Counted from the first letter of the stretch, positions 1 to 64,000 are shown. The stretch: 64,000 bases of DNA from Armatimonadota bacterium (GCA_041690135.1 JAWLHY010000001.1:1024001-1088000); one strand, 5' to 3'. Notes: a model not told the origin generated them from the letters alone. Translations and numbers: made by a program.

Positions 1-1407
1 TTCCAACCGGCGTCGGCCGCCGAGAGTTACGAACGTTGGATCCTCATGCGCCCGGACGGAACTCCCTTGCCCACCGACGAGCGTCCCCTTCGCCGCGCGC
101 TCCGGGGAGAGACGGTTACCCAGGATGAGGTTGCAATCCAGCGGGGTGATGGGACGCAGGGATTACTCTCGGTCAACGCGTCGCCCGTTCTGGATGAGGC
201 GGGGTCGATCATTGCCGCCGTGGCCACCTTCACCGATGTGACGCTCCAGAAGCAGCTCGAGCAGGAATTGCGCGCGAGCGAAGAGCGCTTCCGCACCCTG
301 GTCGAACAGTCGCCGTTGAGCATTCAAGTACTGGCGCCGGACGGCACCACCCTGCAGGTGAACCGGGCCTGGGAAGAACTGTGGAGCCTGACTCTGGCGC
401 AGTTGCAGCAGGTCGGCTATAACGTGCTGCAGGACCCCCAGTTGGAGCAACGGGGCATTCTTCCTTACCTACGGAGAGGGTTTGCCGGCGAGGCGACGCG
501 CATTCCGCCCATTCTCTACCAGCAGCATGAGACGCTGCCCCAGGCGGCTTCGCCGGATGATTCGGGACGGTGGGTGCGAGCCGTAATCTACCCGGTGCGC
601 AATCTGGCGGGAACGATCGAGCGGCTGGTGCTCATCCACGAGGACTTCACGGAAACCAAGCGCTTGGAGGAGGCGCTGGCGCAGCGAGTGAAGGAGCTGG
701 CCGCCGCGGACCGTCGCAAAGATGAGTTCCTGGCTATGCTCGGGCACGAATTACGAAACCCACTGAGTGCCGTGGCGAATGCGCTCCAGGTGATGGAGAT
801 CGCCCCGCCCGGCTCGCCCGCTTTCCAGCGCAGCTTCGCGGTGGCCCGTCGCCAGTTGGCCCATCAGCAACGGATCGTGGATGATTTGCTCGATGTGAAC
901 CGGATTTCGCGGGGGCGTATCCAACTCTACTCCGAGCAACTCGATCTGGCAGCTCTCGTTCGGGATGCGGTGGAGGATCGGCGCGACAGCATTCAGGCCG
1001 TGGGGCTCGAATTGTCGGAAGACATTCCGCCCAGCCCCGTCCAGGTGACCGGTGACCGTACCCGCCTGCTTCAGGTGGTGGACAACCTCCTGGACAATGC
1101 TCGCAAGTTTACGCCTCCGGGCGGCCGGATTCACGTGCGCCTCCTATTCGATCCCGCTGTGCGTGAGGCTCGCCTCGTAGTGGCTGACACGGGGGTCGGG
1201 TTGGACCCGGATCTCCGCGAGTACCTGTTCGAGGCCTTCGCGCAGGCGGAACACAGTCTCGAGCGCAGCCGTGGCGGTCTTGGCCTGGGACTCTACCTCG
1301 CCCGGAGCCTGGTGGAACTGCATGGGGGCCGCCTTATTGCGGAAAGCGGGGGGCCTGGCCAGGGCACCGAGTTCTCCGTCTATCTACCCCTCGCCGGATC
1401 GAACTGA
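1..1407 (+). CDS. PAS-domain sensor histidine kinase, 5'-truncated by window
   Basis: Frame open from base 1; PAS/PAC segments; H-box FLAMLGHELRNPL; N-box NLLDNARKFT; G1 DTGVG; G2 GLGLGL. Confidence 0.93.
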   Translation, partial: FQPASAAESYERWILMRPDGTPLPTDERPLRRALRGETVTQDEVAIQRGDGTQGLLSVNASPVLDEAGSIIAAVATFTDVTLQKQLEQELRASEERFRTLVEQSPLSIQVLAPDGTTLQVNRAWEELWSLTLAQLQQVGYNVLQDPQLEQRGILPYLRRGFAGEATRIPPILYQQHETLPQAASPDDSGRWVRAVIYPVRNLAGTIERLVLIHEDFTETKRLEEALAQRVKELAAADRRKDEFLAMLGHELRNPLSAVANALQVMEIAPPGSPAFQRSFAVARRQLAHQQRIVDDLLDVNRISRGRIQLYSEQLDLAALVRDAVEDRRDSIQAVGLELSEDIPPSPVQVTGDRTRLLQVVDNLLDNARKFTPPGGRIHVRLLFDPAVREARLVVADTGVGLDPDLREYLFEAFAQAEHSLERSRGGLGLGLYLARSLVELHGGRLIAESGGPGQGTEFSVYLPLAGSN

Positions 1408-1408
1408 C

Positions 1409-1459
1409 CAAAATAAATCGGGCCCGCGTTCCGTTGGAATGCGGGCCCGATTTATTTTG
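1409..1459. terminator. Bidirectional intrinsic terminator
   Basis: caaaataaatcgggcccgc...gcgggcccgatttattttg inverted repeat with A/T tails between convergent genes. Confidence 0.88.
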
Positions 1460-1473
1460 CTATCCGTTAAGGA

Positions 1474-1824
1474 TTACCAGCGGTTGCCACCGCCGCCGCC
1501 GTAGCCGCCGCGGCCACCGCCCCGGCTGCCGCCGCCGCCACCGTAGCCGCCGCCACCGCCGTAGCCGCCACCACCGCTGCGCTCGGGGCGCGGGCGGGCT
1601 TCGTTGACGTTGAGGGTGCGGCCATCCAGCTCCTTGCCGTTCATGGCGGAGATGGCCTCGTTCAGCTTGTCATCGTCCACGTCCACGAACCCGAAACCCT
1701 TGCCGCGGCCATCGTGATCCGTGGGGATCGTGGCGCTGGTGGCGCCGTAGGGCGCGAAGGCGCTCTGCAGTTGCGCTTCGTTCGTGTTCCAGGAAAGGTT
1801 ACCGACGAAAAGTCGCTTGCTCAT
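1474..1824 (-). CDS. RRM-domain RNA-binding protein with glycine-rich tail
   Basis: RNP2 LFVGNL, RNP1 KGFGFVDV, VNEARPR, C-terminal GGGGY/RGG repeats. Confidence 0.95.
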   Translation of the reverse strand: MSKRLFVGNLSWNTNEAQLQSAFAPYGATSATIPTDHDGRGKGFGFVDVDDDKLNEAISAMNGKELDGRTLNVNEARPRPERSGGGGYGGGGGYGGGGGSRGGGRGGYGGGGGNRW

Positions 1825-2235
1825 TCTGTATGTTCCTCCCGGTCATCCGGTGCTCCCCGAAGGGGCCGACATGCCGGTCTCGATGCGGCTCGACCCGAGC
1901 CACGTGGGGTCAACAGAGGGTCCGTCGGCGATCGGCAACAGAAGACAAAAACAAACAGCCCGCGCCCGGTGCTGGTATAGCACTAGCGGGGCAGGCCTGG
2001 GCTTCCGAAACGGTAATGCTGTACGAACTCGATCTGAACTTGACGGGGACACTTTACCATGGCCCGGGAGAGATGGCAACAAAATCGTAACGGGGAAAAG
2101 AAATCCTTTTGCGGGCCCCGGGGAACGTTGATTCTTCGCCCGCTTGCGGGATATTCCGTTACTGTCCCCGTCGCCGGGAAGGTTTGGAACGCTTCCCCGT
2201 GGGGCCAAGATGAAGGCAGGTGGAAGGAGCTAACC

Positions 2236-2694
2236 ATGAGTGCGGAAACCACACCCTCCACGGCGCGGAAACACTCGGCGTCCGGATATGACATCACCCC
2301 GCTGACCCCGGCGGAGCGCGACCGGCTGGCGTCCGGCCTCAGCGCCGAAGAACGCCACGTGCTGCTCGACCACGGCACCGAGCGGGCGTTCTGTGGCGGG
2401 CTCCTGCACAATAAGGGCGAGGGAGTCTATGCCTGCCGTCTCTGCGAACTGCCCCTGTTCCAGTCCGGCGCGAAGTTCGACTCGGGCACCGGCTGGCCCA
2501 GCTTCTACGAGGCGTTCGACCCGGAGCACATCCGGAACATTGAAGATGTCAGTTACGGGATGCGGCGTACCGAGATCCGTTGCGCCCGCTGCGACGCGCA
2601 CCTCGGCCACGTCTTTCCGGACGGCCCTCCTCCCACCGGACTCCGCTACTGCCTCAACTCGGTGGCGATGCAGTTCGTCCCCGACGAAGAGTAA
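2236..2694 (+). CDS. msrB: Peptide-methionine (R)-S-oxide reductase
   Basis: GTERAF, two CxxC, KFDSGTGWPSF, HLGHVFPDGP, RYCLNS; AAGGAG RBS before ATG 2236. Confidence 0.96.
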   Translation: MSAETTPSTARKHSASGYDITPLTPAERDRLASGLSAEERHVLLDHGTERAFCGGLLHNKGEGVYACRLCELPLFQSGAKFDSGTGWPSFYEAFDPEHIRNIEDVSYGMRRTEIRCARCDAHLGHVFPDGPPPTGLRYCLNSVAMQFVPDEE

Positions 2695-2800
2695 CCCGGC
2701 CGGGGGCACTTCCTCGCGCAAATGAATGGTCCGCCGGTGGACTATCATTCCGTAACGGAGCCCACCGGCTGAAGACCGGCTCCGGACCGCGAGGAGCGAG

Positions 2801-3625
2801 ATGCCACAACCCTCTCCAGCCACCACGGGCAGGCGGCGCCCTTCACTCCAGGAATTGGGCGTGGACCTGGTTCGTGTCTCACCCCTCCGCCGCACCGTTT
2901 CGCTTGCGCTGCCGTTCGGATATGCGATCGGATACTTCATTCTGGCGATACAAGGTTGGTGGGTTCCCGCCGTCCTCTGCCTGATGGCGCTCAGCTTCGT
3001 CACCTACGGCTCCGTCTCGCACGACCTGGTCCACCGCTCTCTCGGCCTGAACCGCCGGGCGAACGATGTGCTGTTGACCCTCATTGAGTTGCTCGCGCTT
3101 CGGAGCGGGACGGCCTACCGGCTGAGCCACCTCCATCATCACCGGCGCTACCCGGCCGAGGACGATATAGAAGCAGCGGCAGCCGGGATGACCCTGTGGG
3201 GCGCCCTGGTGGAAGGGGTGAAGTTCCAGCTCAAGATTTTTGTCTGGGCGTGGCGGCAGTACCCGGCCCGGCGTAACCGGTTGGCACTGGAGGGGGGCCT
3301 GATCGCCACGCTTTATGGGACGGGTGGACTGCTCCTTCCCTGGACCCCGGTTCCGTTCCTCTATGCCCTGTTGATGACGACGGGCGCCTGGGTCATCCCG
3401 CTCATCACCTCATATCTGCCGCACGATCCGCACGCGGAGGATGAGCTGCACCAGACCCGCGCCTACCGCGGCACGGTGTTCTCCATCCTGGCTTTCCAGC
3501 ACCTCTATCACCTGGAACACCACCTTTACCCCGCGGTGCCTCATCATCACTGGCCGGAGCTGGCGCGGCGGCTGGACCCCTTTCTGCAGCGGTCGGGGGT
3601 CGTTCCCCTCCGGCTCTGGTTCTAA
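2801..3625 (+). CDS. Fatty acid desaturase family membrane di-iron protein
   Basis: His boxes HDLVH, HLHHH, HLEHH; hydrophobic segments. Confidence 0.88.
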   Translation: MPQPSPATTGRRRPSLQELGVDLVRVSPLRRTVSLALPFGYAIGYFILAIQGWWVPAVLCLMALSFVTYGSVSHDLVHRSLGLNRRANDVLLTLIELLALRSGTAYRLSHLHHHRRYPAEDDIEAAAAGMTLWGALVEGVKFQLKIFVWAWRQYPARRNRLALEGGLIATLYGTGGLLLPWTPVPFLYALLMTTGAWVIPLITSYLPHDPHAEDELHQTRAYRGTVFSILAFQHLYHLEHHLYPAVPHHHWPELARRLDPFLQRSGVVPLRLWF

Positions 3626-3634
3626 AGTTTAAAG

Positions 3635-4612
3635 ATGGTTGCCCGCTGGCTCATCCGTTACGGTTGGCGTCCCTTCGAGATCCTGGCGCGGAGCACTCCG
3701 CCCTGGCCGCTCTCGGCACGCCTGGAGGAGCCGCTTCCGGGAGTGGTCTGCGTGCGGGTCGAGAACGGGATGACCCGCGCCCTGTCCCGTCTGGCGGGCG
3801 GCTATGACTACGCGGTCCTCTATGTTCTCCGCGGCTCCGTGATGATCGATACCGGCTATCCCTGGGCGGCGCGCGAGCTCCGGCGGGTCTTTGCCTCGCA
3901 GGGCTGGGGCCGCACCGTGCGGACCGTCATCAACACCCACTACCACGAGGACCACATCGGGAACAACGATGTGGTCGCGGAGCTGACGGGTGCTCGTTTC
4001 CTGGGTGGCGACGCAACAACCGCGGAGGTGCGGTTACCTGCCCGGCTGCCCTGGTACCGGCGGTTCCTGTTCGGCCCGGTCTCCCCGCTGCGGCCGGTAC
4101 GGATGGAGGTCGCCCCCTCGCGGCTGGAAGTGGACGATCTGGTGCTGGAATGCCTGGAGACCCCGGGGCACTGCCCCGGCCACCTGTGCGTCTTCGTACC
4201 CGAGACCGGTTGGCTCTTCAGCGGCGACCTGTTCGTGGCGCCGGATCTGGACACCCAACTCCCCGACGTGGACGGCCCCGCATGGATTCGTAGTCTCGAA
4301 CGGATCCTCACGCTTCCGGTCACCGCCCTCTTCGATGCCCACGGCACCGTCATCCTGGGCGAGGTCCCGGTGCGTCAGGCGTTACGGCTCAAGCTGGAGT
4401 TCTTGCGGGAGATCCGGGGCCGCGTCGAGGTCCATCTGGAAGAGGCCACGAGTCTGGATGATCTCACCCAGCGGGTCTTCCCTACGCACAACTGCAAGGA
4501 GCGCCTGGCCCTGGGAGACGGATGGCTCTCGGTCTGGACCGGCGCCGACTTCTCTCGGTATCACCTCGTCCGTTCGTTCGCCCGTTCTCTGTTGGCGCCA
4601 CGACCCGATTAG
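3635..4612 (+). CDS. MBL-fold metallo-hydrolase
   Basis: IDTG, THYHEDHIG, TPGH, FSGD, AHG motifs. Confidence 0.9.
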   Translation: MVARWLIRYGWRPFEILARSTPPWPLSARLEEPLPGVVCVRVENGMTRALSRLAGGYDYAVLYVLRGSVMIDTGYPWAARELRRVFASQGWGRTVRTVINTHYHEDHIGNNDVVAELTGARFLGGDATTAEVRLPARLPWYRRFLFGPVSPLRPVRMEVAPSRLEVDDLVLECLETPGHCPGHLCVFVPETGWLFSGDLFVAPDLDTQLPDVDGPAWIRSLERILTLPVTALFDAHGTVILGEVPVRQALRLKLEFLREIRGRVEVHLEEATSLDDLTQRVFPTHNCKERLALGDGWLSVWTGADFSRYHLVRSFARSLLAPRPD

Positions 4613-4646
4613 GCTCCTTCTCCGGTCTGTTCCCGGTGTTCCCCTC

Positions 4647-5876
4647 TTACTCTCGGCGGAGAGCTTCGATCGGGTGGAGCTTGGCGGCTTTACGGGCGGG
4701 CCAGTAGCCAAAGAAGATCCCGATACCGGCGGAGACGCCGACCGCGAGGAGCACGCTTTCCAGCGTGGGGGTGATGTTCCACTTGGAGATGCGGGCGGCG
4801 ATAAGGGCGATGCCGCCGCCGAAGAGGACCCCGAGGATCCCTCCGGCGATGGAGAGCAATGCGGACTCGATCAGGAATTGGGCGCGGATGTTCGCTTCGG
4901 TGGCGCCGAGGGCCTTGCGGATGCCGATCTCGCGGGTCCGCTCGGTCACCGAGACGAGCATGATGTTCATGATTCCGATCCCGCCGACGGTGAGGGAGAT
5001 CCCCGCGATGCTCGCCAGCAGGATGGTGAGCACCCCCGTGATGGTCTGCATGATCTTCAGGAGCTGGGCCTGGGAGAGCACGGTGAAGTCGTCGTTATCG
5101 GGGAACGGCGGCGAGAGACGGTGGCGGCGCCGGAGCAGGGAGATGATCTGCTCCTGGGCCAGGTCGATGGTGTCGGAGGAGCGGCACTCCACGCTGATGG
5201 CGGAGACGTGCTTCTGGTTGAGCACGCGGTAAAGGGCGGTGTTCAGTGGGATCAGGACCATGTCGTCCTGGTTCTCCCCGAACGTGTTGGTGCCTTTCTC
5301 GCCGAGCACGCCAACTACCTTGAACCGGACCCGGTTCAGAGCCACCTCCAGGCCCACGCAGTTCGCGTTCTTGCTGCCGAAGAGGCTCTCCACCACCGTC
5401 TTACCCAGGACCACGACCCGGGACCGGGCGTCCTCGTCGGACTGGTTGAGCTGTCTCCCCAGGGAGATGGTGAAGTTGTTCACCACCAGGAAAGAGGGCG
5501 TGGCGCCGTTGACGGTGGTCCGCCAGTTCTGGTTGCCGGCCTTGACCAAGACGGAACTGCGCACCATCGGGCAGACCCGTGAGACCGTGTTGGCACAGCG
5601 GGCCAGGATTGCCTCCGCGTCCGAGGGTTTCAGGGTCTGTGTCAGCCCGCTGGGCTCGCCGGGGCCTAGCCGGGGGTTGGCGGGAACGATGTAGAGCAGG
5701 TTGTTGCCGAGCTGGCCGACGGAGTTGGTAACGGAAGCCGCCGCCCCCTGCCCTACCGCCACGGCCGCCACGACCGCCGCCACACCGATGATGACGCCCA
5801 GCATGGTAAGGCCGGAGCGCATCCGGTTGTCGCGCAACGCCCGCCAGGCAAAGCGAAAAGTGTCCAGCGGCGTCAT
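4647..5876 (-). CDS. ABC transporter permease (MacB/FtsX-type)
   Basis: RSGLTMLGVIIG, GGIGIMNIMLVSVTERTREIGIRKALGA, PIEALR; start MTPLD overlaps ATPase stop (TGATG). Confidence 0.93.
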   Translation of the reverse strand: MTPLDTFRFAWRALRDNRMRSGLTMLGVIIGVAAVVAAVAVGQGAAASVTNSVGQLGNNLLYIVPANPRLGPGEPSGLTQTLKPSDAEAILARCANTVSRVCPMVRSSVLVKAGNQNWRTTVNGATPSFLVVNNFTISLGRQLNQSDEDARSRVVVLGKTVVESLFGSKNANCVGLEVALNRVRFKVVGVLGEKGTNTFGENQDDMVLIPLNTALYRVLNQKHVSAISVECRSSDTIDLAQEQIISLLRRRHRLSPPFPDNDDFTVLSQAQLLKIMQTITGVLTILLASIAGISLTVGGIGIMNIMLVSVTERTREIGIRKALGATEANIRAQFLIESALLSIAGGILGVLFGGGIALIAARISKWNITPTLESVLLAVGVSAGIGIFFGYWPARKAAKLHPIEALRRE

Positions 5877-6619
5877 CAAAGCTCCAGGATGCCGGTCGTC
5901 AGGTTCTCGGGCGTCTCCAGCCATTCGCGGGCCAGGATGCGCCGCCGGATGGGGCTATCCGCCACGATGTGCCCGTCCTGCACCTGCACCAGCCGCAGGG
6001 CATGGCGGGCGATGTGCGCCTCGTGGGTGACCAGGGCGATGGTGATCCCCTGGTCGCTCAGCTCCTGGAAGATCTGCATGATCTCCTCACCCATCTGGGT
6101 GGAGACGTTCCCGGTCGGTTCGTCGGCGAAGAGGATTCGCGGCTCGCCCGCGATGGCCCGCGCAATCGCCACCCGCTGCTGCTGGCCGCCGGAGAGTTCG
6201 TTCGGACGGTGGTCCATCCGGTTGGCGAGGCCCACTCGTTCCAGCGCCACCTCGGCGCGTTTCCGCCGGTTGGGGATGCCGCCGTAGACCATCGGAAGCT
6301 CCACGTTCTCCAGGGCCGTGTAAGAGGGCAGCAGGTTGAAGCTCTGGAACACGAAGCCGATCATCCGATTGCGGATCCGGGCCAGCTCGATGTCGTCCAT
6401 CGCCGAGACCTCCTCGCCGGCGAGATGGTACGTGCCGCTGGTCGGTGCGTCGAGGCACCCCAGGATGTGCATCAGGGTGCTCTTCCCGGAGCCGGAGGGG
6501 CCCATGATGGCGACGAACTCCCCGTCGCCCACCGTGAGGTCCACGCCGTCCAGCGCGCGGACTTCCTGGTCCCCCATCCGGTAGATCTTCCGGATGTCGC
6601 GGAGCGTGATCAGGCTCAT
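5876..6619 (-). CDS. ABC transporter ATP-binding protein (MacB/LolD-like)
   Basis: Walker A GPSGSGKS, signature LSGGQQQR, Walker B ILFADEPTGN, VTH. Confidence 0.96.
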   Translation of the reverse strand: MSLITLRDIRKIYRMGDQEVRALDGVDLTVGDGEFVAIMGPSGSGKSTLMHILGCLDAPTSGTYHLAGEEVSAMDDIELARIRNRMIGFVFQSFNLLPSYTALENVELPMVYGGIPNRRKRAEVALERVGLANRMDHRPNELSGGQQQRVAIARAIAGEPRILFADEPTGNVSTQMGEEIMQIFQELSDQGITIALVTHEAHIARHALRLVQVQDGHIVADSPIRRRILAREWLETPENLTTGILEL

Positions 6620-8334
6620 TGCCGGTTCCGATCCGCATCCTGCGCGTCGGTGGCCTTCACGCCCAGCCGCGGCAGGCCCGCCAGGATGACCTCCTCCCCC
6701 TCCTTCAGGCCCGAGGTCACTTCGGTCCGCGAGCCGTCGTCGACCGCGATGGTGACCACGCGCGTCTCCACCCGCTCCTTGCCCTGCTTCTCGCGGTGCA
6801 AGACGTAGACGATGTTGCGGGTGATCTCCCGGTGGACGGCTTCGGAAGGGATTAGCAACCGCTCCTTGCGGCGCCCCAGGATCAGCGTTACATCCGCGGT
6901 CATGTCCGGCCGGAGCAGGCCCCCACTATCGTCCAGGGCGATCGTCGTTTCGTAGGTCACAACGTTGTCCTTAACGGTGGAGGCGCTAGCCGCCTTCGTC
7001 ACCCGGCCCTGGAAGACGCGGTCGGGGAACGACTCCACCCGAATCTCCGCCGGGAGACCGATCCGCACTTTCCCGATATCGACCTCGTCCACGTACGCCC
7101 GCACCTCCAGCCGCTTGAGGTCCGCGACCGTGATCAGCGTGGGGGTGGCGAACCCCGCGGCCACCGTTTCCCCCTGCTGGGTGGTGATGGTCAACACCGT
7201 GCCGGTGATCGGTGAGCGGATCACGGTGCGCGCGAGCTGGACTTCCTGGTAGTCGAGGAGTGCCTGGGCCTGTTTGAGACTGGCGCGCGCCTGCACCACG
7301 GCGGAACTGGCCTCCTTCACCGCCTGGAGACGCACGGTGTTCTGGGTCAGGCCGGTTTTGCGTAATTCCAGCGAGGCTTCCGATTGGCGCACGGTCTCCT
7401 GAGCGCTGCCCGCTTCCGCGGCGCGGAGTTGGTTCTGTAGTTGACCGGCGCGGGCCGCAGTTAGGGCAGCCTCCGCCTGGACCACCTGGTTGCGGGCCGT
7501 CTGGAGGTCCGCCTCGACCTTCTCCTTCACCACTCGCTGGCTGGCCTCGGCGTTCTTAAGGCGCGCCGACGAAAGCCGGAAGGCGGTCCGGGCGTTGTCA
7601 CGGTCCTGCTGGGAAGTGAAACCCAGTTGATAGAGGCGCTCCTGCCGCTGCAGCACCCGCTGGTCGTTCTCCACGCTGGCCTTTGCTTCATCGATGGACG
7701 CCTGGGCCTGCACGAGTTGGAGATTCACCGTTTGCTTGACCTGCTGCTCCTGGGCTTTCGAGGTAGACAGGGCCGCCTCGGCGCGGGCGATCTCGGCGGA
7801 AGTCTGCGTGGGCTGGTACTCCGCGGCCGCCTCGGACATGCGCAAACGCTCCGTCGCCGCCTTCAGGGCGAAGTCGGCCTCCCGGATCTGCGCTTCCGTT
7901 TGCTCCTCGGTGAGGCGGGCATTTAGACGGGCCTGTTCCAGGCGACTTTCGGCCTGCTGCAGGTTGGCCTGGGCCACCGCCACGTTGTGCCGCTGTTGAT
8001 CCACCTGCGCCTGGAAGTCCGGCGCATCGATGACCGCGACCACCTGCCCCTCGCGCACGAGCGTCCCCACATCGGCGGGAAGGGAGGCGATCCGGCCGCT
8101 GATCTGCGTGCCGATGTTGACCCGGGCGCCTACCTGTGCGGAGACCACGCCGGTGGCGGTGATCTTCTGGTCGATGTCCCCACGCTCGACCTGCCCCACC
8201 TGGACGCCCTGCGGGAGCTTCTTGGCGTTCTCCGCACTCGCTCGCTGCTGCCAGAACCAGAACCCACCGCCGCCGGCAATAGCGACCAGAACCAAGATCC
8301 AACCCCACGAAACCCGGCGCTTCTTCGCGGCCAT
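6616..8334 (-). CDS. Efflux periplasmic adaptor (MacA/HlyD-like) with long coiled coil
   Basis: N-terminal TM after MAAKKRR; lipoyl halves QISGRI..VREGQ and RSPITGTV; VDEVDIG, LRPDMT; ORF extension to 8988 overlaps pfkA and is rejected. Confidence 0.9.
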   Translation of the reverse strand: MAAKKRRVSWGWILVLVAIAGGGGFWFWQQRASAENAKKLPQGVQVGQVERGDIDQKITATGVVSAQVGARVNIGTQISGRIASLPADVGTLVREGQVVAVIDAPDFQAQVDQQRHNVAVAQANLQQAESRLEQARLNARLTEEQTEAQIREADFALKAATERLRMSEAAAEYQPTQTSAEIARAEAALSTSKAQEQQVKQTVNLQLVQAQASIDEAKASVENDQRVLQRQERLYQLGFTSQQDRDNARTAFRLSSARLKNAEASQRVVKEKVEADLQTARNQVVQAEAALTAARAGQLQNQLRAAEAGSAQETVRQSEASLELRKTGLTQNTVRLQAVKEASSAVVQARASLKQAQALLDYQEVQLARTVIRSPITGTVLTITTQQGETVAAGFATPTLITVADLKRLEVRAYVDEVDIGKVRIGLPAEIRVESFPDRVFQGRVTKAASASTVKDNVVTYETTIALDDSGGLLRPDMTADVTLILGRRKERLLIPSEAVHREITRNIVYVLHREKQGKERVETRVVTIAVDDGSRTEVTSGLKEGEEVILAGLPRLGVKATDAQDADRNRQ

Positions 8335-8544
8335 TCGCCCATGCCCCCACCACATACCCGACTCGCCGGATAAGTATAGAGGTGTGATGGAGACCCGACA
8401 ATCGGGCCGGCTGCACTGGGCGAGCAAGCACAGCCGGGGAGGTGGGATAGCACAGTGGACATGAGACACAGAGCGTTGCTCGGCGGCTGTATTGGGGGTA
8501 GATAGGAGGGGCAACCTCGATTGCCACCCACGAGGAGTTGAACC

Positions 8545-9606
8545 ATGAGCGAGCAGCCGGACAAGATTGGGGTCTTCGTGGCCGGCGGACCGGCGCCCGG
8601 GATTAACGGGGTGATCAAGGGCGTCGTCCAGGAGGCCCACAACGCGGGCCTGCGCGTCATCGGCTTTCAGGATGGGGCCGATGGCCTGGTCAACAAGCGG
8701 ATGGTGAACCTGACGCGCAGCCGGGTCGAGGACATCCACATCCTGGGCGGCAGCATCATCGGCACGTCGCGATACCGGATCAACGCCGACGGCAACGACC
8801 TCCGCCGGATATTGAAAAACCTCCAGGAGGAGGGCATCGATGGCCTCATCTCCATCGGCGGGGAGGGCACGTTGCAGTTCGCGGACGTGCTGCGCCGGGC
8901 CGGCGTGCCGGTGATCCATGTCCCCAAGACGATCGACAACGACATCGCGGGGGTGGATGAGACCTTTGGCTTCGATACGGCGGTCCACGAGGCCTCACGG
9001 ATGTTGACCGCCATCAAGTTGGACGCCGAGGCGGGCGACAACTGGTTCATCGTGGAGATCATGGGTCGCAACACGGGCCATCTGGCCCTGGAGGCCGGGC
9101 TGGCGGCCGGATGCACGCGGGTGTTAATTCCGGAAGACGGCCCCATCAGTGTGGACGAGCTGAGCGACACGATGCGGGCCCGGGCGCGCAGTGGGCGCAA
9201 CTGGGGCGTGATCCTGGTGGCGGAAGCTTCCCACTTCGGGCAGGGCGCCATCACCCGTTACGGGCGGCTAGGGGGCGTGTGTGACGAGTTGGCGATGCGC
9301 CTGGACGTTGCCTGCCATCTGAAGGGGCTTGCCTGTAAGATCCGGACGAGCAATCTCGGATACTTCCTGCGCTGCGCCGAGCCTACCGGTCACGACCGCG
9401 CTTACGCCGCCATGCTCGGCCTGGGTGCCGCGCGCTTCATTCTCGACCCGAGCCGCTCGGGGCAGATGGTGGTGGTCCGCGACGGGCAGTTGGACGGCCT
9501 GCCCATGGAAGAGGTTGCCGGCAAGATCAAGCCGGTGGACCGGAACGGGATCCTCTACCAGGCACTCAAAGCCGTCGAGAGTTACGAAGCCACTCCCAAG
9601 ACCTGA
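8545..9606 (+). CDS. pfkA: 6-phosphofructokinase (PfkA family; GGEG plus PKTIDND, likely ATP-dependent)
   Basis: GGPAPG, GTSR, IGGEGT, PKTIDND, FGFDT, EIMGR; AGGAG RBS. Confidence 0.9.
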   Translation: MSEQPDKIGVFVAGGPAPGINGVIKGVVQEAHNAGLRVIGFQDGADGLVNKRMVNLTRSRVEDIHILGGSIIGTSRYRINADGNDLRRILKNLQEEGIDGLISIGGEGTLQFADVLRRAGVPVIHVPKTIDNDIAGVDETFGFDTAVHEASRMLTAIKLDAEAGDNWFIVEIMGRNTGHLALEAGLAAGCTRVLIPEDGPISVDELSDTMRARARSGRNWGVILVAEASHFGQGAITRYGRLGGVCDELAMRLDVACHLKGLACKIRTSNLGYFLRCAEPTGHDRAYAAMLGLGAARFILDPSRSGQMVVVRDGQLDGLPMEEVAGKIKPVDRNGILYQALKAVESYEATPKT

Positions 9607-9756
9607 AACCCCATCCTGTCCATCTTGTCTGCTCCCTCCGCACCCAGGCGATACATCCCGGAACCGGCGCCTCCCAACTTTCGTCCTAGTGATGGATGAT
9701 CACAGTATCCCCGTCCCCCACTTTTGGTCGGACCTTACCGCCTCTCGGATAGACCC

Positions 9757-10086
9757 ATGGATCCACAGTATCTGCCGTACGTATGGCTGGGCGCTTCCCT
9801 GCTCGGCGCGGTGCTTCTCGATTTTGTGGTCGTGCGGATATTGCTGGACCTGGTCCGGCCTACGACGGCCTATGTCTTTTGGATCGGGCGGGCGGGTAAG
9901 CTGGTAGCGCTGCTGGGCTGGTGCGTGTTCTTCAACCGCTTCTGGTACCCGACCTACCTCGGGCAGGGAGCGGCTGCTCCGCCGATGCTCGGGGCGATCG
10001 AGTGGGCAGTGGCCGGGATCATGATCTTACTGGCGGCAACTTCTCTTCCTCGCGGCTTTGCCGGAAAGGGCACTCCGGATGCCTGA
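9757..10086 (+). CDS. Small membrane protein (~3 TM), hypothetical
   Basis: 109 aa with three hydrophobic stretches; stop overlaps start of tubulin-like gene. Confidence 0.65.
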   Translation: MDPQYLPYVWLGASLLGAVLLDFVVVRILLDLVRPTTAYVFWIGRAGKLVALLGWCVFFNRFWYPTYLGQGAAAPPMLGAIEWAVAGIMILLAATSLPRGFAGKGTPDA

Positions 10087-13000
10087 CACCCTCGTTATTG
10101 GCCTGGGCGGAGCCGGCGCGACGGTTTGCCGTCGCCTGCTGGAACGGATCATTCCCGCATTCGACAGCCCGGTTCCGGCCTTCGGGCGGGGAGTGCGCCC
10201 GCCGGACGTGCTGGTCCTGGATACCGACCGGGGGACCGGACAGGTGTTCGGGGACCGGAGCCTGGTGCTAACGGCGAACACCGCGGTCCTTGATGCCGCC
10301 TACCGGACGCCGGAACGGTTCCACGCGGAGTGGATCGACCGCCGCATCCTGCGGGGCCGCGGCTCTCTGGAGCAGGGCACCCGCGGCCAGCGGATGCTGG
10401 GGCGGTTCCTGTTCCTGCTGCCGGAAAACCGCGGCGCGGTCCGCGAGCGGATCGGCAAGTGGCTGAACAACCGTCCCGACAAGGAGGCGCCCGCGCGGGT
10501 CTATGTGGTGGCGGGCGCGTTCGGCGGCACCGGCGGCGGCGCATTGGTGGATCTCGGTTATCTGCTGCAGGACGCGGCCGCTCAGGCCGGGGCCGGGCTG
10601 GATGCGCGCGGCATCCTCTTCGTTCCCCCGCCGGGCGACGCGCAGACCTCCCCCAACAGCTTCGCGACTCTGACTGAGCTCCACTATTTCGCCGACCCGT
10701 TCACCCGCTACCGGGCGCACCTCGACGACAGCGACACTCCCTTCGAAACCCGCCGCGCGCCCTATTCGCGGGTGAGCCTGCTGACCTCCGTCACTCCGGA
10801 AGGCGGCACGCTGCCGCTGGTCGAGCTGCAGGAGCGGGCCAGCGTGTACCTGTTGACTGCAACTATGGCGGACGACGGCCACTGGGAGAAGGAACGGGGG
10901 CAGCGCGAAGGCCAGATCCACGCGGTGGATACCGACGGAAACCCGCAGGTCTTCTCCACCTTCGGTACGGAGTGGGTCGAGTATCCGGAAGATCGCCTGG
11001 TCAGCGCCGTCTACCGCAACCTGGTCCGGCGCTCGCTGGTCCCGTGGCTTTCCGGCGATCATCCCGTGAGCGTGGCGGATATGCGTCCGGACCTGCCGAT
11101 GACCGACCCCGAGGCGCTTGCGGCGCGGATGGTGCCGGTGCGCCCGGGCGATGAGCCGCCGGAGGCGATCTACCGCCCGGTGAAGACCCGGCTCCCGTGG
11201 ATCCACAAGGCGCCCGCGCACCAGTGGAACGTGATGGACCAGGAGTTGACGGCGCAGCTTACCGAGGCGACCGGAATCCCTCCCTCTCCGGGGCGTCCGG
11301 GCAAGGGGCCGGTGGCGGAGAAATACCGGGCCTTGCGGGAGGAGGCCCTGGCCGGTTTCCGCCAGCGGGCGCGGGACCGGATGTGCCAGGAGAACACGAG
11401 CCTGGAGCGCGTCGCTCGGGCCCTGAACGAGGCCGCCGCCGAGCTGCGGACCCAGGTCGATCCCGTGGCCCAGTGGGACGGCGCCCGGCAGGCCGGCGAG
11501 ATGGCCCGGAGGCGGGTCTTGTGGTGCGGCGCCGCCGTCCGCAAGGACCCCTTCCTCTTCTTCTGGCGCCGGGTCGCGCTGCAGAAGCTGGCCCTCGATT
11601 ACGATCGCATCGCCCGCCTGTACATCTTCTCCCACTTCCAGGCCTCCACGCTCCCCTACCTCAAGGAGCTGCGGGAGTTCCTGCTCGAGCCCGTGCGGAC
11701 TTGGGCGGGACGAATCGGCGAGGCGGGCGCCCTGTTCGCCAAGCTGAGCCGCGCCTGGGCGGACCACGAATCCGCCATGCTGGAGCGCCTCCGGAAGGAT
11801 GAGGAAGAGCACCGCCTGGCGCTGGGAATGCTGCGTCTACCCGGCGCGGAGACGCCCTACGTCGCCAACTCCGGGTGGAACCTCCCCTATTGCCGCCCGG
11901 AAGATGAAAAGGCGGCCATCCGGGACCTGCGGGCCGGTTGGATCCAGCTCCTCGTCGACCGCGAGGACGGGATCCTGGCGCTCCCCGGCCGGTCGGTCCT
12001 GGACGGCACCGCCGCGGAGACCCGGGAAGACCGCCTTCCCTGGCTGATGCCGTCTTCGTACTCGGCGCTCCCCGAGGCGGCGACCGCGCAGATGCGGCAG
12101 GTGGTCAGCCTGATCGACCGGGAGCTGCGCACTCGCCTGGAAGACCGGCTCCGCACCTGGCTTTCCGCCACGGCCTTCCAGCGCCTGGCCGAGCAGCACC
12201 GCGACCCGATCCAGCTCGAGTTCGAGCTGCGGCGGATGGTGAACGTTTCCAGCGAGCTGCCGGCGCTGGAGCCGCCGCATGCCCGGCCGGCTGGTCTCCC
12301 GCCGGAGTATCAGCTCATTTTCTTCAGCGATTTGAAGACCGGGCAGGTGCCTTCGGCGCTGAACATGGTGGTGGACGGAGCCAACCAGGAACATCCCACG
12401 TGCCTGGTGCCGTCGCGCTCTCCGCACTACCTCACCGCCGTCACCGAACATGCCGGTTTCGCCCTCTCCCGCTGCCCCGCTTACCACCACCTGGAAGAGG
12501 TCTACCGGGAATGGTACCGGCGATTGGATGCGGAAGTCCCGCTTCCGTTCAGCCGCGCGGACGTGCCCTGGCTCTCCGCTACGCTCGTAACGGGAGAACG
12601 GATGCGCGCGGCGTCCGACGTGCTCCTTCTCGCCCTGGCACTCGGAATTCTGCATTCCGGGCCGGATGGTCAGATCCCCCTTCCGGGCAACATCATCGCG
12701 CCCGAACCGCGCGAGCCCCGGTTTCCGCTGCCCGGAGAGTTCGATCTCGCGGTGCGCCAGCTCGCCGGAGATACGGCCGCCCTGGCAGCCGTAGCCCAGG
12801 CCGTCGATCGGGCGGTCCAGGGACGCGGTGCTTCCTGGTGCTCGCTTCAGGTCGAGCGAGCCCTGCGCGGCGAGTTGACGCTGCCGGTCACCTTTCCCGG
12901 CACCAACCCCCTGCTGCAGCACCGGTCGCTCCGGCTGGCGGCCCAGCGGGCCGTGTCAAGATACGAGGACTTGCTGGAAGAGTTCGCGGGCACGCCCACC

Positions 13001-14344
13001 GCGCGCGACAGCCAGTGGCTCGCCGTGGGGCCGCGGCACTACTGCCCGGCTTGCGCCCAGGACCTGGGCGAAAGTGCCGAGGCGCTGCCCGGGTTCTGCC
13101 CCAGTTGTCGCGAGCCGCTGCTGCTCCACAAGGCGCACAACGTGGCGGCCTCGGACGGCTTCCGGCGCATTCCCAACCCGTTCGTCGTCGGCACGCCGCT
13201 CGAGACGGGCACGAACGTCTTCGTGGGTCGCGAGGACATCGTCCAGCAGATCCGCGACCGCCTCATCCGGCCGGCGCAGCGGACGATTCTGATTCTCATC
13301 GGCGAGCGGCGCTGCGGCAAGACCTCCGCGCTCCGCCAGTTAAAGAACCAGCAGTTGGGCGACCTGCATCCCCTCTTCATCGACATGCAGGGCCTCACCG
13401 CCACGGATCTCCCCGGGTTTGTCTGGTGGCTCGCCTGGCGGATGAAGGACGCGCTGGACGAGCGGGGCGTGCAGGTCGAGTTGCCGACCTGGGAACAGTT
13501 CAGCTCCAACCCACCGGACTACCAGTTCGAGACGGTAATCCTGCCCGAGGTGCGCCGGAAGCTGCAGGGCGGTCGCGTCCTCCTGATGCTGGACGAGTTC
13601 GAAGTGCTCGCCCAGCGCGTGATCAACGGCACCTTCGACTCCCGTGCCTTCGACTACATCCGTCACCTGATGCAGCACGGCGAGGGCATCGAGTTCCTGT
13701 TTGCCGGCACCCACGTGCTGCGGCAGTTCGCGGCGAACTACGTCACCTTCCTGTTCAACATCGGCGTGTTCCTCGGAGTCGACTTCCTGCGCCCGCAGGA
13801 CGCGCTCCGGCTGGTCCAGGAGCCGGTTCAGGCCGCGGGGGTCACTTACACCGAAGAGGCCCTTGCGTCGATCCTGGAGTTGGGCGGGGCGCATCCCTAC
13901 TTCTCGCAGATGTTCGGGTTCCACCTGGTGGAGCGGTTGAACCGCCTGCGGAAGCGGAACGTGACCCGCGACGATGTGGAAGAAGAGGCCGGACCCGTGA
14001 TCGCCGCGGCGGGCGCTCACCTCGACCACGTGTGGGGCCAGCTTGGCGGCGCGGATCGCCTGCTGATCTCCTTCTTCACCGACTTCTGTCCGCGCGGGAA
14101 GTGGGCGCGTGAGGATGAGTTGCTGGCCGCCGCCATCCGTGACGATTCCACGCTTCGCCCGTTCATCTTCCGCACCGCCGTGGAGAAACTGATGGCCGTT
14201 GGCCTGCTCCGCGCGCGGCAGGAAAACACGGACGACGGCCGGCAGGTGCGCACGCTCGCCCTCACGGCCGAGGTCTACCGCCAGTGGCTGCAGACTTCTC
14301 ATGGTTACAGTCGCCTGCGGGAAGAGGGCGTGACCTGGGAGTAG
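10079..14344 (+). CDS. Tubulin-like (Tubulin_2/FtsZ-like) domain + Zn ribbon + STAND-type P-loop ATPase fusion
   Basis: VIGLGGAG, VLDTD, GQRMLGR, GAFGGTGGG, NSFATLTEL; CPAC..CPSC; NPFVVG, FVGRE, GERRCGKTS, LMLDEFE, GAHPYF. Confidence 0.85.
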   Translation: MPDTLVIGLGGAGATVCRRLLERIIPAFDSPVPAFGRGVRPPDVLVLDTDRGTGQVFGDRSLVLTANTAVLDAAYRTPERFHAEWIDRRILRGRGSLEQGTRGQRMLGRFLFLLPENRGAVRERIGKWLNNRPDKEAPARVYVVAGAFGGTGGGALVDLGYLLQDAAAQAGAGLDARGILFVPPPGDAQTSPNSFATLTELHYFADPFTRYRAHLDDSDTPFETRRAPYSRVSLLTSVTPEGGTLPLVELQERASVYLLTATMADDGHWEKERGQREGQIHAVDTDGNPQVFSTFGTEWVEYPEDRLVSAVYRNLVRRSLVPWLSGDHPVSVADMRPDLPMTDPEALAARMVPVRPGDEPPEAIYRPVKTRLPWIHKAPAHQWNVMDQELTAQLTEATGIPPSPGRPGKGPVAEKYRALREEALAGFRQRARDRMCQENTSLERVARALNEAAAELRTQVDPVAQWDGARQAGEMARRRVLWCGAAVRKDPFLFFWRRVALQKLALDYDRIARLYIFSHFQASTLPYLKELREFLLEPVRTWAGRIGEAGALFAKLSRAWADHESAMLERLRKDEEEHRLALGMLRLPGAETPYVANSGWNLPYCRPEDEKAAIRDLRAGWIQLLVDREDGILALPGRSVLDGTAAETREDRLPWLMPSSYSALPEAATAQMRQVVSLIDRELRTRLEDRLRTWLSATAFQRLAEQHRDPIQLEFELRRMVNVSSELPALEPPHARPAGLPPEYQLIFFSDLKTGQVPSALNMVVDGANQEHPTCLVPSRSPHYLTAVTEHAGFALSRCPAYHHLEEVYREWYRRLDAEVPLPFSRADVPWLSATLVTGERMRAASDVLLLALALGILHSGPDGQIPLPGNIIAPEPREPRFPLPGEFDLAVRQLAGDTAALAAVAQAVDRAVQGRGASWCSLQVERALRGELTLPVTFPGTNPLLQHRSLRLAAQRAVSRYEDLLEEFAGTPTARDSQWLAVGPRHYCPACAQDLGESAEALPGFCPSCREPLLLHKAHNVAASDGFRRIPNPFVVGTPLETGTNVFVGREDIVQQIRDRLIRPAQRTILILIGERRCGKTSALRQLKNQQLGDLHPLFIDMQGLTATDLPGFVWWLAWRMKDALDERGVQVELPTWEQFSSNPPDYQFETVILPEVRRKLQGGRVLLMLDEFEVLAQRVINGTFDSRAFDYIRHLMQHGEGIEFLFAGTHVLRQFAANYVTFLFNIGVFLGVDFLRPQDALRLVQEPVQAAGVTYTEEALASILELGGAHPYFSQMFGFHLVERLNRLRKRNVTRDDVEEEAGPVIAAAGAHLDHVWGQLGGADRLLISFFTDFCPRGKWAREDELLAAAIRDDSTLRPFIFRTAVEKLMAVGLLRARQENTDDGRQVRTLALTAEVYRQWLQTSHGYSRLREEGVTWE

Positions 14345-14377
14345 GCACGTAACCGGTCCCACCCCAAGGCGTCGGAG

Positions 14378-15667
14378 CTAAATGCCAGGGGTGGGACCGG
14401 TGTAGCCGGTCAGCTCCACGTATCCAACCCCGGCCACCGGCACATTGCGGTCCTTCCCTTCCACCCGCACGCTGCCTTCCCAGTAGGTGATCCCCGTGCT
14501 CTTGCCGGTGGTCAACTCCTGGTCCGCCACCGTGGGGGTCAGTTGGAGGTCGATCCCTTCTTCCGGGACTTTCACCTGCCACGCCGCGGGATAGACCGCG
14601 CCGGACTTCGAGCTCTTCCAGCTCTTCTGGTTCTCGATCTGGAAGGCGGCGAGGGGGAGGTGCTTCCAGGTGCCGTCCGCCTGCACGACCGTGCCACTCG
14701 ACATCGGCTCGATGCCGCCGCCCTGGAGGCGCAGGACGTACAGCATCAACTCGCGGCCGTTGTCGAGTTGCAGACTGAACCAGTCCCAGCCCTTCTGCAC
14801 CGGCGTTAACTGGTTGCTGCCGAACTCGTGGTCCATCCAGGAAAGACCCGTCACCTGCAGCTTCTCGCCCTGGAACGTCAGGGTGCCGGAAGTCTCCAGG
14901 CGGGTCATCGAATAGTAGTGCGAGGCGCGCCCCAGGCCGGCCGACTTCTGGCTGACCCCGTCGTGCCCGTGGACCACCGGCGCTTTTGCCGGGTGGAGGT
15001 CCAGCTCGATGGCGAACTCCGGGGCCGAGGCCCGAAGCCGGTGGGTCAGGTCATCGGCCAAGAGCTGCGCCGACCAGTCGTGGACCCACACATGGTAGCG
15101 GTCGGTGCGCGCCCCCGCCATTCCCAGGGCCGGGCGGCTGATTTGCTCCGTAAAGCGGAAGGTCCGCTGGTTCTCATCCGTAAGGGTGAAGTGCGCAAAG
15201 TAAAGCGTGTGCAGCGCCCAGGCGGACCGGCTCCGCTTCCGCTCCGGATCGATGCCCACCTGGAAAAAGGTCAACTCGAAGCCGAACTTCCGCTTCCCCT
15301 TCGCCAGGTGCCCCGTGTAATACCACCACTCCGTCTGGAACTCCGGGTGCGCCGCGTGATCCCGCGGGAAGTTGAACTGGTAGCCCGGAAGCGCCAGGAG
15401 ATACCCCCCTTCGGGATTAGGATTAGGATTAGGATGAAGATGAGTATTAGGAGCGGCGGGGGGCTGAGGCGGCGGTGTTCTTGCACCTGATGGATGTTTG
15501 GGTCCGGATCGATCGATGCTGGGGGACGCTTCCGAACTGGTCCGAGGAGGGGTGCCACGCGCCGGGAGGGCCGTTGGCGACGTTGCCGAGTATGCCACGG
15601 TGGCGGCGACCACGGTTCCCAACGCCAGGACTGCTCCGAGTATGCTTTTGAGGCCAATCTGAATCAC
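14378..15667 (-). CDS. Lipocalin-like AttH/CrtC family secreted protein
   Basis: FPRDHAAHPEFQTEWWYYTGHL, WMDHEFG, GWDWFSLQL, YWEG; signal-like N-terminus; GTG start 15667 uncertain. Confidence 0.88.
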   Translation of the reverse strand: MIQIGLKSILGAVLALGTVVAATVAYSATSPTALPARGTPPRTSSEASPSIDRSGPKHPSGARTPPPQPPAAPNTHLHPNPNPNPEGGYLLALPGYQFNFPRDHAAHPEFQTEWWYYTGHLAKGKRKFGFELTFFQVGIDPERKRSRSAWALHTLYFAHFTLTDENQRTFRFTEQISRPALGMAGARTDRYHVWVHDWSAQLLADDLTHRLRASAPEFAIELDLHPAKAPVVHGHDGVSQKSAGLGRASHYYSMTRLETSGTLTFQGEKLQVTGLSWMDHEFGSNQLTPVQKGWDWFSLQLDNGRELMLYVLRLQGGGIEPMSSGTVVQADGTWKHLPLAAFQIENQKSWKSSKSGAVYPAAWQVKVPEEGIDLQLTPTVADQELTTGKSTGITYWEGSVRVEGKDRNVPVAGVGYVELTGYTGPTPGI

Positions 15668-15765
15668 TTCGGCTTTGTCCCTATCGCCCGGCGACAGCAC
15701 GCCGGCGCTTTTCCCGTTCCCTATTCGCTCTATTCGCGTTATTCGCGGATCGCTTCCCTTCCCGA

Positions 15766-18369
15766 TCAATCCACCCGCATCGCCTCCGCGGCGACCTTGT
15801 TCGCGGCCAGGCGCGCGGGGACCAGGCCGGCGATAATAGCCGTCACCACCATCAGGACCACGGTCTGGACGAAGAGCCACGGCTCCAGGGTCCAGCGGAT
15901 GCTCCAGCCGAAGAACTGCTTGTTGATGACGTAGGTCAGCAGCAGCGAGAGCGCGATGCCGCAGACGCAGCCCAGAGCGGCGCCGATCAAACCGAGCAGA
16001 CCGCTCTCGACCAGGACCATCTTCCGGACCTGGCTGCGCATCGCTCCTACGCCGCGCAGCACGCCGATCTCTCGGCCGCGCTGCAGGATCAGCGCGGTGA
16101 GCGTGCTGATGACCCCCAGCACGGCCACCAGGATGGAGATTCCCTGGAGCGCATAGGTAATCTGGAAAGTCTGGTCGAAGATCACCATCACCCGAGACCG
16201 GAGCGTCCGGTTGGGCGTGACGTAGAGCGCCGCCCGGTCGCCCACGGCCGCCACGAACCGGTTGCGCACCTGGGAGACGTCGACACCCGGCTCGACATAG
16301 ATCGCCAGGCTCTCCGTCCGGCGGTCGCGCCACAGCTTCCAGAAGAGCGGGTAGTGGACCATCACCGCGCCGGCATCGGTGCTGTAGTCGTAGTAGATCC
16401 CCTCCACCCGCATCGGCGTCTCGCCGGCGGGCGTGGGCATCCGGATCGTGTCTCCCTCTTTCACCCGGTTGCGGAACGCGAAACTCTCCGAAACGATTGC
16501 CCCCTCCCCTTCCCGGGCCCGCGCCAGGATCTCGGCGGCATCCCCGCGGAGGAACTGCAACTGGCCGTGCTCTTCCTGCACCCGGAAGTTGATCCCCGCA
16601 ACGTAAGCGAGGCGGCCATTGTGGGTGACCTGGACCGATCTCAGCGTGTCCACGGCAGCTACCCCTGGCAGGTTTTCCGCTGCTTCGACGACCTCCGGCG
16701 GCAGGGCGGTCGCCGCGCCGGAGATGGTGCGGCCCACGGCCTCCACATACAGGTCGCCACGGATCGTCTGGCTGACCCAGGTGTCCACGGTCTTGCGGAA
16801 GCTGCCCACCATGATGGAGAGGCCGATCATCATGCCCACTGAAACCATCAGGGCCGCCACAACGACGCTGGTCCGGGCCACGGCCTCACGCAGGTAGCGG
16901 GCGCCCAGCATCCCTTCGATGCCGCCCACAGCACGGGCCAGGGGGGAAAGCAGCCGCTCTCCCAGCAGCGTGGTGCCGGGGGAGAGCAGCGAAAACCCGA
17001 TCAGCAGCAGGAACGCGCTGGCAAAGCCCCCGAGGGGCTGGCGCTCGCCGACGGTCCACGCCGCGAAGCCCGCGGCGGCGGCCAGCGTGGCGAAGCCTGC
17101 AACGGTGAACTTACCGAGGGGAAGCGGCTGGGCCTCGATCAGCGTGCCCTGCCTCACCGTGAGGCTCGGTGGCGTGAGCGAGGCCTCGATGGCCGGCCCC
17201 AGCGCCGAGAGGAGCGACATCCCCATCCCCAGCAGGAACCCCAGCGCATAGACCCGCGGGTCGAGATAGACGTTCTCCGCATGGACCACCAGGTACAGCG
17301 CGCTGATGGTCCGGGACACGGCGTGCAGCGCGCCCTGGGCCATCAGCGTTCCCAATGCCAGGCCGGCAAGACTCCCCGCAAAGCCGAGGAACAGCGCCTC
17401 CAGCAGGAAGAGACGCACTACCTGTCCACGCTCCAGTCCCAGGCTTCGCAGGATTCCGATCTCCCGCCGCCGGCGCAGCACGCTCATCGACACGGCATTG
17501 AAGATCAGGAACATGGACACGAAAAGGGCGATGAACGAGAGCGCCGTCAGGTTGAGGTCGAAGGCGCGAACCATATTCTCGACCTGCTGCGTCCGCCCCT
17601 GGGGCTGCGCCACGCGGACGTGGGCCGGCAACTGCCGCTCGATCGTCGCCCGGACCTGTTCCTTCTTCTGGGGATCGACGAGCAGATCGATCCGGTCGAG
17701 CTTGCCGAAGCGCTCGAACACTTCCTGGGCTACCGCGATGTCGGTGATGACGACGTTGCCCCCCATCGCCTGCTGAAGCTCCGGCGAGTCGAGGATCTGG
17801 CGCACGTTGAGAGTGAAGAGCCGGGCACCCGCCACCACAGTTACCGGGTCGCCTTCCTTCAACGCGTAGCGGTCGGCCAGCGAGCGGGTGACGGCGATAG
17901 CACGCGGATCGGTGAGAAACCGGAGCGCGGCAAACCGCTCCTCGCGGCGCGGCGGCTCGTACCGGGCAAACGGCTCTTCCGCGAACAGGTCCAGGCCCAG
18001 CAGCAGCAGGGTCTCCGGATAGGCCGTATCCTCGGCCGTTTTGAGCGAGATGGCCGGTCCCGTGGCCCGGCCCGGCGCGGCGCGCACGTGGACCTGGACG
18101 ACCGGGGCTGCGGCCTGCACTCCCGATGTGGATCGGATCGTCGTATAGAAGCGCTCGTCGAAGCCGCCCGTGTCCGAGACCACCTGGAGGTTGGCCTTCC
18201 CCGCCACGGCATCCACCGTATCGGCGAACGAGGCCATCGCGGAGTGGTTGGCGAGGCGGATACTGACGAAGACCGCCACCCCCAGGGCCACGCCCAGTAT
18301 GGTCAGCAGGCTGCGGCCGCCCTCCTGAAACAGGTGGCGTAGGGTAATCCAACGCGAAAGCGGGCCCAT
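15766..18369 (-). CDS. ABC transporter permease, double FtsX-type (AttF/G-like)
   Basis: RSLLTILGVALGV; RRREIGILRSLG and RGREIGVLRGVG repeats; sits between ATPase and AttH-like gene. Confidence 0.92.
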   Translation of the reverse strand: MGPLSRWITLRHLFQEGGRSLLTILGVALGVAVFVSIRLANHSAMASFADTVDAVAGKANLQVVSDTGGFDERFYTTIRSTSGVQAAAPVVQVHVRAAPGRATGPAISLKTAEDTAYPETLLLLGLDLFAEEPFARYEPPRREERFAALRFLTDPRAIAVTRSLADRYALKEGDPVTVVAGARLFTLNVRQILDSPELQQAMGGNVVITDIAVAQEVFERFGKLDRIDLLVDPQKKEQVRATIERQLPAHVRVAQPQGRTQQVENMVRAFDLNLTALSFIALFVSMFLIFNAVSMSVLRRRREIGILRSLGLERGQVVRLFLLEALFLGFAGSLAGLALGTLMAQGALHAVSRTISALYLVVHAENVYLDPRVYALGFLLGMGMSLLSALGPAIEASLTPPSLTVRQGTLIEAQPLPLGKFTVAGFATLAAAAGFAAWTVGERQPLGGFASAFLLLIGFSLLSPGTTLLGERLLSPLARAVGGIEGMLGARYLREAVARTSVVVAALMVSVGMMIGLSIMVGSFRKTVDTWVSQTIRGDLYVEAVGRTISGAATALPPEVVEAAENLPGVAAVDTLRSVQVTHNGRLAYVAGINFRVQEEHGQLQFLRGDAAEILARAREGEGAIVSESFAFRNRVKEGDTIRMPTPAGETPMRVEGIYYDYSTDAGAVMVHYPLFWKLWRDRRTESLAIYVEPGVDVSQVRNRFVAAVGDRAALYVTPNRTLRSRVMVIFDQTFQITYALQGISILVAVLGVISTLTALILQRGREIGVLRGVGAMRSQVRKMVLVESGLLGLIGAALGCVCGIALSLLLTYVINKQFFGWSIRWTLEPWLFVQTVVLMVVTAIIAGLVPARLAANKVAAEAMRVD

Positions 18370-18372
18370 CGC

Positions 18373-19107
18373 TCAGCGGCCCTCGTCCCGCACGACCCGG
18401 CCGTCCCGCAGTTCCACCGTTCGGCGCGCGACCGCCGCGGCTTCCAGGCTGTGCGTGACCAGAACGACCGTTACCCCGTGACGATCACCCACCTTCCGCA
18501 AGAGATCCATTACCTGTTCGGCAGTGCGGGAGTCGAGGTTGCCCGTCGGTTCATCCGCCAGGATCAGCGTGGGGTTGTGAATGAGCGCCCGGGCAATGGC
18601 GGTCCGCTGCATCTCACCCCCGGAAAGCGTGTGCGGCCGCGCGTTACGGCGATGGGCCATGGATACCTCGTCCAGCAGGGCGTCGGCGCGGGCCAAGGCA
18701 TCCTTCTCCGGATCGCCCGCCAGCAGCGCCGGCAGCGCCACGTTCTCGCGGACCGAAAGCGTGGGCAGCAGGTTGAAGAACTGGTACACCATCCCGAGCT
18801 TCTCGCGCCGCATCCGGGTGAGGGCACCGTCATCGAGGCGGCTCAGCTCGCGGTCGTCGATCCAGATCTGGCCGGAGGTCGGTTGATCGATCCCGGCGAG
18901 GAGGTTCAGGAGAGTGCTCTTCCCCGATCCGCTGCGACCGAGGATCGCCACGAATTCGCCGTGCGGAATGGAAAGTGAGATTCCATCGACCGCACGCACC
19001 CGCTGCTCGCCCAGCGGAAAATCCTTCACCACCTCCACCAGGCGCACAGCGGCGGCTTCGTAAGTATTCGCAACGCGGTTCTCAGGCAGGCTTTCCAGGC
19101 TCGTCAT
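18373..19107 (-). CDS. ABC transporter ATP-binding protein (AttE/LolD-like)
   Basis: GRSGSGKS, LSGGEMQR, ILADEPTGNLD, VTH. Confidence 0.95.
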   Translation of the reverse strand: MTSLESLPENRVANTYEAAAVRLVEVVKDFPLGEQRVRAVDGISLSIPHGEFVAILGRSGSGKSTLLNLLAGIDQPTSGQIWIDDRELSRLDDGALTRMRREKLGMVYQFFNLLPTLSVRENVALPALLAGDPEKDALARADALLDEVSMAHRRNARPHTLSGGEMQRTAIARALIHNPTLILADEPTGNLDSRTAEQVMDLLRKVGDRHGVTVVLVTHSLEAAAVARRTVELRDGRVVRDEGR

Positions 19108-19206
19108 GGGACATTCGTTCTCAGGGATCCAGCACTTCCGGGCAAACAATTCACTCTATCCTATACGCGGCCGAAGCGGATGCAAGGCAGCAAAAAGGGA
19201 GTGGCA

Positions 19207-19594
19207 CTCCTCTCTCGCGATCCGACCGGTTCGAAATCCCAGGCAACCCCCACTTTCCGTGGCAACCACCCATGACTTCGGCCTTCGACCTGGCACGGGC
19301 TGGGAGTCCCGACGCCAGTCGGGTTCCCCTTGCGACCACCGCCTCCGAACCCCGGATTGGCATCCGGACTCCCCTCTCGCACTCCGACCGGTTCGGAAGC
19401 CTGGAGCAACCCCCACGATCCGTGGCGATTACCAGGGTGTTCGCACTCGTACTCAGTGCGGAGTGGGAGTCCGGACGCCAGTCCGGTATTTCTTGCGACC
19501 ACCGTTTCCGAACCCCGGACTGGCGTCCGGACTCCCATTTCGAGCTCAGACAGGTTCCAAACCACTGGCGAACACCGCACTCAGCGGCAACCAC
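19207..19594. repeat. ~162-bp degenerate tandem repeat (~2.4 units) with REP-like inverted pairs (BIME-like)
   Basis: Units start near 19207, 19368, 19531; perfect 23-bp IR 19464-19486/19515-19537; imperfect copy near 19301-19373. Confidence 0.8.
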
Positions 19595-19638
19595 AGGTAA
19601 ACCGACTCCCTCCCTCGGGTGCCGTCTGAGCCAAAACA

Positions 19639-19673
19639 GGGATCCGGAGCTTGCCGCTCAAGCTCCGGATCCC
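19639..19673 (-). terminator. Intrinsic terminator after moeB
   Basis: gggatccggagcttg-ccgct-caagctccggatccc 15-bp stem, followed by TGTTTT on minus strand. Confidence 0.75.
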
Positions 19674-19710
19674 CGCACAGTGAACTGCCAGTATCGCTGC
19701 AAGCGATCGT

Positions 19711-20919
19711 TTAGTACTTGGGCATGGTGGGGTCGATTTCGTCGGACCACCGGAGGGTGCCGCCGGGCAGGTTGCGGACCTTGTTGAAGCCCTTGCTGCG
19801 GAGGAACTCGGCGGCCTTGGCGCTGCGCCCGCCCGAACGGCAGTAGACCACGATCTCCTGGTCGCCGGGCAGCTCCACGTACCGCTGCGCCAGCTCCGGC
19901 AACGGGATGAGGGTCGCCCCTTCCAGCCGGGTGATCGCCCATTCTTCCGGATTGCGGACATCCAGCAGGTACGGCCGGTTGCCGTTGCCGAGCCGCTCTG
20001 ACAGTTCCTTCGGCAGGATGTCTTCTACAACCACAGTTGATTGTTCGTGACCCACCTCCCCATCGCAAAGCGCAACATAGTCCTCATCATCAATGCTGCG
20101 GATGCGCGGGTTCTCACCGCAGACCGGACATTCCGGGTCTTTGCGCAGGCGGAGTTCGCGGAACTTCATCTTGAGGGCATCGAAGAGCATCAGGCGTCCG
20201 ATCATCGGCTCGCCGATCCCGGTGATCAGCTTCACACCTTCCGTGGCCTGGATGCAGCCGATGATGCCGGGGAGCACACCCAGCACGCCGCCCTCGGCGC
20301 AACTCGGTACCATCCCTGGAGGCGGCGGTTCCGGATAAAGGCAGCGGTAGCATGGCCCGTGCTCCGCCCAGAAGACGGAGGCCTGTCCCTCGAACCGGAA
20401 GATGCTGCCGTAGCAGTTCGGCTTCCCTAGTAGCACGCAGGCGTCATTTACCAGATACCGGGTGGCGAAATTGTCCGTGCCATCGATCACGATATCGTAG
20501 TTGCGGATAATTTCGGCGGCGTTGCCTTTGTCAAACACTCCCGGATGCAGCTCGACATTGACGAACGGGTTGATATCGTTGATGCGGTCCCGCGCGGACT
20601 CCAGCTTCGGCCGGCCCACGTCCTTGGTCCCGTGGATGATCTGGCGTTGGAGGTTGCTGTAGTCGACCACGTCAAAGTCGACGAGGCCGAGCGTCCCGAC
20701 CCCCGCCGCGGCCAGGTACATGCCCAGGGGTGCTCCCAGCCCGCCGGTCCCGATCAGGAGAATGCGCGCGGCTTTGAGGCGCTTCTGCCCTTCCATCCCC
20801 ACTTCCGGCATGATCAGGTGCCGGCCGTAGCGGAGGATCTCTTCATTCGAAAACTGGACTTCCTCACTGATCTGACCCGGCTGGATCAGCGGAGAGAGGC
20901 GATTGTTCTGGGTCTCCAT
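19711..20919 (-). CDS. moeB: Molybdopterin-synthase adenylyltransferase with C-terminal rhodanese (MoeB/MoeZ)
   Basis: RYGRH, GTGGLG, SNLQRQ, DGTDN, CYRC, CPVC, rhodanese CRSGGRS. Confidence 0.93.
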   Translation of the reverse strand: METQNNRLSPLIQPGQISEEVQFSNEEILRYGRHLIMPEVGMEGQKRLKAARILLIGTGGLGAPLGMYLAAAGVGTLGLVDFDVVDYSNLQRQIIHGTKDVGRPKLESARDRINDINPFVNVELHPGVFDKGNAAEIIRNYDIVIDGTDNFATRYLVNDACVLLGKPNCYGSIFRFEGQASVFWAEHGPCYRCLYPEPPPPGMVPSCAEGGVLGVLPGIIGCIQATEGVKLITGIGEPMIGRLMLFDALKMKFRELRLRKDPECPVCGENPRIRSIDDEDYVALCDGEVGHEQSTVVVEDILPKELSERLGNGNRPYLLDVRNPEEWAITRLEGATLIPLPELAQRYVELPGDQEIVVYCRSGGRSAKAAEFLRSKGFNKVRNLPGGTLRWSDEIDPTMPKY

Positions 20920-20948
20920 GGTCGCTCCCTGGGAAACGTGTCCCGGCG

Positions 20949-21206
20949 TTAACGTACCCGGTTCTTGAACCGGGCGGCCGGGTCTTTGACGACGTCAAGG
21001 TTGATCTGGGCGTACCGCTCGGGCGCTACCAGTTGGTACGCGGGTTGCTGGTCCGGTTCCTCGATGCGCTCCAGCACTCCCTGTGCGGCGAGTGCCTCCA
21101 GCGCGTCGCGGATCACGGACGTGGAGAAGTGGGGCAGCTTTTCTGCCAGCGAATCCACGGTGTGCGGGCCCGGGTTGGACAGGGCTTCGGTCAGTTCGCT
21201 CGACAC
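20949..21206 (-). CDS. Small hypothetical protein, possible winged helix
   Basis: GGAGG RBS before GTG 21206; TVDSLAEKL..SVIRDALEALAAQGVL pattern. Confidence 0.65.
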   Translation of the reverse strand: MSSELTEALSNPGPHTVDSLAEKLPHFSTSVIRDALEALAAQGVLERIEEPDQQPAYQLVAPERYAQINLDVVKDPAARFKNRVR

Positions 21207-21233
21207 GACGGCATCCCTCCTCATATTCACCGC

Positions 21234-21263
21234 ATTATATGCCCTGCCTTGAACCATAGTCTA
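21234..21263 (-). promoter_or_regulatory. Putative sigma70 promoter for small ORF-moeB
   Basis: Minus strand TAGACT-18 bp-TATAAT. Confidence 0.5.
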
Positions 21264-21326
21264 CCGGCCACGTCCGAAGACGCGTGGGACGGGGGCGAGG
21301 CGAACGTTGTGATCGTAACTATCTCA

Positions 21327-21355
21327 TTGTCCGCGCTCGGGACGAATGATAGAAT
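21327..21355 (+). promoter_or_regulatory. Putative sigma70 promoter for mrp
   Basis: TTGTCC-17 bp-TAGAAT with extended -10 TG. Confidence 0.6.
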
Positions 21356-21413
21356 GAGGCGGCTGACGTGCGGCCACGGAGTGCCGTACGTGACGGAATG
21401 CGGGTGAGACTCA

Positions 21414-22577
21414 ATGTCGGAGCAGGATTTTATTTCGGAAGAAGCCGTGCTGCGGGCGCTGCAAAGCGTGGGAGCACCACAGATTGGGGGCGACATCGTC
21501 CAGCGCGGGCTGGTGCGGGAAGTCAAGATTTGCGACGGGCATATCGCGTTCGAATTACTGCTGCCCGCGCCGATCGCCAACTTTCAGGCGGCCCTGGAAC
21601 AAGGCTGCCGCGAGGCGCTTTCCCATGTGGAGGGTGTGCGGTCGGTGAACGTGCGTACCCGCATCCTCTCTAGCGGACCGGCTCCATCCGGACCGGCGCA
21701 AGGCCCGGCGGGACCGAGCCCGGCGGCGCCCGGCCCGCAGGCGGGGAGCAACCTTCTTCCCGGCGTGCGCCACGTGATCGCGGTCGGGTCCGGTAAAGGC
21801 GGGGTGGGTAAATCCACCGTTGCTGTTAACCTGGCCACGGCCCTGGCCCTGGATGGTCACCGCGTCGGCCTGTTGGATGCCGATGTGTATGGTCCGAGCA
21901 TCCCGATGATGATGGGCCTGCGCCAGACACCGCACACCGTGGATGGGAAACTGGTCCCCCTGGAGCGGCATGGCGTGCAGTTGATGTCGCTCGGTTTCCT
22001 GATGCCGGACGACTCCGCGCACGTGATCTGGCGCGGTCCCATGGTCGGCAGCGCCGTGCGCCAGATGATCACCGACTGCCACTGGGGCGAGCTGGACTAC
22101 CTGGTCGTTGACCTCCCTCCCGGCACCGGCGATGCCCAACTGACGCTGGCGCAGACGGTTCCCCTGACCGGAGCCGTGGTCGTGATGACCAGCCAGGATG
22201 TAGCGGTCAACATCGCCAGCAAGGCCGTGGGCATGTTCCAGCGGCTGAACGTGCCGATCCTGGGTGTGGTGGGGAATATGGACTTCTTCGCCTGCCCCTC
22301 CTGCGGGACCCACACCCCTATCTTCACCCGCGGCGGAAGTGAGACCGCCTCGGAGAAGCTGGGCGTGCCGTTCCTGGGCAGCATTCCCCTGGAGCCCGCA
22401 ACAGTGGAACACGGGGACCGCGGCGTTCCCACTGTAATCGCCGCGCCGGATTCCTCTCCGGCCCAGGCGTTTCGCGAAGTCGCCCGCAACGTGGCGTCGC
22501 AGGTGAATGCCCTTGATGCGGCGCAGGCGACGACGCCGGGTCTTGGCGGCCTCTTGGGACGCTTCAAGAAGGACTGA
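21414..22577 (+). CDS. mrp: Mrp/NBP35 (ApbC) Fe-S cluster carrier ATPase
   Basis: GKGGVGKST, DADVYGPS, WRGP, DLPPGTGD, CPSC; N-terminal DUF59-like domain. Confidence 0.93.
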   Translation: MSEQDFISEEAVLRALQSVGAPQIGGDIVQRGLVREVKICDGHIAFELLLPAPIANFQAALEQGCREALSHVEGVRSVNVRTRILSSGPAPSGPAQGPAGPSPAAPGPQAGSNLLPGVRHVIAVGSGKGGVGKSTVAVNLATALALDGHRVGLLDADVYGPSIPMMMGLRQTPHTVDGKLVPLERHGVQLMSLGFLMPDDSAHVIWRGPMVGSAVRQMITDCHWGELDYLVVDLPPGTGDAQLTLAQTVPLTGAVVVMTSQDVAVNIASKAVGMFQRLNVPILGVVGNMDFFACPSCGTHTPIFTRGGSETASEKLGVPFLGSIPLEPATVEHGDRGVPTVIAAPDSSPAQAFREVARNVASQVNALDAAQATTPGLGGLLGRFKKD

Positions 22578-22588
22578 CTACCCCCCCT

Positions 22589-22626
22589 CGCCGACCCACG
22601 TCTCGTTAGCCCGACGTGGGTCGGCG
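22589..22626. other. 14-bp stem hairpin after mrp (possible terminator, no U tract)
   Basis: cgccgacccacgtc...gacgtgggtcggcg. Confidence 0.55.
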
Positions 22627-22906
22627 GGAACTCTACGTGGCTGTGCTGCGTCTTCCAACTGGTACAGGTTTTCGCGAGCCCTCCGGTTCCTGTATGATCT
22701 AACCGGTGTTCTATCCGGGCGAGACCTAGACTCGGCTCTTTCCGCATGTGGGTCCGCTGTGCTCATGCACAGAGCCGGACCGCCTGTGGTACAGCGTCGG
22801 CGCGTATCCGCGGCGGTCGGAACAGGAAAACCCACCCCCGGTGGCGTATCTGTTCTCCATAAAGACTCTATGAATATCGCACTTATTCTCGTACAGGAGG
22901 TCCCAG

Positions 22907-24508
22907 GTGCTGGACGGTGAAGGTCTCCATACCCCGAGTGATAGCGAGACGCTGTCGCGCATCCTCAACCGGACCGCGGCACTACTTCAGGCGCGCGGCT
23001 GCGGGGTGCTCTTGCTGGACCGTAAGAAGAATGTCCTGGCTGCGCTTCGCCCTTTTAGCGGTTTGCCCGAAGAGCGCACCAAAGCCCTAGAGTTCTCCCT
23101 GGGCGGCGGCAGTCCGATGGGGGAAGTGGTTGCCCACGATACGCCGGTCCTTCTCGACCAGCAGACCAACGGCGGCGCCGCCAGCGTGCTCAACTCTCTC
23201 GACGTCCAGAATGCCGTGTTCGTGCCGTTGGCTCTAGAGCAGCGCGATGAGAACAACCAGGTCGTCCAGCGCCGGGTGATGGGGGCGTTCTGCGCCTTCG
23301 ATAAGTTTTACGGCCGTCCCTTCGATATGGAAGATGCCCGGCTGCTGGGCATGATGGCCCGTCAGGCCTCGGCGGTCCTCGTCACCAGCCAGGTCTACTG
23401 GGCGGAAGTCGAGCGGATCAAAGAAGTCGAGTCGATCCTGGAGAGCACCTCCGTCGGCCTGCTGGCAGTATCCCCGAAGGGGACCGTCACCCAGGTTAAC
23501 GAGGCGGCCCGCATCGCCCTCGGCCTGGACAAGATGGACTACTTCGGCCGTCCGTACGACGACCTGATCACCCGCAGCGACATCTGTGAGTTGATCAGCG
23601 ACACGCTGGACGGGCGCCCACCGACGGAGCCGAAGGAGTTTCCGCTCCGCGTCAAGGAAGGCGATCCGGAAGAGGAAGACCGTATCTACCGGATCCAGAT
23701 GGACCAGATCCGTTCGGAAGACCGGCAGTCGATGGGCTGGGTGATGGTGATGGAGAATGTCACCGATATTCGCCGCGCCGAGCAGATGATGGCCGCCTTC
23801 GTGGACATGATCTCGCACGAACTCCGCACACCGCTCACGTCGATCCGCGGCTTCGTCGCCACGATGCTCCAGGCGGGCGAGGGCGTTTTTCCTTGGGAAA
23901 CACAGGAAGAGTTCCTTCAGATTGTCGACACGGAAGCCGAGCGGCTCGGAGGGATGATCGACGAGCAGTTGAACATCGCTCGTATCCAGAACGGACGCGG
24001 ACTCCAGTACAACTTCGCTCCGACGGATATCCGGCAGCTTGCCGCCCAGGTCTTCCGGCTCCAGAAGCAGAGCTCGAGTTGGCGGGGGCATGAACTGGTG
24101 GTCGATATTCCCGAGGACTTCCCGCAGTTCCAGTCGGACGAGTCCAAGCTCCTTCAGGTGTTCCACAACCTGGTGGGCAATGCGCTGAAATACTCCCCTT
24201 CCGCGGGCACGGTCACCTTTTCGGCGCGCCAGGTGGAAGGTGGGGTCCAGATCAGTGTTTCGGACCAGGGTCTCGGGATTCCGAAGGAACAGCTGCCCAA
24301 GATGTTCAGCCAGTTCTTCCGCGTGGAGACGAACCAGCACACCGCCATCAAAGGAACCGGCCTCGGGCTCTGGCTCACCAAGCACATGATCGAAGGGCAC
24401 CACGGCCGCATCTGGGTGGAGAGCGAATACGGACACGGCAGCACGTTCCACGTCTTCATCCCGACAGATCCCACGCGCGCACCCGAAGGCTCTGGCAGCG
24501 CCGAATGA
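22907..24508 (+). CDS. GAF-PAS sensor histidine kinase
   Basis: AGGAGG RBS; ISHELRTPLTSIRG, NLVGNALKYS, DQGLG, GTGLGL. Confidence 0.93.
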   Translation: MLDGEGLHTPSDSETLSRILNRTAALLQARGCGVLLLDRKKNVLAALRPFSGLPEERTKALEFSLGGGSPMGEVVAHDTPVLLDQQTNGGAASVLNSLDVQNAVFVPLALEQRDENNQVVQRRVMGAFCAFDKFYGRPFDMEDARLLGMMARQASAVLVTSQVYWAEVERIKEVESILESTSVGLLAVSPKGTVTQVNEAARIALGLDKMDYFGRPYDDLITRSDICELISDTLDGRPPTEPKEFPLRVKEGDPEEEDRIYRIQMDQIRSEDRQSMGWVMVMENVTDIRRAEQMMAAFVDMISHELRTPLTSIRGFVATMLQAGEGVFPWETQEEFLQIVDTEAERLGGMIDEQLNIARIQNGRGLQYNFAPTDIRQLAAQVFRLQKQSSSWRGHELVVDIPEDFPQFQSDESKLLQVFHNLVGNALKYSPSAGTVTFSARQVEGGVQISVSDQGLGIPKEQLPKMFSQFFRVETNQHTAIKGTGLGLWLTKHMIEGHHGRIWVESEYGHGSTFHVFIPTDPTRAPEGSGSAE

Positions 24509-26364
24509 CGAAACGTCCCACCGCCCTCGCCGTTCTGGCGGTTACGGCGCTCGGCGCCTTGTTGGGGCTTGCGGACCTCCGGGGACTGTTGACTTACCTG
24601 GGGAGCCAGTGGGCGGAGTGGACTGATAAGTATCAGGATCTCCCGCGGCCCACCTCCATCCTCTGGCTGGAAGGTGCCGCGGGAGTCGCCCGAAAGATGG
24701 AAGGTACCGAGGGTTGGCTGGCTGCGCTGACCCTCGTGGCCCTTTTTTTTGCGTTGCTTGCGCTGGCAGCCCTGTTGCAGCCGGGCTTCCGGCTTTCCAA
24801 GCCTCCCGAAGAAAACGAAGGCCAGGGGATTACCACCCACCTGGAAGTACCCCTGCTGATGCGAGTGGCGGCGGTGGCGCTGCTCTCCTTCTGGCTCTGC
24901 GGTGCGCTGGCGCCCGTGAGTATGTTCCTGGCGGGCAGTGGGGGGCAGTTCTTCGCGGCGGCTCGTCTACTGGCGGGTCTCCCTACCTGGACGGCGCTGC
25001 TGCCCGGGTTTATCGCTCCCGTCGTCCATTCGCTCCTCCTCTTTTCCGGTCTCTGGCTCCTCTGGGGGCCCTCCGGACCGCTGTCGCGCGCGCCCGGTAG
25101 CCAATTCCGCGAGACTCTCCTGACGGGGCTCCTCGCTGGCCTCGCTGCCATTCCCGCCGTCATCGCACTCCATGATGGGCGGATGTGGCTTGGCCTCGTC
25201 ACCCAGGCCTACAGTATGGCAGACCGGGACGGTTGGAAGCTCCTTCAGGTTCTGACCGTCATCCTGCCGGTAGCGGGAGCCTTTTTCCTGCTGCTGGTTG
25301 GGCTCGTGTTCCGGCCGGGTGCCTCTCGGCTTCTTACCCCGCGCCGCATCGCGTTCGCCGTGGCGGCTCCCCTCTTCGCGTTCTTCGGCTCCCAGGCCTG
25401 TGCCCGGATCATGGAGCGGATGGACGTGCAGAGCGGTAGCCTGGCGCGCACCCTCCAGCTTCCGGCCTCGGGATTGCAGCGCTTCGCATTGCTCCTCGCC
25501 CCGGAGGGCCAGACCTTCTTCAGCATCGTGCCCGATGGGTCCGGGGATAGGCGCTGGGACCGGATTGCTTGCAACGGTGAGACGGTGAAGGCGGCGGAGC
25601 AGTTTTTGGAGAAGCGCAACTACCGGTCGCGGTTGACCTATCGCGCCTATGTCCACCTGCACGACTGTGCCTCGCTCGACTGGCTGACCACCGAGAGCCT
25701 GAAGCGCAACCTGGAGACCCTGGAACGTGCCCCCTACCGGGTTGCCGCGCAGCTTCTGGAATACAAGCTGATGACCTGCCCCATCTTGCCGGAGAACCGG
25801 GAGGTGCTCGATCGGCTGGCGGACCCGGCGGTGTTTGCCTGGCGTGATCCACAGGTGAGCAAGCGGACCCTGGGACGGCTCTATCTCCGCTTCGGTGATA
25901 TGGACCGGGCTCGAAGCTACCTGATGGACGCCGGCCTCGACCAGGCAGGATTCCGGCAGTTGATGGGGGGACTTTCCCCTCTGACAGAGGGGAAGGTACG
26001 CGGCCGTCTTACCTTCGGTGGAAAAGCGGTCGCCGGCGTGCGCCTGGGTCTCGTTCACGCCGATCAACCCTGGGGGGAGATGGTGACGGAACCGCGGCCC
26101 CACACCTGGCGGCATGTTTCCGCCGCCGCGCACACGGATGAGAAGGGTAATTTCGAGTTCACCCATCTGGCCGAAGGAAGGTACTTCCTGGTCATCACCG
26201 GTGGCGGTATCGGGCGAGTACCCGGTCAGCCTATCGTGACCGGGCACCCCAGGATGTTTCAGTTAGACCGTTTCCGCCCCACCCAAATCCTGCCGAAAAT
26301 CGACATCAATTTTCGGCCTGTGGATCCATCCCAACCCGGTCGCACCGGTAGGAACACCGCCTAG
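24505..26364 (+). CDS. Multi-pass membrane protein with C-terminal carboxypeptidase-regulatory-like beta domain
   Basis: Many TM segments in N-half; VRGRLT..TDEKGNFEFTHLAEGRY; ATGA overlap with kinase. Confidence 0.75.
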   Translation: MTKRPTALAVLAVTALGALLGLADLRGLLTYLGSQWAEWTDKYQDLPRPTSILWLEGAAGVARKMEGTEGWLAALTLVALFFALLALAALLQPGFRLSKPPEENEGQGITTHLEVPLLMRVAAVALLSFWLCGALAPVSMFLAGSGGQFFAAARLLAGLPTWTALLPGFIAPVVHSLLLFSGLWLLWGPSGPLSRAPGSQFRETLLTGLLAGLAAIPAVIALHDGRMWLGLVTQAYSMADRDGWKLLQVLTVILPVAGAFFLLLVGLVFRPGASRLLTPRRIAFAVAAPLFAFFGSQACARIMERMDVQSGSLARTLQLPASGLQRFALLLAPEGQTFFSIVPDGSGDRRWDRIACNGETVKAAEQFLEKRNYRSRLTYRAYVHLHDCASLDWLTTESLKRNLETLERAPYRVAAQLLEYKLMTCPILPENREVLDRLADPAVFAWRDPQVSKRTLGRLYLRFGDMDRARSYLMDAGLDQAGFRQLMGGLSPLTEGKVRGRLTFGGKAVAGVRLGLVHADQPWGEMVTEPRPHTWRHVSAAAHTDEKGNFEFTHLAEGRYFLVITGGGIGRVPGQPIVTGHPRMFQLDRFRPTQILPKIDINFRPVDPSQPGRTGRNTA

Positions 26365-26437
26365 CTCCCCGGATTCCGCCTTTCGAGCACCGTTGCGGGC
26401 AGCCATGGAACGGCAACGCGCACCCGCGCTGGATCTA

Positions 26438-26591
26438 AGTGTGGAGTCGCCGCTTGCAGCGGCGGTCTTGCGAACAAGGTGCCGACCACTCGTGCTGGAT
26501 AACCGCAACCAGTACTTGCCTGCGCTTTGGCAGGCACGGGATTCCATTCCCGCAGTCGCCAGTCGCCGCTGCAAGCGGGCGACTCCACACT
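26438..26591. repeat. Inverted REP-like doublet (REPIN-like)
   Basis: agtgtggagtcgccgcttgcagcggcg (26438-26464) and its reverse complement with one extra G (26564-26591). Confidence 0.7.
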
Positions 26592-26598
26592 CAATGGC

Positions 26599-26646
26599 AC
26601 GACGTCGCTCAAGTTGCAGTAGGGGCTGCAACTTGAGCGACGTCGT
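26599..26646. repeat. Perfect 21-bp stem hairpin between convergent genes
   Basis: acgacgtcgctcaagttgcag-tagggg-ctgcaacttgagcgacgtcgt. Confidence 0.8.
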
Positions 26647-26658
26647 CCAGCGCCTGCC

Positions 26659-28089
26659 TTATCCGGTGACCGCACCCTTGAAGTTGGGGTCGGAGAGGCC
26701 GGGGAGTTCGCCGGTGCTGTCTCCGAAGCCGGGCACCGGTGTCCCCAACCGGGAGAGCAGCCCCACGTAGAGGTTGCAGAGCGGAGTCTTCTTTTCGTAG
26801 ACCAGGTGCCGGCCGGTGGCGAGGGTGCCGCCCGCGCGACCCGCCAGGACCAACGGGAGGTTGACCGGGCTGTGGGCGTTGCCGTCCCGCATGCCGCTGC
26901 CGAAGAGGACCACCGAGTTGTCCAGCAGGGTCCCCTCGCCTTCCTTGATCGCCTTCATCCGTTCCAGCATGTAGGCGTACTGCTGGAGGTGCCAGAGGTT
27001 GATGGCCTTGTATTCTTCCAGCTTCGCCTTGTCGTTCTCGTGGTGCGAGATCTGGTGGTGTCCGCCGCTCACGCCGGGGAGGAAGGAGAAGTTCCGGCCG
27101 CTGACCTCGTTCGCAAACATGAAGGTGGCCACGCGGGTGGAGTCGGTCCAGAAGGACAGGACCATCAGGTCCAGCATCAGGCGCACCTGTTCGGTGTGGT
27201 CGATGCCGCGCTTCCGGCTCAGGCGCGCGGGGTCGCTGTAGTAGTCCTTGATACGGCCGCCGAGCTTTTCGATTTCCTTCCGGGCCTCGGGATCGTCCTG
27301 GTACTGCCCCTTGCGGCGTTCGGCGTCGAAGGCGATCCGCTTCTCGACGGAGCGTACCGACTCGAAATATTCTTCGAGCTTGAGCTGGTCCATCTTGCCG
27401 ACCTTGCCCTTTAGCCGCCGGGCGTCGTCCGCCACCAGGTCGAGAATGCTGCGGTCCTGCGAGAGGTCGCCTTTCGCGCGGGCCTGGCTGGTGCCGAACA
27501 CCCGGTCGAAGGCGAGTTGCGGGTTGATCTCGCGGGTGACCGGGGTCGTAGGCGAGCTCCAGGAGATGTGCGAGCCGTAGAGGCGGGTGAAGCCGACGTT
27601 GGTATCCACGCCCATCGTCACCGGCTCGATGCTCAACTCCAGGGAAGGCAGCGGAGTAAGATTGCCGACCCGCTGCGCCACCACCTGGTCCAGCGAAACA
27701 CCCCCGCAGCGCAGGTCGCTGCCCGTGGTCTTGGTTACCTGGGTGCCGGTGAGCCAGGGTGCGACCTTCACGTAGTGCCCGTCGCCGACGATGCTCCCCT
27801 TGTTCATCAGTTCGCTGAGCACCAGGATGTCGGACTTCACTCCCGCGAGCGGCGCCAGGATCGGTGAGAGCTCGAAATCGGCGCCGGTGCCGATGGGCGT
27901 CCAGTGGTGCGGGTTCACGCCGTTGGGGAAGTAGAGGGCGGCGAACCGGACCGGCGCCTTGCCTTTAGCACCGGCCGGAGCGGCGCCGGCGCTCCGGGGC
28001 TGCAGGCTTTCCAACATGGGCAGGAACATGGTGACGCCGAGACCGCGTAGCACGGTGCGGCGTGAAATCGGCTGCGTTACTCGCTCCAT
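26659..28089 (-). CDS. DUF1552 domain protein
   Basis: SRRTVLRG leader, YFPNG, SLDQ, PSLEL, HHQISHH, TLLDNS, DGNAH; downstream of DUF1592 gene. Confidence 0.9.
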   Translation of the reverse strand: MERVTQPISRRTVLRGLGVTMFLPMLESLQPRSAGAAPAGAKGKAPVRFAALYFPNGVNPHHWTPIGTGADFELSPILAPLAGVKSDILVLSELMNKGSIVGDGHYVKVAPWLTGTQVTKTTGSDLRCGGVSLDQVVAQRVGNLTPLPSLELSIEPVTMGVDTNVGFTRLYGSHISWSSPTTPVTREINPQLAFDRVFGTSQARAKGDLSQDRSILDLVADDARRLKGKVGKMDQLKLEEYFESVRSVEKRIAFDAERRKGQYQDDPEARKEIEKLGGRIKDYYSDPARLSRKRGIDHTEQVRLMLDLMVLSFWTDSTRVATFMFANEVSGRNFSFLPGVSGGHHQISHHENDKAKLEEYKAINLWHLQQYAYMLERMKAIKEGEGTLLDNSVVLFGSGMRDGNAHSPVNLPLVLAGRAGGTLATGRHLVYEKKTPLCNLYVGLLSRLGTPVPGFGDSTGELPGLSDPNFKGAVTG

Positions 28090-28135
28090 CGTCCTCTCGC
28101 TTTCGCTACTCTTCCGCTGCTTCCGTTGTTCATCC

Positions 28136-30064
28136 TTAACCCGATTTCCTGTACTGGAACGGGTAGCTCTTCACGATCTCGCGAATGAGCGTCGAGCTCT
28201 TGTAGTTGTCCCGGACCACCGCCTCCGTAATGCGGCGGACCGTGGGAATGTCGTAATACTCCAGCCCTCGCCCCAGGGAGTAGGCCAGCATCCGCTCCAC
28301 CAGGTTGCGGACGAACTCCTCCTGGCGCTTCAGCATCTGCTGCTTCAGTTCCACGGGTCCCGAGAACTTCTCCCCGGTCGTCAGCACCCCCGCCGAGTCG
28401 ACCGGCTGGTCACCGATCTTCGTCCGCCAGCGACCGATCGCGTCGAAGTTCTCCAGCCCGAACCCGATGGGGTCCATCCGGCTGTGGCACCCGGCACACT
28501 CCGGCTTCTCCCGGTGCTTCTCCAGCCGCTGCCGGAACGTGAGCCCTTCCTTTGGGGCATCGTCGGCGGGAAGACCGCCGGCATTGGGCGGAGGCGGCGG
28601 CATCTCCGAGCCCAGCACCTCCTCCAGCACCCAGGTTCCACGCAGCACGGGGCTGGTGCGTTGCGGATAGCTGGTAACCGTCAAAACGCTCGCCATCGTG
28701 ATAATGCCGCCCCGCCGCCTGTCCGGCAGCGAGACCCGCCGCATCTCCGGTCCCGTTACCCCTGGCACCCCGTAATGACGGGCGAGTTCCTCGTTCAGGA
28801 AGGTGTAGTCCGCGTCGAGCAGGGTCAGCAGACTGCTCTCCTCCTTCAGCACGGAAGCGAAGAACTGGACCGTCTCCTGATACATTGCGTCCCGGAGGGT
28901 AGGGGTGTAGGTGGGGTAGCGGCGGGGATCCGGTTGGGTGCCCGCAAAGAGGCTCCGCACCCGCAGCCACTGGCCCGCGAAGCTGTCCGCAAAGGCATCG
29001 AACTTGGGGTCCTGCATCATCCGGAGGACCTGCTGATCGAGCACCTTGGGATCGCTCAGTTTCTTCTGTGCAGCCAGGCGATAGAGTTCTGGGTCCGGGG
29101 TGGAAGCCCACAGGAAGTAGGAGATACGGGTCGCCAGCTCAAAATCGTTGATGCGGTAAGGCGTGGTCGACGCCTGGTCCGTTTCGACCCGGAACAGGAA
29201 GTTGGGCGAAACGAGTACGGCCTTGAGCGCGAATTTGACGGCACCCTCGAACGGCTCGCCGCGTTTGACCGCCGCATCGTAAAGAGCGAGGAGCCGTTCG
29301 ACCTCGGTGGCCTCCGCTGGACGCCGGAACGCCCGGGTGGCGTGATGGGCCAGCAGGCGCTTCGCGGCATCTCGCGGCTTGAGGGTCTTGCTCGGCCGAA
29401 CCACGAAGAGCTTCGCGGCGGGCGCTTCCGCCAGCACCTGGCCGGCGGCTTCCAGGTAGCGCTCCATCAGGATGGGCGGAATGAACAGGGTGTCCGCGTT
29501 GTTGTCGAAGCCTCCGCCCCCGCCGCCGTCCGCCGGGAATTTATCGGCGGGCTTCGAGTCGACGCCGAACAGGTCGCGGACCGAGTTGTTGTACTCCAGC
29601 CGGTTCAGGCGGTGAATCAGCACCTTGCCGGGGTTCGGCGGCAGCAGTTTCTCGTCCACATTGTCCAGCGTGTGCGAGAGCCACGCCGAGATGCGGTCGC
29701 GCTGGTCCTGGTTCGGCTGCGGTACCCCGCGGGGCGGCATACTCCGCTCCCGGATCGCCGTGAGGACCTTCCGCCAGCCGACCTGCTCCTTCTGGATCGC
29801 CACGACGTCTGCGTACTTCACCAGGTTGATGCCGCCCCGCGGGTTCTTCTCACCGTGGCAGCCGTAGCAGTACTGCTTGAGGAAGGGCTGGATCGTTTCG
29901 GTGTAGGCCTTCTGGGGCGGCACCTCCGTCTGGCCGACGGCGACCCGGGCAAGCCCGAGGCCCAGAAGCGCCAGGGACGGCACGATCCATGCGTGCGCGC
30001 AGGTAAGGGAGAGCGCGGAGCGCTGGGGGGTGGAAGAGGTGGGTTTACTGCTGGACCGTTTCAA
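28136..30064 (-). CDS. DUF1592/1588/1587/1585/1595 planctomycete-type cytochrome c protein
   Basis: CYGCH, RLNRLEYNNSVRDL, SPNFLFR, TSPVLRG, CAGCH, GLENFDAIGRWR; start uncertain. Confidence 0.9.
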   Translation of the reverse strand: MKRSSSKPTSSTPQRSALSLTCAHAWIVPSLALLGLGLARVAVGQTEVPPQKAYTETIQPFLKQYCYGCHGEKNPRGGINLVKYADVVAIQKEQVGWRKVLTAIRERSMPPRGVPQPNQDQRDRISAWLSHTLDNVDEKLLPPNPGKVLIHRLNRLEYNNSVRDLFGVDSKPADKFPADGGGGGGFDNNADTLFIPPILMERYLEAAGQVLAEAPAAKLFVVRPSKTLKPRDAAKRLLAHHATRAFRRPAEATEVERLLALYDAAVKRGEPFEGAVKFALKAVLVSPNFLFRVETDQASTTPYRINDFELATRISYFLWASTPDPELYRLAAQKKLSDPKVLDQQVLRMMQDPKFDAFADSFAGQWLRVRSLFAGTQPDPRRYPTYTPTLRDAMYQETVQFFASVLKEESSLLTLLDADYTFLNEELARHYGVPGVTGPEMRRVSLPDRRRGGIITMASVLTVTSYPQRTSPVLRGTWVLEEVLGSEMPPPPPNAGGLPADDAPKEGLTFRQRLEKHREKPECAGCHSRMDPIGFGLENFDAIGRWRTKIGDQPVDSAGVLTTGEKFSGPVELKQQMLKRQEEFVRNLVERMLAYSLGRGLEYYDIPTVRRITEAVVRDNYKSSTLIREIVKSYPFQYRKSG

Positions 30065-30349
30065 CGCGTTCGTAGTTCCCGGATACGGCTCGTGGGTGGC
30101 TCGGCGCCCGCAGGGCTGCCTTCCCTCCTATATCTTACGGCACCGAAGACGCCTCCGAGGTTGGACTATTGTGGGTTCTTCGGCCGATGTCCAGACAGCA
30201 TGTTCCACAGTCCGATCACGCATCCGTGACCAACCGTTCCATCCGTGTCAAATGAGTCGAGCATGGACCACTGCGAGGGAACTGGAGCATTCACGCCGAA
30301 CCATCCTGGCGTGAAAAGCTCCTACCAGAACCCTCGAAGATTCGCAGCT

Positions 30350-32059
30350 ATGTGGCGGATCGCCTTCCTCGCTCTGCCGGCGCTGGCTGCCGCTACCCAG
30401 GGTGGCGCCCAACCGACTCCGGACCTGGTCACCCCTCTTCCGGCCGCGATCGACGCGCTCTTCAAGACGTGGGACCGGCGTGACACTCCGGGATGTGCCC
30501 TGGCGGTGGTGCGGGATGGGCGGGTCGCCTACGCCCGTGGCTACGGGATGGCGGACCTGGAGCACGACGTGCCGATCACGCCGGCTTCGGTGTTCCAGAT
30601 CGCTTCGGTCTCCAAACAGTTCACGGCCATGTCGGCCGTACTCCTGGCGGGGCAAGGGAAGCTCTCACTGGAAGATGACGTCCGGAAGCACGTGCCGGAA
30701 ATGCACGACTTCGGTAAGCCGATCCGGGTGCGGCATCTCATCCACCACACCAGCGGGCTGCGGGACCAGTTCGACCTGCTGGAGATGGCGGGCTGGGGGT
30801 TCAGCGATGCCACCACGCAGGACGACCTGCTGAAGCTGGCTTACCGGCAGCGCGACCTGAACTTCGAGCCGGGCGCCGAGTTCCTCTACTGCAACACGGG
30901 CTATACCCTGCTGGCCGAGGTGGTCCGGCGCGCGAGCGGCAATTCCCTGCGGCAGTACGCCCGGGAGTCGATCTTCCTACCGCTGGGGATGCTCAGCACG
31001 CACGTCCACGACGACAGCCGGATGCTGGTAAAGGACCGCGCCCATTCCTACGTCCCCCGGCGGGGCGGCTACGCGCAGGCGATCCTCTCCGCCTCCGAAG
31101 TGGGGGCCACCAACCTGTTCACCACCATCGAGGACCTGGCCCGGTGGGACGCCAACTTTCTGAGTGGAAAGGTAGGCGGCCCGGCGGCGCTGGCGGAGAT
31201 GCTGCGCAAGGGGCGCCTCAACAACGGCAAAGAAGTCAACTACGCCGGCGGCCTCTCCCACGGCACTCACCGCGGCCTCCCCACCTTGTCGCACAACGGA
31301 GTGCACGCAGGCTACCGCACCACCTTCGTCCGCTTTCCGGAACAGCGTCTCTCCGTCATCGTGCTGGCCAACCTGAGCAGCATCACCCCGGCGCCCCTGG
31401 CTCGGAGAGTGGCCGACCTCTACCTCGCTCCGCTCCTCAAGAAGGAGCCCGCACACAAAGCGGCGCCGAAGCCCGCGGAGCCGGCGCGCAAGCTGGAACC
31501 GGCGCTCCTGGAAGCCTACGCGGGCCAGTACCGCTTCCGTCCCGGCCTCGCGCGGACCTTTGTGAAAGAGGGCGACCGGCTCCTGATGCTGAACGGCGGA
31601 AGCCGCCTGCCGATGGTCGCGGTCTCCGATCGGGAGCTGTACGCCGAGGGGTTCACGGCGCGCTACCGGTTCTCGTCTCCCGAGGCGGGCAAGTCGCGCG
31701 AGGTGGTCCGCCAGGATGAGGGCGAGGAGACCACGGGGCGGCGGCTGGAGCCTTACTCCCCCACTCAGTCCGACCTGGAGGCATGCGCCGGCCGCTACTA
31801 CAGCCCGGAGCTCGAAGTGATCTACACGCTGGACACGCGCGATGGGAAATTGACGGCAACCCACCGGCGTGGCGAGGTGACCCTGCGGCCGGTGACCCGC
31901 GACGAGTGGGACAGCAGCCTGGCCACCTTTACCTTCGCGCGCGGACGCGGCGGGAAGGTGGAAGGATTCCTGCTGAACACCTCCCGCTCGCGGAACATCC
32001 GTTTCCAACGAGCGGAATTGAGGCTGGGGCCAGTGGCTAAGGACCCGTCACAAAAGTAG
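30350..32059 (+). CDS. Serine hydrolase, beta-lactamase/AmpC family, secreted
   Basis: FQIASVSKQF (SxxK), HHTSG, YCN, HNG; signal peptide at MWRIAF. Confidence 0.9.
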   Translation: MWRIAFLALPALAAATQGGAQPTPDLVTPLPAAIDALFKTWDRRDTPGCALAVVRDGRVAYARGYGMADLEHDVPITPASVFQIASVSKQFTAMSAVLLAGQGKLSLEDDVRKHVPEMHDFGKPIRVRHLIHHTSGLRDQFDLLEMAGWGFSDATTQDDLLKLAYRQRDLNFEPGAEFLYCNTGYTLLAEVVRRASGNSLRQYARESIFLPLGMLSTHVHDDSRMLVKDRAHSYVPRRGGYAQAILSASEVGATNLFTTIEDLARWDANFLSGKVGGPAALAEMLRKGRLNNGKEVNYAGGLSHGTHRGLPTLSHNGVHAGYRTTFVRFPEQRLSVIVLANLSSITPAPLARRVADLYLAPLLKKEPAHKAAPKPAEPARKLEPALLEAYAGQYRFRPGLARTFVKEGDRLLMLNGGSRLPMVAVSDRELYAEGFTARYRFSSPEAGKSREVVRQDEGEETTGRRLEPYSPTQSDLEACAGRYYSPELEVIYTLDTRDGKLTATHRRGEVTLRPVTRDEWDSSLATFTFARGRGGKVEGFLLNTSRSRNIRFQRAELRLGPVAKDPSQK

Positions 32060-32142
32060 CCGCTGCATGGGTCCCAGCCGGAGGCGGGCGCCGGGCCGGG
32101 CACCCTTTGGGTGGGACGAAGTGGGTGTGGGCAGTCGCCTTG

Positions 32143-32166
32143 TGTAGCCGCGAGTTTACTCGCCCA
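32143..32166 (+). repeat. GTAG-type REP-like element, copy 1
   Basis: tgtagccgcgagtttactcgccca identical at 41876; internal hairpin gcgag-ttta-ctcgc. Confidence 0.7.
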
Positions 32167-32255
32167 ACTGTAGCGGCTGGTATTGGCTGGTATTGGCCAG
32201 AGGATAAGGCCAGGAGGTCCCGGTTGGGGCGCGGATTGCGTCGGATGTGAAACCC

Positions 32256-32586
32256 ATGAGGCATTTAGGTCCTTTGGCGCTGCTGGTACTCGCGTGCATT
32301 CCGGCGCCGGCGCGGGCCGACCGGATCGATGACTACGTGCGCGCGCAGATGGAGAAGCGCCACATTCCCGGTCTGTTCCTGGCGGTGGTGGAGCACGGAA
32401 AGCTGGTCCGAGCGCGGGGGTACGGGTTTGCCGACCTGGAGTTGCAGGTACGGGCGAAGGCCGAGGCGGTCTACCAGATCCAGTCGATCACGAAATCGTT
32501 CACGGCCGCGGGAGTGATGCTGCTCGTTGAGGAAGGCAAGATTCGCCTGGAGGACCCGCCCCACCGTTATCTGCCCGGGCTTCCTA
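32256..32586 (+). pseudogene. Truncated serine hydrolase (N-terminal fragment)
   Basis: Signal peptide, GYGFADLE, YQIQSITKSF, LEDPPHRYLP, then similarity is lost; no YxN or HxG motifs. Confidence 0.75.
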
Positions 32587-32742
32587 CACGTTCGCCCTCA
32601 CCTCGGACGGAAAGGTGGCCGACGTCACCTCCTATCGGGATTGAGGCGAAGCCCCTCGGAGAGGTGGTTCGCGCAGGAAGTCGTTCGCCCAACGGCCAAC
32701 GGTATCCGGATTTGCCGCCTCGTCGGGAATTGAGACCAGATC

Positions 32743-33582
32743 ATGCTTTACATGCACAGCTACACCTACCGGGGCCAGCCGGTGGCCCGGGCCGCGCGGA
32801 AGTGCCGCGAGTACGGTTACGATGGGTTGGAGTTGGTGACCAGCCACTACGATCGGAACGACCCGGAAGCTTCCATCGGGGAGGCCGCCCGGCTGGCGGC
32901 CACAGCCGGGACGCGGATCGCGGTGGTGGACTTCAGCGGCAACCTGATCGCGGAAGACGCGGAAGAACGCCGCCAGGGTGAAGAAGCGATCGCGCGGGTG
33001 ATTCGGCTGGCATCGGGGATCGGGGCGGTTGGGGTGAACGGGAGCGTGGGGTCGCTTTTCGGCCCCACTCCCGCTAACTGGAGCGAGAACGGCTCGCGCG
33101 TCGCCACCGGGGCGCATTACGAGCGGGCAGCAGAGTCTTTGCGCCGATTGGCGGTCGTGGCGCGCGACGCGGGCTTGTGGATCTCCCTGGAGATCCACAT
33201 GAATACCCCCCACGATACGGCGGCTTCTACCGTACGGTTGCTGGATCTGGTGGAAGATTCCACCGTGGTGGCCAACCTCGATCCGGGCAATATGTATGCC
33301 GTGGAAGATGCGGAAGAGGCCGCGGATGCGGTCCGGATTCTCGGGCCGCACCTGGGCTACGTCCATCTGAAGAACTGCCGGCGGATCGGAGCGGCATTCG
33401 ACTATTCCTGGGCGCTGGACAGTGGCGACATCGATTACTTCCGCGCGCTCCAGGCGGTGCTGGCCACCGGATACTCCGGCGACTACTGCATCGAGTACTG
33501 CGGGGCCGGCGATCCGAGCGTGCCGGCGCGGCGGGACGCGCAGTATTTCCGGGAGACCCTGTGGGAAGCGGGTCAGCCGTAA
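32743..33582 (+). CDS. Sugar phosphate isomerase/epimerase (xylose-isomerase-like TIM barrel)
   Basis: GYDGLE, LEIH, LDPGN, VHLKN, GDID, CIEY. Confidence 0.88.
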   Translation: MLYMHSYTYRGQPVARAARKCREYGYDGLELVTSHYDRNDPEASIGEAARLAATAGTRIAVVDFSGNLIAEDAEERRQGEEAIARVIRLASGIGAVGVNGSVGSLFGPTPANWSENGSRVATGAHYERAAESLRRLAVVARDAGLWISLEIHMNTPHDTAASTVRLLDLVEDSTVVANLDPGNMYAVEDAEEAADAVRILGPHLGYVHLKNCRRIGAAFDYSWALDSGDIDYFRALQAVLATGYSGDYCIEYCGAGDPSVPARRDAQYFRETLWEAGQP

Positions 33583-33641
33583 ACACTCGTACCGCATCCG
33601 GGTCGAGAAGCGGTGAATTGAGAAGCAAAGGGTAAGAAACC

Positions 33642-34649
33642 GTGAGGAAGTTGGGAGTTGGATTGATCGGCTGCGGCGGCATGGGGCGCAGCCTGGGCCG
33701 GCAACTGATACAGCTCGAGGGCGCGCGCCTGGTGGGGGTGACCGACATCAGCGAAGCCGCGGTAGCGCAGGCGTCGGAAGAGCTGAAGGCGCCCGGTTAC
33801 CCCTCGGTGGAAACCCTACTTTCTCTGCCCGAGTTGGATGCCGTGCTCGTGGCCGCTCCCCCGTTCGAGCACCGGCGTCTGGCCGAACTGGCGGCGGCGC
33901 GCGGCAAGCACCTATTCGTGGAGAAGCCGATGGCGGCTAACACCGCGGACTGCGACGCGATGGCCGCCGCGGCGGAAGCGGCCGGGGTGTTGCTTTCGGT
34001 GGGACAGGTCCTGCGGTATTACCCCTGCTGGTGGAAGATCATCGAGCTGGTCCGCGAGGGGGTGATCGGAAAGCCGCTGGCTGTGACGGTGACCCGCATC
34101 AGCGGCGGCTGGAGCGGCTGGTCCGTACCGTGGCGCAACTCACTGGAAGAGTCCGGCGGTCTGCTGATGGAAGTGAACGCGCACGAACTCGACTTCATGG
34201 GGCAGGTGTGCGGTGACGTGGAGCGGGTGTACGCCGAGGCGGACCACTACCTGGACGAGGACCCCAGCGACTACCCCAATCTCTACTTCGTTTCGCTCCG
34301 CTTCAAGTCCGGAGCGGTCGGGATGCTCCATTCCAGCACCCTTTCCACCATCAACGATCTCACCGGCAAGGTGCAGGGCAGTGAAGGGACGATCGTTTAC
34401 ACGGACGGCTTCGGCCCGGACGGGGTGATCCAGTATCGCCGGCGCGACGGTGAGCTCCAGACGATTCGGGTCGCTGAAATCGAAAAGGAGCAGCCGGTCC
34501 GCCACGAATTGCGCCTCTTCGTGGAAGCGGTGCTTGGCGGATCTCCCGCCCCCATTCCGGCCACCGAGGGCCGGCGGAATGTGGCAGTGGCCCTGGCCGC
34601 CTACGAATCGGCTCGCACGGGTCAGCCTGCTGATCCGTCCCGCTTCTGA
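33642..34649 (+). CDS. Gfo/Idh/MocA family oxidoreductase
   Basis: GCGGMG, VEKPMA, GGLLMEVNAHELD. Confidence 0.93.
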   Translation: MRKLGVGLIGCGGMGRSLGRQLIQLEGARLVGVTDISEAAVAQASEELKAPGYPSVETLLSLPELDAVLVAAPPFEHRRLAELAAARGKHLFVEKPMAANTADCDAMAAAAEAAGVLLSVGQVLRYYPCWWKIIELVREGVIGKPLAVTVTRISGGWSGWSVPWRNSLEESGGLLMEVNAHELDFMGQVCGDVERVYAEADHYLDEDPSDYPNLYFVSLRFKSGAVGMLHSSTLSTINDLTGKVQGSEGTIVYTDGFGPDGVIQYRRRDGELQTIRVAEIEKEQPVRHELRLFVEAVLGGSPAPIPATEGRRNVAVALAAYESARTGQPADPSRF

Positions 34650-34657
34650 ACTACGGC

Positions 34658-35797
34658 ATGCGCGTACTGATCGCTCCGGATAGCTTCAAAGGCAGCCTCA
34701 AGTCGCCGGACGTGGCGGCGGCCATGGCCTTGGGGGTGCGGGACGCCTGCCCCCACGCGATAGTTACGGAACTGCCCGTGGGTGACGGCGGGGAGGGTAC
34801 GCTGGAGGCTCTCGTGGCCGCCACCGGGGGAGAGTACCTACCGATCGAGGTGGAAGGCCCCCTCGGCGAACCGCTTACGGCGCGTCTCGGTCTCCTCGGC
34901 GACGGGGAGACCGTTTTCGTGGAGATGGCCGAGGCCAGCGGTCTCTCACGTCTCACCTCCGAGCAACGGGACCCTCTCCGCGCCTCCACGTACGGCACCG
35001 GCCAGCTCATCCGAGCGGCCTTGGCCACCGGTCGCCGGCGCATGCTGATCGGAATCGGGGGCAGCGCCACCAACGATGGCGGCGCGGGGATGCTGGTGGC
35101 CCTGGGTGCGCGCCTACTGGATGTGGGGGGAGTGCCGCTTCCACCGGGCGGTGCGTCCCTGGAGAATCTGGCCTCGGTCGATCTCACGCAGTTGGCCGTT
35201 CCCTCCGACATGGAGATTATTGTTGCCTGTGACGTGACCAACCCTCTGACCGGTCCCCAGGGCGCTTCCGCGGTTTACGGTCCGCAGAAGGGAGCGACCC
35301 CAGCCGATATCGAGCGGCTGGACCGCTGCCTGGCGCGCCTGGCGGAGGTGACGGCAGAGAGGCTGGGCCGGGATTGGTCGAATGCTCCGGGCGCGGGAGC
35401 GGCGGGTGGCCTCGGATTCGCGCTGCTCGCGTTCCTGGGCGGGCGCCTGGAGCGCGGCGTGGAACTGGTGCTGGAAGCGATCCGTTTCGACGACCATCTG
35501 CGCGGCGCGGACCTGGTGTTGACGGGCGAGGGCCGAATCGATGTTCAGACGACTTCTTTCGGGAAGACGCTGACGGGGATTGGGGCGCGGGCGAGCGCGG
35601 CGGGAGTGCCGGTGTTGGCGCTGGGCGGCGGGTTGGGCGCCGACCTGGGCGACTACCGGGCCGCGGGGATTTCCGGGGTCTCGAGCATCGTACCGCGGCC
35701 AATGGGCCTGGATGAAGCGATGGCATCCGCCTCATCGCTCGTTCGGGACGCAGTGCGGCGCTTAATCGAGGTGTTTCAAGCGGGGTCCGGAAGGTAG
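34658..35797 (+). CDS. glxK: Glycerate kinase
   Basis: APDSFKGSL, DGGEG, GGSATNDGG, GPQKGA, GAAGG, TGEG. Confidence 0.92.
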   Translation: MRVLIAPDSFKGSLKSPDVAAAMALGVRDACPHAIVTELPVGDGGEGTLEALVAATGGEYLPIEVEGPLGEPLTARLGLLGDGETVFVEMAEASGLSRLTSEQRDPLRASTYGTGQLIRAALATGRRRMLIGIGGSATNDGGAGMLVALGARLLDVGGVPLPPGGASLENLASVDLTQLAVPSDMEIIVACDVTNPLTGPQGASAVYGPQKGATPADIERLDRCLARLAEVTAERLGRDWSNAPGAGAAGGLGFALLAFLGGRLERGVELVLEAIRFDDHLRGADLVLTGEGRIDVQTTSFGKTLTGIGARASAAGVPVLALGGGLGADLGDYRAAGISGVSSIVPRPMGLDEAMASASSLVRDAVRRLIEVFQAGSGR

Positions 35798-35922
35798 AAC
35801 TGTAGGAAAAGGTCTCCGGAAGAGACGGCGCCCGAAGTGTTCCCCTGGTGGGCGACCGCAAAGACGGGACTGCGATTGACGGGCCGGAAGCCCGGTTAAA
35901 AGAATAGACGAAAGGCCGAGCG

Positions 35923-36324
35923 ATGGACCAAGAGCAGGAGATGAAAGATTACCGCAAGGTGTCGATGGCGTTCTGGGCGCAGTCGCGCGCCGATCTCGCC
36001 ACCTCCACCACCCTGCTGGATGCGGGCATTTACTACGCCAGCGTCTTCTTCAGCCAGCAGGCGGCGGAAAAAGCGCTCAAGGCGGCCATCGCGGACATGC
36101 AGAAGCGGAACGTCAAGGGTCACAACCTGGTCCAGATGGCGAACTCGCTCAATGCGCCGGTCGAGATCATGAACGCCGCGGCCGAGTTGAACCCGGAGTT
36201 CATGGAGAGCCGGAATCCGGAGAACGTGGACGGTGTGCCCGCCCAACTCTACGACAAGACCTCGGCGCGGATTCACCTCCGCTGCGCCCAGGACATCCTG
36301 AACTGGGCCAAGCAGTTGATCTGA
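35923..36324 (+). CDS. HEPN domain-containing protein, stand-alone
   Basis: ADL..LL..G.YY...F.SQQAAEKALKA..HNL..SRNP pattern of the PF05168-like HEPN family. Confidence 0.85.
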   Translation: MDQEQEMKDYRKVSMAFWAQSRADLATSTTLLDAGIYYASVFFSQQAAEKALKAAIADMQKRNVKGHNLVQMANSLNAPVEIMNAAAELNPEFMESRNPENVDGVPAQLYDKTSARIHLRCAQDILNWAKQLI

Positions 36325-36334
36325 AAGCTGCGGT

Positions 36335-38014
36335 TCACCGGGTCAACGCCCGACGAACTGCGCGGGCGATCATGTCCAGTCCCGTAGCATTGGGATGAAT
36401 ACCGTCGGGGAGGAGAGCCTCCCACGCGGGAGTGCTGCGGAATAGTTCGTAAACGTCCACCAGGTCCGTGCGCTCTTCGCGGGCGACTTCTCGAACGGCG
36501 GCGGTGTAGTCCTTCAGCACGAAGTTGATATCCGGCGCCGTGGCATAGCGGCCCCGGCGGGCATGCGGGTACGCGGGGGTCATCGGGTTCGGCGTGCAAA
36601 GCACGACTCTGGCTCCCTGCCGCCGGGCTTCCCGTACCAGTGCCCGCAGATTCTCGCGATACTCGGCTAGCGGAATCCGTGGTTCGCTGCGCTCCGTTGG
36701 CCCCGGATCGATCAGGGCCGCGTCGTTGAGACCGTACATGATCGCGATCGCATCCACGCGGTGCAGAGAGCCGAAGACCCGCGGAAACCGCTGCAGCGCC
36801 TGCCGGGTGTTCTCTCCACCGAGCCCGGCGTTCACGACCCAGGTCCGCGTCTCCTTGCCGGCCAGGAGGCTTTCCAGTACCTGTGGGTAGGTCTCGCTCT
36901 CGCGGACACCGCTGCGTCCTACCCCGTGCGTCACGGAGTCGCCCAGGCTTACCACTACGGGCCGGGAAGACTCATTCTTGAGCAGTGCCGTGACGCTGGT
37001 GGTCAGGTTCGTGGCCGCACGTGACCGAGCTCGGTCTTCACCACCCGCAATCTGGATCTGTCCGTCCCGCACCCCCACCGTCGCCACGGCCGAGGTGCCG
37101 GAAAGGGCGGCGGTTTCCCGGTAGTGGTTCTTGCCCGTCTCGTAGACGAGCACGCGCCGCTCGAAGCCGTAGGCCGGACCGTAACGCTGCATGTCGTCGG
37201 GACCGCCGGAGTAGCCGCCGAACAGGCCGATCCTTCCCTCGCCCAGGTAGGCGGCGGAAACGGCACGGGCGGCGTACGGCATCGGGTTCAACATGGACCA
37301 GCGGTCCACGCCCGGTTCGTAGTAGCACGCCTGGTCGAGGTTTACCGCCTGTCCGGCGGCGTTCGCGTTGCAGCCCCCGAACACCAGTATCGCCCGCCCG
37401 TCCGAAGCGGCCGCCGAGAGGCAGCGGACCGGGCCCGGAAGCGGCGCCACCGACTTCCAGCCCAGGCTTCTCCGGCGCAGGTCGAGACGGAGCACCTCGC
37501 GCGTCGACGTGCGCAGGTCGGCGGGATCATCGCACCCGCCCGCGAGATAGAGCGCGTCCTCCACGAGCGTCAACGCCCCGTAGGCGCGGGGCCGCGGCAG
37601 GTCGGGCAGAGGCGTCCACTTCAAGGTCCCGCCCGCTCGTTCCAGTCGCCAGGAGCGGGCGCTTGGCTTTCCCTCCGCCTCGCCCCCTACGACGTACAGG
37701 CGCTGTCCGTCCGCTACCGTGCCGGCGCCAGCGAGTGGAAGCGGCAGGGGTGGACCCGCTTCCCAGCGGTCCTCTTGCGGGCTGTAAACGTCTGTCCGCT
37801 CCGACCAGCGCTTCTGTTCGTTTGACCAGTAACTGCCGCCCGCTACCACGAACCGGTCCCCGATCCAGCCACCCGCCGCACCGGCCCGTGCCAGCGGCAG
37901 GTCCGCCCCCCGCCGCCACGCCCCCACCGGCGCCGCAGGTTGGCTGATAGCGGCAGAACCGGCCGCAAGACAAATGAAACCCAGGCCCACCAGATACATC
38001 TGCGCGTTCATCAT
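36335..38014 (-). CDS. Secreted Kelch beta-propeller + SGNH/GDSL hydrolase fusion
   Basis: Repeated hydrophobic-GG..Y..W kelch motifs; GDSVTHG, NAGLGG, GLND, DGIH; start 38014 uncertain. Confidence 0.85.
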   Translation of the reverse strand: MMNAQMYLVGLGFICLAAGSAAISQPAAPVGAWRRGADLPLARAGAAGGWIGDRFVVAGGSYWSNEQKRWSERTDVYSPQEDRWEAGPPLPLPLAGAGTVADGQRLYVVGGEAEGKPSARSWRLERAGGTLKWTPLPDLPRPRAYGALTLVEDALYLAGGCDDPADLRTSTREVLRLDLRRRSLGWKSVAPLPGPVRCLSAAASDGRAILVFGGCNANAAGQAVNLDQACYYEPGVDRWSMLNPMPYAARAVSAAYLGEGRIGLFGGYSGGPDDMQRYGPAYGFERRVLVYETGKNHYRETAALSGTSAVATVGVRDGQIQIAGGEDRARSRAATNLTTSVTALLKNESSRPVVVSLGDSVTHGVGRSGVRESETYPQVLESLLAGKETRTWVVNAGLGGENTRQALQRFPRVFGSLHRVDAIAIMYGLNDAALIDPGPTERSEPRIPLAEYRENLRALVREARRQGARVVLCTPNPMTPAYPHARRGRYATAPDINFVLKDYTAAVREVAREERTDLVDVYELFRSTPAWEALLPDGIHPNATGLDMIARAVRRALTR

Positions 38015-38203
38015 CCCCAAATACCCTGGTTTACGGTCCGTTGTTGGCTCTTCGAATCTCGATTTGAGGATTTCGGAAGCACCCACTCCCGCAGTCTTTA
38101 CGGGTCGATCCGTGGAGCTACTTTCCAACCGGTTCCCTTTCCGCGCCCATCCGCGTGTTCCGCGGGCAACCCGCTCCTCTCCAGCTCTCACGGTGTGGTG
38201 CCT

Positions 38204-39757
38204 TTATGGAGACGGTGGGAATTTCCGGATACGGCTGTAGCGCGGATACGTCTCGAAGATCTCCGGATGGTTCCCCAGCCTCGGATCGCCGGTTTCCTTC
38301 AGATAAGCGTCCAGCGTGTCGCGAAGACGTTTTCGGGCGGCCGCGTGCACGGGATCGGTCGCCAGGTTCTTGAGGCACGCCGGGTCCTTCTCGATCGCGT
38401 ACAGCTCCTCCGCGGGTCGCTTTCCGACTGACCAGTGCAGGAATGGGGCGATCTTCGAATCGTCGCGCCGCGTGACGAGGATGGCCTTGGACGGGGCGGC
38501 ATCAATGTCGAAATAGCCGTCCACGTCACCCCGGTCGGCCACTTCGGCATCCTCCAGGAGCCGCGGATCGCCGGCCGGCCACCGCTCGGGATGGAAGTTG
38601 CGGATGTAGAGATACTCTCGGGTGCGGAGCGCGCGGATGGGGTATCCGTGGTTGTTGTACCGGGACGAGGAATGACGCTCGCGGGCAGTAAAGGCCCGGT
38701 CGCGGCTCGGGTCCACCCTTCCCTGTTTGCGAGAGGTCAGGAGGCTCATCATGCTGCGCCCCGTCATGGCGCCGGTCGGCTTGAGGCCCGTGGCTTCCAG
38801 GAACGTGGGCGCAAAGTCGATGAAGGAGATCAGGTCCTCCACCACCCGGCCGCCGGGGATCTTTGCCGGCCAGCTGATCGCCAGCGGCAGACGGAACCCA
38901 TCGTCGTAGCAGTTGGCCTTGGCCCGGGGGAAAGACATCCCGTTATCCGAGGTAACCACAACCAGGGTGTTGTCCAACTCGCCGGCCTTCTCCAGGGTTT
39001 CCAGCATCTGGCCGAGGTGCCGGTCGAACCATTCGATCTCTAGATAGTAGTCGAGGAGATCGCTCCGGACTTCCGGCGTGTCCGGGAGATACGGCGGCAC
39101 CTCTGCGTCTTCCAGCTTCTTGCCCGCCTTCAACCCCGAGCCCTTCTCGAACACGCGGTGCGGCTCGCTGCCGCCGTACCAGAAGCAGAACGGTTGTCCC
39201 GGCTTGCGCTCTGCCAGGAATTGACGGAAGTTGCCGGCATAGTCCGTGGCGGCGACGCCCCCGAGTGGCTTCTCCTTCAGGCGGACCGCGTTATAGTCGG
39301 GCCCTGCTGGGTTACGAGTCCTGCCGCCTTCCTTCCAGTTGCCGGGGCCCCATCCCTTGCCCGTATAGCCGACGTGATACCCCGCGTTTTCCAGCAGGTC
39401 GGGGTAGACCTGGTACTTCGCGGAGAAGGAGCTGGCGTGGGTCCCCGCGTGCTCGACCTGCCAGGTGTGTCGGCCCGTGAGGATCGCCGCACGCGAAGGG
39501 CTGCAGCCGGGTGAGGCGCTGAAGGCATGGGTGAACCGGATCCCCGTACGGGCCACCCAGTCAAACGCGGGGGTTCGGACTCCCTTACAGCCATCCGCGC
39601 TGGTGTGCGGCCACGACTGGTCGTCCGAGATCGCGAAAAGGATGTTCGGGCGCTTCGCCGGAGCCTTCTGCGCACCACGGCCCGCCCCCTGAAGCGCCAC
39701 CACCGCCGCAGTGACCAACAGTCCGGCCACCCATCGTTTGCCACCCGAAGCCGTCAT
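38204..39757 (-). CDS. Sulfatase, secreted (heparan N-sulfatase-like)
   Basis: PNILFAISDD, CSPSRAAILTG, TSDNG, ELY..DP..NLA. Confidence 0.92.
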   Translation of the reverse strand: MTASGGKRWVAGLLVTAAVVALQGAGRGAQKAPAKRPNILFAISDDQSWPHTSADGCKGVRTPAFDWVARTGIRFTHAFSASPGCSPSRAAILTGRHTWQVEHAGTHASSFSAKYQVYPDLLENAGYHVGYTGKGWGPGNWKEGGRTRNPAGPDYNAVRLKEKPLGGVAATDYAGNFRQFLAERKPGQPFCFWYGGSEPHRVFEKGSGLKAGKKLEDAEVPPYLPDTPEVRSDLLDYYLEIEWFDRHLGQMLETLEKAGELDNTLVVVTSDNGMSFPRAKANCYDDGFRLPLAISWPAKIPGGRVVEDLISFIDFAPTFLEATGLKPTGAMTGRSMMSLLTSRKQGRVDPSRDRAFTARERHSSSRYNNHGYPIRALRTREYLYIRNFHPERWPAGDPRLLEDAEVADRGDVDGYFDIDAAPSKAILVTRRDDSKIAPFLHWSVGKRPAEELYAIEKDPACLKNLATDPVHAAARKRLRDTLDAYLKETGDPRLGNHPEIFETYPRYSRIRKFPPSP

Positions 39758-39923
39758 CGATTCCCTCCCACAGTCCATCCACGAGCAATTCTCGTTGCAC
39801 GAACCCCACAGTCGCTTGTTCCGCGCACAACTCGCACTTGCCTCCCCGCGGTGATCCTGGCGCCTGGCGGGAAGTGTTTCGACACCTTTCCGTCCGGTTT
39901 TGCCGCCGTGCTCCAGCCTCATC

Positions 39924-39965
39924 GAAAAGTGGCCCCCTCGCCCGCGGGCGAGGGGGTCACTTTTC
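39924..39965. terminator. Intrinsic terminator (bidirectional shape)
   Basis: gaaaagtggccccctcgccc-gc-gggcgagggggtcacttttc. Confidence 0.8.
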
Positions 39966-40044
39966 CACGGCGCATTCCTGCCGACCGGAGGACTGCATCA
40001 CGTCGACGACCTCGGATAACCCCGAGGCGGAAAGGGATTGAAGC

Positions 40045-40335
40045 CTAAGGCGCTGCCGGATCCCAGAACCTGCGAGCTACCGGATCAGAAGGCCACACGG
40101 CATTATCGTTGGCAAGCAACTTGGTAGTCTGGCTGGACTTGGCGTGCCCATCCAGGTACACCACGTTCGTTTGATCGCTGTGCCGGGGAGCGGGCGCGGG
40201 GGAGTTATCAGTGGCGACCTCATCCCAGTCCAGCAGATAGTAAGGCGAGTTCGTGGTATACAACCGCAGAGACGCAAGGGACTTGCTAACGTTTCCACGA
40301 AGTAGCCGCCCATTCGCAGCGCGGCCTATTGCACC
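40045..40335 (-). pseudogene. C-terminal remnant of a DUF1559/H-X9-DG prepilin-type protein
   Basis: PRHSDQTNVVYLDGHAK..FWDP; no GFTLIELL N-terminus; abuts sulfatase stop. Confidence 0.65.
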
Positions 40336-40339
40336 ACCT

Positions 40340-41800
40340 CTATTGTTCTCCAACGGCCCGAAATGCGGGACGCTCGCCGGGGACGGGCGAGTTGTCGAAC
40401 GTCCCCCGCCGGATGACCGCGTCGCGTCCGCCGAACGCCTCCACGCGTGCGGCCTGGTCGACACGGGCCCGAGCGTCGACGGCTTCCGGGTCCACGATCT
40501 CGCGCAGGCGGCCCTCCATTGCTAGCAGCGTTTCGACATGGTCCGGATGGCCGGCGAGATCGTGGATCTCGTCCGGGTCCGCTTCCAGGTCGAAGAGCTG
40601 CGGGGGCTCCCTTACGTAGTGGACATACTTGAAGCGCCCTTGCCGGAGCATGAAGATCCCGTGCCGGGAGTTGACCGCATGATACTCGCTCAGCACCGCT
40701 CGGTCCGTCGGCGAGTGGGGCTGCCGGCAGAGCTCCCAGAGTGACCGGCCCGGCAGGTCGGCGTCTTCCCCATGCGGACGAGCACCCACCGCTTCCACGA
40801 TGGTGGGAAAACAGTCCACCAGCGAGACCGGCGTGCCGACGGTCTCCCCCGCCGGCACGTCGGGACCGGCCACGATCAGGGGGATCGCCGCCGACTCTTC
40901 GTACATCGTGAATTTCCCGAAGAGGCCGCGCCCGCCCAGACACTCGCCGTGGTCCGAGGAGTAGATCACCCGCGTCCGGTCCGTGAGGTTCGCCTCCCTC
41001 ACGGCCCCGAGCACCTCCCCCACCCGCTCATCGAGGTAGGTGCAGGCGCCGTAATAGGCGGCGATAGCGTTGCGGACTGTTCGCTCGTCCATCTCCACCA
41101 GGCCGAACTGGGTTCGCATCCGGGCCAATGAGGGGTGGTCCGGCTGTTCGCCCGCGCGCCACTGGGGTGGGAGCGGAATGTCTTCCAGCGGGTAAAGATC
41201 GTAAAGCCGCTCCGGCGCCACGTAGGGCGGATGCGGGCACACGAACGAAACGAAGAGCGCCCACGGGTGCGGGTCGTCCGCGTGGTGACGGATCCACTGC
41301 CGGGCCGTCGCCGCGATCCGCGCGTCGTAGTCGAGGTAGGTCGACTCGCCAGGGCCGGCGCTGGCGACCCCATCCAGCTTCTTCCGTGCGGGAGGATCGT
41401 CGCGGATGCAGCCGAGGAGGTCCCCCACTCCGTCCACCACGTGGAGCGGATCGATCTCCTCGGAAAACCCGTTGTCGTCCTCACGGCTGCGGAAGTGCAG
41501 CTTGCCGATGGACGCGACTGTATACCCCTGGTCTCGCAGGCGGTGGTGCCAGCCCGGTACGCTTCCGTCATAGGGGAAGGCGTTGTCCCAGAACCCGATC
41601 TGGTGGACCCACCGGCCCGTCGCCAGGCTCGCCCGCGCCGGTACGCAAATGGGACAGGGCGTGTAAGCGTTCGTGAACCGCACCCCCCGGGCCGCGAGCC
41701 GGTCCAGGTTCGGCGTGCGAACGAGCGGATGTCCGTAGCACCCCGCGGCATCGCGGTTATGCTCGTCGGAGAGAATGAAGAGAAGGTGAGCCGGCTTCAA
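40340..41800 (-). CDS. Sulfatase (choline-sulfatase-like, no signal peptide)
   Basis: LFILSDEH, CVPARASLATG, GKLH, PHPPY, SSDHG, LFDLEADP. Confidence 0.92.
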   Translation of the reverse strand: MKPAHLLFILSDEHNRDAAGCYGHPLVRTPNLDRLAARGVRFTNAYTPCPICVPARASLATGRWVHQIGFWDNAFPYDGSVPGWHHRLRDQGYTVASIGKLHFRSREDDNGFSEEIDPLHVVDGVGDLLGCIRDDPPARKKLDGVASAGPGESTYLDYDARIAATARQWIRHHADDPHPWALFVSFVCPHPPYVAPERLYDLYPLEDIPLPPQWRAGEQPDHPSLARMRTQFGLVEMDERTVRNAIAAYYGACTYLDERVGEVLGAVREANLTDRTRVIYSSDHGECLGGRGLFGKFTMYEESAAIPLIVAGPDVPAGETVGTPVSLVDCFPTIVEAVGARPHGEDADLPGRSLWELCRQPHSPTDRAVLSEYHAVNSRHGIFMLRQGRFKYVHYVREPPQLFDLEADPDEIHDLAGHPDHVETLLAMEGRLREIVDPEAVDARARVDQAARVEAFGGRDAVIRRGTFDNSPVPGERPAFRAVGEQ

Positions 41801-41875
41801 CGCTTTGCCCGTTTTGTGTAAGGCTTTCCTAGCCGACGGAGGTTTACGCCCCGAGGGGGTGTCGGCTTCGCTGTT

Positions 41876-41899
41876 TGTAGCCGCGAGTTTACTCGCCCA
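41876..41899 (+). repeat. GTAG-type REP-like element, copy 2
   Basis: Identical 24-mer to 32143-32166. Confidence 0.7.
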
Positions 41900-41919
41900 T
41901 CTACGCCGGCTTCAAGGTG

Positions 41920-43296
41920 CTAGAGCAACTCGTCGATCGGCGAACCTTCCGTGAGCGGCAGTGGTCGGCCGTCGTGCGACGGGTAGGTGGTGCCGTGCGG
42001 GTCGTAGCCGAGCGCCTTGAATACCGTGGCGTGGATATCCGCCGGGGTCACGGGTCGCGATACGGGGAACGCCGCCGTCGCGTCCGACTCACCCACGACC
42101 TGGCCGCCCCGGATGCCGCCGCCCGCCAGGACCATCGAATAGCACTGTGGCCAGTGGTCGCGGCCGGCGTCGCCGTTGATCTTGGGGGTGCGCCCGAAGT
42201 CGCCCATCCAGATCACCAGGGTCTCATCCAGCAGACCGCGCTCCGACAGATCCTCCAGAAGGGCCGAGTAGGCCTTTTCCATTGGCGGCACGAGGCGGTT
42301 CTTGTGCCCGTTGAAGTTGTCTTTGTGGGTGTCCCAGACGATGCTCTGCCCGTTAACCGTGGTCACAAAGCGCGCGCCCGCCTCGATCAGGCGACGGGCG
42401 AGGAGGTGGGACTGGCCCCAGGTATGGCGGCCGTACCGGTCCCGCACCTTGTCGGGTTCCTGGCTCAGGTCGAAGGCCTTCTTCACCTCGGTGGAAGTCA
42501 CCAGCGACAGCGCCTTTTCGCGAGCCGTGTCGAACTCCTGGAAAGAAGGGTGTTCCAGGTGGCGAAGCCCCGTGTCCATAGCGTCCAGCAGGGAAGCTCG
42601 GCCGCGAGCCCGGTCGAGGGTGATCCCTTCGCACGGACCGATGTTGGGCACCTTGAAGTCCGGCTTATTGGGATCGGCATTGAGGACCAGCGGGTCGTAG
42701 CGCCCGCCCAGGAAGCCGCCGAATTGGCCCGGCGTGATGTAGACGGTGCTGTCGCAGTGCGGATACGGGGTGATGACGTAAGGCGGCAGAGCCTGGTTGT
42801 AGCCGTCCCGCTGGGCGAGGTAACCGCAGAGGGTGCCGAAGCTAGGAAAGTCGTTCCGGCTGGGATTGATGAGCGTGCTGTCGATGGCGTAGGGGCGCCC
42901 GACGATCGACCAGTACATCCCCGTGTTGTGCTGGGACTGCGTGTGGTGGACCGAGCGCACGATGGCGTACTTGTCCGCCATCTTTGCCAGGCTGGGCATC
43001 AATTCGGAGATCTCGATGCCCGGCACGTTGGTCTTGATCGGCTTGAACTCGCCCCGGATCTCCGCCGCGGCTTCCGGCTTCATGTCCCAGAGGTCGATGT
43101 GGCTGGGCCCGCCGCAGTTGAAGATCAGGATGACGGAGCGGGCCTTCGCCTTGCCATTCACCGCGCCGGCCGCTTCCGCGCGGTTCCAATCCGCCAGGGA
43201 AAGCCCTAGAGAGCTTAGCGCTCCAACTCGCAGTACTTCCCGCCGCGTCCAGCTATCGCAAAGCCGGGTCTTTCCTGGAACCTGTAATGAGAACAT
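41920..43296 (-). CDS. DUF1501 domain protein
   Basis: TRREVL, GGPSHIDLWDMKP, ARRLIEAG, WDTH, FGRTP, GRDHW. Confidence 0.93.
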   Translation of the reverse strand: MFSLQVPGKTRLCDSWTRREVLRVGALSSLGLSLADWNRAEAAGAVNGKAKARSVILIFNCGGPSHIDLWDMKPEAAAEIRGEFKPIKTNVPGIEISELMPSLAKMADKYAIVRSVHHTQSQHNTGMYWSIVGRPYAIDSTLINPSRNDFPSFGTLCGYLAQRDGYNQALPPYVITPYPHCDSTVYITPGQFGGFLGGRYDPLVLNADPNKPDFKVPNIGPCEGITLDRARGRASLLDAMDTGLRHLEHPSFQEFDTAREKALSLVTSTEVKKAFDLSQEPDKVRDRYGRHTWGQSHLLARRLIEAGARFVTTVNGQSIVWDTHKDNFNGHKNRLVPPMEKAYSALLEDLSERGLLDETLVIWMGDFGRTPKINGDAGRDHWPQCYSMVLAGGGIRGGQVVGESDATAAFPVSRPVTPADIHATVFKALGYDPHGTTYPSHDGRPLPLTEGSPIDELL

Positions 43297-43403
43297 CGCC
43301 CTTCCTCACGTGGATCTTGTCCACTTCCTGGGAGTGACGTAGGGCGCAGCGGTTGCATGCAATCGTGTTGAGCGGCCAAGAAACGGTGACGACGGCCCTG
43401 TTA

Positions 43404-44792
43404 CTAGCGTGCGGCGGTCGGCGCTTTCGGGGGAGCGACGCGGAGGCGCTCCTTCACCCTTTCGGGTACGCGGTTGATCAGGTGGTTTGGCTCGCCGGAC
43501 CGCTTGACCAGGTCGAACGCGTCGTACAGTTCTCCCGACGCGGTATGAGCCCGGTAGCGGAGCCTTTCGTCATCCACATGGATCACCTGGTACATCTGGG
43601 TGTCTTCCGCCGCGCGGCGCATCCACTCCTGGCGGCTCACGTTGTACATCTTGGGGCCGCTTACGGAAACGACGAAGATGGTGCCGGTATCGCGTTCCTG
43701 CTTGTTCAGCCCGGTCTTCAAATTGCTGCGGGCGTAGGTGTGGTCGTGTCCCTGGAGCACCAGGTCCACCCGGTGCCTGCGGATGACCGGAAGCCAGAGC
43801 TTGCGCAGGTCGTCGTTATCCCGTCCCTTTGCCGTGGACCAGATGGGATGATGGAAGGTGAGCACCGTCCACCGGTTCGGATTATCCGAGAGCACGCGGT
43901 CGAGCCATTCCACCTGCTCCTTCTGGCGCTCGTTCGAGTTCAGGGAGACGATCCGCATCCCCTGGTAATCGATCCAATAGGCGGTCTCTTCGAGGCCGTC
44001 GGGACCGTTCAACGGGAGGGCGAACTGCGGGCGCCAGTGGTCGGCCAGCTTCCGTCCGGTACTCATGGGAGCGCGGGGATACTCGTGGTTTCCGGGCGTG
44101 GCGATGCTGGGAATCATCGCGTTGATGAAACCCCCGGCCTCAAACCAATCGCCCCACTCCGCGTCCCGGTTGGCGATGTTGATCAGGTCGCCCGCGTGAA
44201 TGATGAAGCGCGCGCGAGGGGCTTCCGCGTGCGCCTCGCGGATCACCCGCGACCACATGGAACGCACGTCGTTCTGCGCATCCCCAAAGTAAATAAAGGA
44301 GAACGGCTGCGGTCGCTCGCTGGCCGTGCGGAACTGGATCCACTCACTCCAGTTCGTGCCGTCCCCCACCCGGTACACGTAGCGCGTGTCCGGCTCCAGG
44401 CCGGTGAACTCCACCGTGTGGTTGCGCGCCGCGCCCAGGTCGCTGGTGAAGGATGCGCTGCGGGACAGGACCTCTCTCGCCTTCTTCACGAACAGCGGCC
44501 CGCCCTCGGCCGGAGCGATTTGGGCCACCCCCCGGAGCACGCTGGTATCCGTCCGCCACGTCACCGCCTGGGTGTGGGCCGGGTCCCCCGTCCAGGTGAG
44601 GATGATCCGGTCCGGAGTCGGCGTGGGCCGGAGACGCTCCTTGTCGGGGTGCTTGGGCGGAAGGTCCTTCTCGTTCCGTTGCTGCGCCTGGGCGGGACTG
44701 CGGCCCAGGGTGGGATCCAGGATCGCTCTCGCGGCTCCCAGACCCAGGGCGGCGCAGACAATCACAGCAGGGACGGGATAGGATAGACGCAT
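43404..44792 (-). CDS. Purple acid phosphatase-like metallophosphoesterase with FN3 domain
   Basis: FGDAQ, AGDL, GNHE, HHP, GHDHTY; GLEPDTRYVYRVG. Confidence 0.9.
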   Translation of the reverse strand: MRLSYPVPAVIVCAALGLGAARAILDPTLGRSPAQAQQRNEKDLPPKHPDKERLRPTPTPDRIILTWTGDPAHTQAVTWRTDTSVLRGVAQIAPAEGGPLFVKKAREVLSRSASFTSDLGAARNHTVEFTGLEPDTRYVYRVGDGTNWSEWIQFRTASERPQPFSFIYFGDAQNDVRSMWSRVIREAHAEAPRARFIIHAGDLINIANRDAEWGDWFEAGGFINAMIPSIATPGNHEYPRAPMSTGRKLADHWRPQFALPLNGPDGLEETAYWIDYQGMRIVSLNSNERQKEQVEWLDRVLSDNPNRWTVLTFHHPIWSTAKGRDNDDLRKLWLPVIRRHRVDLVLQGHDHTYARSNLKTGLNKQERDTGTIFVVSVSGPKMYNVSRQEWMRRAAEDTQMYQVIHVDDERLRYRAHTASGELYDAFDLVKRSGEPNHLINRVPERVKERLRVAPPKAPTAAR

Positions 44793-45067
44793 CGGCAACT
44801 CCAGAGCTGGCGGCGGGACTTCCACCTTACCCTTTCATCTTAGCGCTGAACTCTCCGGATTTCCTCTTATCTCCCTATTCTGGGAGCCATCTGCGACTCG
44901 TGGGCGCGTGTTGCAAAGAGGAGTTAAGCAGCGGGCCCGGCGCCATCGATAGAGGGAAACGGCATCCACTGCCGTCCATTCCCGATCCTTACTGTCTGAA
45001 CACCTGCACACCCGAACACCGGCGTACCTTTACCGGCGGGCGGGACGTCCGCGCTCCCGTACGCGCG

Positions 45068-45076
45068 TGGTATAAT
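45068..45076 (+). promoter_or_regulatory. Extended -10 promoter for mutS2
   Basis: TGgTATAAT 26 bp before ATG. Confidence 0.6.
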
Positions 45077-45102
45077 CGCGGCCGGAGGCTACTCGAAGTT
45101 TT

Positions 45103-47550
45103 ATGAATTCACATTCTTTGCGCGTGCTGGAATTTGAGGCGATCCGCCAGCGGCTCGTCGGCCTGGCCTCTTGCAGCCTGGGGCAGGAGCGCGCGTCCGC
45201 CATGGAGCCCTCCTGGCGGGAAGAGGAAGTCCTCCGCTGGCAGCGCCAGACCACCGAGGCGGTGCGGCTGCTGGACGGTCCCGGCGGCGTGCCCCTGGGC
45301 GGGATCCATGACATCCGTCCCGCCATCCGCCTGGCGACGATGAGCGGGATGCTGGAGCCCTCCGTGCTGCTCACGGTGGCCGATACGGCGGCGGGGGCGC
45401 GCAAGCTGAAGGGCTACCTCTTGCAGCGGGAGGAGACCGTGCCGATGCTGGCGGAGCTGGCGCGCGAAATCCGCGAGTTTCCCCGGCTGGAGCAAGTCAT
45501 CTACGAGGCGATCAGCGAGCACGCGGAAGTGCGGGACGACGCCTCCCCCACTCTCGCCCGCCTCCGCAAAGATCTGCGGGTGATCCGCGGCCGGATGACG
45601 GAGCGGCTCAACAGCATCCTCCGCAGCACGGCCTACCGGGACATGATCCAGGACCCGGTAATCACCACCCGCGAAGGGCGGTTCTGCATCCCCGTAAAGA
45701 GTGAATACCGCACCCAGTTCGGCGGTCTGGTCCACGACCAGTCATCCAGCGGCGCCACCCTCTTCATGGAGCCGACCCCCGTGGTCGAACTGGGGAACGA
45801 ACTGCGGCAGGTGGAACTCAAGGAACGGCAGGAAGTGGAGCGCATTCTCCATGAGCTGACCGGGCACGTGGCGAAAGTCGAGGGGGACCTGAGCGCCACG
45901 GTGGAGCTCCTGGGGGAACTGGACTACCTCTTCGCCCGCGGTCGCCTCTCCCAGGCGATGGACGCGGTGGAGCCGGAGATCAACCGCGAGGGGTTCATCG
46001 GCCTGCGGCGCGCCCGTCACCCGCTGCTGGAAGGAAACGTAGTTCCGATCGATGTGGATCTGGGCCGCGAGCATACGGTGCTGGTCATCACCGGCCCCAA
46101 CACCGGCGGCAAAACGGTGGGCATGAAAACGGTGGGCCTGTTGGCGCTGATGGCACAGTGCGGACTTCACATCCCGGCCCACGAAGGGAGCACGCTGCCG
46201 GTGTTCCGGGGCGTGTACGCGGATATCGGGGACGAGCAGAGCATCCAGCAGTCGCTCTCCACCTTCAGCGGCCACATCACCAACATTGCCCGCATCCTGA
46301 AGGGTGTAGAGGCCACGGGCGCCCGTTCGCTGGTGCTCCTCGACGAGGCGGGCGCGGGTACGGACCCGGCGGAAGGCTCGGCACTGGCCAAGGCGATCCT
46401 GCAGCACCTGTTGCAAAAGCGCGCACGGACCATCGCCTCCACCCACTACGGGGAACTGAAGGAGTTCGCCTACGCCACCCCCGGCGTGCAGAACGCCAGC
46501 GTGGAGTTCGATCTCCAGACGCTCCGCCCGACCTATCGTCTCCTGATCGGGGTGCCGGGCGCCAGCAACGCCTTCGCGATCGCCGCGCGCCTGGGTCTGC
46601 CGGAAGAGATCGTCCAGGCGGCGCGGGGCATGGTGGGCACCGATCGCGCCGTGCTCTCCGACGTGATCCAGCGCCTGACCGAGAACCAGCGCGCCTCCGA
46701 AGAGGACGTCCGTAAAGCAGCGCAGACCGCCCGCGACGTGGACTTGCGCAGGGAGCAGTTGGAGCGCGACGTCCGCAAGCTGGAAGCGGACCGGCGCGAG
46801 ATCCTGGCTCGCGCCCGCACCGAGGCGGAGGACCTTCTCCGTGCCGCGCGCCGGGAGATGGACCGGGTACGGGATGAGCTCCGCCGGGTCGAGAAAGCAG
46901 TGAAGCGCGCGCAGGAGGACCCGGCGGACACTGCATCCCTCCAGAAGGCCAGGGACCGGCTGCAGGCGCTTGCCGGGCGCACGGAAGGCCGCACCGCGAA
47001 GGTCGAGCGAAAGATCGAGGCTCGAGCTCCGGTGATCGAAGCGCCTCGGCCGGAGGTGAAGGTCGACTCTACGCCGCCGGCGGTTGGGGACTCGGTGTGG
47101 GTGGCCGGTTTGAACCAGCGCGGCACCCTCCTCTCGCTGCCGGCCGAAGGGCGCGCGCAGGTGCAGATCGGCGCCATGCGGACCACGGTCCCAGCCGAGA
47201 ACTTGCAGCGGCTCGCGGCCCCGCAGCCCGCCGTAGTGTCGCGACCAGTCTCCGTCGTCAGCGCCGGCTCCGCGCCGGACCTGCGGATGCGGGCCCACGC
47301 CTCGATGTCGCCGGAAGTACATCTTCGAGGCATGCGCGCCGAGGAAGCCCTGGACCGTCTCGATGAATATGTAGACCAGGCGTGCCTGGCGGGTTATTCT
47401 CCCTTGAGGATTGTCCACGGCAAAGGCACGGGCGCTCTCAAGCGAGTGGTCTGGGAGTTCCTGCAAACCCACCCGAGCGTGGCCAACTACCACCACCCTC
47501 CCGAAGAGGAGGGCGGGAACGGTGTTACCATCGTCGAGCTCAAAGAATAG
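45103..47550 (+). CDS. mutS2: Endonuclease MutS2
   Basis: ITGPNTGGKT, DIGDEQSIQQSLSTFSGH, LLDE.GAGTDP, THY, Smr domain HGKGTG. Confidence 0.96.
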   Translation: MNSHSLRVLEFEAIRQRLVGLASCSLGQERASAMEPSWREEEVLRWQRQTTEAVRLLDGPGGVPLGGIHDIRPAIRLATMSGMLEPSVLLTVADTAAGARKLKGYLLQREETVPMLAELAREIREFPRLEQVIYEAISEHAEVRDDASPTLARLRKDLRVIRGRMTERLNSILRSTAYRDMIQDPVITTREGRFCIPVKSEYRTQFGGLVHDQSSSGATLFMEPTPVVELGNELRQVELKERQEVERILHELTGHVAKVEGDLSATVELLGELDYLFARGRLSQAMDAVEPEINREGFIGLRRARHPLLEGNVVPIDVDLGREHTVLVITGPNTGGKTVGMKTVGLLALMAQCGLHIPAHEGSTLPVFRGVYADIGDEQSIQQSLSTFSGHITNIARILKGVEATGARSLVLLDEAGAGTDPAEGSALAKAILQHLLQKRARTIASTHYGELKEFAYATPGVQNASVEFDLQTLRPTYRLLIGVPGASNAFAIAARLGLPEEIVQAARGMVGTDRAVLSDVIQRLTENQRASEEDVRKAAQTARDVDLRREQLERDVRKLEADRREILARARTEAEDLLRAARREMDRVRDELRRVEKAVKRAQEDPADTASLQKARDRLQALAGRTEGRTAKVERKIEARAPVIEAPRPEVKVDSTPPAVGDSVWVAGLNQRGTLLSLPAEGRAQVQIGAMRTTVPAENLQRLAAPQPAVVSRPVSVVSAGSAPDLRMRAHASMSPEVHLRGMRAEEALDRLDEYVDQACLAGYSPLRIVHGKGTGALKRVVWEFLQTHPSVANYHHPPEEEGGNGVTIVELKE

Positions 47551-47562
47551 GCCGGTTCCCCC

Positions 47563-48405
47563 GTGCAGGCGCATCTGATCGGAAACATTCTCGCCGCTTC
47601 CCAGCCGCTCCGGCTGCCGGGAAGCGGCGAGAAGCGTGTACTGTCGCCCATCGCCCTCGAGCGCCTCTCCCGCGAAGCGAACGTCCCGCGCTGGGAGATC
47701 GAGGGGCTGGCGCTGGAAGCGGATGTGGTGCCCCTCCACTACCTGCGCAACCTCAGCCGGTACGGCCCCCAAGGACAACTCCGCCTGGTGCGCGCCCGCG
47801 TGGCCCTGGTCGGGCTGGGGCCCGTGGCACGCCACGCCGCTGGAGAACTGGCGGCGGCCGGTGTTGGGCGGCTCCAGGTCGTGGAACCGATCCCCTCCGA
47901 TGCAGCGGCGCCCCCGTCGCACCAGGTCGAGGCCGGGTCCCAGGCCGCGCAAGGGATCGCTCGGAGCGCCCGAGACCGTAACGCCAGTACCCTCGTCTCG
48001 CTAACCACGACCCGCATCCGGGGCGGCAATCCGGCGGAGGCCGTGCGGGACTGCGACGTGGTAGGCTCCATCCTGGAAGATTCCGCCGACGAGCAGCTCC
48101 TCCAGTTCGCCTGCCGGATGGCTCGAGTGCCGTTGGTGGTCACGGGGGCGGAGGGGAATCGGGGGCAGGCCACCACCGTCTTTCCCGGTGATGCCGGAGT
48201 TGCCCTCGTGTACAAACCCGATCGTCCCCACCTCGACCCCTCCCGTCCCGGCACCCCGGTGGAAGAGCGAGCCGTGTTGATGGTCGCGTCCTGGCTGGCG
48301 GAACAGGTCACCCGCATCATCACCGGCCAGGGGGACCTCCTGCGCGACCGCCTCCTCTACGCCGACCTGGATCAGGCCTGGATCGAAGAATTCCCCTTGT
48401 CTTGA
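47563..48405 (+). CDS. ThiF/MoeB-family protein, degenerate
   Basis: YLRN..GQLRL..ARVALVGLG; lacks SNLxRQ and CxxC motifs. Confidence 0.75.
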   Translation: MQAHLIGNILAASQPLRLPGSGEKRVLSPIALERLSREANVPRWEIEGLALEADVVPLHYLRNLSRYGPQGQLRLVRARVALVGLGPVARHAAGELAAAGVGRLQVVEPIPSDAAAPPSHQVEAGSQAAQGIARSARDRNASTLVSLTTTRIRGGNPAEAVRDCDVVGSILEDSADEQLLQFACRMARVPLVVTGAEGNRGQATTVFPGDAGVALVYKPDRPHLDPSRPGTPVEERAVLMVASWLAEQVTRIITGQGDLLRDRLLYADLDQAWIEEFPLS

Positions 48406-48458
48406 GGTGCGAGAGATGAAGTGCGTGGCAGGTAGGAAGTGCGAGTCAGGAGCGAAGT
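48404..48458. repeat. Heptamer-based short repeat array (left arm)
   Basis: aggtgcg/aagtgcg units; 16-bp aggtaggaagtgcgag (48430-48445) inverted at 49013-49028. Confidence 0.65.
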
Positions 48459-48993
48459 TGGAGGAGCAATCGGCCTACATGCGGAAGCAACCCATCAGTA
48501 GCGGGTTGAAGGACTTGACCATGGGTGAAGGAACGGGCAACATCGTCTCTGCGAGGAGGGATAGAACTCAATCGACTTCACAGACAGCCAGCCGCTGCAC
48601 TGCCGGAGCATAGCCGCCTGGATACAGCACCCCGGCACCCGACGTGGCAGGCCCCTGATCTGGGAATTTGTGTTCCACGGTCGCGGCAGCCCGCGGTCGA
48701 TCGGTGGTGGCCGCGACCGACTCGGAGAGTTCACTGCCGGCATTGGGATTCACGGCGGCCAGTCCCGCGGTCAGGCTCCTGGTCCAATCACCAGGGGGAT
48801 TGCCACGGCCGGCATGGCCGCGGCTCACGTGCGTGGCCAGCAACTACCGATAGGTCGCGTCCTCGACCTGTGTACGGAGTGGCCGGCCTCGCAATGATAG
48901 CTTTTCGGTTTGCATCACGCAGGACGATTGCACGTTTTGCGTCATCTCGTCTCACTACCCTCATTCAGGCGGTCAGCCGCAGATCAGTAAGCA

Positions 48994-50238
48994 ATGGATT
49001 CTCATCTCGCCCCTCGCACTTCCTACCTCGCCCCTTCCGATTCGCCCCTCGCACGTCCTACTTCGCACCTGGCAAAGACGGTTGTTCAGTTCGGCGCCGG
49101 GAACATTGGGCGCGGGTTCGTGGGGCAGATCTTCACCGAGGCGGGGTACGAGGTCGTGTTCGTGGACGTGTCGCCCGAGTTGATTTCGGGATTGAACGAG
49201 CGGCGGAGCTACCCCCTGCGTTTCGCGGGGCCGGACCGCTTTGAAACGCTGACGGTAAGGCCCGTGCGGGCGGTGGATGCGCGGGACGTGGAGGCCGTGG
49301 CGGCCGAAATCCAGAGGTGCTCGTTTGCCTGCACCGCGGTGGGAGTGTCGGTTCTGCCGCACCTGGCCCAGCCGCTGGCCGAAGGGATTCGACGCCGTCA
49401 GGGTGTGCTGGATGTGATCCTGTGCGAGAACCAGCTCCACTGCTCCGACCTGCTGCGCGGATTACTGCGAAAGCACCTGGATGACGAACAGCTGGCGCGG
49501 GTGGGGCTGGTGGAGAGCGTCGTGAGCCGGATGGTCCCGGTCGTTCCCGAAGAGGTCCGTCTTGGCGATCCCCTGCTCGCCATCGCGGAGGATTACCCCC
49601 GCCTACCGGTGGACGCAACCGGATTCCGGGGTACCGTTCCGGACATTCCTGCCTTGAACCCGGTACGGAATTTCGCGGCTTATGTGGAACGCAAGCTCTA
49701 TGTTCATAACATGGGGCACGCGGTGGCCGGCTACCTGGGGTTTCTGGCGGGCTGCCGCTACGTCCACGAAGCGATGGCCCTCCCAGACGTATACGCACGG
49801 GTTCTTGCGGCCATGGAAGAGACGTGCGAGGCGTTGGCCCGGAAGCACGGAACGGAACGGGAAGAGCTGCTGGAGCACCGGCTGAACCTGGCCCGGCGTT
49901 TTGCGAACGCAGCATTGAACGACACCGTGCTCCGGGTCGGGCGCGACCCGATACGGAAGCTGCGTCCGGAAGACCGGCTGGTGGGAGCCGCCCTGACCTG
50001 CCTGGATTGGGGGGTGACGCCAAAACAGGCCGCCGCGGGAATTGCGGCGGCGCTGCGGTACGATGTCCCGGACGACCCCGCATCCCAACGGATACAGACG
50101 GTCGTCCGGGAAACCGGAATCGGCCAGGCGCTATACGAGTTTACCGGTCAGCGCCCCGACAGTGAGTTGGGCCGGCTGGTGCTGGAGGCCTGGGAGGAGG
50201 AAACTGGGATCTACCAGTCGTCTTCATCCCCTTCGTAA
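48994..50238 (+). CDS. mtlD: Mannitol-1-phosphate 5-dehydrogenase family protein
   Basis: QFGAGNIGRGF, TAVG, CEN, VSRMVP, ERKLYVHNMGH, RVGRDPIRKL..DRL; true start may be near 49069. Confidence 0.88.
   Translation: MDSHLAPRTSYLAPSDSPLARPTSHLAKTVVQFGAGNIGRGFVGQIFTEAGYEVVFVDVSPELISGLNERRSYPLRFAGPDRFETLTVRPVRAVDARDVEAVAAEIQRCSFACTAVGVSVLPHLAQPLAEGIRRRQGVLDVILCENQLHCSDLLRGLLRKHLDDEQLARVGLVESVVSRMVPVVPEEVRLGDPLLAIAEDYPRLPVDATGFRGTVPDIPALNPVRNFAAYVERKLYVHNMGHAVAGYLGFLAGCRYVHEAMALPDVYARVLAAMEETCEALARKHGTEREELLEHRLNLARRFANAALNDTVLRVGRDPIRKLRPEDRLVGAALTCLDWGVTPKQAAAGIAAALRYDVPDDPASQRIQTVVRETGIGQALYEFTGQRPDSELGRLVLEAWEEETGIYQSSSSPS
49001..49070. repeat. Heptamer-based short repeat array (right arm, inverted)
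   Basis: ctcgccc/ctcgcac/ttcctac units. Confidence 0.65.
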
Positions 50239-50705
50239 GGGCGGCGGTCGCGCTTCTTTTTGCCGTCCTTACGGGCCTTGGGCGCCCAGCCGTCTTCCTC
50301 CCAGGATTCGACCGGCTCTTCCCGGCGCGACTTCCGGGAGGAAACCTCCTGAAGCGGAGGCGCCGGTGCAGGCACCGGCGGCATGGGGGCGTACGGCTCC
50401 CGGCCGCGGAAGTCCGGCTCCCGGCGCGGGCCGGGACGGCGCTCGTCCGTCCGGTCTGCACGGAAGTCGGGCCGGCCACCCGGCGGCGCAGAGTAGCGCC
50501 GCTCGACATCGCGCACCGGGCCACCCGCCGCGGAACCGGCGGCACCGGGGTCGCCTTCCTGCCGCTTGGCCTTATGGGCCCGGCGACAGGTCAGGCAGCG
50601 AACGGGATCGCCAAATCCTCGCTCGGCAAAAAACTCTTGCTCGCGAACAGTGAAGTTGAACGCCTGCCCGCAGTCCCGGCAGGTAATCGTCTTGTCGGCG
50701 GTCAC
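50211..50705 (-). CDS. Zinc-ribbon domain protein with disordered tail
   Basis: DKTITCRDCGQAFNFTVREQEFFAERGF..PVRC..CR; GTG start. Confidence 0.85.
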   Translation of the reverse strand: MTADKTITCRDCGQAFNFTVREQEFFAERGFGDPVRCLTCRRAHKAKRQEGDPGAAGSAAGGPVRDVERRYSAPPGGRPDFRADRTDERRPGPRREPDFRGREPYAPMPPVPAPAPPLQEVSSRKSRREEPVESWEEDGWAPKARKDGKKKRDRRPYEGDEDDW

Positions 50706-50852
50706 GGAACTCTTTTTGATCTGCGCCCCGTAGGGCGTACAAGCTGTCGCAGTGGATCTCTGCGACGAAGATACTATCGCCCGACTATGCTTATATGGCA
50801 ACCTAAATTTGCCAAACGCCTCTCGCATCCTTTATAGGGCATTCCGCTACTC

Positions 50853-52199
50853 ATGGTAAAGTCCCTTTCTCGTTGGTTATTGCTAAGCGCCTGTCTGCCC
50901 CTCGCGGGCTGCGTCGGTCCGATCCGGGAAACAGGCCAGGCGACCGCCGCCGCCTACTCGCGGGACGGCAATCTGGAGGTCAGAGTCTTCCAGGGCGGCT
51001 ACGGCGTCGACTTCTACGAGCGAGCCGCGAAGGAATACGAGCAGGCGCACCCGGGGGTGAAGATCGACCTCAAAGGGGATCCGCGCATCTGGGAGCAGTT
51101 GCGGCCGCGTTTCGTGGCCGGCGACCCGCCGGGCCTCGCCTTCCCGGGGTGGGGAATGGATAACTACGCCCTGATCTATGAGCAACAGGCGCTTCCCCTG
51201 GATGATTACCTGCTCACCACTCCCTACGGGGAATGGCAGGGCACCTGGAAGGACAGCTTTATCCCCGAGATCCTTCAGTTGGGCGTGTACGAGGGCCAAA
51301 CCTATCTCCTCCCCTACTACCTTTCCCTGAATGGCTGGTGGTACAACGTCAACCTCTTCCGGGAGAACGGCTGGACGCCTCCGGCCAGTTTCGACGAACT
51401 CCTGGCTCTTAGTGAGAAGATCAAGGCGAAAGGCATTGCGCCGGTCACCTACCAGGGCAAGTACCCGGCCTACGCCATCCAGGGCTTCCTGCTGCCTTGG
51501 GCCATCAGCATCGGGGGCATCGAGGCTTACCGGGACGCGGAGGCGCTCAAGCCGGGCGCCTGGAAGAGTGAGCCGTTTCTGAAGGCCGCGCAGATGATCG
51601 ACGAGATGCGCAAGAAAGGCTACTTCGACCCCAGCGCCAACGGCCTGAGCCACACCGAGGCCCAGATGGACTTTCTCAACGGCAAAGCGGCCATGATTCC
51701 GTGCGGAACGTGGCTGCATAGCGAGATGAAGAACCAGATGCCGAAGGGCTTCCAGATGGAGTTCTTCCTGCCGCCGCGGGTGAAAGACGGCAAAGGCGAG
51801 CCTACGGCTCTCCAGGTGGGGGTGGAGCCCTGGCTTATCCCCAGCCAGGGACGCAACACGCCGCTGGCCGTGGACTTCTTCAAGTACCTGACGAGCAAGA
51901 AGAAGGCGCGGGAGTTCATGTTGGAGAAGGGCTCGCTTACGGCGGTGCTCGATACCAGCGATGGGCCCCTACCGTCCACCCTGCAGAAGCCGGCCGAGGC
52001 GCTCAAGAACGCGAAAGTCACCTGGACCACGCGTTATTCCCAGTGGTACAAGGGCTTCGATGAGAATCTGAAGACCAAGATGGGCTCACTGTTACTGGGC
52101 GAGCTCACTCCCGAGCAGTTCGTGGAGCAGGTGGAGGCGGAGGCGGAGAAGGTCCGGCAGGACCCCAACATCCCCAAGCATACGCCTTCGGCGGATTAA
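50853..52199 (+). CDS. ABC sugar-binding lipoprotein (NgcE-like)
   Basis: Lipobox LAGC; FQGGYG, YNVNLF, FLNGKAAMIPCGTWL.SEM. Confidence 0.85.
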   Translation: MVKSLSRWLLLSACLPLAGCVGPIRETGQATAAAYSRDGNLEVRVFQGGYGVDFYERAAKEYEQAHPGVKIDLKGDPRIWEQLRPRFVAGDPPGLAFPGWGMDNYALIYEQQALPLDDYLLTTPYGEWQGTWKDSFIPEILQLGVYEGQTYLLPYYLSLNGWWYNVNLFRENGWTPPASFDELLALSEKIKAKGIAPVTYQGKYPAYAIQGFLLPWAISIGGIEAYRDAEALKPGAWKSEPFLKAAQMIDEMRKKGYFDPSANGLSHTEAQMDFLNGKAAMIPCGTWLHSEMKNQMPKGFQMEFFLPPRVKDGKGEPTALQVGVEPWLIPSQGRNTPLAVDFFKYLTSKKKAREFMLEKGSLTAVLDTSDGPLPSTLQKPAEALKNAKVTWTTRYSQWYKGFDENLKTKMGSLLLGELTPEQFVEQVEAEAEKVRQDPNIPKHTPSAD

Positions 52200-52336
52200 G
52201 ATGAAGATGCAGATAAGGATAAGGAAGTGCGAGGGCGAGAGGGGGATCCAGTTAGGAGTGATCCGGAGATGGGGCACAGCCAGCATTTAAGCGGGTGGAT
52301 ACTGGTTCTGATGGGGCTCGTTCTGGAGGTTCTGTA

Positions 52337-52371
52337 AGAAGGGGGAAGCCGGCTACCGGCTTCCCCCTTCT
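52337..52371. terminator. Hairpin terminator between convergent genes
   Basis: agaagggggaagccgg-cta-ccggcttcccccttct. Confidence 0.75.
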
Positions 52372-52395
52372 GGATTCTTGTTCTTCAAATGGAGC

Positions 52396-52995
52396 TTACG
52401 GCGTCCAGCCGGTGTTCCACTGGCTGGGCTTCCACATCCGCCGCTGGAGCCACTTGGCGTGGCCGTCCGCGAAGGCGAAGTTGGTGCCTTCGTTGTGGGT
52501 ATCCAGCAGGCGGCAGTTCGGATTTTTGTTCGCCGGGTTGGCGGGGTCGAAATACGGCACCATGCCCGACCCGTCCAGCGCCCACCAGCCGTTGCCGGTG
52601 CTGTCGCCGGTCACCACCATGTCGGCCGGCCGCTCCACGGCGGCGTCGGAACGGCCGCTGAACCACTGGTTGTAGATGTAGCTGCAGACGGTGTCGCGCT
52701 TGCTGGGGCAGCGGAACACCTGCTGGTTCTTAACATACGGCATGATCTCTCCGCCCCAATAACCGGAGGCGACCGGTTGCCATGCTCCGTTCCAGAACAT
52801 GAGCGGAAACGTCTCATCATAGTCCTGGACATACTGGCGGAAGGCGAGACCGATCTGCTTGTGGTTGTTAAGACAGGAAGACTGCCGGGCAGCCTCTCGG
52901 GCCCGTGCGAAGACGGGGAAGAGGATAGCGGCGAGGATGGCGATAATGGCAATCACCACGAGCAGTTCGATCAGGGTGAACCCTCTTCTTTTCAC
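52396..52995 (-). CDS. Prepilin-type N-terminal cleavage/methylation DUF1559 protein (H-X9-DG)
   Basis: [52 protein letters not shown]; GGAG RBS. Confidence 0.93.
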
Positions 52996-53217
52996 GACTA
53001 AAATAACTCCCTGCGCCCGGCGAGCAGCACCAGCGCTGCAATCGGGTAATGGATCAGCGGACCAATGGAAGGCATAAGGGCGCATTATCAGTCTATCTCA
53101 CCCCCCTTGTTTGCTCTCAGGAGTGCTTAAGGCAATTCTATGCTGCGGATGCGGGGAACCCGTGGCAAAGTGATTGGGAGCGCCATTGGCGAAGCGCCAG
53201 TACGAGTGAGGAGATCC

Positions 53218-54474
53218 ATGCACAACCCCTCGGTTAGAGAACAAGGTGAGATTATTGAATTGACCGCGTCCCTGGCTCGGGAAGGCTTTTCGGGAACCTC
53301 GGATCGGGAGTATCCGAGTGACCCGGCGTGGGCCGCCCTGCGCGGAACCGGAACGCAGCTCTGGCTGGACACGGGCGATCTCGAAGAGGCGTCCGGCCTG
53401 TGGTGCCGCGAGTTCAGTCATCTCACCACCAACAACACCCTGGTCAACCGCGAAGTTCAGAAGGGACTCTTCGATGATCTGATCCGCGAGACTGGGCTGC
53501 GACTGCGGGACACGACCGACCTGGACCTGGAGCGCCTCACCTGGGAGGTGGGGTTCGTCGTCAACTGCCGGACCGCGCTGCGGCTGGTGGAGGCGTTCGA
53601 CGCCACCGTAAGCGTGGAATTGCACCCGGCCATGGCGGATGACGTGGAGCTTTCCGTCGCTTACGGCCGCCGTTACTACGCGGTGTGTCCGGAGCGGTTC
53701 ATCGTGAAGGTCCCGCTCACGCCGGCAGGCCTTCTGGTGGCTCGGCAGCTCTCTGGCGAGGGCATTCCCGTGAACTTCACGCTCGGCTTCTCCGCACGCC
53801 AGAACGTGCTGGCGGCCGCCTTCAGCCGCCCCGCTTATGTTAACGTGTTCATGGGCCGCCTCAACAGTTTCGTGGCCGATAGCGGGCTGGGCTCCGGCGA
53901 GAACATCGGCGAGAAGACGACCATGGCCACCCAACTCGCCCTGCTGGAAGGCCGCCAGAAGCAGGGCTGGGAGACCCGATTGATCGGGGCGAGCATGCGC
54001 TCCGGCGCGCAGGTGTGGGCGCTGGCGGGCCTCGACGTGTTCACCATGCCGGTGGCGGCGGCTCGCGAGTTCAAAGAGGAGTTCGACGCCCATCCGCGTC
54101 CGCTCGAAAGCCAGGTCGGTCGTGACTTTCCCGTGGAAACTTCCGAGCCCGAGCTGCTGTCCCGGCTCTGGACCCTCGACGAGGGCACGCTCCGGGCGAT
54201 CCAGGCTCTCCAGCGGGCGGACCCAACGGGCTGGCGTGGGGAGGACCTGGTGGCCTTTGTACGGGAGCATGGGACGACGGATTTACTTCCTGCCTGGACC
54301 GCCGCCGAGCGTGAGGAGATCCGGGCACACGGCAAAATCCCGCGCTGGGAGAGCTGGCGGGATGATCTGCAGTGCGGACGCGTGGGGTTGGACGCCCTGA
54401 TGAGCATCAGTGCGCTGGAGTCGTTCGTGAAGGATCAGGCGGCCCTGGATGACCGTATCCGCCGCCTGTTGTGA
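53218..54474 (+). CDS. Transaldolase family protein
   Basis: LWLDT, LTTNN, VSVE, IVKVPLT, VNFTLGFS, IGASMR; GAGGAG RBS. Confidence 0.85.
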   Translation: MHNPSVREQGEIIELTASLAREGFSGTSDREYPSDPAWAALRGTGTQLWLDTGDLEEASGLWCREFSHLTTNNTLVNREVQKGLFDDLIRETGLRLRDTTDLDLERLTWEVGFVVNCRTALRLVEAFDATVSVELHPAMADDVELSVAYGRRYYAVCPERFIVKVPLTPAGLLVARQLSGEGIPVNFTLGFSARQNVLAAAFSRPAYVNVFMGRLNSFVADSGLGSGENIGEKTTMATQLALLEGRQKQGWETRLIGASMRSGAQVWALAGLDVFTMPVAAAREFKEEFDAHPRPLESQVGRDFPVETSEPELLSRLWTLDEGTLRAIQALQRADPTGWRGEDLVAFVREHGTTDLLPAWTAAEREEIRAHGKIPRWESWRDDLQCGRVGLDALMSISALESFVKDQAALDDRIRRLL

Positions 54475-54697
54475 GGCTGCTCCGCCCGCGGCCCCCGCAG
54501 AGGTGAGCACGGCTGGGAGACGGCGTGGTTCTCGGCGGCAGTGCGAGGATTTAAACTCGGTGGGTCGCGCCTGGGGATAGGATTCTGGACGGAAGGACCC
54601 ACGAGGAGGCCCCTTCGTCCAGGTTCGGGGCGCGGCCCAGAACCGATGGACCGGTCCGCCTCCCCACCCTCTCTCCCACTTCGGTATCGTTCTCGTT

Positions 54698-55750
54698 ATG
54701 ACCCATCATCCCACCCACTCCCGCCGCCGGTTCCTGCGGGGCATTGCCGGCATCGCCGGCGCCGGCTCACTCTCCCCTCGCACGATGGAAGCCGGCGAGA
54801 TGCCACCCCAGGAGCGCTCCTTTTGGCTCCATGCCTCTCTGGGACTCACCACCCAAAACGGCTACTGGGGCTGGGGCTATCGCGAAACCCGACCCCCCAC
54901 CCCGGAAGAGATCGGCAACGCACTTCAGGTGCTCACCCGGGGTTACCATGCCAACCGCCTTTACCTGATCTACCACCGGGAGATTCCCTCGAACGCGGCG
55001 CGGGAGATGTTCCGGCAGTGGCGCCGGCAGGCCCCGCCGGGGGTGGAGATCGTGCCCACGCTGCTGCTGAAGATGTACGATCCGCAGCAGCGGCCGGTGT
55101 TTGCGTCCGGGGAACTGGCGGGGTGGGTCCGGTTCTTTCGAGAGAAGATCAACCGGCAACGGGTCGCCGTTTACGACATCTATCCAAAGCGGGATCCGGG
55201 TGAAGGGTTGGACCTACTGGCGAGAAGCTACCCCGGAGGCCTGATCCGCGTCGGCCTCCAGCCGGGAGAACCGCTCACTTCACCCTACACGGCGGGTGTA
55301 GAGGACACCTGGAGCGGTTTCTGCCACGGGCGAACGCACGCGGACTGGCTCTCGCTCGGCTTCGGGGCGCAAACGCTGCGGGGCTGGGTGGAGGAGCGCA
55401 ACCGGGGCTCGCTGCCGGTGAGTTGGGACCTCGTCGCCGTGGCCTGGGATTACTCCGTAACGCAGCGGGGAGAGTATCCCGGGTACGATGACGCGGACCG
55501 GAACATGCCCCTCCCCGCCGGCCGTAACCGGTTGGCCGTGAAGGAGATCCGGGCGACTGCGCACCCGGATCGTCTCCTCGGCTTCAGCTCCGACCTCTTC
55601 ATCCTGCACGTGAACTCGCTGAGCCGGAAACACGACGGTCCCGCCGGTTCCCTCTACGAGGTGCTGAAGCGAGGCCACCGTTACCGCGGCTACTACAGCG
55701 CGGCACTGGACGAGATCGGAGAGATCTACGGAGAACGGGCGGCCGATTAA
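54698..55750 (+). CDS. Hypothetical protein with Tat-like signal
   Basis: SRRRFL; aromatic-rich body; host-like codon usage. Confidence 0.7.
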   Translation: MTHHPTHSRRRFLRGIAGIAGAGSLSPRTMEAGEMPPQERSFWLHASLGLTTQNGYWGWGYRETRPPTPEEIGNALQVLTRGYHANRLYLIYHREIPSNAAREMFRQWRRQAPPGVEIVPTLLLKMYDPQQRPVFASGELAGWVRFFREKINRQRVAVYDIYPKRDPGEGLDLLARSYPGGLIRVGLQPGEPLTSPYTAGVEDTWSGFCHGRTHADWLSLGFGAQTLRGWVEERNRGSLPVSWDLVAVAWDYSVTQRGEYPGYDDADRNMPLPAGRNRLAVKEIRATAHPDRLLGFSSDLFILHVNSLSRKHDGPAGSLYEVLKRGHRYRGYYSAALDEIGEIYGERAAD

Positions 55751-55799
55751 GACGGGGCCTGCGGCCGATTAAAATCAGGATCGGGAGAGCGGGTCGGCG

Positions 55800-56795
55800 C
55801 TACTTCGTGAAGCGAAGAGACCGGGCCATGCCTTTGAACTCCGGCAGGTACGTCTCCGCCTCCTTCTCTGCGGCCAGGCCCTGCATGAGGAAGTAAGAGC
55901 CTTCCCGGAACAGCATCACCTGGTAGAGGAGCACCGGGTTGCCGGTAGCCGTATTTTTCGCCGTGGCGACCGACTCGAAACCCGAGCAACCGGCGATCTG
56001 CACCGGCTGATGGGACCTGAGGTGCGTCACCTCCGTTTGCGCCGTGGCGTGAAGGCGCTTGCGCGCGAAATCGTTGGGATCGGCGATCGTTACCTGGGAG
56101 AGCGCGGGCGAGGCGATGAACAGCGGATCGTCCGGGTGCTTCGAGGGGATCACCCCGTCCTTCGTGTACATCAGCTCCTTGCCCAGGCCGGGGGTGAGAA
56201 TCAGTTTCTTGGAGCCGACGAGCGCGAACTTCCGGTCCGCGCCGGGGTCCGCCAGCCCGGCCTTCGACCGGCGGGCACTCAGCACGGTCGCTTTCAGGCG
56301 CGCCGAGAGGGCCTTCGCCTCCCCCTCCGGAAAGGCCGCGGTGATCATGAAGGTCTCCTTCGCATCCCCGAACACGGCCATCCACTTGAGGAACCGCATC
56401 CCCCCGGCGCTTTGGGCGATCTTGAGGAGCAGACCCTTCTGTCCCTCGACCTGGATCGCCTCCTTCGCCTGAAGCTCCATCCCGCGCGGCTTCAACTGCT
56501 CCGGCGTGAATCCGGCGGACAGCTTCTCATAAGGTCCGGGGATGCGCATCACCATGACGGACGCCTTCTTTTCGGGCATGCCGAAACCGTGAAAGTTCTC
56601 CGCGCGCGTGAACCCCACCGGCTGCTGGAGTTGAAGCCCGGCAGCGGGGAAAGCGACCAGCTTAGCCTGGGTGACCGCCTTCGAACCCGGCGAGGCCCGG
56701 CTCTTAGCCGCAGCCTTGGTCGGAAGTTGCCGCGCCACTACGGGCAGGACGCCCAGCGGAATGAGCAGGAGTGTCGCCGTCAGCAGCCGTCGCAT
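55800..56795 (-). CDS. Hypothetical secreted protein
   Basis: Signal peptide; two similar alpha/beta halves each ending in an S(A/L)R motif. Confidence 0.75.
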   Translation of the reverse strand: MRRLLTATLLLIPLGVLPVVARQLPTKAAAKSRASPGSKAVTQAKLVAFPAAGLQLQQPVGFTRAENFHGFGMPEKKASVMVMRIPGPYEKLSAGFTPEQLKPRGMELQAKEAIQVEGQKGLLLKIAQSAGGMRFLKWMAVFGDAKETFMITAAFPEGEAKALSARLKATVLSARRSKAGLADPGADRKFALVGSKKLILTPGLGKELMYTKDGVIPSKHPDDPLFIASPALSQVTIADPNDFARKRLHATAQTEVTHLRSHQPVQIAGCSGFESVATAKNTATGNPVLLYQVMLFREGSYFLMQGLAAEKEAETYLPEFKGMARSLRFTK

Positions 56796-57034
56796 GATCG
56801 TTCCTTCCGGATAGTGAGAGTTGTCTCGATGCAGTTGAATGCGAGTTCAAAGCGCCCCGGGGTTCCCCGTAAAGCGATAGGGTGGGATTACCCGTAGCGT
56901 GCCCATGCAGGGCGTGGGGGTGGCGGTCTCCATGGGGAGTACCGTATCTGCTCAGGTACTCGCCCCCACCCCATAGTGCGGAGGCGGGTCCTCCGGTCGC
57001 CACGTGCGGGTCAACGGAAACTGACTCTCGGTCT

Positions 57035-57056
57035 GATCGAAAAAGTTTTTGCGATC
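57035..57056. promoter_or_regulatory. Palindromic operator-like site
   Basis: gatcgaaaaag|tttttgcgatc imperfect dyad in divergent intergenic region. Confidence 0.45.
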
Positions 57057-57202
57057 TTTAGCAGGCCTGAAGGTGAATTCGCCTGTACCGTCGAAGATGA
57101 AGAAGTCATCAAATGGCGAGAGCGGTGCAACGCGAGCGAATGATGTGTGGCTCGTGCTACGGAGTCTCGTCGAACAAGCTCTTCGATGAAGAGGAGGAAA
57201 CC

Positions 57203-57880
57203 TTGAGACGTCGCGTCACTAAGCGTGGCTTCACGCTGATCGAGTTACTTGTGGTTATCGCCATTATAGCGATTTTGGCTGCCATTCTTTTTCCTGTTTT
57301 CGCCCGTGCCCGAGAGGCCGCTCGTAAGTCGACCTGCCAGAGTAACCTCAAGCAGCTCGCCCTTGGAATCCGCATGTACATGCAGGACTACGACGAGAAA
57401 TTCCCGCGGAAAGGGAACACCGGGTACGATGGCTACGATGAGAACTGGGCGGGGCACGGGGGCTGGGCCAATGCCAACGAGATCGTGCTCGGTGACATCA
57501 TCAACCCCTATACCAAGAACGCGCAAATCTGGGCCTGCCCCAGCGATGTTGGGGTGAACGCCAACCCGCGGGTGGCTGGTCGTCGGTGGTCTTCGTACCA
57601 CTACCGCCACTTCCTCTCGTCGCCGCCCAACTACAACTGGGGCCTGGAGTACACGGACGCCAGCCTTAGCTACCCCGCGTCGATCTTCATGCTGCACGAG
57701 GCCGACTACCAGAATCACGAGAAGGGCGCTGGCCTCAACGCGACCAGCAACTACGCCTTCGCGGACGGCCATGTGAAGGCCATCCAGAACAGTCGCATTC
57801 TGCCCGCCAACGGCGACTACCACTGGCCAAAGAATGGCTGGTATTCGGGTGCCACCCTGGACCCGAATCCCGATTTGTAA
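57203..57880 (+). CDS. Prepilin-type N-terminal cleavage/methylation DUF1559 protein (H-X9-DG variant)
   Basis: GAGGAGG RBS, TTG start; [31 protein letters not shown]. Confidence 0.92.
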
Positions 57881-57963
57881 GTGCCGAAACCGCGGTGGGT
57901 CCGGCTCAGTGTCGGGCCCTTCCGAAAGCAATGGAAGCAATCTGGCTTGAATTGGAGAACTGA

Positions 57964-58140
57964 ATGCGCTGGGTGTTGCCTTTGATAGCCGTGGGAGCGT
58001 TGCTCATCCCGGGATGTGGACCGAAGCAGGATGCGAACTCCAAAGTGACGGCGCCACCGCCCGTCACAGGGGTTACGGAGAGTACGCCGGCCGCTCCCCA
58101 GAAGAGCAGCGGTGATCGGCTGCTGAAACCCGGGGGATAG
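57964..58140 (+). CDS. Small lipoprotein (58 aa), not in ORF track
   Basis: GGAG RBS; MRWVLPLIAVGALLIPGC lipoprotein-like signal; Pro/Thr-rich tail; followed by hairpin. Confidence 0.65.
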   Translation: MRWVLPLIAVGALLIPGCGPKQDANSKVTAPPPVTGVTESTPAAPQKSSGDRLLKPGG

Positions 58141-58175
58141 TCCGGCTACGCTGCCCAAACAAACACCAGGGTAAG

Positions 58176-58205
58176 ACGGCCCGGTTGGTTCGCCAACCGG
58201 GCCGT
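58176..58205 (+). terminator. Hairpin terminator
   Basis: acggcccggttgg-ttcg-ccaaccgggccgt. Confidence 0.75.
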
Positions 58206-58276
58206 TCACGTTTCATATCTCCCTATTCGCCCGCTTCTACCCCTGCTAGCGCCCCATCCGCGCCGACGAGCTTCGC

Positions 58277-58921
58277 TCAACCGGCCTCGGGCGTAGCGCA
58301 CCGCTGGTTCCGCCAGTCCTCCCGCGTGATCTCAAAGGCACGGGACTCGGTCCCCTCCGGGGCTCCCGGGAACCCGGCCTCGAACCCGTGGAACCGGAAG
58401 CCGACCTTTTCCAGGACCCGCGCCGAGGCGTGGTTCTCCAGGTGGCAGCCGGATACGATCCTTTCCAGGCCCAGAACCTCGAAGCCGAAGCGCAGCATCT
58501 CCCGGGCCGCCTCTGTGGCGTATCCCTTTCCCCAGCAGTCCCGCCGCAACTCGAACCCCAGGTAGCCCAGCGGGTAGTCCGGCAGGCCGGAGGAGAGATC
58601 GATCTCGCCAATGATCATGCGCCGCTCCGCCGGTACGATTCCGAGATTATAGTACTGGCGCGGCTGCCGCTCCTGCTGCAGGCAGTAGTGGTCCACGAGG
58701 TCGCGGACTTCCGCGGGACTGTAGGGTTCGGTCCGCGCCGTGTATCGCAGCACCTCCGGATCGCTCCGGTACACAAAAATCGCCCGCCAGTCCTCCGGCA
58801 CCAGGTCCCGCAGGACCAGCCGCTCCGTTTCCAAAACGATCGGCGCCGGAGCCACCGGTACTTCCGGCGCTGCGATCCACTTGCCGAGGAAGGTACCGAG
58901 TTTTGAGAACCAGGTAAACAT
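58277..58921 (-). CDS. GNAT N-acetyltransferase (RimJ/RimL family)
   Basis: LETERLVLR, WGKGYATEAA, NHASARVLEKVGF. Confidence 0.9.
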   Translation of the reverse strand: MFTWFSKLGTFLGKWIAAPEVPVAPAPIVLETERLVLRDLVPEDWRAIFVYRSDPEVLRYTARTEPYSPAEVRDLVDHYCLQQERQPRQYYNLGIVPAERRMIIGEIDLSSGLPDYPLGYLGFELRRDCWGKGYATEAAREMLRFGFEVLGLERIVSGCHLENHASARVLEKVGFRFHGFEAGFPGAPEGTESRAFEITREDWRNQRCATPEAG

Positions 58922-59162
58922 GGGTGTGGGAGTGTGGGAGTGTGGAACGCGGCTGGTTTCCTCCCCCATTCGTTTCATTTGCCCCATTCGCGGATCATCA
59001 CCTGCCCGACCGCCTGAAAGCCTGAAAGTTTACCCCCACAGGGGGGCCTGAACACCTGAATGGGTCTTCCCATCTCTCGCGGGATTTGCTATACTCCGCT
59101 CGTTGGCTTCCCCGCCGGAGTCCCCACCCGGCATTTGCGACGGCCGACCCATAACCGAAGAA

Positions 59163-59236
59163 CGGGGCGTGGCGCAGCTTGGTAGCGCACCAGTATGGGG
59201 TACTGGGGGTCGCAGGTTCGAATCCTGTCGCCCCGA
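59163..59236 (+). tRNA. tRNA-Pro(GGG), CCA not encoded
   Basis: Acceptor cggggcg/cgccccg, D arm gcgc/gcgc, anticodon stem ccagt/actgg with loop atggggt, T loop gttcgaatc; TGcTATACT upstream near 59087. Confidence 0.96.
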
Positions 59237-59279
59237 CTTGAGGCCGAGGGAGAAATCCCTCGGCCTTGTTGGTTTCTGC
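59193..59279 (+). repeat. attL-like 87-bp direct repeat (tRNA 3' half + terminator hairpin)
   Basis: Repeated at 62765-62851 with one mismatch; contains aggccgaggga-gaaa-tccctcggcct. Confidence 0.92.
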
Positions 59280-59294
59280 TCTGGGTCGGCTGGC

Positions 59295-59691
59295 ATGAGG
59301 TCGCGGTTGATCGTCACCTCTTCCTCTACGGCAGCTGCGGCGGCCGGGGCCGTCCCCATCCCGTTCTCCGACGTGGGGGTGCTGATCCTGATCCAGGTAG
59401 GAATGCTCGCCGGCATCAGCCAGGTGTTCGGGCTTCCCCTTTCCCAGAGCCTTCTCGCCACCCTGGTGAGCAGTACGCAGGGTTGGACCTCCACCACGGT
59501 AGCCGGCCGGCCTCTTGTCGCGCAACTCCTCAAGTTCGTGCCGGGGGATAGCAGCCTGGTGGGAGGCCTCATCGCCGGAACGACCGCTGCCGGCCTTGAC
59601 CGCCGCACTGGGCGAGGCGTACATCGCAACCCTCGTTCGAGCGGTCGAGTGCGACGCGTTCGCTAGGGTGTCCCCGCCGATCCAGCCGTAG
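59295..59691 (+). pseudogene. C-terminal fragment of DUF697/YcjF-like (GTPase-associated) membrane protein, frameshifted
   Basis: AAGAVPIPFSD..IQVGML.GIS..FG..LLKFVPG..VGGLI, continues in +1 frame at 59596 as LTAALGEAYIATL. Confidence 0.75.
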
Positions 59692-59797
59692 CCCAGCACT
59701 TTGGCAATCGGCATTCAGCTCTGCCCGTCGTTCCTCGGATGCTGAGAGTACCTGGCATCCGGGAACGTCGGGCAGGGCTTCTACTGCAGGACTTCTA

Positions 59798-61435
59798 CTA
59801 AGGATAAGGGTTTCTGCAGAACCCACAGCAACTCACGCCATTGATTTGAGTGGCCCACGTGGCCACCGATCCCTGACAGTGGTAGCAGATGGCAACGCTG
59901 GAAGCTGCTGCTGAACTGGCGGCGGATGATACCCTGGGGCGAGGAGAGCGGGAAGGTGGCTTATGGCCCGTGCTTTTTGCCGCTTCTCCAAGACCGGCCG
60001 GCGGAGTAAACTTCGGATCCAGTTGTTTGCGTTCGAAGAAAACCTTGCCCTGAGCTTTCTCGATAGCCTTGAGGAGGGCGCCATCGAAGCCTACGAGTTC
60101 GCACACCACCGGTGAATTGGCCATCAGCAGCCCGAACCGCTCAAAGTGACCGGTGGCCTGTGCGTGCCGTATCGTCTCCAGGGCCGGACGGATCGCCTCC
60201 CTTTCCTTCCGGGCTTGCTCCTGTCCCTGAAGCATCGCTTCCTCAAGTAAGACGGTGTAGAAGTCGGGCCAGAACCACCAGCGGAAAGTCGATTTCCGCC
60301 GTTCCACCTGCTGCTTCAGATCCTCTACGCTTCTACACATCCGGCGGTAGGGTGCGCGGATGTAATCCTGTACATCCTCAAGCCTGTGTTCGAAGCTCTT
60401 GCCGAAGGTGTGCAGCGCCGTCTCCAGACCAGCAACCGCCTGGCGTAGTGGCTTCTGCTTCCACTCTTCGGCAATTGCCCCTCCTACCATCGCACCGGCA
60501 ATCCCGCCGCCAACCGCGCCGACGAGTGCTCCTACCGGACCAAACACGCCGCCAATGAGACCGCCAATCTTACCACCAGCCACTACCCCGGTCCCACGGC
60601 CCACGGACTCCATAACGGTATGAACCGCCGCACGCTTCGGGTCCTTGCCGGCACGTACAGCCTGAACGTTGCGATACGTGGCGAAACCGATGGTGATCCA
60701 GGGGATGTGGTGCGTGAGTGAATGGAGAGCGGACTCTCCCTTGGCACTGAGCACCCCCTGCTTCAGCGCTTCCTTCGCGCCGCTGTGGCTGAACCCGGCG
60801 ACCCGTGCGATATTTCCCCCCACAGTGCCGTGAGCATCCTCTGGAACCAGGTAAGTGACGTCCGGGTGGATCAGAGCCTGGGCCTTGACCGCAGCCAATT
60901 GACTCACCGTCTTCACGTTCGCCATCTGGCCGTCCACCAGCAGATCCCAGATGGGTTGCGCAGCTGACCCGGCCACCTCGACGGTGTGTCCCTGGGATGT
61001 CAGAATATCCGCAACCTGTTGCTCGCCGACATAGCCGAGAAGCCGGTTGAGAAAGCCCTCCTTCGCCACTGCCGGTAGGCTGTCGTAGTAGTGGTGGATG
61101 TAGTGAGCGAAGTCGAGGCCGTTGGCGATGTGTTGGCCCGACGCAAAAGCTGCGGCTTTGATCACGGACGGATCCACGGTGGCCCAGCTCCAGAGGAATT
61201 CGGCGGCCGTTACCGTGCCATAGGTTGCCAGCTCTGCCTGGGTGACCCTGTCCTTCGTAAGAGCCTCCATCTGGTGGAGTATGCCCTGGGCTTCTCCTGC
61301 GTCAGGCTTGATCCGCTGGCGGGCGATGGCCCGAAAACTGGAAACACGAAACTCCTTCACCGCAGCGTGCAGTAGGAAAACACCCACTCCCGAACCACAG
61401 GTCCAGAGGAGGGGCGATTGGAGCAGTTGGTCCAC
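59798..61435 (-). CDS. Hypothetical membrane protein with nuclease-like motif, glycine zipper and Cys-rich tail
   Basis: GGAGA RBS before GTG 61435 (ORF open to 61471); N-terminal TM; GYVGEQ..QPIWDLLVDG..NVK; GxxxG run; CYHC..CCGFC. Confidence 0.8.
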   Translation of the reverse strand: MDQLLQSPLLWTCGSGVGVFLLHAAVKEFRVSSFRAIARQRIKPDAGEAQGILHQMEALTKDRVTQAELATYGTVTAAEFLWSWATVDPSVIKAAAFASGQHIANGLDFAHYIHHYYDSLPAVAKEGFLNRLLGYVGEQQVADILTSQGHTVEVAGSAAQPIWDLLVDGQMANVKTVSQLAAVKAQALIHPDVTYLVPEDAHGTVGGNIARVAGFSHSGAKEALKQGVLSAKGESALHSLTHHIPWITIGFATYRNVQAVRAGKDPKRAAVHTVMESVGRGTGVVAGGKIGGLIGGVFGPVGALVGAVGGGIAGAMVGGAIAEEWKQKPLRQAVAGLETALHTFGKSFEHRLEDVQDYIRAPYRRMCRSVEDLKQQVERRKSTFRWWFWPDFYTVLLEEAMLQGQEQARKEREAIRPALETIRHAQATGHFERFGLLMANSPVVCELVGFDGALLKAIEKAQGKVFFERKQLDPKFTPPAGLGEAAKSTGHKPPSRSPRPRVSSAASSAAASSVAICYHCQGSVATWATQINGVSCCGFCRNPYP

Positions 61436-61656
61436 GTGGTTGTCTCCGGAATTCGCTTCTCCCTTCACCAAACGATGAAGGTGTATTCTCGGTTTTGTGC
61501 GCAGGCCTGGTGCAGGAGCGTGGGACCCTACCAGGTTTCCCTCTCCCCCAAGCGGTGTTGTGGCTGACTTACGAAGTATGCAAGGGATGTAGGGGGCGAA
61601 GAACCGCGTCTTCTGCCTGGGGTGTTGCGGGTTATTCGCGGGTTTTACGTGCGTGT

Positions 61657-62376
61657 CTAATCACCTTTTGTCCCCCGCTCCACCAGTCGGAGTTGGTTCG
61701 TACCGCCAGAGCTGCCCTTCTGCCTCCGGTCTCGCAATCGGATCAGGCCGAACAGCGCCAGAACAGGAGCGAAGAGAAGTGCTGCGTGTGGTTCCGGAAC
61801 CGCCGGTGCTTCACTACGGACGAGGGTGACGTCGTCGAGCAAGAGGCCGTTGTTGTCCGCGCCGATGTGATCAAACACGAGCTTCGCCGTGCCGGCCGCC
61901 GCCACGTGGATGTTTCGCGTGAACAGGGCGAAGGGGTCCGTGTCGTTTCGAGTGAAGCTCTCCGAGAAGTGGGATCCAAGGGATATGGTGACGGAATTCG
62001 GGCCGCCAGTCTCGCGCTGGGACCCGGCGAGCCGGAAGGAAAACTGGTAGGTACCGGGGTTCAAGGAGAGGTCGGCGGACTCGAAGCGACCCGCTGAGCC
62101 AGCGTCTGTGCCGTCCAAGTCGATGTAGTTTCCATTGCCGGGCAGTGGATCGTACCAGCCGGGTCCAATCACATCGATGCTCCCCCGGGTCACCGTGAAG
62201 CCGCCAAAAGTAGTCCCTACTGCGAGGTAGTAAAACCCTCGGGTCCCCAGTGGCTCGGCATCAAAGTTCTGGCTGATGAGGGTCTGTGCGGAGGCGGGCG
62301 TCGCTCCGCCAGCGGCCAGCAGGCCGAGCGCGGTCAACGTGGCCCGGACAAAGACTGCTTTCGGGAATGAGTTCAT
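61657..62376 (-). CDS. PEP-CTERM sorting domain protein
   Basis: Signal peptide ending ASA; GSID, IDLDG, LLDDV beta-rich domain; VPEP + TM + RLRDRRQK. Confidence 0.88.
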   Translation of the reverse strand: MNSFPKAVFVRATLTALGLLAAGGATPASAQTLISQNFDAEPLGTRGFYYLAVGTTFGGFTVTRGSIDVIGPGWYDPLPGNGNYIDLDGTDAGSAGRFESADLSLNPGTYQFSFRLAGSQRETGGPNSVTISLGSHFSESFTRNDTDPFALFTRNIHVAAAGTAKLVFDHIGADNNGLLLDDVTLVRSEAPAVPEPHAALLFAPVLALFGLIRLRDRRQKGSSGGTNQLRLVERGTKGD

Positions 62377-62688
62377 TTCGCGGGTTCCGTAGGTGCTAAT
62401 GCCGTCAGTGCGAGCTCGGCAGCGCGGTGCCACGGTCCCTTTCGCTCCTGTCATCTTTGGACCGGTTCCCCATCCCCGCCCCCTGTTGCGAAGGGACCAG
62501 AGGGTCATTGCACGCCTTACAATCTGGTTCCCCACTGGTGGAAGGTTTCCCTCCACAAAATGCATACGCCCGGTCGTTGCACTGCAATCAGGTGGCGGCA
62601 ATCCGCGCCGAGAACCGCTATACTACCAGTGACCGACCGCTGTCTCGGCGGCGGGTGGTCAACGGTATAGCTCTTGAGAGACGTTTTC

Positions 62689-62808
62689 CGTGGCGCAGCT
62701 TGGTAGGGCAGCCCTGCGCGACAGCGCAGGGTCAGGGCCGGAGACGAAGGATCCGGCCCGTGCTGTATGGGTTACTGGGGGTCGCAGGTTCGAATCCTGT
62801 CGCCCCGA
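62689..62808 (+). pseudogene. Interrupted tRNA-Pro copy (D-arm fragment + ~54-nt insert + 3' half)
   Basis: 62689-62710 matches 59168-59189 (21/22); 62765-62808 matches tRNA 3' half; 5' acceptor strand absent. Confidence 0.8.
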
Positions 62809-62851
62809 CTTGAGGCCGAGGGAGAAATCCCTCGGCCTTGTTGGTTTCTGC
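62765..62851 (+). repeat. attR-like 87-bp direct repeat
   Basis: Identical to 59193-59279 except G59200 vs T62772. Confidence 0.92.
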
Positions 62852-62915
62852 CGTCCATACCTGCAGGCGGAAGATCAGAGCAGCGGCCGCGCCTTTCGAC
62901 CCCCTCTCGCCGGAA

Positions 62916-64000
62916 CTAGGGATCGCCGCGAAAACGGTCGAGGAGGGCCGCCAGCGCTGGCTCGAGATGCTCCCCCGGGTGGATCCATTTCTCGATCTGC
63001 ACCGTCGTGCCTTCCGGTCCGGTGGCTAGCCAGATCTGGTCGGCCAGATCGAGCATGAGCGTGTAGCCCATTCCGAGCGACACCTGTGTGGAGTAGCCCG
63101 GTTGGAAGAGCGCTCCGGGAAGGTCCCGCGGCCGAATGCCGGTGCCATGGTCGGTAACCCGTACGATCATCCGGTTCGGCGCGGTGAAGAACTCGCACGT
63201 TCCGCCTCCCGCGTGCTTGATCGCATTAGTGATCGCTTCCCCCATTGCCAGCACCAGGCCGTGCGCATCATCCGCTGTCATTCCCGCCTTCAGGGCTACT
63301 TCGCAAAGGCGGGAACGCAGGCGCGCATAGTTGTGGGGCTCTTCCAGCGAAAGGGACACGACGGGCTCCCCCTGCCGGGGAATCTCCTCCGGTTCCACCA
63401 GGTGGAGTTTGCCGCAACTGACCGCACTGATGACTTGCCGGTAGAAGAGCTTCTTTTCGACCTCCGCCTGCAGCAACTGGTCCTGTGCCGCCTCCAATGC
63501 CGCCTCCGCACGCCTGCGTCCCGCGCGGAGGCGGAGGGCCTGGACGCCGTAGGCCAGGTCGCCAGCAACCTGCTCCAGCAAGTTGACCTCCTCCGCGTCG
63601 AAGGCATTTGTTTCCCCCGCGTAGATCGCCAGTATTCCGAAGGTGGTTCCGTTCGCGCGCAGCGGCAGTACCAGTATGGAGGCGTAACCCCGCTGGAGCG
63701 CCGGGTCCCGCCAGGGGGCGAAGCTACGGTCGGTCCGGACGTCTCGCACCACGTAGGGTTTACCGGTGCGGATCACGGTGCCGCCCGGCCCGCGACCCCG
63801 TTCCGTGTCCCCCCAGGTAAGCGTGATTTCCGACAGATAGCCTTCCTCGGTGCCGGCCTGGGCCATGGGGCGGACGGTCTTCTCCTCATCATGCTCCGCA
63901 TAGCCGATCCATGCGAAGCGATAGCCCCCCACTTCGACCGCAATGCGGCTGACCTCCCGCAGCAGTGTCCCTTCCTCGCCCACCGTGGCCAGCACCCGGT
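62916..64000 (-). CDS. GAF domain + RsbW-like HATPase protein, 5'-truncated by window
   Basis: AWIGY..GRGPGG..FAPWR GAF; EAITNAIKH, DHGTG, SLGMGY. Confidence 0.88.
   Translation of the reverse strand, partial: RVLATVGEEGTLLREVSRIAVEVGGYRFAWIGYAEHDEEKTVRPMAQAGTEEGYLSEITLTWGDTERGRGPGGTVIRTGKPYVVRDVRTDRSFAPWRDPALQRGYASILVLPLRANGTTFGILAIYAGETNAFDAEEVNLLEQVAGDLAYGVQALRLRAGRRRAEAALEAAQDQLLQAEVEKKLFYRQVISAVSCGKLHLVEPEEIPRQGEPVVSLSLEEPHNYARLRSRLCEVALKAGMTADDAHGLVLAMGEAITNAIKHAGGGTCEFFTAPNRMIVRVTDHGTGIRPRDLPGALFQPGYSTQVSLGMGYTLMLDLADQIWLATGPEGTTVQIEKWIHPGEHLEPALAALLDRFRGDP

Follow-up and report, generated by a model that had tools for sequence, protein, structure and literature searches.

A small membrane protein and an FtsZl1–ATPase fusion protein encoded as a two-gene unit in a soil bacterium

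FtsZl1 (Tubulin_2) proteins form a widespread branch of the tubulins and combine an FtsZ-like domain at the N-terminus, a helical or coiled-coil region and an alpha-helical C-terminal domain; their loci are usually large, variable and hard to dissect, and their operons hold vWA, kinase, GTPase or OmpA partners. The association of FtsZl1 proteins with NTPases was already a theme for Makarova and Koonin (2010, Biol Direct 5:33, PMC2875224) and reappears in extracts of Kaur et al. 2020 (PMC7159879), where tubulins are read as multimer-forming effectors; no experimental study of any FtsZl1 protein was found in the literature consulted. The locus reported here brings known kinds of protein, FtsZl1 and an ATPase of the STAND or Orc/Cdc6 kind, into a new combination, an FtsZl1–ATPase fusion with a membrane partner, and no account of a small membrane protein paired with such a fusion was found in print. 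With the FtsZl1 family it shares an end-to-end alignment of residues 1 to ~1015 and the coexistence with a canonical FtsZ; it differs by an additional ~400-residue C-terminal ATPase with winged helix, by a Gly in the T4 loop where FtsZl1 proteins usually have Ser, and by a 109-aa membrane protein as the sole conserved partner.

STAND/nSTAND1 ATPases have Walker A and B motifs, a helical domain and a winged helix in the same order as the fusion protein, whereas here the module stands at the very C-terminus with no C-terminal sensor repeats behind it, Walker B reads hhhhDE and not DD, and the GxP-like Pro is confined to a minority of members. The closest homologues of the ATPase (30-39% identity over the ATPase) belong to repeat-plus-ATPase proteins: FG-GAP/PQQ propeller proteins (P0036-P0042), HEAT proteins (in L065 and L066) and tandem ~445-aa ATPases (in L024, L026, L035, L041 and L046). 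These share the lead-in NP[FY]..G.P....F.GR, the Walker A motif G.RR.GKTS and the C-terminal ATPase with winged helix, but their N-terminal part consists of repeats or is lacking, and they carry no tubulin-like domain and, in the 8 stand-alone ATPase relatives examined, no Cys4 zinc ribbon (0/8). In EACC1, as described in extracts of the 2020 study (PMC7159879), a small membrane gene likewise lies 5' of a large multidomain gene that may contain nSTAND1, but it has one conserved TM helix, and its 3' partner usually starts with a caspase or a cyclase; the 2-3 TM segments and the Tubulin_2 N-terminus found here set the present unit apart from that description. TubZ-TubR also joins a tubulin-superfamily fold to a winged helix; in contrast, the present unit has no centromere-like iterons, is a chromosomal core gene with an AAA-type ATPase and has a membrane protein as its partner.

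The window, that is, the whole stretch of 64,000 nucleotides that was analysed, contains the two genes on the + strand, the small membrane-protein gene being followed by the giant fusion-protein gene. The features are as follows, with the basis of each in brackets.

9757-10086, + strand: gene 1, a 109-aa polytopic membrane protein with 2-3 TM segments (translation, hydropathy)
10079-14344, + strand: gene 2, a 1421-aa FtsZl1-ATPase fusion protein, stop codon at 14342-14344 (translation)
10079-10086, + strand: gene 2 start and gene 1 stop overlapping by 8 nt, ATGCCTGA (sequence)
10079-11068, + strand: residues 1-330, GTPase domain of tubulin/FtsZ type with its core helix (Pfam Tubulin_2, hhalign, model)
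11069-12298, + strand: helical insertion of ~410 residues (331-740), the FtsZl1 'coiled coil' (model secondary structure)
12299-12583, + strand: predicted alpha/beta domain, residues ~741-835, in place of the FtsZ/tubulin C-terminal domain (aligned ranges; boundaries approximate)
12584-13033, + strand: helical domain, residues ~836-985, the alpha-helical FtsZl1 C-terminal domain (hhalign, model)
13034-13114, + strand: Cys4 zinc ribbon, C989, C992, C1007 and C1010 (family alignment)
13160-14341, + strand: C-terminal ATPase module, residues 1028-1421 (Pfam AAA_22, model, fold matches)
14352-14401, no strand assigned: inverted repeat with perfect arms of 14 nt, 22 nt apart, between convergent gene ends (sequence scan)

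The frame of gene 2 is open from 10058 to 14344 on the + strand (1428 codons counted from a TTG), and translation from the ATG at 10079 yields 1421 aa. This ATG precedes the TGA of gene 1 (10084-10086), producing the overlap of start and stop that the preliminary description had noticed, and a purine-rich GGAAAGGG lies ~8 nt upstream of it. At the level of sequence, the overlap identifies the two genes as a translationally coupled, two-gene operon. A similar overlap is compatible with the coarse gene layout of most of the other loci (L003, L006, L008 and L019), and the layout of L015 has a gap at the junction. Downstream, the inverted repeat at 14352-14401 is a possible transcription stop; it is without a T-run, and the terminator scan gave no call there.

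Residues 1 to ~1015 of the big protein were identified by profile alignments and the predicted model as a complete, very divergent FtsZl1-type relative of tubulin and FtsZ. Pfam Tubulin_2 (PF13809) matched residues 5-318 over profile positions 1-353 of 356 (E 1.1e-23, 84.5 bits versus a cut-off of 27) and also matched 17/19 family members; the Pfam Tubulin model PF00091 had no match in the big protein at E <= 0.1 and matched 4/19 relatives (best E 1.6e-6). The hhalign comparison of the family (A1) with 42 stand-alone FtsZl1 proteins (A3) gave a probability of 100 and an E-value of 2.9e-73 over 955 columns. The aligned region extends from column 1 to 985 in A1 and from column 17 to 1053 (of 1063) in A3, and the three-part FtsZl1 organisation was recovered at full length. 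The comparison of A4 with the genome's own FtsZ aligned the T1 and T4 loops (probability 86.5, E 4.6e-6). Every motif quoted in the preliminary description was found at its position in the 1421-aa frame, including the T1 loop GLGGAG (8-13), DTD (48 and 284), GQRMLGR (103), the T4 loop GGTGGG (149-154) and NSFATLTEL (193), and a long helix spans residues 304-325.

The GTP-binding loops T1 (GxGxxG) and T4 (GGTxSG) are thus present, with the T4 Ser replaced by Gly; both loops are kept in 17/19 aligned members and, in a set of 74 sequences, are conserved in 90% or more. The reading GGTGGG for GGTGSG, to which attention had been drawn earlier, proved real and characteristic of the fused proteins as a group (of 17 intact loops, 13 have Gly and 4 have Ser), while Ser occupies this position in at least 90% of the 42 stand-alone FtsZl1 proteins. 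In the distant fused members P0033 and P0035 both loops are degenerate, their glycines being lost, and Tubulin_2 finds no match, so that the family may be able to function without binding GTP. The zinc ribbon (CPAC at 989, CPSC at 1007) had been listed as an element of its own between the two halves. Its four cysteines are indeed invariant (19/19 family members), but they are conserved in at least 90% of the 74 sequences, including the 42 stand-alone FtsZl1 proteins, whose consensus ends YYCxxC..LG..CxxC. The ribbon is therefore the ordinary FtsZl1 C-terminus and not a separate insert or linker, which argues that the fusion event joined a whole FtsZl1 protein to an ATPase.

The AlphaFold2 model of residues 1-1020 (pLDDT 93.5, pTM 0.85) resembled CetZ, tubulin and FtsZ at Z 20-27 and TubZ proteins at Z 19.8-22.5. 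When 48,161 chains were scanned without bias, the 17 best were all of the tubulin superfamily (Z 15.8-26.1), the next chain reaching Z 8.6, which together with the PF13809 match bears out the tubulin-like N-terminus first noticed from motifs. VIA-align superposed 313/360 residues of CetZ 3zid_A (Z 27.0, rmsd 3.8) over model range 1..820 and chain range 1..346, and tubulins aligned to model range 1..839; the alignment of 7yop_A, over the N-terminal part only (158 residues, chain 10..171), ends at model residue 241. The model has the superfamily's Rossmann-like GTPase domain, core helix H7 and C-terminal domain, and we predict that both tubulin domains are retained and split by the ~410-residue helical insertion; the C-domain is placed at residues ~741-835 on the strength of the aligned ranges and not of an alignment at residue level. 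The insertion is the long helical region of the preliminary description: it consists of long helices of up to 52 residues, aligns with stand-alone FtsZl1 proteins, and has weak and unspecific fold matches, such as the Smc coiled coil at Z 7.7. Whereas the sequence analysis of Makarova and Koonin 2010 could not detect a tubulin-type C-terminal domain in FtsZl1 (PMC2875224), the predicted model has one; a complete two-domain tubulin fold in FtsZl1 proteins would revise the earlier view that this domain is absent and would make polymerisation a concrete, testable expectation.

The C-terminal module begins with NPFVVG (1033) and FVGRE (1048) and continues with Walker A GERRCGKTS (1075) and Walker B LLMLDEFE (1168-1175; LMLDEFE at 1169), both invariant in 19/19 members, FAGTH (1208), a helical domain with GAHPYF (1270), an invariant AHLDH (1313), a winged helix and a conserved tail of ~25 residues that ends with W1420. 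Pfam AAA_22 matched residues 1067-1216 (34.1 bits versus a cut-off of 27) and the module model (pLDDT 78.9) has the winged helix at its end, in agreement with the ATPase and winged helix reported before. The P-loop domain with Walker A and B, the helical domain and the winged helix follow in STAND order. None of the STAND Pfam models (nSTAND1, NACHT, NB-ARC) matched the big protein at E <= 0.1; nSTAND1 (PF20703) matched 5/19 family members (best E 3.5e-8) and ATPase relatives (P0041, 46.7; P0036, 29.1; L067, 53.2 bits versus a cut-off of 27.1). Fold matches (Foldseek and VIA) comprised Cdc6/Orc1, PAB2304, NLR NB-ARC, Avs3, MalT and CED-4; the NLR, CED-4, Avs3 and MalT matched at Z 10-12, Cdc6/Orc1 and PF01637 ATPases were equally good, and the modelled fold thus ties among plant NLRs, Cdc6/Orc1 and the archaeal PF01637 ATPases (2qen, 2fna). 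A STAND-type module, nSTAND1-like by Pfam in its relatives, is plausible: the domain order and the matches of relatives favour the earlier label, but the protein itself has no STAND match and its fold sits as well with Orc/Cdc6 and PF01637. A GxP motif is said to mark the STAND helical domain, reportedly since the work of Leipe and colleagues in 2004; the GAHPY motif that had been likened to it is present, but G1270-A-H-P has GxxP spacing, and its Pro occurs in only 7/19 aligned members, with Ala in the other 12. As had been observed, no TPR, WD40 or other repeat family that might serve as a sensor was matched in Pfam, and the protein ends just past the winged helix. The domain architecture of the big protein as described here is, in our view, very nearly certain.

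The search for the same architecture proposed in the preliminary description returned 41 proteins (the query, full-length relatives with 57-66% identity in 26 cases and 38-41% in 3, another 3 that are fragments, and 8 ATPase-only proteins) from several sources, some of whose names say Armatimonadota, and the fusion is backed by 29 full-length relatives (26 + 3). The big gene occurs as a single copy in 7/7 genomes, from 6 genera, of one family (f1); no copy was found in the sister family's one genome (88% complete), nor a full-length one in 53 further genomes of the phylum. The family sample comprises these 7 genomes, all kin. Across four genomes compared the big protein is 59-62% identical and FtsZ 74-79%, and the most divergent genome is the same for both. 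The pair is apparently a single-copy, vertically inherited core gene pair of the family, as judged from these comparisons. Neighbours vary among the loci and are metabolic or housekeeping genes; among the window neighbours and 20 flanking proteins scanned (from 7 related loci and the window; 15 with Pfam matches), no vWA, kinase, GTPase, OmpA-like or defence family was found by Pfam, so the absence of the usual FtsZl1 partners, noted before, extends beyond the window. A canonical FtsZ is encoded elsewhere in the same genome, which also holds a second, stand-alone FtsZl1 paralogue.

A search with the N-terminal part gave 441 cluster representatives at E <= 0.001. Among the best 150 of these, 4 proteins exceed 1300 residues, 2 from this family and 2 protein-kinase fusions, and 5 further relatives of 1110-1250 residues that were checked are all kinase fusions; no other ATPase fused to FtsZl1 was found in these proteins. 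Relatives of the ATPase have HEAT, FG-GAP/PQQ propeller or TPR repeats in the N-terminal position, and an N6 methylase also occurs among their domains. Such N-terminal repeats fit the FtsZl1 part as a sensing or scaffolding arm, not as an output.

The protein of gene 1 has two strong membrane segments by hydropathy (6-36 and 74-98). Its middle segment (~46-66) is below the 1.6 threshold in the window copy but passes it in L003 and L019, two of five further copies examined, and the protein is therefore given 2-3 TM segments; the '3-TM protein' of the preliminary description is thus polytopic as claimed, with its middle segment sub-threshold here. It has no match in Pfam or PADLOC, and in NCBIfam only a far sub-threshold one to the EmrE family (E 0.048, 14.1 bits versus a cut-off of 162). 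In 7/7 independent loci with upstream DNA, the gene immediately before the big one encodes a homologue (35-45% identity), and ten residues are invariant in 6 sequences (L20, D22, R27, P35, R45, K48, P65, A93, P98 and R99). A gene 1 profile matched 6/7 genomes of the family, each time adjoining the big gene, and 0/54 other genomes; no gene 1 homologue was found at E < 1e-3 in the loci of repeat-plus-ATPase relatives. Strict co-occurrence of the pair, and with it the compact two-gene system proposed earlier, is supported by these distributions.

Our leading but tentative reading, which we would place somewhat short of probable, is an ATP-gated, membrane-linked assembly of the tubulin-like protein. 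The C-terminal ATPase would be a built-in ATP/ADP oligomerisation switch, doing what in ordinary FtsZl1 operons falls to separate partners (vWA, GTPase or kinase) or to other ATPases. ATP-dependent self-association of the module would gather, or release, the tubulin-fold parts, the switch would gate GTP-dependent higher-order assembly of the FtsZl1 part, and the co-translated small membrane protein would anchor that assembly at the cytoplasmic membrane. The output may be a lineage-specific function in organising the membrane or envelope; since the genome has a canonical FtsZ at another site, it would not be cell division. A bolder version, which we consider decidedly unlikely, would have a STAND-type switch with a cytoskeletal polymer as its output: by forming an ATP-driven ring or oligomer, the C-terminal module would array the attached tubulin-fold domains as a template, from which a filament or tube of FtsZl1, dependent on GTP, would nucleate at the membrane by way of the small partner; if true, it would functionally be a self-contained bacterial counterpart of the gamma-tubulin ring complex, possibly seeding the stand-alone FtsZl1 paralogue. 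Against the mechanism stand the T4 Gly for Ser, the degenerate loops of P0033 and P0035 and a family sample of 7 kin genomes.

The locus shrinks an FtsZl1 system to two genes, with a regulatory NTPase fused to the tubulin-like protein, and so offers a compact handle on this tubulin branch and a minimal construct for biochemistry and cryo-EM. The fusion itself speaks for FtsZl1 proteins acting in concert with an oligomerisation switch that NTP drives.

A conflict or anti-phage system, an option raised in the preliminary description, is less likely, and we judge it on the whole unlikely. The nSTAND1-like ATPase would be the immune switch, and the tubulin part would serve either as an effector that forms assemblies or as bait or decoy (for phage tubulins, say); the small membrane protein might be a sensor or a membrane-damaging effector, the analogy being two-gene systems in which a membrane gene stands 5' and a STAND gene 3'. 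Extracts of Kaur et al. 2021 (PMC8195603) define nSTAND1 in predicted counter-invader systems, and those of Kaur et al. 2020 (PMC7159879) read FtsZl1-type tubulins with vWA and GTPases as conflict systems and give EACC1 a like gene order, a small TM gene before a large multidomain gene, although its single TM helix contrasts with the 2-3 segments here. The repeat domains or N6 methylase of the ATPase relatives and the differing neighbourhoods of the loci also speak for it. Defence genes usually spread patchily, whereas the single-copy presence in 7/7 genomes of one family, with none found full-length in 54 others of the order or phylum, resembles vertical descent. Furthermore, the 20 flanking proteins include no defence-type family, the only match of the big protein in PADLOC-DB 2.0 was a marginal one (PDC-S01, E 0.0018, 15.2 bits), with none for the small protein and 3 neighbours, no nuclease, protease, TIR or pore effector was recognisable in the big protein by Pfam, and the putative sensing arm is not hypervariable (53-58% identity). 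The family-core pattern and the housekeeping neighbours, which bear on the question of a cell-biological machine versus a conflict system, weaken the defence option together with the marginal PADLOC match.

Conservation within the big protein bears on another reading, in which the core of the function lies in the ATPase and the FtsZl1 part, perhaps without need of GTPase activity, serves as its arm for sensing or scaffolding, filling the position that HEAT, propeller or TPR repeats occupy in the ATPase's relatives; a signal-transducing ATPase would then read the state of the membrane or envelope through the small protein, with no polymer machine. The nucleotide-binding domain is, by alignment, the most constrained part of the protein: mean identity to 15 close homologues is 81%, versus 53-58% in the FtsZl1 domains, and in three distant members it is 69-72%, versus 14-56% in the rest. 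P0033 and P0035, without the T1/T4 glycine loops and a Tubulin_2 match, point the same way, as do the relatives that carry repeat domains N-terminal to the same C-terminal ATPase and winged helix. We nevertheless find this reading quite improbable: the loops are kept in 17/19 members and in at least 90% of the 74 sequences, the whole two-domain tubulin fold is retained in a model of high confidence, and no output domain is visible except the winged helix, whose net charge runs from -3 to +3 (19 members).

That winged helix and the Foldseek ranking, headed by Cdc6/Orc1 (2qby_A, E 3.1e-9), would be the starting point for a role in DNA segregation or positioning, as the fused counterpart either of TubZ-TubR (type III partition) or of an Orc/Cdc6-type DNA-bound ATPase, with a tubulin-like polymer moving DNA bound by the winged helix and the zinc ribbon. 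The TubZ matches would suit it, and the winged helix aligns with TubR 4asn_A (Z 10.2, rmsd 2.4, 88 aligned), but many unrelated winged helices score alike and this one is not basic. No iteron-like repeats flank the operon in 9300-10100 or 14200-15000, where the scan gave only 2-copy short repeats; moreover, the zinc ribbon is general to FtsZl1 proteins, the strictly coupled partner is a membrane protein, and the gene lies on the chromosome and belongs to the family core, all of which makes segregation very improbable.

An assembly or frame artefact fusing two genes was rejected as practically negligible: although L008 and its corresponding genome match are split into two frames by one in-frame TGA, the frame is uninterrupted in the window, in the 26 + 3 relatives from several sources and in 4/6 other family genomes (the others being one contig-end cut and that one in-frame TGA), and conservation is continuous across the FtsZl1/ATPase junction.

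The large gene and the small gene upstream of it were delimited from their reading frames. The frame of the large gene (10058-14344, + strand) is uninterrupted over 1428 codons counted from a TTG; starting from the ATG at 10079, some 8 nt downstream of a purine-rich GGAAAGGG, it yields 1421 residues, beginning MPDTLVIGLGGAG. The small gene lies in a frame at 9724-10086, within which the ATG at 9757 matches the aligned starts of its homologues. The overlap between the start of the large gene and the stop of the small membrane gene, reported in the preliminary description, measures 8 nt, and all motifs quoted there were found at their places. The features are as follows.

9757-10086, + strand: small gene, hydrophobic 109-aa membrane protein
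10079-14344, + strand: large gene, fusion of an FtsZl1 protein (the Tubulin_2 branch of the tubulin/FtsZ superfamily) with an ATPase
10079-10086: overlap of the two genes, ATGCCTGA
13715-13780, in the ATPase part of the large gene: 21-mer VLRQFAANYVTFLFNIGVFLGV (residues ~1213-1234), marked by its conservation
14352-14401: perfect 14-nt inverted repeat, ACCGGTCCCACCCC / GGGGTGGGACCGGT, with a spacer of 22 nt

The fusion is real and conserved: a word-indexed protein search with the large protein returned 41 proteins (query included), comprising 26 full-length relatives (1350-1457 aa, 57-66% identity, 97-100% coverage), three remoter full-length members (P0032, P0033 and P0035; 38-41% identity), three fragments, seven ATPase-only proteins of ~1600 aa and one N6-methylase protein. 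Named relatives are called 'tubulin-like domain-containing protein' and are mostly from Armatimonadota. The tubulin-like reading of the N-terminus was borne out by the Pfam profile Tubulin_2 (PF13809), which matches residues 5-318 over profile positions 1-353 of 356 (84.5 bits versus a cut-off of 27, E 1.1e-23); AAA_22 matches residues 1067-1216 (34.1 bits versus a cut-off of 27), AAA_14 and AAA_16 both score under their cut-offs, NCBIfam gave no match to the large protein, and PADLOC yielded only one marginal match (PDC-S01, E 0.0018, 15.2 bits). In an alignment of 19 fused-family members (A1), AAA_22 is matched by 19, Tubulin_2 by 17, AAA_16 by 16, ATPase_2 by 9, nSTAND1 (PF20703) by 5 (best E 3.5e-8) and Tubulin (PF00091) by 4, and the cysteines C989, C992, C1007 and C1010, Walker A (G1075-ERRxGKTS) and Walker B (L1168-LMLDEFE) are all invariant. 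The two members lacking a Tubulin_2 match, P0033 and P0035, have degenerate glycine-rich T1 and T4 GTP-binding loops in A1, which suggests a branch whose tubulin-like part may no longer bind GTP; despite the lost loops, both retain the ATPase at about 70% identity.

Loci carrying the fused family were recovered from genome contigs (six, L003-L008) and metagenome contigs (seven, L015-L021); L007, L017, L018 and L021 are without their 5' end, and L016 and L020, being the same contigs as L005 and L008, were counted once. In 7 of the 7 independent loci with upstream DNA (L003, L004, L005, L006, L008, L015 and L019), the gene immediately ahead of the large one encodes a homologue of the small protein, and in most of them the coarse gene layout would allow the two genes to overlap in a like manner. 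The other neighbours differ between loci, except for a phosphofructokinase gene common to L003 and L006. Among 20 flanking proteins scanned, 15 had Pfam matches, which include EamA, Fe-S, methyltransferase, CrcB, acyl-CoA dehydrogenase, DUF1501, hybrid histidine kinase, DNA ligase, nitrilase, gamma-glutamyltranspeptidase, aminotransferase, PDZ, dual-specificity phosphatase and CrtC; no vWA, Ser/Thr kinase, GTPase or defence family was present among the 20, in agreement with the earlier remark that the usual vWA, kinase and GTPase partners are absent. The small protein itself matched nothing in Pfam, and its best ESM Atlas score (0.87) fell on no named family, the nearest named cluster, phage holin, scoring 0.82, inside the chance range. 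Its predicted complex with residues 976-1421 of the large protein scored 0.00, a value that says nothing either way.

Several minor features of the loci were recorded. At L003, a gene for a 151-aa dual-specificity phosphatase (PTP-SAK, Tc-R-P; 10308-10763) begins in the last codons of the large gene with an overlap of ~10 nt, and was not seen at the other loci. At L008 (5992-10247; also L020 and one genome match), the large gene occupies two overlapping frames of 615 and 820 aa, split by one in-frame TGA in a genome 69% complete; either misassembly or genuine pseudogenisation may account for this. The flanks of the pair in the window (6616-8988, 15766-18369, 18373-19149 and 14378-16333, all − strand) hold parts of two MacB/HlyD-type export systems and a 651-aa frame, whose CrtC and lipocalin domains begin only at residue 334; its long N-terminal extension overlaps the FtsX gene and is probably a start-codon artefact.

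To place the N-terminal part among known proteins, residues 1-975 were compared by exhaustive phmmer search with 1.84 billion cluster representatives, giving 441 proteins at E <= 0.001, 61 at E <= 1e-10 and 7 at E <= 1e-30. In the best 150 of the 441, only P0016 and P0033 are full-length fused representatives; the other proteins, largely of ~1000-1100 aa, match mainly over residues ~3-330, some reaching ~545-570. Four of these 150 exceed 1300 residues, two belonging to the fused family and two being protein-kinase fusions (P0052 and P0146, one of them with a Macro domain); five further proteins checked, of 1110-1250 residues, are also kinase fusions, none with another ATPase. For Tubulin_2 proteins, the available portion of Santana-Molina et al. 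2023 (PMC9871819) mentions only kinase fusions and 'irregular' architectures.

Profile-profile comparison of A1 with A3, an alignment of 42 stand-alone FtsZl1 proteins taken from these phmmer matches, aligned 955 columns (probability 100, E 2.9e-73). It spans columns 1-985 of A1, which end near residue 1015, and 17-1053 of the 1063 columns of A3. The A3 consensus terminates in YYCxxC..LG..CxxC, and conservation of the four cysteines reaches at least 90% in a joint alignment of 74 sequences. Because the A1-A3 alignment is near full length and the cysteines are conserved across the 74-sequence set, residues 1 to ~1015 are a complete FtsZl1 protein, with the zinc ribbon as its own C-terminus. The preliminary description had listed the ribbon as an element of its own within a tubulin-ribbon-ATPase fusion; the tubulin-like part and the Cys4 ribbon stand, and the separate status of the ribbon does not. 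The notion that the ATPase brought the ribbon was rejected, the CxxC pair being found in none of 8 stand-alone or tandem ATPase relatives and at the end of stand-alone FtsZl1 proteins. According to the sections of Makarova and Koonin 2010 (PMC2875224) available to us, FtsZl1 proteins begin with an FtsZ-like domain, continue in an extended coiled coil and end in an alpha-helical domain.

The window genome also encodes a canonical FtsZ; its alignment with the A1 profile (probability 86.5, E 4.6e-6) brings the T1 and T4 loops into register. On another contig (L064, 8355-13025) lies a second, stand-alone FtsZl1 paralogue of 1084 aa (Tubulin_2, 135.9 bits), which shares 27% identity with residues 3-407 of the fused protein. 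Only 3 nt upstream of this paralogue is a 470-aa gene without a Pfam family, and the 9 genes scanned at its locus showed no vWA gene.

Sequence searches of the PDB with the large protein and with the A1 profile gave nothing except one match at E 0.15. Structure was predicted for the FtsZl1 part (AlphaFold2, residues 1-1020, 74-row alignment; mean pLDDT 93.5, pTM 0.85). All 50 PDB matches listed by Foldseek were FtsZ, CetZ or tubulin chains, over ~310-350 columns. With VIA-align, CetZ 3zid_A reached Z 27.0 (rmsd 3.8, 313 of 360 residues aligned, model range 1..820, chain range 1..346) and tubulins Z ~24 (335-350 residues aligned, model range 1..839). A Foldseek-independent scan of 48,161 representative chains supported the tubulin-superfamily fold, its top 17 chains (CetZ, BtubA, Asgard and Odin tubulins, tubulins, TubZ, FtsZ, gamma-tubulin and PhuZ; Z 15.8-26.1) all belonging to the superfamily and the next chain scoring Z 8.6. 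Since two-domain targets align out to model residues 794-839, 7yop_A, aligned over its N-terminal part alone (chain 10..171), ends at model residue 241, and the only beta structure past residue 330 is at 744-794 of the model, we infer that an alpha/beta domain at ~741-835 corresponds to the C-terminal domain of FtsZ and tubulin, an assignment predicted from aligned ranges. A helical insertion of ~410 residues, which itself gave only unspecific helical matches (Z < 8), would then separate this domain from the H7-like helix at 304-325. The 2010 sequence analysis, in its sections available to us, did not identify T6-H7 or the C-terminal domain in FtsZl1 (PMC2875224), whereas the present model predicts the latter.

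The C-terminal module (residues 976-1421, 38-row alignment) was modelled with pLDDT 78.9 as a parallel-sheet P-loop domain, a helical domain and the winged helix already suspected in the preliminary description. Foldseek placed Cdc6/Orc1 at the top (2qby_A, E 3.1e-9), followed by 1w5t, the archaeal Walker ATPase PAB2304 (2qen) and plant NLR NB-ARC domains, and in a wide VIA scan the leaders were tied at Z 10-12 (wheat NLR 9h2l_A 11.9, 2qen_A 11.7, Cdc6 1fnn_B 11.5, WRR4A, Avs3 8dgc_A 11.1, MalT 8bob_D 10.8, CED-4 10.2 and SSO1545). Because NLR, Cdc6, Avs3, MalT, CED-4 and others tie, the model assigns the module to the STAND/Orc-Cdc6 group of winged-helix ATPases, within which the fold alone does not choose. 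The earlier STAND-type label is plausible for a winged-helix ATPase with nSTAND1 matches in relatives (5 of the 19 members and, over cut-off, the ATPase relatives), but the window protein itself is unmatched by nSTAND1 and its fold ties with Orc/Cdc6; the GxP-like GAHPY motif is present in the window protein, but its proline occurs in only 7 of the 19 A1 members.

Judged by sequence identity, this module is the most constrained part of the large protein. Compared with the window protein, 15 close homologues average 81% identity over residues 1028-1255, 74% over 1256-1335 and 64% over 1336-1421. The averages are 53-58% for the segments named tubulin N-terminal, insertion, C-domain, helical and ribbon, 72% for the short core helix 304-330 and 47% for the 15-residue linker; the three distant members have 69-72% identity in the ATPase and 14-56% in the remaining segments. 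The 21-mer VLRQFAANYVTFLFNIGVFLGV, hydrophobic and aromatic and just past the FAGTH strand, is the most invariant stretch of the protein and has its highest hydropathy (19-residue mean 1.48). Within the ATPase core it alone is predicted poorly (pLDDT < 50, model residues 239-259). Propeller-ATPase relatives share several of its invariant residues, and the 21-mer may serve as an oligomer interface or touch the membrane.

At 30-39% identity, the ATPase module is also C-terminal to varied partners, namely FG-GAP/PQQ beta-propellers (P0036, P0041), an N6 DNA methylase (P0043), HEAT repeats (L065, L066) and a second ATPase with TPR (L067), and it occurs on metagenome contigs in tandem pairs of stand-alone genes (~445 aa). 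At seven loci (L024, L025, L026, L035, L041, L044 and L046), a stand-alone ATPase of ~445-480 aa is followed by a second, longer ATPase-containing gene; the tandem pairs recall two-gene STAND systems in the available text of Kaur et al. 2021 (PMC8195603).

The pair is a family-wide trait. The large gene is present in 7 of 7 genomes (6 genera) of the bacterial family that includes the window genome, although one copy runs off its contig and another is interrupted by an in-frame TGA. The only genome of the sister family (88% complete) did not yield it, and 53 further genomes of the phylum gave partial matches only, to the ATPase alone or the tubulin-like domain alone. The small-protein profile, built from these same sequences, was found in 6 of the 7 genomes, always adjoining the large gene (the seventh is without that DNA), and in 0 of 54 other genomes; contig loci and whole genomes are overlapping collections, and their counts are not independent. 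Across the same four genomes, FtsZ is 74-79% and the large protein 59-62% identical, the same genome being most divergent for both.

These data establish what domains the large protein contains, that the fusion is genuine, that it is coupled to the small membrane gene and that it occurs throughout the family; the mechanism is a proposal. ATPases of the STAND and Orc/Cdc6 types are ATP/ADP oligomerisation switches, and by likeness to these families the ATPase module would act as such a switch. The tubulin-fold part may self-associate with GTP, and the small protein may tie the assembly to the membrane. A membrane or envelope function specific to the lineage seems to us more likely than defence: the pair is present once in each genome of the family, its divergence follows that of FtsZ, and its neighbours are housekeeping genes. 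A defence or conflict system is nevertheless a serious rival, since few genomes were sampled, all of them related, and the clade of the ATPase is otherwise characteristic of predicted conflict systems, as far as the available text of Kaur et al. 2021 describes it. The FtsZl1 part may alternatively be a scaffold or sensing arm, a reading with which the strong conservation of the ATPase and the decayed GTP loops of two distant members are consistent.

The available text of Kaur et al. 2020 (PMC7159879) sees in STAND NTPases and tubulin-plus-GTPase modules two analogous means of building NTP-dependent multimers; the large protein combines the two in a single chain. Our literature search found no FtsZl1/Tubulin_2 fusion to a STAND or AAA-type ATPase, one of which the architecture tables of PMC2875224 and PMC7159879 might list, no experimental work on FtsZl1, and no description of a small membrane protein as strict partner of the fusion or of its distribution as a core gene of one family. 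Both the FtsZl1 part and the ATPase come from described, experimentally uncharacterised families, and the gene pair offers a minimal model for FtsZl1 biology.

Finally, the surrounding DNA was scanned for regulatory elements. No promoters were predicted, 3 terminator-like sites were found versus 3.2 expected by chance, Rfam gave no match over 9000-15000 of the window, and a search for iteron-like repeats found none. Among sequencing runs, one soil-metagenome DNA run shared words (0.07 share), with no RNA run among those listed. The inverted repeat at 14352-14401 sits where the large gene and the CrtC-like gene converge, between their ends, and is possibly a bidirectional stop signal without a T-run.
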